DNA of 64,000 nucleotides from the human T2T-CHM13v2.0 reference genome, Homo sapiens. Numbering within the stretch: the first letter of the stretch is position 1; each line of letters begins with the position of its first letter. The notes under the pieces are model-generated. The model saw only the letters and a list, made by a program, of their open reading frames with translations, did no database searches and was not told the DNA's origin. A program made the position numbers and the translations under genes. The stretch lies in assembly GCF_009914755.1 (NCBI RefSeq), contig NC_060948.1; one strand, written 5' to 3'. Of this stretch, positions 1 through 64,000 are shown piece by piece.

Positions 1-267
1 TAAAACTGCTTTGCTATGTGTGGATTCACGTTATGGAGTTAAAAATTTATTTTGATTCTGCAAGCACTCCTCTTGTGGAATGTACAAAGGACATTTCTGG
101 GCCCATCAAGGAATATAGTGAAAAACAGAATATCACGTGATAAAAACTAGAAACAACTTATCTGGGAAACCACTTGGCATTGTGTGAGTTCATCTAACAG
201 AGTTAAGCCTTTCTTTGATTCAGCAGGTTGGAAACCCTCCTTTTTTTACAATCTATTAAGGGACAGC

Positions 268-662
<395 letters not shown>

Positions 663-994
663 TTATGATGTGTGACATGTATGATTCATGTCACACAGTT
701 AAGCCTTTCTTTTGATTCAGCCAGTTCAAAACACTCTTTTTGTAGAATCTGCAAAGGGACATCTCAGAGCCAATTAAGACCTACAGTGAAAAACTGAATA
801 TCCTGCTATGAAAACTAGATCAAGCTATCTGTGAAATACCTATATCATATTTGGATTGATATCACAGAGTTAAACTTCTCTCTTGATTCCACAGGTTGGA
901 AAAACCCTTTAAGTAGAATCTCTGAAGGGACATATTGAAACCCACTGAGACCTATTATGAAAAACTGAATATCTCACAATAAAAACTAGAAGCA

Positions 995-1277
995 AGGGCA
1001 GGTACTGTGGCTAAAACCTGTAATCCCAGCACTTTATGAGGGTAACTCACCTGAGGTCTGGAATTTGAGACCAGCCTGACCAACATGAAGAAAGCTTGTC
1101 TCTGCTAAAGATACAAATTGCTCTGGGCATTGTGGTGCATATTTCTAATCCCAGCTATTCGGGAGGCTGAGGCAGGAGAATTGCTTAAACCTCCTGTAGG
1201 TGAAGGTTTCAGTGAGCAGAGATCGCACCATTACACTTTAACCTAGTCAATAAGAGCAAAACTACGTCTCAAAAAAG
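995..1277 (+). mobile_element. Alu (Sp/Sq-like) inserted in alpha satellite
   Basis: Alu body flanked by ctagaagcaag / ctagaaacaag. Confidence 0.9.
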
Positions 1278-2310
1278 AATCTAGAAACAAGCTATCTGTG
1301 AAACCTTTGTGTGATGTGTGCATTCATCTCACAGAGATGGACCTTTCTTTTGATTCAGCAGGTTGGAAACCTCTTTTAGTAGAGCCTAAGAAAGGACATT
1401 TTAGAGCCCATGAAGTCTATTGAAAAAAAATGAATATCCCTCAATAAAAATGAGAAACAATCTACCTGTGAAGCCTCATTGTGATATGTGGATTCATTTA
1501 ACAGAGATAAACCTTTCTTTAGATTTAGCACACTGGAAACACCCTTTTTGTAGAATATATAATGGGACATTTCAGAGCCCATTAAGGCCTATTGTGAAAA
1601 AACTGAATATCTGGAGATAAAAAACAGATACAAGCTATCTGTGAAGCATCTTTGGGATGTATGGATTTATTTCACAGAGTTGAACTTTTCTTTTGATTCA
1701 GCAGGTTGGAAACACATCTTTTTTAGAATCTATGAAGGGGACATTTTGGTAACCACTGAGGCTTATAATGAAAAATCGAATATTCCATGACAGTAACTAG
1801 AAACAAGGTATCTGCGAAATTGTTTTATGAAGTGTCCATTCATCTCACAGAGGTAAGCCTTCCTTTTGATTCAGCAGGTTGGAAACACTATTTCTTTGTA
1901 GAATCCATGAAGGGACATTTTGGAGCCCATTAGAGCCTATAGGGAAAAACTGAGTATCCCGCAATAAAAACAAGAAACAAGCTGTCTGTGAAAGCACTTA
2001 ACAATGTGTGGATTCATCTCACAGAGGTAAACCTTTCCTTTGATTCAGTACGTTTGAAAAATTCTTCTGGTAGTATCTACAATGGGACATTCCAGAGCCC
2101 ATCAAGGCCTATAGGGAAAAACAGAATTTCCCATGATAAAAAATATAAACAAAGTATCTGGGAAACGGCTTTGTGATGCATGGATTCATATCACAGAGTT
2201 AAACTTTTCTGTTGATTCAGCAGGTTGGAAACACTCTTATTGTAGAATCTATGAGGGAACATTTCGGAGCCCATTGCCGCCTGTAGTGAAAAACCGAATA
2301 TCCCACGATA

Positions 2311-3295
<985 letters not shown>

Positions 3296-3973
3296 TATAT
3301 TTTTTATATGTGAATAAAGAACAATCAGTCCCAGTCGTCAGTGTGGCAAATTGCTAGGCAACAATGGAGGGAGGAACTTGGAAGTGGGGGCATGCCAGGG
3401 GCAATGAAGAAGACATAGTTGCCTCAGGCTGTGTGCAGGCAGCCTGAGCGGCCCTCCTCCTTGAGGCCTCAGTTTTCAGAGTAAGTGTCTGCTAGGTGAT
3501 ATCCAATAGCAGTAATCTCCTAGGTGGTCCCCACAACAAATCAGCCAGTGTCCCTGGAAGACATAGCTTAAGTCCCTAACCATCAGATCATCTGGAATTT
3601 CCAATCAGAAATGAGAGACCAACTGGAAATTCTCAGTCAAGGTCCAAACTAAAAGAATCACTGGCACACCCACCAAGGCTAAGACAATTTTTAAAAGAAT
3701 CATTTGGGTGCAACCGTGTATTTCTGTAAAACAAAATTACCTATTGTAAATGTTACTGTTTTTACTCATTATGTGTACGGTCCTATGATAGACAGCCCAA
3801 GGGGATTGTCACCTCAGAGTCCAAAACACCAGATGCTGATATCTTCAATTTCTATTTAGATTGAATTTAAACAAGCCAGCCAAACACTCTGCGGTGAAAC
3901 TCTCATGAAGACAAGTGATTGAAAAAGGGAAAAAACAAAACAAAACAAACAAACAAACAAAACAGTGTGTTCA

Positions 3974-4108
3974 GGGGAACTGGTTCATGCCTGTCATCCC
4001 TGCACTTTGGGATCCTGAGGGCACATGGATCCCTTGATCCCAGGCAATCCAGAACAGCCTTAGCAATACGATGAAACCTCCTCTGTAGAAAAATACAAAA
4101 ATAGCTGG
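3974..4108 (+). mobile_element. Old Alu monomer/left arm within the IGS paralog
   Basis: catgcctgtcatccctgcactttggga...aaaaatacaaaaatagctgg. Confidence 0.75.
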
Positions 4109-4244
4109 TTTCATAACCTTGACTCAAAATTAATAAATAAATAGATTAAAATTTAAAATAAAAACTTAAATGCTGTATTATCTTATTTTTGCTTCCTACC
4201 CTGAGAAGAACATAATACAGCTGGTCTCCGTCCGACTGTCTGTT

Positions 4245-4496
4245 TGTGACAGAGTCTCACTCTGTCACCCAGGCTGCAGTGCAGTGACACCATTATGGCT
4301 GACTGCAGCACCAACCTCCCCAGGCTTAAGTGAGTCTTCCACTTTGGCCTCCTGAGTAGCTGGGACCACACAGGAATGCACTTCGGGTTTTGGCTGTGTT
4401 TTCCAAGACTTGACTCGATCTCCTGCGCTAAAGCATGCCTACCTCCTCAGCCTCCCAAAGTGCTAAGGTTGCAGGTGTTACCCACTGCATCCGGCC
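4245..4496 (-). mobile_element. AluJ-like element within the IGS paralog
   Basis: gacagagtctcactctgtcacccaggctg...cctcccaaagtgct. Confidence 0.8.
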
Positions 4497-5064
4497 TGAC
4501 TTAATACATCTGGTCTCATTACAACTTGACCACATGCCCACAAAGAACTCAAATCAAGGGAGAATCAACAAGAGACTTTCAGCATTCTTTCCCTAAAGCG
4601 GGGAGGTGGATGGTGGCCGAATGTCCTGCACTTCTGTGGTTTTAGGTGGCCACGTTTAGAGGATAGATTTCAAATGTTTCTGTTAGAGGCACAAGCCACA
4701 GTCATTTGGAGCAATGTTTCTGACAGTGTCTTAAGGGCCAGGAAGGGCCAGGATCTGCCAAGGCCTGTGTTCCAGGGTGGGGTCGATGGAATCCAGGGTA
4801 GAAGGAGCCATCGGTCCTCACTGAGTTCTAGCCCTAGGCTCCACTGTGCAGACCAAGTCAGAAGGAACAATCCCTCGTCCTACATGCCACATGCATCTAC
4901 TGAACTTGAAAGTGGATCCATTTTCCAAACATGAGGTGACTCTTTGTTGGAAATGGATGACAAGGGGCCGGCCTTTCCGGAGTCGGTATGATAAAGAACT
5001 CATTCTGTGGCATAGAATGAGGTGTGGCTTGAATCTTGAATCTCCATTTAAAACCAATGAAGGT

Positions 5065-5345
5065 GGCCATGGACTGTGGCTCATGCCTGTCATCCCAGCA
5101 CTTTGGGAGGCTAAGGCAGGCAGATCACGAGGTCAGGATTGTGAGACCCGCCTAGCCAACATGGTGAAACCCCATCTCTACTAAAATTACAAAAATTAGT
5201 TGGGTGTGGTGGTGCATGCCTGTAATCCTAGCTACTCAGGAGGCTGAGGCAGGAGAATCACTTGAACCTGAAAGGCGGAGCCACTGTAACTCCAGCCTGG
5301 GGGACAGAGTGAGACTCCATCTCAGAAACAAACAAACAAACAAAG
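5065..5345 (+). mobile_element. AluS within the IGS paralog
   Basis: Alu body with small right-arm deletion and (AAAC)n tail. Confidence 0.9.
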
Positions 5346-6654
5346 CCAATGAATGTGTTTAACTCAAAGCGTCATGCCCAGGTCTATTGACAGGATATAT
5401 TGAGCACGCAGGGAAATGTTGTGGGGTGGGGTTGAAAATATTTTATGGCCTCAAGGAAGGGTTTGAGAGGTAGTCACACAAACCTGACAGCCTAAGGAAT
5501 CCCCTGCACTTAAGAAGCGATATGCACTTCTAGCCTGTAGCCACGCATGCGGGATAATTAGGCTCTCTGCAGAACTCCTCCTGAAATGGGCTCTCGCTCC
5601 ATTCAATAAAAATGGGAGAATCTGTTTCCTAGCATGCAGCCGCAGATGAACGATGATCCAGACACTCACATAAGGAGCGTGTCAGGCTCTACTCATACCG
5701 TGTGGTTTTGTAACCTCCAGCGTGTATGCTGGTGGGGGGTACTGTGGACAGAGGAGGGGAGAGAATGGCGGTGTCCGGCATGTGCTGGAGACATGGGACG
5801 TGGTTGGGTTGGTCAAAGTCTAGGGAACTCATCACCTGCCAGGACGTCTCACCTCCTGCTGTCCTCTCTACCCTACTCTCCACATCTTCACAGTGCAGTG
5901 GAGATGATGTAAGTGGAGTTTGCCATCACGTTGGACTTAAGCAGAGGAAGGCCGCCCTCCCAGGGGTTTCCCTGGAGTGGGTGCCTTGGGCAAGCTCACA
6001 AGGATGCCGATGGTGACAGTGAGAGGGATGTATGGTGGAGGCAGCAGGCCAATGTAGAGGTATGTATTTGACCTATTTGGGGGTGGTCAGCTTTGTGGAG
6101 TCCCATGCATCCTTCCAGAGAATCATTCAGCACTAGCAAGCATGGTCTCCAGGATCACAGTTCCCAGCAGAGGCACTTTTGTTCACACAGAATCCTGGGA
6201 AGGAAAGTTCTCAGCAGGCTTACACCTCCTATCCGAGAAGCTGAAACCACTTCTGGGAGGTTTTCCAAAGAGCCAGTGGTTCCACAAGGGGCCGTGGGAC
6301 TTCTGGAAATTGAGAGAAGTATTTGGAGATATATATTTTAGAAAGAATGGACAGAGCTTGGTCACGAGTTGTTTAGGACACAGGGGATACAGATTGAGAA
6401 AACCCTCCTAGCATCCTAGGTGAACAGAGGTACGATTTATTGAGACAGTAAGTCTGGGTCACAGCCGAGGCAAGGGAAAAGCAAACCCAGATTTTAAGGT
6501 TGCCTTTTTATTAGTGTGTAATATCCATGAGATATCCAAGCCCAGAAATGAACTCTCCAGTTCTGTAGTTTTCTGTATGGAAATCAGATCTGGGAGTTCT
6601 ACAGTTAATAATTCAGCCTTGGTAATAGATTAGATCTACCCGAGCCTATAGTAG

Positions 6655-7055
6655 AAAAAAGACAGGGAGGGAAGAATAGGACAGAGAAAGAAAGTTACAG
6701 AGAGAGAGAGAAAGTGAGAGAGGCAGACAGAGACAGACAGAGAGAGACAGAGACACAAAGAAAGGAAAGAGAAAAAGGAAAGACATAGAGAAAGAAAGAG
6801 AGAGACAGATGGACAGACAGGGAAAGAGACTGACAGAGAGAGACACAGACAGAAAGAGAGACAGAGAGAGAGACATGGATAAAGAAAGAATGACAGAGGA
6901 CAGAGAGACAGACTGAGAGAAACAGAGACAGGAAGAGAGAGACAGAAACAGAGAGAGACGGAGAGATAGATGGAGAGAAAGATAGACAAGGAAAGAGACA
7001 GAGTGAGAGAGACAGAGAGAGAGACAGAGACAGAGAGGGAGAGAGAGAGGAAGAG
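6655..7055. repeat. GA-rich (GAGACA-type) simple repeat, the IGS CT-rich tract
   Basis: About 400 bp of almost pure gagaga/gacaga. Confidence 0.95.
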
Positions 7056-8977
7056 GAATGGGGTACTCAAGAAATAATTACATGTATTGTATAATGCTCT
7101 GATGCCATAAACAGTGGCCAGAATATGATTGAAAACAAGAACATCAAAAAGAACAGCGGCAGCAGCAACACTCACTTGCAGATTTTTAGAAAGTAAGATG
7201 TTATGAACTATAGTTTACATCAACTGGCTCTCACTATACGTTGAGAGATTCACAAAAGTGCTAGTTAACAACAGAAGAAAACAGCGGCTAATATGTCCTT
7301 GGGAAAATATACATCTTCCTAAAAATTGGTGAATTCTACTTCAGCGGAAAATAAATAAATACGAAAAAGAAAAAAAACACAAACAAAACAAAACAAGCAA
7401 GCAAACAAGGGCCAAAGCATTGTCTCTGGAAATCTTAAACCAGCAAAATGCTTTGTAGAAAGCGGTTCTATTTTGGGCACATACTAATAAGGCCCAGGGT
7501 AGAGCGGTGACGCCCTTCCCATTTTGAAAATATGCTGGCCTGAGGGAGGAGAAAATTAAAAAAAAAAAAAAAAATCTTGATAAAAGGTGATTAAGACCCA
7601 GCCAGGATGGAACTTTCCTAGGGAGAGAGGCCTGAGGAACAATGGGGGAAAAAACTCATAACTGCAGTCGGTCCCGCCTGCCTGTCCGCTTGTCCACACG
7701 GGTCAAGCTCTATCCCATCGGCCCAAGCTGCCTCTCGGGAAGTGGGACAGTGCCGCCCCCATCTTTAAAAACTGTGGCCAATGAGTGAGGCCTGACGACC
7801 ACCAATGCAAATGTCAGCCTGGTGGGAATGAGATCACCAGCGAGCGGTGGGGGAAGGGGAGAGAAGAGGGAGGCACACCCTGGTGACTCTCGAACGTTTC
7901 CAAGCACAGTGGTAGGAGATGAGGGGGTTGGGGAAAACCCACCTAACTAACACTAAATTAAGGTAAAAGGGCTTGGGGGTCCGGGCGGCGACTTAAAAAT
8001 TAAAGTGACCGTACATAAAGCCAAAATGGAAGAGCCTATGAGCATTAAAGAAACCAACAGGTGAAGCAAAATAATATGCTGAGAAAAGAACAACAGGGAC
8101 CCCGCCAGGTCGGAGGTTCCCTAGGAAGAAGGGAGAGAGTGACGGGCCTCCAGAAGAGAGGGAGAGAAGCCAGTGGCCCCAGGCTCTGTGAAGTCGGCCA
8201 GACGTCCCTCCGTGCCACCTCGACTTTCAATAACAGTGGCCGCTAGGTGATGCCCGAAGACAACCGATGCTTGCAAGTGTCAGTCGGCACGGAAAAGAAA
8301 CGAATAATGAGTCTTTCTGTGTCAGGGTGGAGGTTGGGGATGGAGTGCGGAAGAGGCACACCCCAGTCACTGGCCTCTTCCAGATCCCTCTCACATCAGG
8401 TCGTTTCCGGGCCCAGGGAGAACTCCCAGGCAATTCCCACGACTAGCGACCAGAGCCCCACAGAGGACACAGCCTACGTTTCTGCCCATGGGATCTTCTG
8501 GAACTTCCATTCCCCCAGAGAGAAAAGAGGACCACGGGGGCACGGGTGTGCGGATGGAGGCTAGGGCTGGAGGTGGGACCTATCTAAGGCAGAAGTCCAG
8601 TCCATAGCGTTTCAGGGTATACTCCAGACCCACGACCTCAGAGTGGCAAATACCTGTCACAATGGAACAAAGTCCGTGAAATCCACGCTACCAGACACAG
8701 CATGGATTTCCCAGAGAGGACAGCTTACACCAAATTCCCTCCTGTCCTCAGGCCAGTTTTCACTCCTGAAGTACCCATTTCTCAGTCGTGTTCCGCAAAG
8801 TCCTCTCTGTCGTGAATCATTCAAAAATTTAGTTCAGTGAATCCCAGAGCATCCACATACGACCTCTAAGATCGGAGTCCGCACACTACACATCACTCCC
8901 CACAGTGTCTCTCCACGAGAACATCACCGCCGTATTAGCCTGGCGGCGATACAGTGCCATTTACTAGAAATCACTCA

Positions 8978-9250
8978 AGAGTTTCGCTCTTGTTGCCCAG
9001 GCTACAGTGTAGTGGCACAACCTGGGCTCACTGCAACCTCTGCCTCCCAGGTTCAACCGATTTTCCTGCCTCAGCCTCCTGAGTTCCTGGGATTATAGGC
9101 ATATGCCACCACGCGCCGTTAATTTTTTATTTTTAGTACAAGCACGTTTTCTCCATGTGGGTCTGGCTGGTTTCGAACTCCGACCTCAGGTGATCCGCCC
9201 ACCTCGGCCTCCCGACGTGCTAGGATTACAGGCATCAGCCACCGTGCCCC
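8978..9250 (-). mobile_element. AluSp-like element within the IGS paralog
   Basis: gagtttcgctcttgttgcccaggct...ttctccatgt...gattacaggc. Confidence 0.88.
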
Positions 9251-10110
9251 ACCATGTGTATAGAGTTTTATGCCACAATAATGAGCTTTCTTTCTCATTG
9301 CCTTCACAGGTGGTTTCACTAGGTCAGATTTTGTTTCACCGTTAATTTTTAAATTGAGGAGTTTGTCAGGGAAATACGAGATGTAGACTCCACAAGAGAC
9401 AGGGGGAAAAGCCTGAACATGCCCCTTCCATCCAAGTGCAGACCTGGCCTCTACCTCCCAAAATCATACACCGAGTGGGGAAGCCCAGCAATGCCTGTCT
9501 GTCTAGATTTCTCTCATCCTCTCTAAACATGGCACTCCTTCCTTTCGTGGAAGGTGCAGGGCCCTCCCCAGAACGGGAGTCTCAGGACCTACAGTCGAAC
9601 AAAACACACCCTGTGGAATTCAAGCATATACACGGACAATTTCCCCATCCTCTTGGGGCCTTCGTTCTGTAGACTCCCATGAAGACAGGTCCCAGAAACA
9701 TATCTGCCTATTCTTTTATTCTTCTGCCTCTGACGAGTTGAGGTTTCAGATGAAACTTCAGAGGGTGGAAGGCAAAGCACTCTCCCTGCTCCCATGTTTT
9801 TGTGAGCGGTGAAAAATGACAGTCTCCCAAGGCAAAAGTCTCCAGATACCCCTATCCTTTTCTCCCCTCCCAGTGGGATTCCGTGCATCTGACTTGGGAT
9901 GACACACGGTCTGCTAGCCACCGACAACAGCTGTGGTGACAGCACCGTCTAAAAGCCAAGAAGACAAAAAACAAAACTAACTTACTTAACTGAGTAATAA
10001 CGGGGAGAGGGGACTAAGGGAGTCAACCTATAGCAGAAATGACACACCATTCAGAACATAAGGGCTGCAGTGAAAGGCGGCAGAACATACACTTTTAAAG
10101 GCTGAAATCT

Positions 10111-10385
10111 CGGTGGCTCACGCCTGTCATGCCAGCACTCTGGGAGGGCCAGGAGACTTGAAGTTAGGAGTTCGAGACCAGCTTAGCCACCATGGCAAAA
10201 CCCCGTCTCTACTAAAAATACAAAAATTAGCCTGTCGTGGCTGTGTGCATCTGTAATCCCAGCTACTGAAGGCTGAAGCATGGGAATTGCTGGAACCCAG
10301 GAGGCAGAGGTTGCAGTGAGCCAAGATAGTGCCAATGCACCCCAGACTGGGCAGCAGAGCAAGAGACTCAGTCTCAGAAAAAAAG
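10111..10385 (+). mobile_element. Alu within the IGS paralog
   Basis: cggtggctcacgcctgtc...ggttgcagtgagccaag. Confidence 0.88.
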
Positions 10386-10589
10386 ACTGAAATAATCCCC
10401 TGCCTTCCTTCCCTTTTCCCCTTTAGAACCTACAGTTGTTTGCAGTTTCTGATCCCTTAAGTGGCAGAATATATTCCATGGGGCTAACTGTGGCTTTCTT
10501 GCATTGCCACTGAATGTCCCCTATAAGGCCGGTACCCCCTGCCTCAGGTCAAGGAGGTGGTGTTTCGTTTTGTTTCTCTCTCTCTCTTT

Positions 10590-10850
10590 CTCAAATTTTA
10601 TTTCTTGTTGAAGCATACATGTGCAAGATTGTCATATAGGTAACTTCTGACTGGGGGGTTCAGAGTGCAGATTATTTCATCACCTGGGTACTCAGCGCAA
10701 TACCGGACAGTTTTTGTGTTTTAATCTGAAACTATCTCTCCTACCATTCCTCCTCCCTCAAGTAAGGTCCCGTGTCTCTGGTCGCCCTCTTTCTGCCCAC
10801 ATGTTCTCATTATGTAGTTCCCACTTACAGATGAGAACACACCGTGTTTA
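10590..10850 (-). mobile_element. Old L1PA 3' UTR fragment within the IGS paralog
   Basis: acatgtgcaagattgtcatataggtaa...gattatttcatcacc...cccacttacagatgagaaca. Confidence 0.7.
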
Positions 10851-11329
10851 GTTTATTGTTGGTTTCATCTACGGTGATGGTGATAAAAGAAGCATGAGAG
10901 TAAATCGACCCTTAGGACACTCCCCTATGTCCTCATCACACACATCCCTCCCCGCACACACTCTCACCTCTACACCCCCTACTCAAGCCCAAGAAAGGAA
11001 GAAAGACATAAAGTAAAGTAAGAGGTCAGCCTCCAAGGTGATGGAGGCCGGGGATCTCAAAGGGTGAGCAAGCGGTGGGGGACAGAGGATGTTGTGGCCA
11101 AGCTAGAAAAGGTGGGAGACTGACTTTCTAGCTCCATCCCACACCCCAGGCTTTGGGTGGGGTGGCTCCTGCAAAAGCTTCTGAATGGAGAGAAGCCTGA
11201 AGCCATAGAAGTCACCAGCTAGGAATTCAGGAAGGGAATAAAGCTTTGTGCATGTGAATGGGGCTTTGTAATGCGGTGCTGTGGCTTCCAAGGTGATGCT
11301 CCTCGCCTCACACAGAGCAAGACTCCATC

Positions 11330-11487
11330 AAAAAAAGAAGAAAGAGAAGAAAGAAAGAAAGAAAGAAAGAAAGAGAGGAAGAAATGAAGGAAGGAAGGAA
11401 GGAAGGAAGGAAGGAAGGAAGGAAGGAAGGAAGGAAGGAAGGAAAGAAAGAAAGAGAGAGAAAGAAAAGAAAAGAAAGAAAAAAAAT
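11330..11487 (+). repeat. (GAAA)n/(GGAA)n purine microsatellite; 14 consecutive GGAA at 11389-11444
   Basis: Direct count from the sequence. Confidence 0.95.
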
Positions 11488-11524
11488 CAGAACACATGTC
11501 GTGGTTGTGAGTGATTACCAGGAG

Positions 11525-13790
<2,266 letters not shown>

Positions 13791-14736
13791 ACTGAATTTT
13801 ATTCACTCTACCTCCTATATATTCAAAGAAATTGCTTGGAAGCCGATGCTAGCAGAATCCCCAATGTGCATATATTTCAGGGCTGGGGAGACTTGAAACA
13901 CAGTGGTTTTTTTATGATCACAGAAATGAGAAGAAAAAGAATGTTCTAATCCAGCTCTTTTCCCTCAAACCTGGGGCCCTGGCTGTATTTAGATGTTTTC
14001 ATGGGGTAAGGGGCTTGTGTTTGCATAACTGTGTACAGATGAAGAGTTGACACGGGATAGGAAGGTGAGTAATCAGCAGCTGTGCAGAGACTTTGCATAC
14101 ATTTATAGAAGAAAAGGGCTCAGGGGATGATGGAACCTTGAAGAACTAACACACTCCTCTTGTGACAGAACCTGATAGAATTTAGAACTTTGAAAACTAG
14201 ACATCCACACTCTAGAGACAGCCCTGTACCTAGCTCATTTCATGGGATATGCTTAAGAGAACACTATGTTCTTATTTCGTGGTGATATTCCTAAGCTGTT
14301 ACCTTAGAAAGGTCCAAAGTTGAGAGCCTTTTCAAATAATACAGATGTTGGCTGAGCCCACATCCTTGATACCTGTGCCCATTTGGCAAGAGGCACCCAC
14401 AGGAACTGCAGTGTAGTCCAGGGCAGGTCTGTCCATGCCAGGCCTCTCTTGTCATCTAATCTGGGAAACCCCATCTGGCCCACCATAACCATGTGTTTCA
14501 GGGGGAACAGGAAAGGAGGTGGCTTTTCCTGACAGGTGCAGGTTGTCAGGCTTTGGAACTCTGGTGAGTCCGTCATGTTCAAACCCAGGTCATGGCTGGT
14601 TGAATAAATAGTTGAGTGTTGGAGAGCAAGTGTGTCTACTCAGATGTGAATCTCAAGGTCTTCAGCTGTCCTCTGGTTTCTTCATGCACTGGGGATCTAT
14701 GAAGATGCTCCTATGTGTCTGATCTGGGGAGCATAA

Positions 14737-15030
14737 TTTTTTTTTTTTTTTTTGAGACAGAATCTCACTCTGTCACCCAGGCTGGAGTGCAGTGGCTCAA
14801 TCTCTGCTCACTGCAAACTCTCTTCCTGGGTTCACGTTGTTCCCCTGCCTCAGCCTCCCGAGTAGCTGGGACTACAGTCTCCTGCCACCAAATTCAGCTA
14901 ATTTTTTTTTTTCAGTAGAGACGGGGTTTCACCATGTTAGCCAGGATGGTCTCGATCTCCTGACCTCATGATCCACCTGCCTCAGCCTCCCAAGCTGCTG
15001 GAATTACAGGCATAAGGCACCGCACCCAGG
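14737..15030 (-). mobile_element. AluY/Sc-like element
   Basis: Antisense Alu; TSD gggagcataattt / gggagcagaattt. Confidence 0.92.
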
Positions 15031-15884
15031 CGGGAGCAGAATTTCTAATGGGGATGTCACCTTGTGGTAAAAACAAGGGAGACCATTAACATTTTTTTTT
15101 TTTTTTGGCTTGGCTTGGCTGCTGGGCATTCTCTTTATAGAGCTGTATCAAAATCAATGAGCAGCTGTTTGATGAGTTCAAGTCCCCATCTCCTTGGACA
15201 AGGGGCAGGTTCACCATACCACCAAGCAGGGCCCAGTGAGCTATGGTGAGAGCAGGCACATGGCAGTCTCTACAGACTGGGGCCTGACAATGCCAGGATG
15301 GGTCCAAAACCCAGACCCAAATATGGACTGTCTCTGGGCTCTGTCTTAGAGCTTTTTTCTCAGAGTGACCCAAAGTTCTGCAGCCAAAAATCTGGCTTTC
15401 ATTAGTCCCAATGGCAACTTGGTTAGGTGTAAAGTCCCTGTTCACGTACTTGTAGAAATACCAGAGGAGGCCTTTGTGTTGTTTTTACTTTACACTGGAC
15501 TGTATTTATTCATGTTGCTATAGTTTGTATTGTATTAACTATTTAGCCCAGGTATCTTCTGTAGCAGGCAGCTTCACTGTATTGCCAGACTTTCTCCAAT
15601 ACTTAAAAGCCACCACTATTACTAAGAAGGTTTTCACACAAAAATAGGGAAGAGGTTACGTGAAAAAGAGGTTACTTTGTTCCCTTCATTTGCCTGCAAT
15701 GTGGCACCTCAGAGAACTCATCCCTGTAGCCCATCAGGGTAGAAGCTGTGCCTTCACATGTCTTCGTAATGTTCTATACAAGAAGGTAATTTCGCAGAGT
15801 GGCTTAGCCTTTCAATGCTGGTGGAGCCTGCCATGATAACATTCTATTTTCATTTTAGCTGTAATGAAGAAAATTTATCTGTGT

Positions 15885-16315
15885 GTCATGATTGGCTGGA
15901 ACAGTTTGCTTGGGCTTCCATAATCTAGTACCGTGTACTGAAGATCTCAATGGAAACTGAGTTTCTCATAATTCTGGAGGCTAGAAATTGAACAACAAGC
16001 TATTGGCTGAAGTGGTTTCTCTAATGCATATTTCTACTTGAGATTAATCGACCACCTTCTATTTCTGTTTTCAGAGTGTCTTCTCTTGAGCCTCTGCGTC
16101 TTTACTCTTTTTGAAAGGACTCCAGTCATGTTAGGTTAGGGTTCACTTTACTGAACTTACTTAATCATAGTCACCTCTTTAAAAGCGATATGTCCAAACA
16201 CACACTCACTCACAATTTGAGGCTAATTATATTATATATGCCTTAGAATGTCAACATATAAATTTTAGAATAGCAACATATAAATTTGGGAGAAGGGACA
16301 CAATTTGGAACATGA
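15885..16315 (-). mobile_element. MaLR LTR (MLT1-type)
   Basis: tttctcataattctggaggctagaa...aaggactccagtcatgttaggttagggttcac...tcacctctttaaaag...caacatataaattt...gggacacaattt. Confidence 0.75.
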
Positions 16316-16755
16316 TATGTATTAATGGTAGATTGCCAGGAAAGTGATTACTGGGTAAAATGATATACATATGTAAAATTTCCAAAGCTACAGGCAGATG
16401 ACTTTCCACAAGGTCTGTGGCAAGTACATTGTCATCAACAGTCCCTGAATAAAGCTGCTTCTCTGAACCCAGCCTCCCCTGGATATTAACATTCTTTTAA
16501 TTTTCTGACAATCTCATGTCTGTGGGCACAATAAAAACATATTTTTCCTTTTATTTCCATTTTTCCAACTGATGTGTTTAAGTCACTTGGTAGTTGTTAT
16601 TTTAAATATAGATATGGGTTTTCTGTTCCTCAATTTATCTCCTCAGATCTTTGACTCTGTCATTAATCCTGGAGTCTCCCAGCATTTATCTTCTTACCAG
16701 GTCTGGAAATGTTGTGTCTCTTTCTCAAGACTTTCCTTAATATTAAAGAAAGAAG

Positions 16756-17060
16756 GGCCGGTCACAGTGGCTCACACCTGTAACCCCAGCACTTTTGGAG
16801 GCCGAAGTGGGTGAATCATGAGGTCAGGAGATCGAGACCATCCTTGCTAACACGGTGAAACCCCATCTCTAATAAAAACACAAAAAAATTACCCGGATGT
16901 GGTGGCACGCACATGTAGTCCCAGCTACTCAGGAAGCTGAGGCAGAAAAATGGCGTGAACCCAGGAGGCTGAGCTTGCAGTGAGCCGAGATCCTGCCACT
17001 GCACTCCACTCCTGGGTGACTGTGTGAGACTCTGTCTCAAAAAAAAAAAAAAAAAAAAAA
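16756..17060 (+). mobile_element. AluY
   Basis: gagatcgagaccatcct.gctaacacggtgaaa and ggcgtgaaccc..gagcttgcagtgag diagnostic segments; A-tail. Confidence 0.92.
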
Positions 17061-17519
17061 GGAAGAAAAAAATGTTGCTTTAATTCTTTCTAAGCTGTCT
17101 TGCCCTGTTCACTGTCTCCAAAATGCAGAGGAAATATGGCTTCTCCAGGTTCTTGCACTCAGTGTCAGAAGCTGCTGTGTTTCAGGTAATTTAGAGGAAA
17201 TTTCATGCAGCCCTCTCTGGAAGGTTCTTAGTTCTGACCCATGTGCTGTTCAGCAGCCATTTGAAATTGCGAAGCCTGTGTTTTCCTATCTCTACACTGA
17301 GGACTTTTTTGGAGAACTCAGTGGGAAAATGCACTTCATACAGGCTATTAATACTGATGGATGCTGTTGCTTCACAGTTGACAAAATTACACGAGGATTT
17401 CTTGTAGCTATAGTAGTGGTTAGATTACCCCCAAACCCATATCAAATTTTTTAAAAACTCTAAAGCTTTTTTTGTCAGGGGCATGCATGTCCTCCACATT
17501 CACAAGAAGGAATGTCTGT

Positions 17520-21550
<4,031 letters not shown>

Positions 21551-21556
21551 CACCTG

Positions 21557-23534
21557 AGGGCAGGTGGCGCAGGCCTGTAATCCCAACACTCTGGGAGGCC
21601 AAGGTGTTCAGATAACTTGAGATTAAGAATTCAGGACAAGCCTGGCCCCATTTCTACTAAAAATACAAAACTTAGCCAGGCATGGTTGTCCATGTCTTTA
21701 ATCCCAGCTATTCAGGAGGCTGAAGCAGGAGAATTGCCTTAACCTGGGAGGTGGAGGTTGCAGTGAGCCGAGATTGTGCCACTGCACTTCGGGTGACAGA
21801 GCAAGACTCTGTCTTAAAAATAAATAAGACATCTAACCTACCTTCAAACCACAAAACAGTTTCTTTCACATTAAGATATTATAAGATAAAGGTGTTGAAA
21901 TTAAGACAATTTCCATGAATACTCACCTAGACAGAATCAATTATTGGCCACCAGCCAAGAAGAAAAATATACAAATCATAAACAAAATAGGCGTAACGTT
22001 TATACAAGCAAACAAACACTTAGATAATTATATTGAAAAAGGAAGTAGGGCTGATTCATAGTTGACTTTTGCCTCACACTGTATTAAGATGTACAGAGTT
22101 GACAATTGTCATACAAAATTATAATATATAAATTAAAACTAAAAACAGTAAACTGATGTAAGGTGGCCTACCCTAAAAAATGAAACAAACAGACACAAAA
22201 TTGCAAACAAAGTTAAAATTAACATTAACCCCCAAAATTCTGATTTGAATGCTGCAATTCAAAACCATAATAAATAGGTAGAAGCTAGAAACACAATTGA
22301 TGTGAGGCAGCCTACTCTGAAAAATACAGAAATATAAAATACAAAACTTAATGAAGAGCAACTTTAACCCATAAAATCCTCAATAAACAGAGAAAAAATC
22401 TAGATAACTACAATTTTCAACTCTAACTGTGCATCCATGAAAAGCATGAATTTTTAATTGTTTGATACAGTTAAGGCAACAACATTTCAAAGAAAACATA
22501 TTATAATTATTCATAAAGCTTTGATGAGAAAGTTTTAAAAAATAAGCATTTAAGTAATACTAGAGAAACTTCTAAATTATGCTACTGATACATTGATATA
22601 TTGCTGCTTTGTTTTTCCTTTATTTTTTATTTTTTATTTATTTTTTTTTTTTTGAGACGGAGTTTTACTCTTGTTTCCCAGGCTGGAGGGCAATGACATG
22701 ATCTCAGCTCACCACAACCTCCGCCTCCCAGGTTCAAGCTATTCTCCTGCCTCAGCCTCCTGAGTAGCTGGAATTAGAGGCATGTGCCAACACGCTCAGC
22801 TAATTTTGTATTTTTAGTAGAGACGGGGTTTCTCCATGTTGGTCAGGCTGCTTGTCTCAAACTTCTGACCTCAGATGATCCGCCCGGCTTGGCCTCCCAA
22901 AGTGCTGGGATTACAGGCATTAGCCACCATGCCCGGCCCATTGCTGCTTGTCTTACAAAGTGGTGAGGCTGTAATCTAGCCTTTAGAAGAAAAGTCTTAC
23001 ATTTCTAAATACAATAACTATATATATTTTAAATACAGTATAAAAATTGATATATAAAGTAATACTGGGAATAAGTTGTGCTACAATTCAGGTAAAAATT
23101 GAGGAAACTGGAAGAAAATGCTACTAATCACATTGTTCCTAAAGTCAATGAAACATACAAGACAAATATTTTAATAAATTATATAATTTATATATAACAT
23201 ATACATTTGAGAATGTTGTATTATTTTATTTATGTATTTATTTTTTGAGGTGGAGTCTCACTCTGCTGCCCAGGCTGTTGTGCAGTGGAAGGATCTTGGC
23301 TCACTGCAACCACTTGAAACTCTGTCTCCCAGTTTCAAGTGGTTCTCTTTCCTCAGCCTCCCGAGTAACTATGATTACAGGTGCATGCCACCACACCTGG
23401 CCAATTGTTGTACTTTTAGTAGAGTTGGAGTTTCATTATGTTGGCCAGGCTGGTCTCAAACTCCTGGCCTCGTGATCTGCCCACCTCTGCCTCCCAAAGT
23501 GCTGGGATTACATGTGTGAGCCACCATGCCAGGC
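21557..23534. mobile_element. Alus at 21557-21826 (+), 22615-22938 (-) and 23220-23534 (-) in AT-rich ZNF-intron-like DNA
   Basis: Alu bodies; the 22615 element has TSD attgctgctt. Confidence 0.88.
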
Positions 23535-24002
23535 CTTGAACATACTATTGTAGAACTTCTGAAACTAAGATTACAGACAAATTACAGACATATGACAATT
23601 CAGAAAGTGAAAACGCTGTCATGATATTCTTGTTGTTAAAGAAGACAGAATCACAAAATAATAAGTGAGAAATAAGGTAATAATTGGAAATTCAATGTAT
23701 GTACAGCAATGTTCTAATTTCCCCTATGGGAAAAGTTTTTGTAAGGAATCCATAAAATGAGTACATACAATAAACCACCCTACAATAGACACTGTTGGCA
23801 TATAGAGTTTAAATTTTTAAGATTAGGTCTTGATAAGAAAAAATAATTCTCCATAAAACTTTTTTTTATATTTAACAAGATACTTTTGCACATAAAGATT
23901 TTCCATCAAATTTTTTGTGGAATTATGTTTTAAACCTTCATAGGATATGAAATTATAAAGCAGAAAACATGTGTCTTCTCTCTCTGGTGTTCCTGGAATT
24001 TC

Positions 24003-26032
<2,030 letters not shown>

Positions 26033-26049
26033 TGTTCTTGGAATTTCTA

Positions 26050-26553
26050 AACCAATTCCCAATGCCTCCCAATGCCTTCACAACTCCCTTCACACACTTT
26101 TGACTTGATGCACCACATATTTATTAAAAAATTGCATAACGTAGAGGTCTCCAGAAATGTGCACAGATTTCCCCAGATTCCCAAAATTAATGAACACTAA
26201 TCAGATCATGTAGGTTCTTACAGATTCTGGGAGGACTTTGGTTTTCAGTATGAATGCACTGGAAGATTCTGGGAGGGAGAAAAGAAGCCATAGAAGATTG
26301 AAGAGCATAGTAAGCATGGGACAGGAACATGTTTCTCTGTGACAGCAAGAAAAATAAAATTAGGCTTTTCTAAAACAATTTCCATTGCAACAGAGATGAC
26401 CAAACCCTATTTAAACTCTGTCTTTCTCTGTGACCTTTGGACCTCTCCCATGTGTTACCTGCTCATTTATTTTCACCTTGCTTTGTGTATGGCTGTTGCC
26501 TCCTCTCTTTTCACACTGCAGGAATTTTTTCTTTGCTACAGACTCTCCACCAG
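26050..26553 (-). pseudogene. KRAB zinc-finger gene remnant: degenerate KRAB-B exon (26481-26553) plus the start of the following intron
   Basis: Minus-strand LVESL*QRKNSCSVKREEATAIHK resembles KRAB-B LITCLEQ.KEPWN.KR.E.VA..P. It is followed by the ZNF91-family intron motif gagaggtccaaaggtca...aatggaaattgtttt...aagcct. Confidence 0.65.
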
Positions 26554-26599
26554 AGTTTTTTTTTTTTTTTTCCCCTTCCCCGCAATAGTAAGTGGGCTC

Positions 26600-26989
26600 A
26601 CCGGAAAATGCCCAACTTTCAGCATCTTCCTCAGGAGAGAATTAACGCTGTAGAGTTATGTGTTGAAATGTTTGTCTTTTTGAGATATTGCCTAATGACT
26701 AGATTCTGTCTTTCCTGACATGGAGTGCTGAAGGACATGATGGACTCATACAGATGACAGTTGTGTCTGATGACAAGAAAGAAAATTGCAGCACTAGAGA
26801 AACTGCAATACCACAGACAGTCAACTGGGGAAGAAAATAGCTAATCAATCTAAAAACAATGAAACAAATTCTCTTTAACTGAGAAATACACAAAGATCCA
26901 GAGAAGACATATCTGAGAATGCATCTGTGAAGCACCCAGAATCTATAGCCTGGCTGATTGCTGTCAATATCACCCTTTACTAAGCCAGT

Positions 26990-27034
<45 letters not shown>

Positions 27035-28325
27035 TCTTGAGAAAGAGTTTTGCTTTGTCGCCCAGGCTGGAGTGCAGTGGAGTGATCTCAGCTCACTGCA
27101 ACCTCCATCTCGCGGGTTCAAGTGATTCTATTGTCTCAGTCTCCTGAGTGGCTGGGACGAGAGGTGCACCACAACGCCCAGCTAATTTTTTTGTATTTTC
27201 AGTAGAGACGGGCTTTGCTATGTTAGCCAGGCTGGTCTCAAACTCCTGGCCTCCAGTAATCTGCCCATCTCAGCTGCCCAAAGTGCTGGGATTACAGGCA
27301 TGAGCTACCGTGCCCAGCCGTGCCAGGCTTTAAATACTAGATTTGATGGATATTTTGTAATTTTCCAGATCTTATAAAAAAAATTACAAGGCATACGGAG
27401 AAGGTGGAAAATATACTTCACTGGAAGAAACAGAATAAATATCCAGAAGTTGACTCTTAAGAAATGAAGATTTTTGCATATCTGATAAAGAATTAAAAAT
27501 AATTAAGCATTCTCAGTGAACAAAAATGAAACAAAAATAGAAAATTGAATAACATTTAAAAATAATAAATGACCGAAATGTGATATCAACAAAGAGATGA
27601 AACCTTTTTTCTAAAAACCCAACAGAAATTGTGGCATTGAAGGATCCAATAACTGGCATTTGCAAATTCACTGCAGAGACACAACAGCAAACATTGGAGC
27701 AAAAAAAGAATCAGGAAATTAAATATATATTATTCACAAATATTTAGGCCTGGAAACTAACTTTTGAAAAAAATGGAAGAAATAAGGGTTAAATATGAGA
27801 CTTACTGGACACTATCAAGTAGACCAATATATTCAGAGAAAGAGTCTTATGAAAAGAATATGGGAAGAAAATGACATAAATGTTATCTGGGAGAAAAAGA
27901 GGGCATGCTGAAACCTTACACATATCAGCAATGAAACAAAAAATCCTAACAACCAAGAATAATGGACCTGGAAAAAACTGTACTTCAAAAATTAGAAAAA
28001 AATAAAGCCTTTCAAAGTTTAAAATAAAAAAACTAAGGTTGCTTACTACTAGAATAACCCTAGAAAAAAATGCAAAAGACAGTCAATTATGTTGAAACAT
28101 TAAATGATGCTGGACAGCATCATAAAATGATATGAAAATGTAAAGCTCTCTGTTAATATAAATATATACACAGATACAAAATTTGCTATTGTTATAATAA
28201 TGGTGCATACAATTCTTAAATCTCTGTGAAAATGCATACAATATATAGAGATATAATTTGTAACATTAATAATAGAGTGGGGGAAGTAAAAATGTATATA
28301 TTTTGTATGCTGTTAACTTGAAGTT
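26600..28325 (+). mobile_element. Old L1M 5'UTR/ORF1 remnant with an antisense Alu at 26989-27319 ((TTG)n tail)
   Basis: aaaattacaaggcatac..., tgagacttactggacactatcaagtagaccaatat, aagaataatggacctggaaaaaactgtacttcaaaa. Confidence 0.72.
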
Positions 28326-28675
28326 GAAGGCAAAAGCTGTTTGCCCTGGGGACCTTAGCACTGGGCAAGGGATGAGGCAAAGCTGCCATTTTGTCTACCT
28401 TGGTTGTTCCATCTCCCCCTACTCTGCATAGGGATTTTTCTTGGTCTTCAGGAATAGTCAGTGTGGCCAGACTCTGTTCTGCACACACAGTCAGGTGTAG
28501 GTAGGTGTGGCATGTATAGAGGGGGCCTGGGATTCTAAAAATAATTAAATATGCAAAAAGTGGAAATCTGAGAATTTTGGGCATGATTCTCAGGACTTTG
28601 GGCTGGGGAAACAGTAAGACCTTGCTTCCATCCATGTGGTTTCTCATCAGAGTTGTTGGGGCCTTCTCCCTGCAG

Positions 28676-28847
28676 TTGTCCCTTAAGGAGATGTTGCAGG
28701 AGATTTAGCCGGTGCTGATGGTCCATGAAGAAATGTGTCACTGCACCTCCTTCTCACTGCACCTGGTTAGCAACATGCCAAACCACTTCCCAGGGCGGCA
28801 AAACAGTGAGGAGCTGCAGGAGGGCTCAGGGCTGTGTATGAGGGAAG
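28676..28847 (+). pseudogene. CLUHP: CLUH pseudo-exon
   Basis: LSLKEMLQEI*PVLMVHEEMCHCTSFSLHLVSNMPNHF..ELQEGSGL vs CLUH [46 protein letters not shown]. Confidence 0.88.
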
Positions 28848-29732
28848 GCTGGTTTGGAAGTTGGGTAGACTGCCTTGGGGAGGGCCCCAAAAAAGAAGGG
28901 CCAGGCAGCACTTCCCCAGTCCTCAGAGGTCTTTGTGTCACAGATAAGCATGTGAATGTAAGAACAGAGTTGTAATTCTAAAAAATTCAGGCAGTACAAA
29001 GCCAGGCTTGATATCAGCCCAATCAAATTCTATAAAAATAAATGATGTCTTAGAAAAAAAAAAACTTAAAAAGCTTCACAGTATTTGAGTGGGGAAATCT
29101 GTCCAGTGCAGCACCAACTGCTGTGGTGAGATTCACCTGGTTGTAAAGCAAAATCTCTCATGTATTCATGTTCTCTGGGGAAAAGCCACTTATGTTCCCA
29201 GGGTCTACCTGCTTGCTAAGAGCAATTGTGGAAAAGAATTGTAGCTCAATGGTGCCCATAGTTGATCACAGGAACTTTCCTCTTTCCCCAAACCGTCACC
29301 ATTAAACTTCAGTGAAACACACACTGGAAGACCGTCTGAAGTAGGAGGTCCTGGGGAGTCCTCAGCACACCCCTTCATGAGGGCTGCCCAAAAAGGCAGC
29401 TCTAAACGCTCCTTCAACCCAAGACACTAGTGCAGAAAAAGCAGTTAGCCCTGTCGGCTCAAGACCCACGTGTGCTTCAGAGGCATTTGGCAGGAGATTC
29501 TTTGTAAGAAATGATCCCTGCCTACTAGCAGACAGGAGTGTGTGTTTGTGTGAGTGTGTGTGTGTTGAAATTAGAACCCCACCTTATGTGTTCATTATGG
29601 AATTTGAAAATGGAAGCCTAAAGTTGAAAATTAAAATCACCCATGAAAGCATCTTGCAAACTATTTTCTGTGCTAGATGCGATGTTTTAGGATACAAGGC
29701 CCTGGTAACATCCTACTCCTTCTCCCTGAAAG

Positions 29733-29873
29733 AGCTACACACACTACTCAAGGCCTGCTTCCACATGAACCACGTCCTAGAGCAGCTTAAGAGCCTGAAC
29801 CCATCTGCTGCCTTCAGCAGGGCTGACTAAAGCTGCTTGTTCTTCCCGAGCATATTCTCCAATGACCTGAGAG
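29733..29873 (+). pseudogene. CLUHP: CLUH pseudo-exon
   Basis: HMNHVLEQLKSLNPSAAFSRAD* vs [22 protein letters not shown]; ag/gt flanks. Confidence 0.85.
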
Positions 29874-30056
29874 GTGGAGGAGACATTGGGGCCAGGATTG
29901 AAAAGAGGGAAGGGGAGCATGGAAGCCAGAGGCTGAGGACCAGGTTTTCTCACCTGGAGGGGTCTGGCCTAGCGGCACTCAAACCAGGGTCAAATTTAGG
30001 TGGAGACAGCTGGCCTTGGGTTGCCCTGTGCTGACCACCAGCCTCGAGTTCCTCAA

Positions 30057-30630
30057 ACAGTAGGAGTGAAAGAATGGCTTGGAGATGAGCCTCATTGACT
30101 GTTTGCCACCTGAGTACATCTTGCCAGGGTCCCAAGAGGGACCATTGTGTCTCCAGAGCCATGACTGGAAGGTGGAACTCCCAAAGGGGGCAAAGAAGAG
30201 GGTCCTTGGTGAAGTGAAGAGCTTATTTCTACTTGACCATTCCTGAAGGGCTTTAGTGCCTAAAAGTGCCCAGCATGAGCAGCTGGAACCCACTTCCTAG
30301 AAACTGCAAGATGCAAGGGGACCTCATGTACCTCTTTGTAATTACAGACAAGGACCCGAAGGGCCCCATCACTGCATCCACATGGGACTTTTACTGGATC
30401 CAGTAAGTCCCTGCCAGCTCCCCACAGGCTCCTGGTATGTCACTTGTTCTGGGCCTGTGGACAGACAACCAGGACACTTGCTCAGTGCCCACTTCCTCCT
30501 TGTAGGCCTACAGCCTATTGCTCAACCCCAAGCTCACCAGCCTTTGCTTCCTAAGCCATTCGCCACTGGAGCTGCTCAAGTACCACAGCCTGAACTTCAC
30601 AAAACACTTTGTCATGCCATGAAAGAAAAG
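30057..30630 (+). pseudogene. CLUHP: Three CLUH pseudo-exons (30057-30171, 30249-30402, 30506-30630)
   Basis: [24 protein letters not shown]|gt; [37 protein letters not shown]|gtaag; FLSHSPLELL..NFTKHF..KK|gtaag. Confidence 0.92.
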
Positions 30631-30634
30631 GTAA

Positions 30635-30979
30635 GGCTGCCGGGCATGGTGGCTCGTGCCTGTAATCCCAACACTTTGGAAGGCCAAGGAGGGCAGATCA
30701 TGAGGTCAGGAGTTTGAGACCAGCCTGGCCAATATGGTGAAACTCCATCTCTACTAAAAATGCAAAAAATGGCTGGGCATGGTGATGCATGCCCTGTAGA
30801 CACAGCTGCTCAGAGACTGAGGCAGGAGAATTCCTTGAACCCGGGAGGTGAAGGTTGCAGTGAGCTGAGATCACATTGATTCACTCCAGTCTGGGTGACA
30901 GAGTGAGACTTCTTCTCAAAAAATAAAATAAAATAATAAAATAAAATAAAATAAAATAAAATAGTAAAATAAAATAAAA
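30635..30979 (+). mobile_element. AluS with (AAAAT)n tail, inserted just after a CLUH donor site
   Basis: Full Alu body. Confidence 0.92.
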
Positions 30980-31272
30980 GTCACTGTTTCATCTCCCCCG
31001 ACTTGTGTCATGTTACAGGGGCTTATTGGATGAACCAGCCAGGCCAAACTCCAGAGTTTCCGCCCAAACAATCTGTCCCCACTGCTTGAGTCCCCTCTAG
31101 GGAGCTGTCAGTGTGACAGGGGGCACCTCTGGAAGTGGTGGCCATTTGCTTCTATCTGACCTCAGGGCAGCTTCTCAGGGCAAGAAGATCCTAGAGCAGA
31201 TGGAAGTCTCAGAGAAGAAGCCTATGTCCAGGTTCTTGGCTCGGTCAGCTCTGTATCTCCCTCTCTCCTGTT

Positions 31273-31690
31273 TGTGCCATGGACTGTGTGCACACAGAGA
31301 ATGCCCGCACCTTGAGGCTGAACTATGAGGAGAACCTTCCTGAACAGGGGCAGGCAGACTCATCCTGCCCTCAGTGGGAACCCCCTTCCTCTGGGTACTA
31401 GACAGAATTCTGTGCACTTTCCTGGAGGCTCCATGCTGGATCTGTTCATTTGGAAGTTTGAGGCTGTCCATAGGGAGGTAACAAAAGAGACTTCTCCTCC
31501 GTCTGGAAAAAAAAAGAAAGAAAGAAAAGGTAGACTTCTCAGAGCAAGTTGTGGGGCACAGGCTGAGCCCTTGCCTCCCTCCCTGGTCCCTCTATGGTCC
31601 CAGGACTGAAACAAGGAGCTGCAGACAATGAGGGAACTGCTCTGCAAGAACGGCCTGAGTGGCTGCTTCAAGAAAGAACCACAGTGAAAG
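31273..31690 (+). pseudogene. CLUHP: CLUH pseudo-exon remnants (31273-31335, 31601-31690)
   Basis: AMDCVHTENARTLRLNYEE vs AMDCVRAEDAYTSRLGYEE; QD*NKELQTMRELLCKN vs RDWNEELQTTRELPRKN. Confidence 0.85.
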
Positions 31691-32148
31691 TGCCTACAGC
31701 CCCTAGTGACTGAGTGGCAGCCTCAGGCCCACCTACCATCTGCAGGCAGGTTTTCTTGCTGACAGAATGAAAGCAAGGAAAGCAGGAATGAGCCCAGCCC
31801 TCTCAGTCACCCTGAAGGCTGCCTGGGGTTCCCTGCAAGGCCTTCTAGCCTTCTGCTTCTTGGCAAACGACCCAAGCATCTTTTTCTGGCCTTCGAGAAT
31901 TTGATTCTCTGGAAGAAGACCCTACTTTTCACTAGGCTTAGTGTCCAGGGCCAGCCAGCTCCCCACCTTCAGTAACAACCAATGGTCTCTCACCTGGGCA
32001 CACACTGCCCAACTTTGGCCCTTCTAAGGCAGGAGCTCATTTGTCTTGCAGGTTCAGCTTGCTAGGGCTTAAAAGTTATCATTGCTGTTATTAAGATAGA
32101 GAAATTAGGGGGAAAGAGTTGTCTTAAGAAATTTCCCCTAATCTTACC

Positions 32149-33235
32149 TTGGAGATCATCGGCACAGGTGACAGCTTAGGCAAGGCTGCTGAGGATGTTG
32201 GGGGAGAGGACCCAGCCTGTCCAGCCAGCTGGTCCTTGCCAGAGGTGGCTCATGACCCATCCCCTGAGAGAAGCAGGCAGACATCCCAGCAAGGAGCTGG
32301 GGTGTATAGATCAGGGCAGCCCAGGCACACTGATGGTGGCTTGGCACTACCTCCCATCAAGAGGTTTCACCACAGCTGACCCTTGGATCCAGGGGGTGAT
32401 TTACAACATGTGCAAGGCAGTCAGCTCCATCAGCTGTACAGCCTTCAACATTCACTTCACCTTGGACATCTCACCAGAAAGCATTGAGGACTGGCCAACG
32501 CAGAAGCTCTGCAAAGTGAGATAGAGCATCGTTGGGTGGGGGATCTGGGGCCTGTCTGCTCATCTGATAATTGCTTCCTGAGGGTGTGCTCTGCAACCAA
32601 ACAGTGACTGTTTTCATGTTTGTCTGTTTATTTATCAGTTTTAAATATCCTAATATTTCATTTATAGTAGTTTCTGTCTCGTATTTGTGTATTGGTAAAA
32701 ATTGTATTAGAAGAAAGAGGGCTTAAGACAACAATATTTTAGAAGATCTTAAGGGGGCATAGACTTTCATGTCAAAACAGCTACTGTTGACCTCTTTTTG
32801 CTACCTTTGTGCAAAGTATACACAGAAAGTGCAGCCAGAGGTGATGAGGCCAAGTGTGTAGAGCAGAGCTACCTGGGCTTGCTTGCTGGTCGGCAGTCAG
32901 GTGGACTCTGGCTGTGAGGTGGTGCCCACCTGGATCTACACCCCCCACCCCCTCTCCTGAGTAACCAACACAAGGTAGTGCTAATTAGTGGGCGAGTGAT
33001 AGGCATCGGGCACCCCAATACCATCTGGGAAGAATTGAATGCCATCTGGGCTGGGGTTGTGGGGGGGGCAGGGGCTGTGGCTGCATTGGCTTGTTATGGC
33101 ACCACCCACAGATGCATCTGCACTGTGCTTCTTCTCCAGCAGTCAGCTGCCCATGGTCCTGAGCCTGTCATGCCATGCCTGCTACCTCACACTGCTTGTG
33201 TTTGAAAAAAACATCCTGAGATGGTGCTGCTGGAT
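32149..33235 (+). pseudogene. CLUHP: CLUH pseudo-exon remnants (32149-32179, 32376-32515, 32957-33035, 33112-33235)
   Basis: DPWIQGVIYNMCKAVSSISCTAFNIHF vs [50 protein letters not shown] vs [52 protein letters not shown] (TPR region). Confidence 0.9.
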
Positions 33236-35330
33236 GTGACCACTGGCAAGAGGACAGCACCTTTGTCCTAGGGGATTAGGAGCTGACCAGATTGCTCCTG
33301 ACTGCCTCTAGAACAAGTGGGGGCTGGTGCTGCAATTAACGATGCCTCCAAAAAGATATGTTTGCAATGGCTCAATGAATATTTGATGCAGAGGCCTACA
33401 TGAAGACACATGAATGGAGTGTGTGGACATCAGTTAGCAGCTGAGAAACAGGTGCCTCTCAGGCCTCATCCTCCAACAACTGTGGAACGTGCCCAAGCCA
33501 TGAGTATATACACCTGGAGTGTATACATCTGGCTGCTGCTTTTGCTGCCACTATCCCCAGGCTCAATATGGCTTAAAATCTGGATTTTAAATAGCAAAGA
33601 TAGGAGGCTTTTCTGTGTCCTGGAATAGGAAGCCAGAGATCTGTGTAGGGCTGGCACTGGGTGCACATTAGTTTTGTGACATGATGAGAGCTGCAGTGGT
33701 TTTGTTAATCGTGATAGGCCTGGGCTGGTTGCAGCTCTGAGTGATGGGCAGGGAGTCAGCAATGGTGGTCATGTAGACATCCATGTGCCCAACTCTGGCC
33801 CGCCTGCCCTCAGACATAGCAAGAGGCACCACCACAGGCCCTGACTTGCCTCCCTACTCCTTGCATGCCAGATGGGAATACCTGAAAGCTACAATCTGAA
33901 TGTATTCTTCTGCCATTTTGACCTGAGCTGCCTAACGCACAGTGTGTGGGGGGGCGGGGGGGAGGTGAAGGGCCTGGGGGAAAGCAGGGCTGGATCATGG
34001 ATCCTGGTGGAAATTTAGAGATACAGGAGTGGTTGTCACCTCTGTGTGGAGCCCAGCTCCCTTCCTGATCCTTGCCACACAGCCCCGTCTGCAGAGACCA
34101 GGTTTGGCAAGTTTGGGGATCCCTAAGACCCTGGGCTACTCCCTGTCAGTCCTGTCTGTGCTCTTTCCCTTTCCTGTTGGCAGAGCCCAACATGGAGGAG
34201 GAGGCTGCCGCCCTCTGAGCCTGAGGAAGCTGTGTCTGACTGGGGCTTCTGTCTGGGGTTTTGCAAAGAGCTACTTTTGAATATGGCCTGTTCAGATACC
34301 TTGTTTCAAAGGAAGTGAGGGTGAACTGGCAAGTGCAGCAACTCCACACTTGATAAATAACTTTTTCTTGTCTCTAAACCATCACATTTTCATTTCACAT
34401 TGGAATAAAGTAAGTGAAACCTGCCACACCAGCCTCGCCCGTGTGTTCTGTAACCCAGACTCATTTGGTTGTGAGGGCTGTTGTCAGTAATCTTATGAAA
34501 AGAAGAATATGTATAAATTAGATCAAAGGTAAAATTATGCTTATAATGTCATTTGTGTGGGTGATAAGAGGGTGGACTAACAGGCACTCAGGTGGAGTTT
34601 ACTCACCTGTCGTTTACCAGACTCATGACTGTAGCTCTGGTGAACATCACCTGACACTGGTGACAGAAGAGAAAAGGCCAGTGTGAAGGCTAGGTGGGGG
34701 AGAGGTGCCAGGCTGTGGGGCTAGGTTTTAGAGTCATCTGGACACTCTTGGAGAGCTAATGAGATGGGAGGAAGGCAGTCCCCCAGGTGAACCTTACTAC
34801 CGGAGCCTATGGGCTCGCGGTGGGGGAGGTGTGTGGGGGTGGCCTGTCCCTATGAGAGGAAGAGTTTACAGCTTTTACAGCTGGTGGCTGATGCTCAGCA
34901 ATCCCTCTGCAGAGCAGGCAGGTCATCAGCCATGTGTATAGCTGAATGTCTTTTGAAGTGTTTAGAGAGTGCTCTATGTCTTAGAAATTCCTTTCCCTTG
35001 GCCTTGTCCAGTGAACACGGCTCACATGGCTAACACCACTTCTTGAGATGCCTTCACCATGCAAAGCTGAGAATGGATTGGGTTTAGTTACCATTGTGCC
35101 TCCTCCTCACCTGAGAGGCCTATTTTCTTTGGTTGATTCCTTAAGTGTATTAGTGCTGTCAGTCACCTTTGGACAACTCAAATGACAAGCGGCTGTTGTT
35201 TCATAAAGAAAAAAAAAGAAAATGAAGTCTTTGAATGTGAAACCCTCATTTTCTCCTCTCCTTCTCTTAGGTGAAAGATTTTATTTTTAAAAAAAGAGTA
35301 CACAGTCGTATCCCAGCAGGTGTAGTGTGA

Positions 35331-35868
<538 letters not shown>

Positions 35869-36719
35869 AAAAATATGTTATTTAAAGAACCATTACAATC
35901 AAATTATGAGTTATGAGTGCACCACCACTCTCCAGCCTGGGCACCAGAGCAAGACCTAGTATCCAAAATCCAAACAAAATGAAACAAAAAAATACAACCA
36001 AATTAAACTTTGAAGATTGTGTCATCTGTGTCCAGCCCTGCCCTCCAAGCTATCACAGTTAAATATAATGGTTATTGAGAAAACGGTTAGATATTAAGAA
36101 ATTTCTATATGTCCTCCAGCTGAGAATGAGATATTCTAAATGTGGCCCGAATATTTTCTCACCACTACCTTCAGAATCTAAACTAGCAAATCAAATCAGG
36201 ACACCTGCAGAGGACAGTCGGTCATTTTCAAATAGAAAGAGAATTACCCCCGTTAATAAGAGTAATACAGTGATTTTCAAAAACAGAAGTCAGCCTGAGA
36301 TGCAGCACAGTCAGGGCACAACTACCCTGGAATAACCTCCTCACACAGTATGGTTGAGGAGCCTTTCTTAGATGAGCAAATTTGGGCAATATAATTCCTG
36401 CTTATTTATTCCCAGCCCTGGCTTCCTGCCTGATTCCTAATGGCCACCTCACGATGTGGTCAGCAGTGGGGTGCAGTGTTGTGAGAGAGGGGCTCAGGGA
36501 TGGGACAAGGGTCTTTCCTGCTTATCAAAATGCTTAAAAAGTTGTGAAAAAGGTTTCCAAATGTTCTACTTCCTACCTTTAAATAGCTGCTAAGATGCAT
36601 TATACAACAGACTCAGGAAAGGGAAAGAACAAGTGCATTTCAAGTCTCAGCTCACTTCTTAATTAGCTGTGATACTCTGGGCATGTGACTCCAACTATTT
36701 GAGCCTGTTTGCCTGTTCA

Positions 36720-38906
36720 CCCAAGACAATCCTAAGCAAAAATGGCAAAGCTTGAGTCATCATGCTAGCCAACTTCAAACTATATTACAAAGCTATAGCA
36801 GCCAAAACAACTATACAAAACAACAACTACTGGTACAAAACAGATATACAGACCAATGGAACAGAACAGACATCTCAGAAATAACACCACACATCTACAA
36901 GCATCTGATCTTTAATAAACCTTACCAAAACAAGCAAAGGGGAAAAAAAAATCCCTATTTAACAAATCGTGCTGAAAAACCTGGCTGGCCATTTGCAGAA
37001 AACAGAAACTGGATCCCTTCCTTACATCTTATACAAACATTAACTCAAGATGGATTAAAGATTTTTGTTTCACGGGTTATTTTTTGAGATGGAGTCCCAC
37101 TTTGTTGTCCAGGCTGGAGTCCAGTGGATTGATCTCGGCTCACTGAAACTCCATTTTCAAATAGAAAGGGAAATACCTCTCTAGCAATTCTCTTGCCTCA
37201 GCCTCCTAAGCAGCTGAGATTACAGGTGCCCACCACTACATCCAGATAATTTTTTGTATTTTTAGTAGAAACGGAGTTTCACCATGTTGGCCAGGCTGGT
37301 CTCAAACTCCAGACCTTGTGATTTGCTTGCCTCAGCCTCCTACAGTGCTCAGGTTACAGGTGTGAACCACTGCACCTGGCTGGATTAAAGTCTTAAATGT
37401 AAAAACCCAAACCATAAAAACCCTGGAAGAAAACCTAGGCAATACCATTCAGGACATAGGCATGGACAAAGACTTCATCACTAAAACACCGAAAGCAATT
37501 GCAACAAAGAAAAATTGACAAATGAGATCTAATTAAACTAAAGAGCTTCTGCACTGCAAAAGAAGCTGTCATCAGAGTGAACAGGCAGCCTACAGAATGG
37601 GAGAAAATTTTTGCAATCTATCCATCTGACAAAGGTCTAATATCCAGAATCTAGAAGGAACATAAGTTCCCAAGAAAAAAAAAAGAAAAGAAAACCATGA
37701 GAAAGTGGCAAGGGATATTAACAGACTCTTCTCAAAATAAGACATTTGGCTGAGTGAGGTGTTTCGGGCCTGTAATCCCAGCACTCTGGGAGGCTGAGGC
37801 AGGAGGATCATGAGACCAGCCTGGCCAACATGGTGAAACCTCGTCTGTACTAGAAATACAAAAAATTAGCTGGGTCTTTGGGTGGGCCCCTGTAATCCCA
37901 GCTTATCAGGATGTTGAGGCAGGAGAATCACTTGAAGCTGGGAAGCAGATATTGCAGTGAGCTGAGACCCTGCCACTGCACTGCAGCTTGGGTAACAGAG
38001 CAAGACTTTGTCTCAATAAATAAATAAATAATAAAAAAAAAATTTATGTGACCAAAAAACATAAACCTCATTTTCACTGGTCGTTAGAGAAATTCAAATC
38101 AAAACCACAATGAGATACCATCTCATGCCAGTTATAATGGCAATTATTAAAAAGTCAGGAACCAACAGATGCTGGTGAGGCTGTGGAGAAATAGATACAC
38201 TTTTACACTGTTGGTGGGAGTGTCAATTAGTTCAAACATTGTAGAAGACAGTGTGACAATTCCTCAAGGATCTAGAAACAGAAATATCATTTGACCCAGC
38301 AATCCCATTACTGGTTATATACCCAAAGCATTATAAATCGTTCTACTATAAAGACACATGCACACGTATGTTTATTGCAGCATTGTTTACAATAGCAAAG
38401 ACTTGGAACCAACCCAAACGCCCATCAATGATAGCCTGGAGAAAGAAAATTAGGCACATATACACCACAGAATATTATGTAGCCATAAAAAGATGAGTTC
38501 CCGTCCTTTGCAGGGTCATGGATGAAACTGGAAATCATCATCCTTAGCAAACTAACACAGGAACAGGAAATCCAACACCACATGTTCTCATTCATAAGTG
38601 GAAGTTGAACAGTGAAAACACATGGACACAAGGAGGGAAACATCACACACGGACCTGTCTGAGAATGGGCATCAAGAAGAGGGAGAGCATTAGGAGAAAT
38701 AGCTAAAGTGTGTGTGGCTTAAAACAGAGATGGTGGGTTGATAGGTGCAGCAGAGGGGCACGGTGGCTCATGACTGCAATCCCAGCACTTTGGGAGGTGG
38801 AGGGGTGGATCACCTGAGGTCGGGAGTTTGAGATAGGTGCAGCAAACCACCATGGCACATGTAAACCTATGGAACAAACCTGCACGTTTTGCACATGTAT
38901 CCCAGA

Positions 38907-38943
<37 letters not shown>
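36720..38943 (+). mobile_element. 5'-truncated L1PA7/8-like element (ORF2 3' part, 3'UTR, poly(A)); Alus at 37078-37380 (-), 37748-38040 (+) and 38753-38831
   Basis: agaccaatggaacagaacaga, aaccacaatgagataccatctc, gataggtgcagcaaaccaccatggcac...atgtatcccagaacttaa followed by an A-tail. Confidence 0.92.
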
Positions 38944-38944
<1 letters not shown>

Positions 38945-38959
38945 CAGAAAGGCACTAAG

Positions 38960-39290
38960 GTTGAGGGGGAGTGGGGGTAGGGGCAGGAGTGGGGGTAGGG
39001 GCGGGAGTGGGTGGGCCCTGGAACTTTATCTAATCCTTGGCAGTGGCGTGGGAACCGTCCAATCAGGCAAGCAGTTGGAGAGGAAGGGAGGGCGTGGCTT
39101 CTGGTGTTTGGCGGGAATTTTTTCTCTCCCTTGCGCTGGGAACTTGGCAACTATCTCTCCTCTTCCGCCTTCTCCACGTTGGGAGCTCCAGGTGACTTCC
39201 TCACAGTCTCTGTTAATAGCCCTGTAATCTGCAGGTACTTGCCAACGCATAGCTAAGATACCAGGACATCCTGCAAGCTGTGAAATGGAG
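38960..39290 (+). promoter_or_regulatory. Orphan KRAB-ZNF (ZNF91-family-type) promoter and exon 1 ending at ATG 39285-39287
   Basis: GC boxes, ccaatcagg (39059), gtttggcggg, gggagctccagg, gccctgtaatctgcaggtac..agctaagataccaggacatcctgcaagctgtgaaATG. The expected gtgag donor has degenerated to gagag. Intron-1-like sequence continues at 39290-39505 and 44765-45360. Confidence 0.78.
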
Positions 39291-39505
39291 AGTATGGGGG
39301 TTTGGCATCCCAAGAGAAGAGAGCAGCCTGTAAAACCGGCAGGACTGGCCTCTCCACGGTCAGCTCCAAGTCTCCTGTGCAGCGTGGCTGTCAGTCCCCT
39401 GTGGCCACAAGATGGTGGCTGGGCCAGCAGTGGGGATCCCTGCGTCCCACCTCGTGCAGTCCTGTCCTCTCCCTGAGTGGCGTTCTGCTGTGCTCCCACA
39501 GCCCT

Positions 39506-39845
39506 GCAATGGAAGGGCACCATGGATCAATAAGGCCGAGAGGCGAGACAAAGAGGGCAAAAATCTTCTTTATTGAGCTCTCGGGCGAGGTTCACTGGTC
39601 CGCAGGGGGAAGGCCAGGGAAGTCATGCTGTACCAAAGGTGCAGTGTGCTTTTATGGATGCTGGGTGAGGAGTGGGCGGGGAAGGGGCAGGGTCGGTTGA
39701 GTTTTGCCCTTCTGAGTGTGACATGCCCTAGTGGGCATGCGCGTTAGTCGGGGTGGTGGGAACAGGAAAGGTGAACCCGGAAATGCAGAGTCAGAGTATC
39801 CGAGGTGGCGATCGCCATCTTGGAGTCTTCACTGGAGTCCAATCA
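39506..39845 (-). mobile_element. 3' LTR (lacks the last ~6 bp)
   Basis: Direct repeat of 44428-44764; preceded on the minus strand by PPT aaaaagaggttggac (39846-39860). Confidence 0.92.
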
Positions 39846-39879
39846 GTCCAACCTCTTTTTGGTTATAGAAAAGGGATGA

Positions 39880-41734
39880 CAAAATCGTCTGGCTACTTCC
39901 TGCTGTTAAGGGGCATCGTTGGGGAGGGGGCCTAAATCAGAGGTTGGCAGTTGGATGTAGGGGTGAAGTAATATCTGGTTGAAAGCGACCCTCGTGATTT
40001 CTTGTATCCGCTGGTGGAGAAACTGTACTAGAATTGGGGCAAAACACATATTATACAGAGAATTATAATTGGGATAAAGAAAGGGAGCATCTGTTGAACC
40101 ACGGGTGAAAACTACCAGAAAGACCAGGGCAGAGAGGGTCGTAGGAGTGTTTTAACTCCTCTTGGATCTTTTTTTTTTTTAAAGTTTGTAAATTGGTCTC
40201 AACTACCCCTGACTCATTGAGATAATAGCAGCATTCTTCCTGTAACAATAAACACGTCCCTCCTTTTTCTGCCATAAGCAAGTCTAAGGCCCACCTGTTC
40301 TTTGCCGTGACCTGTGCTACTGAAGTGATCTGTCACTGTAGGGAGGACAGGGACTCGGCTGATGCCTCAATGGCCAACTGCAGGCGAGTAGACAGATCTT
40401 GAGATGTTTGGATTGAGTGGGTGAGGGCTCCTTTTCCTAGCCCTGATGCCACTAAGGAGGAGGCTAAGGAGATGCCTAGTACTAAGGGTAGGAAAATAGC
40501 CCATTTGCTTTTATTTCACGACCTTGGCTCGGTCCAGGCTAGCAGATGGCTAAGTTCGTCCTGACTATATAGGGTCAGGCTAGGGATGAGAGAGATGGAT
40601 AAGCACAAGGTGTGATTACCAGTTGAGTTAAGAACTTTAGTTAGCATGGAGTTACATCAGAAGTAGCCTCCGGGAGGTGCTGGGGTGCTGGTAAGCATCC
40701 TGGTCTGGTTACACCAAGAGGCATTTGGAGTAGAGTAACAGAACGGGAACTTGTGTCTTGTAGGGGCTGAGAATAGTGGGACCTGTCCTTTTGGGATCGG
40801 TGGTATAGGGGTGGATGAATTTCTTGTATAATTAAAGGGGGTAGGGAGAGGAACTGCTACTAAGGGAGGTCTTCTCAGGGCTGCACAGAGGAAGCAGTGG
40901 GAGAGGTTTTGTACCCCTGTGGATTAGAGCAATTGTGCACCTTCTGAGATTAAAGTTAACCATGAGAAGGGGGAGGACTTGGCCTGGTCAGCTGCCAGTT
41001 GAAGCTGGGTGGCAAGCTCTTTCTTGGCTGACTGGATTGAGGAGGCTAAGTCGGATAAACATGTGACAGTGGTTTTAAGCGTCCTGGCAATGCGGATCTT
41101 AGCTACTGGATACATAAAAGTTCTGTGCTCATATAGTCCTCCATCTACACTGGAGGCCCAGCAGGGGTCCCAAGGGTCAGAGATTTGGAGGTTAAATCCG
41201 TTAAAGCCATCCCATCCTCCAGTGGAGGTATTGACATAGAACATTGGGTCAGATCCTTTTTCAGTACGAGTTAATGCCTCATGGATATTGCACCAGTGCC
41301 ACGGACAGCCTACATTTTCTTTGGCCCAGCTGGTATTGTATTTGGAGTTACTTTGATCATACAGGAAGCAAAGTGCAGGGTTTTTTTCTAGCTGGGCCTA
41401 GGGAAGATAATTTTAGACCTAGGAAAGCTATGGGTGCCTGGCACCCTGCTGGCAGGCATGCTGCTGTGGCTACTAGTCTAGAGGAGACTGCCTGTCCGGA
41501 ACTCCAATTCTCAGTGAGGGAAAAAAACCCAGTGAGAGGGAGTCTGAGAGGGGGCTTGTCAAAGCGAACTTCATGTTGGTGAAAGTTCTGGAGGGAGCCT
41601 TGCCACACCAGTTCGTCTATATAGGACAACAGATTTTCAGGCCAGCGAAGGGTGTTAGCAAAACTAGGGAATGACCAGCTTTCCTCGAAAAGAACCTGCA
41701 TAAATTGTTGGAGCCTGTCATGCAGAGAATTCAT
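39880..41734 (-). pseudogene. ERV env (SU and TM) disrupted by a frameshift near 41385 and by stops
   Basis: ORFs 41357-41734, 40924-41244 and 40063-40281; CFLC motif; ISD NRWALDLLMAEKGGT followed by CX6CC (CLLLQEECC). Confidence 0.92.
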
Positions 41735-41789
41735 GCAGTATTTGATTTAGAGAGTTTCAGTTTGGTTGGGGAGAGGGAGGTGACAGTCC

Positions 41790-42500
41790 AAGTGGCCTGA
41801 TGTTGTGTAGGTGCCCTCTTAAGATGGGAAATATGGTACCAGGAGGGAAGGCCTATAAGTTTAGCTGCCACTGGTGTTGTAAGAATTACCGTATAGGGGC
41901 CTTTCCACTGTTGGGAGAGACCTCTTGCCTGGAGGTCTTTTACTAGTACCTGATCTCCTGGGGTTATTAGGCCAGACTGTCTGGGCTGAGTCGTCCGGGC
42001 TTTGGAAGGCTGTGGTTGGCATGTTCTCTTAGCAACTCCCTTAACAGGGTGAGGCAGGGCAGGTATGTGCCAAAAGGTGGGGTATTCACAGGGAGCTCTT
42101 GAAAGAGGAAGGGGCGCCCGTATAGGAGTTCAAAGGGGCTAAGGCCTGTGGGGCTTCAGGGTGCTGCCTGGAGCCGCGCGAGGGCAAAGGGAAGTAAGAT
42201 TATCCATGATTGGCGTGTCTCAAGAGCCAATTTGATTAGGTGTTCTTTCACAAGGCCATTGGTGTGTTCACTGTTCCAGAAGACTGCGGATGGTACGGAA
42301 TGTGTAGCTTCTAGTTAACACCAAGTGTGGTTGCCACCTGTTTGACTATTTTGGAGATAAAAGCAGGCCAAATCGCAGGATTATCTGTTCAATGAGGGTT
42401 GAAGCTACTACCTCTGCTGTTTTATGAGTGGTAGGGCAGGCTTTAATCTAACCTGAGAAAGTGTTTACTAAAGTAAGAAGATAACTCGATGTATTTGCTT
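41790..42500 (-). pseudogene. ERV pol integrase remnant (RT and RNase H deleted)
   Basis: YLLTLVNTFSG, IPYHPQSSG, GLSPFELLYGRPF, QQWKGPYTVILTTP. Confidence 0.85.
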
Positions 42501-42529
42501 TAGTAAGGAATAAAAGGAAGGATGGTAGA

Positions 42530-42775
42530 TTATGAGTTCAAGAAAGTTATATAGTGGTCTAGGCGGCAGGGCAGTGAAGGCGTCTGGCGGTAGGTGGAGG
42601 GAGTGCCATCAATCCTTATAACAGAGATTGAGGAGGGGCAGCTGGACCTGCTAAAAGATGGCAAAACAGAGTAGGTAGCCCTTGTGTCTAGCAAAAAGGA
42701 AATGGACTTACCCGCTACCTGAAGCATTACCCTGGGCTCGGCAAGGGTGAGAGGGGTTCCCGAGCCTGGGCCTCT
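42530..42775 (-). pseudogene. ERV protease remnant, in frame after the gag TGA (42776-42778)
   Basis: EPRVMLQVAGKSISFLLDTRATYSVLP; catalytic DTG changed to DTR. Confidence 0.9.
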
Positions 42776-43957
42776 TCAGTCGTCGTCCAGTTGGAGGAGC
42801 TGGAGGGCACCTTCGCCATCGGGGGAGGGGTCGCCATGTGGAGACACAGCGGCCACTCTGAGGCTGGGGCAGTCTGACCTCCAGTGCCCCATTTGTTGGC
42901 AGTTAGGGCACAGGCACATTGGTGGCTTGGGGTTTGGGCACTGTTTTGCCCAATGACCTCGATTGCCACACTTGAAACAGTTGCAAGGCAGGCAGGATGG
43001 TTGCTGTTGGCTAGGGCACCAGCTGGCCCAGTGTCCTGAGTTGCAGCACTTGAAGCAGGTGCCAGACGGGGCCCGGGAGATTGTACCGCTACCTCTCCTG
43101 CTGGGGCTCTTAGGGAATGCCGGTTGCAGGGCAGCTGCCAGGGCTTGGGTTTGGAGCTGAACTTTTTATTTCAGTCTTGCCTGTCATTGTCCCTCAGCCG
43201 CCTCCTCTCAGGAATTAAAAACTTTGAACGCCAGCTTTACTAAGTCCTGGATAGGGGTTTGGGGGCCCTCCACTGCCTCATCCAGGATTAGCGGATATCA
43301 CTGCCCACAGCTAATGTGTTAGGAGTAGTAGATGTAGTGGACTGGTATGGCACTACGGGGAGGTGGAAATAAGAATGGGGATAAGACGGAAGCCAAGGAG
43401 TTAGGTGGGCAGGGTTAAAAGAACAAATGGGAACGGGAATTAAAATGGCTGCTGAATGGTGGCAGAAGAACTAAAATGGCAGCAGAGAAAAAAGGAAGTA
43501 AGATGGCGGAGGTGAGGAAACAGGTAGTAAGATGGTGGCGGTGCAGAAGGAGATGGCAGCGGAGAGACTAAGATGGGGGCCACAGACAAGATTAACGGCA
43601 AGAGAGGCTGGCCAGACTTCAAGGGGAAGGCTAGCCAGATGGACTTGCTCCAGTGAAAACACTTGGCGGCAGCTGTCCGACGAGAGCAGAGGTCCCAGAA
43701 CCTTTGAACAAATTTGATTTTTGACTGTTTGCCTCACCTCTGACAAAATTGGTGAGGTCGTTTAGGATACTGAAGTCGAGTGTGCCTTCAGGGGGCCAGC
43801 GAGATTGGTTGTCTAAGGTGTATTGTGGCCAGGCAACTGTGCAGAAGAAAATTAGTCGCTTTTGTTTTAAATCTTGATCGAGTTGTAAAGTTGGGAGGTT
43901 GCGCAGGAGGCACCCTAAGGGGGTGTTTTGCGTGATTTTGGACTGGGTGGACCCCAT
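42776..43957 (-). pseudogene. ERV gag (matrix start, most of capsid deleted, nucleocapsid intact)
   Basis: MGSTQSKITQNTPLGCLL...FFCTVAWPQYTLDNQSRWPPEGTLDF; GPQTPIQDLVKLAFKVFN; CCHC knuckles. Confidence 0.9.
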
Positions 43958-44402
43958 CCTCTTCCCTTTATGGCAGCGGTCTGAGGGACAGCAGAAGCGG
44001 CCTTCTGGGTTCACTCAGACCACGTGGTTCCTGGAGCCTCGGATCGGCTACTTCAGACACAGACGTCTCAGAGTCGTCAGTGCAGATTTGGACTTCCCCT
44101 GGGGAAGTAAACTTGGGTCACCTGGTGATGGACTGGCCTTCCCTTGAGGAAGGAAACTCTCCCTGGTCATGCACATGACTCTCGGCCAGGGACGAAGGGA
44201 CAAAAGGAAAAAGGAGAGGTACTCACCTCGCGTCAGCCAAATTGGACTGGAGTAGCTGCAGCAACTGTGACCTGGCGGCAAGTAACCGGACTAAACGAAC
44301 GGATGGCCGTGTAGGAGAAGCCTGACCTGACTGAGGGACAGGCCTGATCCGACCAGGAGGGGAGTCCCCCTGAGCCTCTGGGGGAGCTTAGGAGCTGTCC
44401 CC

Positions 44403-44420
44403 TCCTGGGTTTCGGCACCA
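44403..44420 (-). promoter_or_regulatory. Primer-binding site, tRNA-Phe
   Basis: Minus strand tggtgccgaaacccagga, 1 nt after the LTR end; complementary to the tRNA-Phe 3' end with one mismatch. Confidence 0.92.
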
Positions 44421-44421
44421 A

Positions 44422-44764
44422 TGAAAGGCAACGGAAGGACACCGTGGATCAATAAGGCCGAGAGGCGAGACAAAGAGGGCAAAAATCTTTATTGAGCTCT
44501 GGGGTGAGGTTCACTGGCCCACAGTGGGAGGGCCAGGGAAGTCATGCTTTGCCAAAGGTGCAGCGCGCTTTTATGGATGCTGGGTGAGGAGTGGGTGGAG
44601 TAGGGGCGGGGTCGGTTGAGTTTTGCACTTCTGAGTGTGACATGCCCTAGTGGGCATGCACATTCGTCGGGGTGGCGGGAACAGGAAAGGTGAACCCAGA
44701 AATGTTGAGTCAGGGTATCCAAGGTGGCGATCGCCATCTTGGAGTCTTCACCGGAGTCCAATCA
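44422..44764 (-). mobile_element. 5' LTR
   Basis: tg...ca termini, cataaaa TATA-like box and aataaa on the minus strand. Confidence 0.93.
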
Positions 44765-44895
44765 CTGAGTATTCTTCATATTGTTCAGGGATAGGAGTGG
44801 GTCATAAGGGCAGAAACCCGACTTGGAGTGTGCGTGGGAGGAGCTGCGGCTGGAGGGGTCCCCATTCTCTCTTGTTAAAAATTAAAGGGAGTCCA

Positions 44896-45660
44896 GCCAG
44901 GTGCAGAGGCTCACACCCATAATCCCAACACTTTGGGGCAATGAGGTGGACAGATCAAGAGGTCAGGAGATCAAGAACATGCTGGGTAACACGGTGAAAC
45001 CCCGTCTCTACTAAAAATACAAAAAAAATTACCCGGGCAGCGCGCCTGTATTCCCAGCTACTAGGGAGGCTGAGGCAGGAGAATGTCATGACCCGGGAGG
45101 TGAAGCTTGCAGTGAGCCGAGATCATGCCACTGCACTCCAGCCTGGGCAACAGAGCGAGACTCCATCTCAAAATAATAATAAAATAAAATAAAAATAAAG
45201 GGAATCCATATTAAAACGTTAACCAGTTTATTTGAGCAAACAGTGATTAGTGAAATGGAAAGCAACCAGCCGTGATTTGTAGTCCACCCAAGGAGCATGC
45301 AGGAAAGGCTTTTATAAGGTACACAAGAAAGCAAGCCAAGTTCAAGAATTGGTTAGAGTTGGCTGGGCACGGTGGCTCATGCCTGTAATCCCAGCAATTT
45401 TGGAGGCCATGGCATCCAGACCACCTGAGGTCGGGAATTCAGACCAGCCTGACCAACATGGTGAAACCCTGTCTCTACTAAAAATATAAAATTAGCCGGG
45501 CATGGTGGTGCATGCCTGTAATCCCAGCTACTCGGGAGGCTGAGGCAGGATAATCCTTGAACCCAGAAGGTGGAGGTTGCCATAAGTTGATATCACGCCA
45601 TTGCACTCCAGTCTGGACAACAAGAGTGAAACTCCGTCTCAAAAAAAAAAAAAAAAAAAA
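44896..45660 (+). mobile_element. Two Alus: AluY-like 44896-45195 and AluSp/Sq 45361-45660
   Basis: Alu bodies with tails; the first has TSD aaagggagtc / aaagggaatc. Confidence 0.9.
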
Positions 45661-45664
45661 ATTA

Positions 45665-46310
45665 CATGTATGGATATATTTCCTGACCCTTAATTCTATT
45701 CCATTAATGTGTATATATTGACCTCCTATTCTACAACTTTGCAGAATTTGATTATTAGTGTTAACAGTTTTATTATTACTTAGGATTTTAATTATATACA
45801 TAAAATTATAATATCTATATGTAGAAATAAGCTTATTTCTTTTCCATTTGGAATGTTTCTTTTCTTGTATTGCTCAATTATTCTGACCTGATTTGTATTG
45901 CAATTTTGATCAGAAGTGATGAACGCAACTATCCTTGTCTTGTTCCTGATCTTAAGGAGAAAGTTTTTAGTCTTTCACCATTGCATATAATGGTACTTTT
46001 GAGTTTTTTATAGGTACCTTTTTTTATGTTGAGGAAGTTTTAGTCTATATCTAGTTTACCAGGTGCTCTTATAAAAATGTTTTGGATTGTTTCAAATTTT
46101 TTCTTCATCAATTGAGATGATCTTTTTTTTCTAAAATTCATTCTACTGAGTTGGTATATTGCATTGACTAATTGCAATTGTTAGAGTGAGAAAAATTGGA
46201 TTTACAACTTTTAATGTTTAAAACAATTCATCAGTGAAGCCATCTGATTCTCGACTTTTCTTGTTAGTACGTTTTTGGTAATTTACGCAGTCTTTTGCTA
46301 GTTACAGTTT
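45665..46310 (-). mobile_element. Old L1M ORF2 fragments
   Basis: ccttgtcttgttcctgatcttaaggagaaagtttttagtctttcaccatt, cagtgaagccatctg. Confidence 0.75.
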
Positions 46311-46939
46311 GCATTAGACTTATTCAGAGGAATAGAAGGAATAGAACAAATATCTACCTCTATATCAATATCTATATGTGTGTTAATATATGGGACAGAG
46401 CCCTTTTGGGTTGTCATGGCAGTGTCTGCACAGGGGGCCTTTCTCAGCCATCTCTGGTATGGTTTAGAGAACCCTCTGTTCTTCCACTCACCTTATTTCA
46501 ATGCTGGCCCTTGTTGGCAACAGCAAGCTTCTGTCCTGCACCAGAGGAAACAGAGTGTGACCCGATTAAAACACTGTGTCAATCTCCTGTGTGGAACTCT
46601 GCAAAGACAGTAACCGGCAGCCAGACTTGGAAGACTCAGAGCTATTTCTGGCCATCACTGCTGCTCCTTATACCCCATGCAACTTTCTGCTCCCCAGATG
46701 AGGCATAGAAATATGTCTGCACAGAACTTCAGCCTTGGAAAGCACAAGATAACAGCTCCAGGGCTCAGAACAATCAATTGAGATGGATGGGTACCACAGC
46801 AGAATTTGCCTTCCAGCTTTGCGAACCATTACCTGGTTTGTAAACATGAGCCATCAGTATTCTAACATCCCAACAGTCTGCTCTTCCTCAGAATGGGCCA
46901 GCCTCATATGACATTCCCCTACACAAAAAATTTGACATT

Positions 46940-52690
<5,751 letters not shown>

Positions 52691-52896
52691 AATAATGATT
52701 TTATCTCTCAAATCTAGATTAGCAATTCATTCACAATAAATATGCTATTTACATTGGTAGTCATTTAACTATTTCCAATAAGCCAACTAATTTCACTGTA
52801 TTCTAAATATGTTCAATTGTGTTTTATTTTCATTTCTTCTCACCTGTCATTCACCCAGCCAGAATTACATCACTTCACAGATAGAACTTTCATTTC

Positions 52897-53190
52897 TGGT
52901 ATGTGGCGCAGTGGTTTATGCCAGTAATCCCTGCATTTTGGGAGGCCAATGCAGGTGGATCACCTGCTATCAGGAGTTTCAGACAAGGCTCGCCAACATG
53001 GTGAAACTCTGTCTTTACTGAAAAAAAAAAACAAAAATTAGCTGGGCAGGGTGGCAGGAGCCTGTAGTCCCAGCTATGATACAGGAGAATCAGCTGAACT
53101 GTGGAAGTTGAAGTTGCAGTGAGCTGAGATCGTGCCATTGCACTCCAGCCTAGGAGACAGAGAAACTCCATCTCAAAAAAAAAAAAAAAA
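52897..53190 (+). mobile_element. Alu with internal deletion
   Basis: Alu body and A-tail. Confidence 0.88.
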
Positions 53191-53824
53191 AGGAAAGGAA
53201 AAAGAAAAATATCCAACAACTTTCCTTTCTCTAATGTCCCTAAAGTCTTTGGTAATGGTATTTATTCCTGTCTCTTACAATCTTTAACATTCTCACAACA
53301 CAAAACAACCAAAGTTAGTCTTCATGTTGAAAATCTTCAATGGATCTTTTACATCAGAAGATTGCTTAGTGTAATATTTAATGGAAAGGATTCATGCTGC
53401 TGAGATATAATTCTCCAGTAGTCTTTTAGAGTTTGTTGTTTTGCTATTTTTATGTCACATATCTCTCCTTTTCCAGGTTATTTTTCAAAGATTTTTGTAC
53501 AGAAATAGCCTGGGAAAACGGTAGTAATTTTTCTTTTCAGGTGAATGGCAGATAAATTACTCATCCAATATAAAAAAGACAGTTTTCTCTCTGAGACAAA
53601 TGTTGGACAGGTTTGCATGTAACCTACTTCTAAAAGATTGAGGTTTCTTAATCTTGAGTTTGCTCGGCTCTGATACAAATCTTCCACATGTGCAATGCGC
53701 ATCTGAGCCTTTTGAAATCCCTCCAAAAGATATAGTATGAACAAGGAGAACTAATATAAATATGAAGATTTTGCCTCCAGTTCTGCAGTCAATCATAAGT
53801 ATTTTGTCATTGAAACCATTTGTT

Positions 53825-54101
53825 TCTCAACTACGTATGACCCAGAAGTCCCCTCCTCACTTTGAGAATTCCTGCTTTTGCTTCAAATTGTCCTGCCTTT
53901 GCAGACCAAACCAATGTTAATCTTGCACACATTGATTGATGTCTCCTGTGTTCCTAGAATGTATAAAACCAAACTGTTCTGATGACCTTAGGCACACGTC
54001 CTCAGAACCTCCTGAAACTGTGTCACAGGCATGTGTCCCCAAACTTGGCCAAATATACTTTCTAAATTCACTGAGACCTGTCTCAAGTTATTAGGGTTCA
54101 C
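53825..54101 (+). mobile_element. MER4A-type LTR, 3' part
   Basis: accaatgttaatcttgcacacattgattgatgtctc...tgtataaaaccaa...ctgagacctgtctca...gggttcaca. Confidence 0.85.
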
Positions 54102-54477
54102 AATGGAGAGTGCATTGTAGCTCCACCCTGGGACTTCTCATTAACAGGAACTGCCCTGAATCTCTCCAGATGCAGCAAAACTAGGTACATGTAAATTGTA
54201 TGAAACTAAGTGGCACTTCCTAGAAGTATACTGATGAGTGTGGAGGAAAAACCAGGAAACGCCCACCTTTCAAAGACACAATAACACTGAATGATGGTTG
54301 ACATTTTCAGAGTCAACTTGTTTCCTGAGTCATCTCCACCAAATTTGAAAACATTCCAGGGTGAGCTATTGTCCCTCCAGCCTTAGGCTCTCCCGCTTCG
54401 GTCCCCTGCACCCTCCCCTCAACCCTTGCAGTGATCACAGTTTCTGATTCTGCAAAAGCAGATGGGAGCCCTGAACT

Positions 54478-54691
54478 CTGCTCACTGCAACCTCCACCTC
54501 CCGAGTTCCAGCTATTCTCCTGCCTCAGCCCCATGAGTAGCTGGGATTACAGGCATGTGCAGCCACATGCAGCAAATTGTATTTTTAGTGCAGATGGGGT
54601 TTCACTATTTAGGCCAGTCTGGTCTCACGTGAACGGCCCTTCTCGGCCTCCCAAAGTGCTGGGATTACAGTCAGAGCCACTGCACCCGGCC
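54478..54691 (-). mobile_element. Tail-less (3'-truncated) Alu at a probable block junction
   Basis: Starts abruptly at gctcactgcaacctcc. Confidence 0.8.
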
Positions 54692-55299
54692 AGAGAACAA
54701 TGGCTTTTTAATGATTTTTTTGAGTCATGAAGTCCTTTGAGAATATTATAAAAATTAGGAGCTCTCTCTCCAGTAAAATGCACACACATATACAGAATGT
54801 TCCCAGAGCCTCTGAAGCCCCACCATGCATCCCTGCCCAAGAATCCCTTGTCTATAGAATATGTTCTACTATAGTGCTATTCATCACAAAACAAGTTGCC
54901 CCATCACAACCTGATGTTGAAATGCACATTTGGAATCTTGCAGTCACGTAACCTTAAGTGTTCAGTCAAGAAAGACAGATTCCTCCCACAGCAATGTGGC
55001 AAAAACTTTGCATAGTACCCCAGGGCCTCCTGGACTGTTTATGATTCATCCATACACTTGAGCACGTACACAACAATCTGAGATGTGAAAGGCACAGAAG
55101 CTGGTCTTAATCTGAGCAAATCAGCAGCTTTCAGAAGCTGCAAGGAAATGAAGCATCTGAAAAAAATGAAAATTGTCCCTAACGATAGCTCAGAAAATAG
55201 GGCTGATTAGGCAAACTCTAGCCCCGAGTTTCAGTGGATCCCAGATGTCATGGATCACCAATCACTGTTACCATCCTCCTGGGAGCATACTGCTTACCT

Positions 55300-56960
<1,661 letters not shown>

Positions 56961-57054
56961 AGATAGAGCTTGAGACCATGCCCTAAACCATTGTTTTCTT
57001 GAGAATAATGTGTCCATATCAGCCCCTGTATATCAGAGATTCAAGATCACTTCA

Positions 57055-58085
57055 TATCGAGGAATCTGCCCTGATATTCACGTAGGTTCTTTTCTATTTT
57101 CCTTAAGTTTCATCCAGCTTGAGAAATAAAGGGACAGAGTACAAAATAAATTTTAAAGCTGGGCATCCAGGGAAGACATCACATGTCAGTAGGTTCTGTG
57201 ATATCCCACAAGCCACAAAAACCAGCAAGTTTTTATAAGGGAATTTCAAAAGGGGAGGGAGTGTGCGAATAGGTGTGGGTCACAGAAATCAAGTACTTTA
57301 CAAGGTAATAGAATATCACAAGGCAAGTAGGAGGCAGGGTGAGATCACAGGACCACATGACCGGGGCAAAATTAAAATAGCTAATGAAGATTCGGGCACC
57401 ATTGTCATTGATAACATCTTATCAGGAGACAGGATTTTGAGATCAACCGGTCTGACCAAAATTTATTAGGCAGGAATTTCCTCTTCCTAATGAGCCTGGG
57501 AGCACTATGGGAGACTGGGGTCTATTTTTTTCCCTGCAGTCTCGACCATAAGAGATGTCCACGCCTGGGGGGCCAGTTCAGAGACCCACCCCCAGGTTCG
57601 CATTCTCTTTCTCAGGGATATTCCTTGCTGAGAAAAAGAATTCAGTGTTATTTCTCCCATTTGCCTTTGAAAGAAGAGAAATATGGCTCTGTTCCACCCG
57701 GCTCACCGAACATTGCTCTTATCCTGTTCTTTTTTTCAAGGTGCCCAAATTTCATATTGCTCAAACACACATGCTGTACAATTTGTGCAGTTAATGCAAT
57801 TATTACAGGGTCCTGAGGTGATATACATCCTCCTCAGCTGACAGGATTAAGCGATTAAAATAATGACAGGCATAGGAAATCACAAGGGTATTGATTGGGG
57901 AAGTGATAAGTGTCCATGAAATCTTTACAATTTATGTTTAGAGACTGCAGTAAAGACAGGTATAAGAAATTACAAAAGTATTAATTTGGGGAACTAATAA
58001 ATGTCCATGAAATCTTCACAATCTGTGTTCTTCTGCCATGGCTTCAGCTGGTCCCTCCATTTGGGGTCCCTGACTTCCCACAACA
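57055..58085 (-). mobile_element. MER11 (HERV-K11/HML8) solo LTR
   Basis: gatattcacgtaggttcttttctattttcc...ggggtccctgacttcccacaaca; 6-bp TSD acttca / acttcg. Confidence 0.93.
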
Positions 58086-59691
58086 ACTTCGCTAACGTTT
58101 GAGACACTTCCCATTACTGGCTGGAGCTCCCCCACCTGTCCCTTCAGTTTTCATGGCTTGTGGGGGAACCACTGTCCCAAAAACATGCACACTGCTAGGG
58201 CCACATGCAGTTCTAAGAGATCAAAGACAGCCTTCTCCAAATCATTCTAGATCTGCTGTTAGTCTCAGTCAGCAAATGGCCACTGACTGCTCTAGTATTA
58301 GAGGGACAGCACTTCTCCCTGACCGCACCAACAGAAAGCATTCAGGGTTTGCTTGACGATTTCATGACGGAAATATATTGGGATGGAAGAATGTTCCCTG
58401 CAAGCTTGTTTTGGAACTTCAGAGCTCAGGCAGGCTCCAGTGACAATCGTGTGATTAGGGAGCCCAGACTGATGGCAGACCCAGGGCCCACTACTCTCCT
58501 CCAAATTCGCGAGGCTCCCATTGTCATGGCTCACAGGAATCCAAGAAGAGCACCAGGGACAGGAGGCAGACATCCTGACATTGTGACAAGGATGGGTAAT
58601 TGAACATAGCTAGGTTACATTAATCACCCAGGGTCAGAGAACACAACAAGGAAAGGAGAGAGGGGAGAAATCAGTCCAGGCTTTCTGGTCAGTTGGCACA
58701 GCAGCAGTGGCACAAAATGGGTTTATGTGAGGAATTTAGCTCATGTAATCTCTTACAGGGCACCCCCTCCTTGCAAATTGCCCCAAATATACATACAATT
58801 TACATTCAAGGCCAGCCCCAGCCTCCCCTCTGATGAGATTGCTGCCCTGAGCTCTTCCTTTATAGAAATGCTGGCAACCCCATGGCTACTCAGCCACCTA
58901 TGGTTTAGGGGGACCATAGAGGCTTGCATTTGCACTGCTGGATTCAGAGGCAGGGAGCCCTGAAGCCCACAGATAGTCTTCTAGATTTAACTATTCACAG
59001 AGATCAACTGGTCATTATCTCCTCTGGGATGTGTGTTCTGCAGACCCTGCTTTCTATTTGTACCTCACATCTGGCCCTGCCCAGAGGATTGATTTCAGCA
59101 AACATAAATTTGGAGGGAGCTGTCCATCTTGGAAAATATTCTGGAATGGAGGCCTGAAAGCAGGGAGGAAATATGTTTCCCAGGAACCAAATGCAATGTT
59201 CAAATACAAATCATGCCTGAACACTCCCTAGGCTTCTCTGAGTGGGTTACATGACTGCAGGCTCAGGGAGCTTCAGGAGATGTGCACCATCTGGCCTCAG
59301 TGAGCAGAATCTGTAGGAGTTGCCACATGGCCTCTGACCTTGTGTATGATCTAGGTGAAGATACATATTTTTCTTACAATATGACAGAGAGCATGAAGCT
59401 AGAAGCAGGAACATTTGAGATGACAGAACCAGGAATCCAAAAGATAGTGTAAAATAAGGGTAAAGTGCTGACTAAAAGATGAAATTTATGAATAGCAGGA
59501 ACAGATACCATCTTGCACTTTGCTCAACAACATAAACAAAATCAACCAAAGGACCCTGCCAAGGTTTAGATTCTTGTCAATGTTACCCTCAGCACAAAAC
59601 ATAATCTTGTGAAGTCCCACTTCCTCACTTGTAAAACATTATGACGTTATTATGAGAATTAAATCAGTTAATGTAGGCAAAGTGCTTACTT

Positions 59692-60258
59692 ATGGTGATG
59701 ATGATGGTGGTGGTGGTGGTGGTGATAATGGTGATGGTATGAAGGTGGTGATGAAGATGATGGTGGTGATGGTGATGGGTGATGGTGATGGTGCTGGTGA
59801 TTATGGTGATGGTGATGATGGTGGTGGTGATGATGGTGATGATAGTGATGATGGTGATGGTATGATGATGTGGTGGTTACAGTGATGGTGATGATGATGG
59901 TGGTGACAGTGATGATGGTGGTGATGGTGATGGTGGTGATGGTGATCGTCATTATGGTAATGATGGTGGTGGAAATGATGGTGATGATTGGTTATGGTGA
60001 TGATGTTGGTGATGGTGGTGATGGTGATTTTGGTATGATGGTTATAGCAATGGTAATGATGGTGATGGTAATACTGGTAGTGATAGTGATGGTGATGGTG
60101 ATGGTGATGGTGTTGATGGTGATGTGATGATCTTGATGGTGGTGATGGTGATGATGATGATGCTGATGGTGGTGATAGTGATGGTGATGGTGATGATGAT
60201 GGTGGTGATAGTGATGGTGATGGAAGATGATGATGATGATGATGATGATGATGGTGAT
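59692..60258 (+). repeat. Degenerate (GGT/GAT)n trinucleotide low-complexity tract, ~570 bp
   Basis: Seen directly; flanked by MIR-like fragments. Confidence 0.95.
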
Positions 60259-60583
60259 ATATAACACATGGTACTAATCACAGTGCTTCCCACTAGGCAG
60301 TCTCATTCCAGAGCCTATGTTCTTAACCATCTTACTATACTAATTCTCATGAGTGTTAAGTATAATTATTATAATTTTTACTGACTAGGAAGAAATGTGG
60401 CTGATCCACAGCATGTGTAAAAATGGCATTAAGGATGATGGCTGACAGCAAGTACAACCTGAGTCACATAAAGACTGTCTGTAAGTGAGAGGTGGTGACA
60501 GTTCCAAGCTACTTTTGCAGCATAGATATCACAAGAGGAGAGGCCTAAAGACACACAGAGCAGGATCAGAAGGAAATGACTAT

Positions 60584-61085
<502 letters not shown>

Positions 61086-61399
61086 ACAGCCAGAGGACCT
61101 GGCACGTTTTGCCTGAAAAAAATACTTGAGGGACATTCCAGCCACTTTCTAAGGCCTTAAGCCTGCTACATAAAATCCAAGGTCCAGAAGTAGGCCATGT
61201 GAATGTGAGTCCTAGGTAGACGGATCTCAGCTCAATATAGGAAATCCTTTCTGACGTGTTGACCCAAGATGAACAGGAAGCATCATGTCCCAGAAGCATC
61301 TGAGTGCTGGCAGAATCCAGAATTCTGGGACTCAAACACTGGATAGGGGAGTAGCTATTTTACAGGCTCTAAATAGCTCCTCCTAGTGTGGGACTAGGA

Positions 61400-61540
61400 C
61401 CATCTGACGACCATATGCATCACCCGGGGGCTTGTTAGACACATTGATCCAGAGTCTCCACCCCAGCCACTGAGTCTGAATCTGTATTTTCACAAGTTGC
61501 ACAGGTGATCTGTGTGCACATGAATGCTAACAAGCACTGA
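61400..61540 (+). mobile_element. MER5A-like DNA transposon remnant
   Basis: catcacccgggggcttgttaga...ctgagtctgaatctgtattttcacaag...caggtgat...agcactg. Confidence 0.7.
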
Positions 61541-61970
61541 TGTGGAGACCATCTGAAAAAGACTCAGGTCCAGGTGGGCTGCAGCTATGAATATCAACAG
61601 TGGGGAGAAACCTGGGGCAAGCAAGAGCACGTGGTTCTAGAGTCTGGTCTTTAAGGGGATGGCCCAGCTGTGCTTCCAGCCCAGCTGCTCCAATTATGTC
61701 TGTTTTTTTAATCTAGTGGGGCTCAGAAGAGTCCATCAAATTTGCATAAGGAGGCCTCAGGTAAAGGGGCTCATGGGTACAGGTACTCATCTGACACCTC
61801 ATTAAGCCATCTTGGTAAATCATCTCTAGAATGCCTGTTGGTATTTTAGGAAACAACATAAAGGGAATGACAATTAAAAGTAACAACCTGAGTGGGAATT
61901 TCTACTTCCTTCCAGTGGCTGGCAAGTAAAGCACTTTGGGAATTTTTTGGTATGGTAACAATTCTATACA

Positions 61971-64000
<2,030 letters not shown>

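What the first reader, a model, noticed from the sequence alone, without database searches (positions are those of the whole stretch)
4960..5050. Empty (pre-integration) site of the rDNA CDC27 pseudogene
The minus strand reads cacacctcattctatgcc-ACAGAATGAGTTCTTT-atcataccgactccggaaagg (core at 4993-5008). As I recall modern human IGS, these two flanks are separated by the CDC27 retrocopy, bounded by duplicated acaga..gacttcttt. Here there is one copy of that target and no CDC27 sequence. The CDC27 pseudogene is reported in ape but not Old World monkey rDNA, so this copy would have left the array before that insertion was fixed.
Basis: partly seen in the sequence, partly recalled or inferred. 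Interest (0 to 1): 0.8.

Follow-up and report, generated by a model that had tools for sequence, protein, structure and literature searches.

The report
Unoccupied CDC27-retrocopy site in old rDNA-spacer copy
This stretch of the human Y chromosome is a very old, decayed copy of the spacer between ribosomal RNA genes that still shows the spacer as it was before a CDC27 gene copy and two Alu elements jumped into it, which makes it a tidy molecular fossil but not a functional element.

Summary
Window 11407..3316 (minus strand) is collinear with about 21 kb of the rDNA intergenic spacer (IGS) of this genome, at about 75% identity. At 4993-5008 two alignments to the IGS overlap by exactly 16 bp. 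In the rDNA these two flanks are 3,803 bp apart. The intervening DNA is the antisense CDC27 processed pseudogene, which starts with a T-run and is bounded by two copies of the 16-mer. The window holds no CDC27 sequence and no poly(A) remnant.

The window copy is one of 9 copies (7 distinct) with the empty site, on chrY, chr12 and chr8. Ten other dispersed copies carry the pseudogene. On a tree the filled copies and the rDNA form one group, set apart from all empty copies with 100/100 support.

Polarity comes from a shared Alu beside the site. It is full-length in the empty copies and carries two deletions in the rDNA and the filled copies. Two further IGS Alus are also cleanly absent from the empty copies.

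So this copy split from the array lineage well before the insertion, at roughly 2.4 times its age. This is an ordinary relic, modestly new, and shows no sign of function.

The parts
3316..11407 (-). Ancient dispersed copy of the rDNA intergenic spacer (family A, subgroup A1). It is 8.1 kb and collinear with about 21.3 kb of the modern IGS (G000:C13:6499800-6521106).
   Evidence: Chain of 11 low-multiplicity blastn blocks, 69-87% identity. The weighted mean is 74.5% over 6,526 aligned columns. rRNA genes lie on the + strand of C13, so the window copy is inverted.
4993..5008 (-). Single, unoccupied copy of the 16-bp target (ACAGAATGAGTTCTTT) that is duplicated around the CDC27 processed pseudogene in the rDNA. 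The inferred first-strand nick lies between 4993 and 4992 on the minus strand (TCTTT/AT).
   Evidence: The left-flank and right-flank alignments overlap on these 16 bases.
5009..5061 (-). Left flank of the target site, equal to IGS just upstream of the left target-site duplication.
   Evidence: 87% identity over 69 columns including the target. Alignment shown.
4438..4992 (-). Right flank of the target site, equal to IGS just downstream of the right target-site duplication.
   Evidence: 76% identity over 603 columns including the target, E 2e-124.
5061..5345 (+). Alu orthologous to the truncated IGS Alu at C13:6514639-6514762. It has the same insertion point and orientation and is flanked by TTCATTGG. 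It is near full-length here. It lacks the 29-bp and roughly 100-bp deletions shared by the rDNA and the CDC27-bearing copies, and it carries a 22-bp deletion specific to subgroup A1.
   Evidence: Eight-sequence alignment. Alu intervals.
4140..4164 (-). A/T-rich 25-mer bounded by two unoccupied Alu target sites (junctions 4165|4164 and 4140|4139). In the rDNA, antisense Alus sit at both junctions (C13:6519494-6519779 and 6519935-6520191).
   Evidence: Alignment of the rDNA with 4 family-A copies; both Alus are absent in 4 of 4. Coordinates.
9335..11407 (-). One copy of the IGS 'long repeat' unit. Its pieces each match two places about 4.5-5.7 kb apart in the modern IGS (9335-9583 to big 24507-24760 and 30211-30468; 10500-11407 to big 19800-20822 and 24762-25290).
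   Evidence: Paired blastn hits. It is read as the state before the tandem duplication, but a later collapse was not excluded.

Best explanation
Window 3316-11407 is a neutral, decaying paralogue of the rDNA intergenic spacer. It separated from the rDNA-array lineage early in primate evolution. It now sits, as part of a larger duplicated block, in both arms of a Y-chromosome palindrome.

Later, in the array lineage, a CDC27 mRNA was reverse-transcribed into the spacer by the L1 machinery. The rRNA-sense strand was nicked at TCTTT/AT, the T-run primed on the poly(A) tail, and a staggered second cut 16 bp upstream produced the 16-bp target-site duplication. Concerted evolution then spread the insertion through all arrays.

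Because the Y copy had already left, bases 4993-5008 keep the target as a single uninterrupted copy. The same copy also keeps the state before two Alu insertions and before two deletions in a neighbouring Alu, and probably before the long-repeat duplication.

Shown here: the homology, the exact junctions, the identity of the insert, the absence of remnants, the tree split and the Alu polarity. Inferred: the L1 mechanism (from the target-site duplication, the T-run and the intron-less insert), the direction array-to-genome, and the dating.
For: 1. Junctions. The two IGS alignments overlap on exactly 4993-5008. The rDNA has target copy, 14 T, a 3,803-bp insert, then the second target copy.

2. 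Insert identity. It is CDC27 and antisense to the rRNA: PDB phmmer E 9e-142 to human CDC27 301-569 with no intron gaps, Pfam ANAPC3 6e-17 and TPR_1 5e-14, and rRNA genes on the + strand. A passage of PMC12579671 says the same about the strand.

3. No remnants. 60 of 60 blastn hits of the insert in the window fall in insert 711-1053, which is its internal Alu. The best tblastn E-value is 0.82.

4. The empty state is shared. 9 of 41 listed genome matches span the site. In 7 of 7 distinct copies the flank alignments overlap by exactly 16 bp around a single 16-mer.

5. Filled copies exist. 10 of 10 dispersed copies whose match starts at the target carry the pseudogene.

6. Tree. On an ML tree of 654 columns, rDNA plus the 10 filled copies are split from the 7 empty copies with 100/100 support and a branch of 0.059. 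K2P distances are 0.186 for A-rDNA and 0.085 for B-rDNA; transversions alone give 0.060 and 0.025.

7. Polarity without an outgroup. The orthologous Alu is near full-length in the 4 A copies aligned, but has a 29-bp and a roughly 100-bp deletion in the rDNA and the 2 B copies aligned.

8. Two further Alus of the IGS are absent from 4 of 4 A copies, leaving clean sites. The first of them is present in B.

9. Position of the insertion on the stem. I counted by hand from the alignments, over 246 CDC27 residues. 39 changes are specific to the rDNA pseudogene, 27 to a B copy, and only 4 are shared. The insertion therefore lies near the B/rDNA node, and most of the 0.059 stem precedes it.
Against: - No outgroup IGS (macaque, marmoset) could be examined. 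The root rests on Alu polarity and on roughly equal path lengths.
- Identity is low (74.5% over 6,526 columns), so parts of the wider alignment are uncertain.
- Rates differ between regions. B-rDNA identity is about 86-89% in the pseudogene but p-distance is 0.080 in the flanks, so the age ratio is rough.
- The 4 shared residue changes are few, and I counted them by hand using two different B copies.
- The target TCTTT/AT is only a variant of the L1 endonuclease consensus, which I give from memory.
- The direction of transfer (array to genome) is not proven here.
Confidence: 0.88

Rival explanations
1. Secondary loss. The copy left the array carrying the CDC27 pseudogene, and the insert was later removed precisely by recombination between the two 16-bp target copies, restoring a single copy.
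For: By sequence alone, a precise excision between direct repeats would leave the same junction as seen.
Against: All 7 distinct empty copies, which are as far apart from each other (K2P 0.12-0.21) as from the rDNA, share the empty state. The same copies are also ancestral for four other characters: two Alu-internal deletions and two Alu insertions. They lie outside the rDNA+B clade with 100/100 support. By my hand count, only about 9% (4 of 43) of the change in the rDNA pseudogene since insertion is shared with B. That leaves very little time for a split after the insertion but before B left.
Confidence: 0.03
2. Reverse direction. A family-A-like genomic segment is the original, and the rDNA spacer captured a copy of it. 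The site would still be pre-integration, but the copy never 'left the array'.
For: No outgroup rDNA was examined here, so the direction is inferred. The window copy holds no 45S-derived sequence: Rfam finds no rRNA in the window, and no low-multiplicity blastn hits fall in the coding part of the unit.
Against: The homology runs collinearly through about 21 kb of spacer, from roughly 7.6 kb past the 45S end to roughly 4.7 kb before the promoter (these offsets use recalled lengths of the 45S parts). Subgroups A1 and A2 are truncated differently on the left, as expected for fragments of a larger source. Agrawal and Ganley report conserved IGS regions that map to marmoset rDNA (passage), and Robicheau et al. 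describe degraded rDNA units dispersed outside arrays (abstract).
Confidence: 0.05
3. Chance resemblance or assembly artefact at 4960-5050.
For: None found.
Against: E-values are 2e-124 and 2e-17 for the flanks. The collinear chain runs for 8 kb. The copy in the other palindrome arm is identical at 3,701 of 3,701 bases. Six other distinct copies lie on chr12, chr8 and chrY.
Confidence: 0.01

Closest known systems
CDC27 processed pseudogene of the human rDNA intergenic spacer. Gonzalez et al. 1993 is known to me only as cited in PMC6281188 and PMC11373518. The feature is annotated in KY962518 according to a passage of bioRxiv 10.64898/2026.03.22.713381.
   Same: The window holds the exact target and flanks of that insertion. 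The target-site duplication, poly(A) side and antisense orientation seen here fit what the papers say: in apes not monkeys, and on the strand opposite the pre-rRNA.
   Different: The window is the unoccupied state, outside the arrays, in the same genome. The published absence is in monkey rDNA, not in a human paralogue.
Dispersed, degraded rDNA-like sequence outside the arrays (Robicheau et al. 2017, PMC5381670; abstract and two passages seen).
   Same: It is a multi-kb, highly diverged IGS-derived sequence on a chromosome without an rDNA array.
   Different: A term search of that paper's main text finds no mention of cdc27, chromosome Y, HSAY or HSA12. Its supplements were not examined. The window copy has no 45S part. 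It lies in a Yq palindrome rather than next to a centromere.
CDC27P pseudogene loci: eleven CDC27 pseudogenes on chromosomes 2, 14, 20, 21, 22 and Y (passage of PMC7941923). These correspond to family B here.
   Same: They are also IGS fragments copied out of the array and dispersed in pericentromeric, acrocentric and Y DNA. They share the right flank with the window at 81-83% identity.
   Different: They left after the insertion and carry the pseudogene with both target copies. They are about 87% identical to the rDNA, against about 75% for the window copy.
Presence/absence (empty-site) analysis of retroposon insertions, the standard method in retroposon systematics. PMC9223172 was seen only as a search listing.
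   Same: The logic is the same: an empty site with one target copy against a filled site with a target-site duplication, treated as an essentially homoplasy-free character.
   Different: Here it is applied between paralogues within one genome, with the tandem array as one 'taxon'.

Membership tests
Unoccupied (pre-integration) site of an L1-mediated processed-pseudogene insertion | Both flanks are homologous and collinear with the flanks of the filled site. | tested here: met
   Window 4993-5061 and 4438-5008 align to the two sides of the rDNA insert, within an 8-kb collinear chain.
Unoccupied (pre-integration) site of an L1-mediated processed-pseudogene insertion | The filled site has a direct target-site duplication, and the empty site has exactly one copy with nothing between the flanks. 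| tested here: met
   The rDNA has ACAGAGAGACTTCTTT and ACAGAATGACTTCTTT. The window has one ACAGAATGAGTTCTTT. The alignments overlap by exactly 16 bp in 7 of 7 distinct empty copies.
Unoccupied (pre-integration) site of an L1-mediated processed-pseudogene insertion | The insert is an intron-less copy of an mRNA with a poly(A) tail next to one target copy. | tested here: met
   A run of 14 T follows the left target copy. The antisense translation is contiguous with CDC27 residues 301-569 and with the N-terminal ANAPC3 domain. That the parent gene has introns is established knowledge and was not tested here.
Unoccupied (pre-integration) site of an L1-mediated processed-pseudogene insertion | The target resembles the L1 endonuclease nick site (TTTT/AA; consensus recalled). 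| tested here: inconclusive
   The nick is inferred at TCTTT/AT. This is a T-rich variant, not the consensus.
Unoccupied (pre-integration) site of an L1-mediated processed-pseudogene insertion | The empty copy diverged before the insertion, rather than by excision. | tested here: met
   The tree split has 100/100 support. The empty copies hold the ancestral state at two Alu deletions and two Alu insertions. No outgroup species was available, so support is strong but not final.
Dispersed rDNA-derived (IGS) pseudo-sequence outside the nucleolar organiser arrays | Multi-kb collinear homology to the rDNA unit. | tested here: met
   Window 11407..3316 matches C13 unit positions 19800..41106 of my 67-kb stretch.
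Dispersed rDNA-derived (IGS) pseudo-sequence outside the nucleolar organiser arrays | Location outside an array, not tandemly repeated at unit length. | tested here: met
   The window is chrY:19.16 Mb (hub annotation). The only other chrY copies are the palindrome twin and a diverged copy 73 kb away with its own twin.
Dispersed rDNA-derived (IGS) pseudo-sequence outside the nucleolar organiser arrays | Origin from the array (direction of transfer). | not testable with these tools
   This needs rDNA of monkeys or strepsirrhines. Only this genome is held.

The most novel reading that the evidence does not exclude
The nine family-A copies (chrY, chr12, chr8) together are a fossil of the primate rDNA spacer from about 2.4 times the age of the CDC27 insertion. 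That is roughly 45-70 million years if the insertion is 20-30 million years old. The ratio is rough, the calibration dates are recalled, and shared dimeric Alus cap the age.

On this reading, the ancestral stretch was about 8 kb where the modern one is about 21 kb. The growth came after the split through datable steps: the long-repeat duplication with its [TC]n blocks, the CDC27 retrocopy, and at least two Alus.

It would also show that the spacer evolves about as fast inside the array as dead copies do outside it. The path lengths from the common node are 0.094 for the rDNA against 0.09-0.14 for the dead copies.

This would give a within-genome outgroup for reconstructing how the mammalian spacer became large.
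Probability: 0.45. Interest if true: 0.45.

Novelty: new member of a known kind. Interest (0 to 1): 0.3.

Why it matters
It gives an internal, base-exact confirmation of how and where the CDC27 retrocopy entered the human rDNA spacer: the target, the 16-bp duplication, the poly(A) side and the strand.

It also shows that the human genome keeps older snapshots of the spacer. From these, the order of spacer-expanding events can be read without other species. The events are Alu insertions, Alu-internal deletions, the retrocopy, and probably the long-repeat duplication.

That bears on why mammalian spacers are large and how fast they turn over (PMC11373518, discussion passage).

It has no evident functional or medical meaning. 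I found no description of the empty-site paralogues in 5 literature searches, but subscription papers such as Gonzalez et al. 1993 could not be read.

Tried and rejected
- Searching the genome with the 3.8-kb insert to find the parent CDC27 gene failed. All 39 scored matches were identical rDNA units on C13.
I sent no smaller request. Instead I polarised pseudogene changes at the protein level against solved CDC27 chains. One search, on the downstream TPR frame, printed only designed-TPR alignments and added nothing to the count.
- Supplement search of Agrawal and Ganley for Alu numbering gave 0 occurrences in the 4 files held. Their .xls tables could not be read, so the IGS Alus could not be matched to their Aluhuman numbers or to presence in macaque.
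- Rfam on the window found no rRNA fragment, only mir-1324.
- Earlier findings of this scan were not open.
The full-length-versus-deleted state of the shared Alu was used instead.
- Chance or artefact was rejected.

Full report
**What is at the coordinates**

The 16-mer occurs once in the window. A search of the window's own genome with 4700-5400 (minus strand) listed 41 matches:
- 9 span the site. These are the window itself, an identical copy at C24:18.556 Mb on the other strand, four on C12, one on C8, and a second pair on C24.
- 26 begin at query base 393 or 394, which is the first base of the 16-mer or the base before it. They are 16 tandem units on C13 spaced 46,970 bp apart, plus 10 dispersed places.
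- 6 are Alu-only matches.

**Comparison with the rDNA**

I took 67 kb of the C13 array (called 'big' below, big 1 = C13:6480001). It carries 18S, 5.8S and the start of 28S on the + strand.

blastn aligns window 4993-5061 to big 34896-34828 (87%) and window 4438-5008 to big 39284-38700 (76%, E 2e-124). Both alignments include the 16 bases 4993-5008.

The rDNA left junction reads ...CATTCCGTGCC ACAGAGAGACTTCTTT, followed by 14 T and then the insert. The right junction reads ...GAGTCCGAG ACAGAATGACTTCTTT ATCCTGC.... So the rDNA holds 3,803 bp between two copies of a 16-bp target, and the window holds one copy.

**The insert is the CDC27 processed pseudogene**

- Its reverse-strand translation matches human CDC27 residues 301-569 in one ungapped stretch, E 9e-142.
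- Other frames match Pfam ANAPC3 (6e-17) and TPR_1 (5e-14).
- The T-run at the left end and the antisense reading frames put the retrocopy opposite to the rRNA. A passage of PMC12579671 states the same.
- The insert contains one Alu, at insert 711-1053.

No CDC27 sequence is in the window. All 60 blastn hits of the insert fall within that Alu, and tblastn with three pseudogene frames gives nothing better than E 0.82.

**Wider anatomy**

The site lies inside an 8.1-kb stretch (window 11407..3316, minus strand) that is collinear with big 19800..41106. That is 21.3 kb of spacer, aligned in 11 blocks of 69-87% identity. The weighted mean is 74.5% over 6,526 columns.

Using recalled lengths of the 45S parts and the rRNA positions, this runs from roughly 7.6 kb past the 45S end to roughly 4.7 kb before the promoter.

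The window has no rRNA-derived sequence.

**Two families of dispersed copies**

- **Family A (empty site).** The window and its twin, which is identical at 3,701 of 3,701 bases; C24:19.236 Mb and its twin, with 1 mismatch in 3,551; C12 at 34.09, 34.15, 38.00 and 38.09 Mb; and C8 at 46.4 Mb. I left the two twins out of the later counts. In 7 of 7 distinct copies the flank alignments overlap by exactly 16 bp around a single 16-mer, with consensus ACAGAATGACTTCTTT.
- **Family B (filled site).** These 10 copies are on C2, C13, C14 (two), C15, C20 (three), C21 and C24:10.5 Mb. All 10 of 10 carry the pseudogene and both target copies and are about 87% identical to the rDNA over 5-6 kb. Five of the 10 have about 1.2 kb extra near the right end of the insert. 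They fit the CDC27 pseudogenes listed for chromosomes 2, 14, 20, 21, 22 and Y in PMC7941923 (passage).

**Order of events**

*Distances and tree.* I used 665 flank columns, counting the target once.

| Comparison | K2P | Transversions only |
|---|---|---|
| A to rDNA | 0.186 | 0.060 |
| B to rDNA | 0.085 | 0.025 |
| A to B | 0.195 | 0.068 |
| Within A | 0.175 | 0.054 |

The ML tree splits rDNA plus all B from all A with 100/100 support on a branch of 0.059. A falls into two deep subgroups:
- A1: the window, C12 34.15 Mb and C12 38.00 Mb.
- A2: C8, C12 34.09 Mb, C12 38.09 Mb and C24 19.236 Mb.

*Polarity from structure.*
- The Alu just left of the site is orthologous in rDNA, A and B. It has the same orientation and junctions and is flanked by TTCATTGG.
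- That Alu is near full-length in the 4 A copies aligned. In the rDNA and the 2 B copies aligned it has a 29-bp and a roughly 100-bp deletion. A full-length Alu is the ancestral state, so rDNA plus B share derived states that A lacks.
- Two antisense Alus of the spacer (big 39494-39779 and 39935-40191) are absent from 4 of 4 A copies aligned, leaving clean A/T-rich sites. The first of these Alus is present in B.

Family A is therefore ancestral at five structural characters, one of which is the CDC27 insertion.

**Where on the stem the insertion falls**

I compared pseudogene translations with solved CDC27 chains: the rDNA pseudogene, a B copy for residues 318-451, and another B copy for residues 456-567. 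I counted by hand over 246 residues. 39 changes are private to the rDNA, 27 are private to B, and 4 are shared (I367M, S393R, M469R, N480H).

So B left the array after only about 9% (4 of 43) of the rDNA pseudogene's change since insertion. Scaled to the flank tree, this is about 0.004 of the 0.059 stem. Most of the stem therefore precedes the insertion.

If the rate along the rDNA lineage was steady and the root lies near the central node, family A split at about 2.4 times the age of the insertion (0.094 against about 0.039). Path lengths from that node are 0.09-0.14 on all sides, which fits a root there.

The pseudogene is in apes but not monkeys (PMC6281188 passage). With recalled split dates of about 20-30 million years, this gives very roughly 45-70 million years. 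The shared dimeric Alu caps the age. This dating is inference.

**Mechanism**

The filled site has the marks of L1-mediated retroposition:
- a 16-bp target-site duplication;
- a poly(A) remnant abutting one copy of it;
- an intron-less cDNA reaching from the 5' region (the ANAPC3 domain) to the 3' end.

The rRNA-sense strand would have been nicked at TCTTT/AT, between window bases 4993 and 4992 on the minus strand. This is a T-rich variant of the recalled TTTT/AA consensus.

**Weaknesses**

- Identity is low.
- Rates differ between the pseudogene and the flanks.
- The shared-change count is small and was made by hand.

**Literature**

Five searches and passages of PMC6281188, PMC11373518, PMC5381670, PMC7941923, PMC12579671 and one preprint were seen. 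None describes empty-site paralogues. A term search of the main text of Robicheau et al. finds no cdc27 or Y-chromosome mention. Gonzalez et al. 1993 and the .xls supplements of PMC6281188 could not be read and may bear on this.

**Verdict**

The feature is a neutral relic: a new member of the known class of dispersed rDNA-derived sequence, carrying a textbook empty retroposition site. Interest is modest.

Noticed in passing
window 31339-31428 (+): Rfam match to the mir-1324 microRNA precursor family (78.1 bits, gathering score 70, full model length). It lies about 0.7 kb past the annotated CLUHP2 pseudogene.
   Followed up: no
window 4123-4175 (-): Two more unoccupied retroposon sites. The rDNA spacer has antisense Alus at both ends of a 25-base A/T-rich stretch that is uninterrupted here and in 3 other family-A copies.
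   Followed up: yes
window 9335-11407 (-): Only one copy of the spacer's long-repeat unit is present. Each piece matches two places 4.5-5.7 kb apart in the modern spacer, which suggests the copy predates the LR1/LR2 tandem duplication and the [TC]n blocks. Collapse after copying was not excluded.
   Followed up: partly
G000:C24:19235746-19236296 (about 13.7 kb beyond the window's end) and its twin at C24:18482742-18483292: A second empty-site spacer copy (subgroup A2) sits in the same palindrome arm, in the opposite orientation. Its K2P distance from the window copy is 0.21, as far as either is from the rDNA.
   Followed up: partly
L018, L019, L022, L026, L027 (family B loci on C2, C15, C20, C24, C14): Five of 10 CDC27-bearing dispersed copies have about 1.2 kb of extra sequence between rDNA positions big 38668 and 38674, close to the 5' end of the pseudogene. 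Its nature was not examined.
   Followed up: no
G000:C13:5.81-7.60 Mb: rDNA units are spaced exactly 46,970 bp apart. All 39 of 39 scored matches are 100% identical over the 3.8-kb pseudogene. This uniformity is what masks the parent CDC27 gene in genome searches.
   Followed up: no
window 5061-5345: The shared Alu carries a 22-bp deletion found only in subgroup A1 (the window, C12 34.15 Mb and C12 38.00 Mb). In subgroup A2 the homology to the spacer breaks at the Alu's 3' end.
   Followed up: partly

What the first reader, a model, noticed from the sequence alone, without database searches (positions are those of the whole stretch)
42869..43057. Gag nucleocapsid with three intact CCHC zinc knuckles
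One open minus-strand frame reads CFKCCNSGHWASWC-PSQQQPSCLPCN-CFKCGNRGHWAKQC-PNPKPPMCL-CPNCQQMGHWRSDC, three perfect CX2CX4HX4C motifs. MLV-like gammaretroviruses have one knuckle and HERV-H/F-like elements up to two, so three is unusual. Knuckles 1 and 2 look like a diverged duplication, implying it existed in the replicating virus. The supplied ORF track misses this frame.
Basis: partly seen in the sequence, partly recalled or inferred. Interest (0 to 1): 0.7.

Follow-up and report, generated by a model that had tools for sequence, protein, structure and literature searches.

The report
Known triple zinc knuckle of HERV-Fc2
Three zinc-knuckle motifs sit in the broken gag gene of a fossil HERV-Fc2 retrovirus on the human Y chromosome; the triple layout is shared by the other human copies, was published in 2016, and likely makes no protein at this site, so the finding is ordinary.

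Summary
In detail: three exact CX2CX4HX4C motifs lie in one open minus-strand frame. They belong to a 5.3-kb HERV-Fc2 provirus (window 39506-44764, minus strand) that lacks capsid and most of pol and has a broken env. The triple layout is not private. An identical copy lies on the opposite palindrome arm of chrY, and all 4 autosomal relatives (chr2, chr7 twice, chr11) have it, while HERV-Fc1 has two knuckles. The duplication inference holds: knuckles 1 and 2 are 73% identical, synonymous sites are near saturation (pS 0.73-0.9, pN 0.12-0.2), and their differences are shared across copies. So a 78-nt duplication predates these insertions and likely diverged under selection in the replicating virus. 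At this locus the frame has ten stops upstream and no ATG before knuckle 1, and intact ligands fit neutral decay. Verdict: real, already known.

The parts
43016..43057 (-). CCHC knuckle 1 (proximal type; first copy of the duplicated unit)
42938..42979 (-). CCHC knuckle 2 (proximal type; second copy, 78 nt after knuckle 1)
42869..42910 (-). CCHC knuckle 3 (distal type; 83% nt identity to the second knuckle of HERV-Fc1)
42776..43165 (-). Stop-to-stop frame holding NC and the gag C-terminus, 129 aa, no ATG before knuckle 1
44422..44764 (-). 5' LTR, 343 bp, TG...CA
44403..44420 (-). Primer-binding site for tRNA-Phe, 17 of 18 bases matching the commonest ERV-Fc PBS in the Diehl table
43631..43957 (-). 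gag start and matrix remnant (weak Gag_MA match, E=0.016), frame closed by a stop at 43633
43278..43631 (-). About 350-nt pyrimidine-rich segment standing where the long chr11 copy has 906 nt (the p12/capsid position); found in chrY, both chr7 copies and chr2; rich in GCCAT words
42530..42775 (-). Protease remnant (RVP, E=0.005), followed by two pol deletions of about 2.4 and 1.6 kb relative to the chr11 copy
41731..42129 (-). Integrase C-terminal remnant (MLVIN_C, E=1.4e-14)
39906..41734 (-). env remnant in several pieces split by stops and frame changes; TM piece matches TLV_coat, E=6.9e-19
39506..39845 (-). 3' LTR, 91% identical to the 5' LTR; its last few bases are missing

Best explanation
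The three knuckles are the nucleocapsid of a capsid- and pol-deleted HERV-Fc2 provirus; the extra knuckle is a 78-nt duplication older than the human insertions that likely arose and was kept by selection in the replicating ERV-Fc2 virus, and at this locus it is likely an untranslated fossil. How it would have worked (inferred from other retroviral NC proteins, recalled): each CCHC motif binds one zinc and stacks a Trp on unpaired guanines of the packaging signal, so the virus had two proximal-type knuckles and one distal-type knuckle for RNA packaging and chaperoning. The duplicated unit spans the proximal knuckle, its 9-codon linker and three codons of the distal knuckle. That register fits a reverse-transcriptase template switch between Cys codons of the two knuckles (inferred). 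The 5.3-kb deleted form cannot encode capsid or reverse transcriptase, so it would have been copied in trans and carried NC as a passenger (inferred). It inserted on chrY roughly 20 million years ago or later and has a second copy on the opposite palindrome arm.
For: Shown. Same layout in 5 of 5 independent insertions plus the palindrome twin; HERV-Fc1 and a chr6 element have two knuckles. K1-K1 94%, K2-K2 96%, K1-K2 73%, K1 or K2 to the first Fc1 knuckle 76% and 72%, K3 to the second Fc1 knuckle 83%. Of 42 knuckle columns, 9 separate K1 from K2 in all five copies, 6 of them at third codon positions; pS 0.73-0.9 against pN 0.12-0.2. The linker after K1 matches at offset 78 with 17-21 of 36 bases against a background of about 10, ranking first or second of 170 offsets. 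Ten stops lie between the gag ATG and NC in that frame. All 12 ligands survive in 3 of 5 insertions, against a rough neutral chance of 0.24-0.43 each. Published: PMC4798954 section 9.
Against: Only 42 nt per knuckle and 7-8 synonymous sites, so the selection signal rests on 5-6 synonymous and 4-7 nonsynonymous differences. The knuckle tree is weakly supported (K2 clade 56, K1+ split 78; only K3 has 100). Offset 85 scores about as well as offset 78 for the linker, so the junction is tentative. Pairwise dN/dS between copies is 0.30-0.92 in 9 of 10 pairs (one pair has no synonymous change), below 1 but on too few changes to call either way. The three macaque proteins retrieved have two knuckles, so the Old World monkey part of the published claim was not reproduced here. 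No expression data were seen.
Confidence: 0.92

Rival explanations
1. The third knuckle is a post-insertion tandem duplication private to this chrY copy.
For: Knuckles 1 and 2 are adjacent and similar.
Against: The same layout and spacing occur at chr2, chr7 (two loci) and chr11, and K1-K2 differences are shared by all five insertions. K1-K2 divergence (27%) is far above LTR-LTR divergence (5-9%).
Confidence: 0.01
2. The chrY NC frame has been kept open by host selection and makes a small RNA-binding protein.
For: 129-aa open frame with all 12 ligands; two identical copies on chrY; dN/dS point estimates below 1.
Against: No ATG before knuckle 1 and ten upstream stops. The Y copy carries private amino-acid changes in K1, K2 and the linker, and 2 of 5 insertions have lost a ligand. 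Arm-to-arm identity of 99.9% also covers both 10-kb flanks tested. RefSeq has no gene here (hub table).
Confidence: 0.03
3. The extra knuckle came by recombination with a related ERV-F/H virus, not by self-duplication.
For: K1 is as close to the first Fc1 knuckle (76%) as to K2 (73%), and the tree does not firmly join K1 with K2.
Against: The in-register 78-nt unit includes linker and the start of the distal knuckle. Saturated synonymous sites blur the order of branching, so an old self-duplication gives the same picture.
Confidence: 0.15

Closest known systems
HERV-Fc2 / homERV-Fc2 (Diehl et al. 2016, PMC4798954; RepBase HERV-Fc2)
   Same: Three NC zinc fingers, tRNA-Phe PBS, C-rich genome, TG..CA LTRs. 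94% identical over 4.8 kb to the chr7:154.58 Mb copy; HERV-Fc2 env is placed at 7q36 in PMC8138558.
   Different: This copy lacks capsid and most of pol, has a 343-bp LTR (476 bp at chr2), a broken env and a damaged 3' junction.
HERV-Fc1 (Xq21.33)
   Same: Same group; homologous proximal and distal knuckles, 71-73% nt identity in the gag/pro stretches.
   Different: Two knuckles only, with a stop in the first; a different env immunosuppressive-domain motif.
Two-knuckle NC of HIV-1 and other retroviruses (PDB 1a1t, 1cl4, 2ihx)
   Same: CCHC knuckle family, E from 1.4e-5 to 6.7e-4.
   Different: Two knuckles; other genera.

Membership tests
ERV-Fc | PBS complementary to tRNA-Phe (GAA) | tested here: met
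   44420-44403 matches 17 of 18 bases of the commonest PBS in Diehl Figure 2 source data 3
ERV-Fc | Cytosine-rich, guanine-poor sense strand | tested here: met
   C 31.5%, G 19.6%; feature stated
ERV-Fc | TG...CA LTR termini and 5-bp target-site duplication | tested here: inconclusive
   5' LTR is TG..CA. The 3' junction lacks about 9 bases and only 3 of 5 target-site bases match. Sister copies on chr7 (66 Mb), chr2 and chr11 show 5-bp duplications
ERV-Fc | Canonical Fc env with HERVFC-type immunosuppressive domain | tested here: met
   The chr2 and chr7 (66 Mb) copies read exactly as the second HERVFC motif listed in PMC4724089 file 2, and chrX as the first. The Y copy matches the second at 18 of 22 and the first at 14 of 22 positions, counted by eye
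HERV-Fc2 subgroup | High identity to the HERV-Fc2 locus at 7q36 and low identity to Fc1 at Xq21.33 | tested here: met
   94% to chr7:154.58 Mb against 71-73% to chrX:96.28 Mb in internal stretches. Cytoband labels; equating these coordinates with the cytobands is my inference
HERV-Fc2 subgroup | Three zinc fingers in NC | tested here: met
HERV-Fc2 subgroup | env not overlapping pol | tested here: inconclusive
   The integrase stop (41733-41731) and the first env-frame ATG (41734-41732) nearly coincide; the true env start was not established
HERV-Fc2 subgroup | Placement in an RT-based phylogeny | not tested
   RT is deleted in this copy

The most novel reading that the evidence does not exclude
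The triple knuckle itself is known, but two details may be undescribed. First, the extra knuckle maps to a 78-nt in-frame duplication about as old as the Fc1/Fc2 split, kept by selection. Second, four of the five human insertions form a non-autonomous, env-keeping satellite in which the p12/capsid region was replaced by a unique 350-nt cluster of YY1-like GCCAT words that could act as a cis-element for its mobilisation or silencing.
Probability: 0.25. Interest if true: 0.35.

Novelty: already known. Interest (0 to 1): 0.1.

Why it matters
Little new follows. The three-finger nucleocapsid is a published marker of primate ERV-Fc2, and this is one more decayed copy. It remains a natural example that retroviral NC can gain a knuckle. 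Nothing read here tests what the third knuckle does, so that small biochemical question appears open.

Tried and rejected
Private duplication: rejected. Chance: rejected. Host-selected ORF: not supported. Protein database searches gave 7 near-length and 2 longer hits: two unnamed 165-aa proteins with three knuckles at 87-90% identity, three macaque proteins with two knuckles, one raccoon dog protein with one strict knuckle; no monkey three-knuckle protein was found. An env search gave no family-named hit. A 14-kb flank search scored only 28 of 108898 candidates and missed the other palindrome arm, so the arm was compared directly. A Pfam scan of the interrupted gag frames did not run because they hold stops. 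Benit et al. 2003 and a de Parseval 2003 look-up by a recalled id were not held, so I could not check whether they list the chrY loci or the 350-nt segment. Searches 'HERV-Fc2 + chromosome Y' and 'HERV-Fc2 + 7q36.2' found 0 papers; 'three zinc fingers' and 'three zinc knuckles' listed nothing relevant to ERV-Fc; 'YY1 + HERV-Fc2' listed 3 papers, seen as listings only for that question. Vargiu et al. 2016 score HERVFC as two fingers, and their Table 2 has no class above two. No structure or complex was predicted, since it would not change the verdict.

Full report
Observation. It holds three strict CX2CX4HX4C motifs at 43057-43016, 42979-42938 and 42910-42869; Pfam zf-CCHC matches three stretches, E=1.1e-13. 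They are the only strict motifs in the six frames of the window, against a mean of 0.04 in 100 shuffles. The frame runs stop to stop from 43165 to 42776 with its first Met after knuckle 2, which likely explains the missing ORF call.

Anatomy. The motifs lie in a 5.3-kb provirus on the minus strand: 5' LTR 44764-44422, tRNA-Phe PBS 44420-44403, matrix remnant, NC, protease remnant, integrase C-terminus, env in pieces, and 3' LTR 39845-39506. Compared with the longest human relative (chr11:5.987-5.997 Mb) it lacks about 2.4 and 1.6 kb of pol. A 350-nt unrelated segment stands where chr11 has 906 nt of gag. Ten stops separate the gag ATG from NC in that frame. The LTRs differ by K2P 0.089, about 20 million years at a recalled rate of 2.2e-9 per site per year, and likely an overestimate on Y; sister copies give 0.049-0.078. 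A chr12 segmental duplicate shows the empty site. An identical inverted copy lies at chrY 18.52 Mb within flanks of 99.9% identity.

Family. A six-frame search of the genome gave 136 matches from 150 scored candidates of 1792. Six are close (74-100%): the two Y copies, chr11, chr7 at 66.0 and 154.6 Mb, and chr2; next is chrX:96.28 Mb at 57%. The env immunosuppressive motifs of the chr2 and chr7 (66 Mb) copies equal the second HERVFC motif listed by Vargiu et al. 2016 (PMC4724089; passages and searches in supplements 2 and 5 seen), and chrX equals the first. HERV-Fc2 env is placed at 7q36 (PMC8138558, passages). [quoted passage not shown] PBS and C-rich bias fit ERV-Fc. The element is therefore a truncated HERV-Fc2.

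Is the third knuckle private? No. All 5 independent insertions have three knuckle positions at the same spacing. All 12 ligands survive in Y, chr11 and chr7 (66 Mb); chr7 (154 Mb) has a stop in knuckle 1 and chr2 has lost its first Cys. HERV-Fc1 and a chr6 element have two knuckles. A rough neutral model gives 0.24-0.43 for keeping all 12 ligands at 3-5% divergence, so 3 of 5 needs no selection after insertion. Pairwise dN/dS over the 189 nt is 0.30-0.92 in 9 of 10 pairs on 0-5 synonymous changes, which is not informative.

Origin. Knuckle 3 corresponds to the second Fc1 knuckle (83%). Knuckles 1 and 2 both correspond to the first (76% and 72%) and are 73% identical to each other, against 94-96% among copies of the same knuckle. 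Nine of 42 columns separate them in all copies, six at third positions; pS is 0.73-0.9 and pN 0.12-0.2. Similarity at offset 78 continues through the linker (17-21 of 36, background about 10), though offset 85 scores similarly. The simplest reading is an in-frame 78-nt duplication of the proximal knuckle, its linker and three codons of the distal knuckle, likely by template switching, followed by long replication under purifying selection. The counts are small, the tree support is weak, and capture from a related virus is not excluded.

Function. All three knuckles keep Trp after the His. By analogy with MLV and HIV NC (recalled; nearest solved relatives), each would bind zinc and recognise unpaired guanines in the packaging signal. 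That applied to the virus. The deleted form lacks capsid and RT, would have needed a helper, and likely makes no NC here.

Novelty. PMC6407205 (passages) describes two fingers in canid ERV-Fc1. I could not reproduce the monkey part: the three macaque proteins retrieved have two knuckles and may belong to the other lineage (inference). Benit et al. 2003 was not available, and the Diehl alignments were not read, so whether the duplication register, this locus or the 350-nt segment are in print is open.

Verdict. Real, correctly described, already known. Interest 0.1.

Noticed in passing
window 43278-43631 (-); also chr7:66.047 Mb, chr7:154.586 Mb, chr2:83.879 Mb: A 350-nt C/T-rich segment replaces 906 nt of gag in the four deleted insertions and has no other match in the genome search (5 of 5 candidates). 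It holds 5-7 GCCAT and 4-5 CCATNTT words against 0.4-0.9 expected; 0 of 1000 dinucleotide shuffles reach this. The motifs were chosen after seeing the sequence, and the YY1 label is recalled. Origin unexplained.
   Followed up: partly
window 25050-56042 and G000:C24:18.505-18.536 Mb: The window lies in one arm of a large inverted duplication: two 10-kb flanks are 99.92% and 99.96% identical to the other arm and the provirus is 100% identical. Probably palindrome P5 (name recalled).
   Followed up: yes
L023 (G000:C12:38.049 Mb): A segmental duplicate on chr12 (about 86% identical) has the empty pre-insertion site, so the provirus inserted after that duplication.
   Followed up: yes
L031 (G000:C17:29207000-29211000): Five head-to-tail units, each an LTR-like piece of about 360 bp (73-75% to this LTR) plus 2-3 copies of a 125-bp repeat.
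   Followed up: partly
G000 chr4, chr7, chr11, chr19 against chr9, chr11, chr14, chr16: Other LTR matches fall into a short class like the 343-bp Y LTR and a longer class with extra sequence near the 5' end; chr2 carries long LTRs yet shares the internal deletions.
   Followed up: no
L028, L029, L030: Sister copies keep long open frames in the env region (617, 409 and 605 aa stop to stop), unlike the Y copy; a coding HERV-Fc2 env at 7q36 is in print.
   Followed up: no
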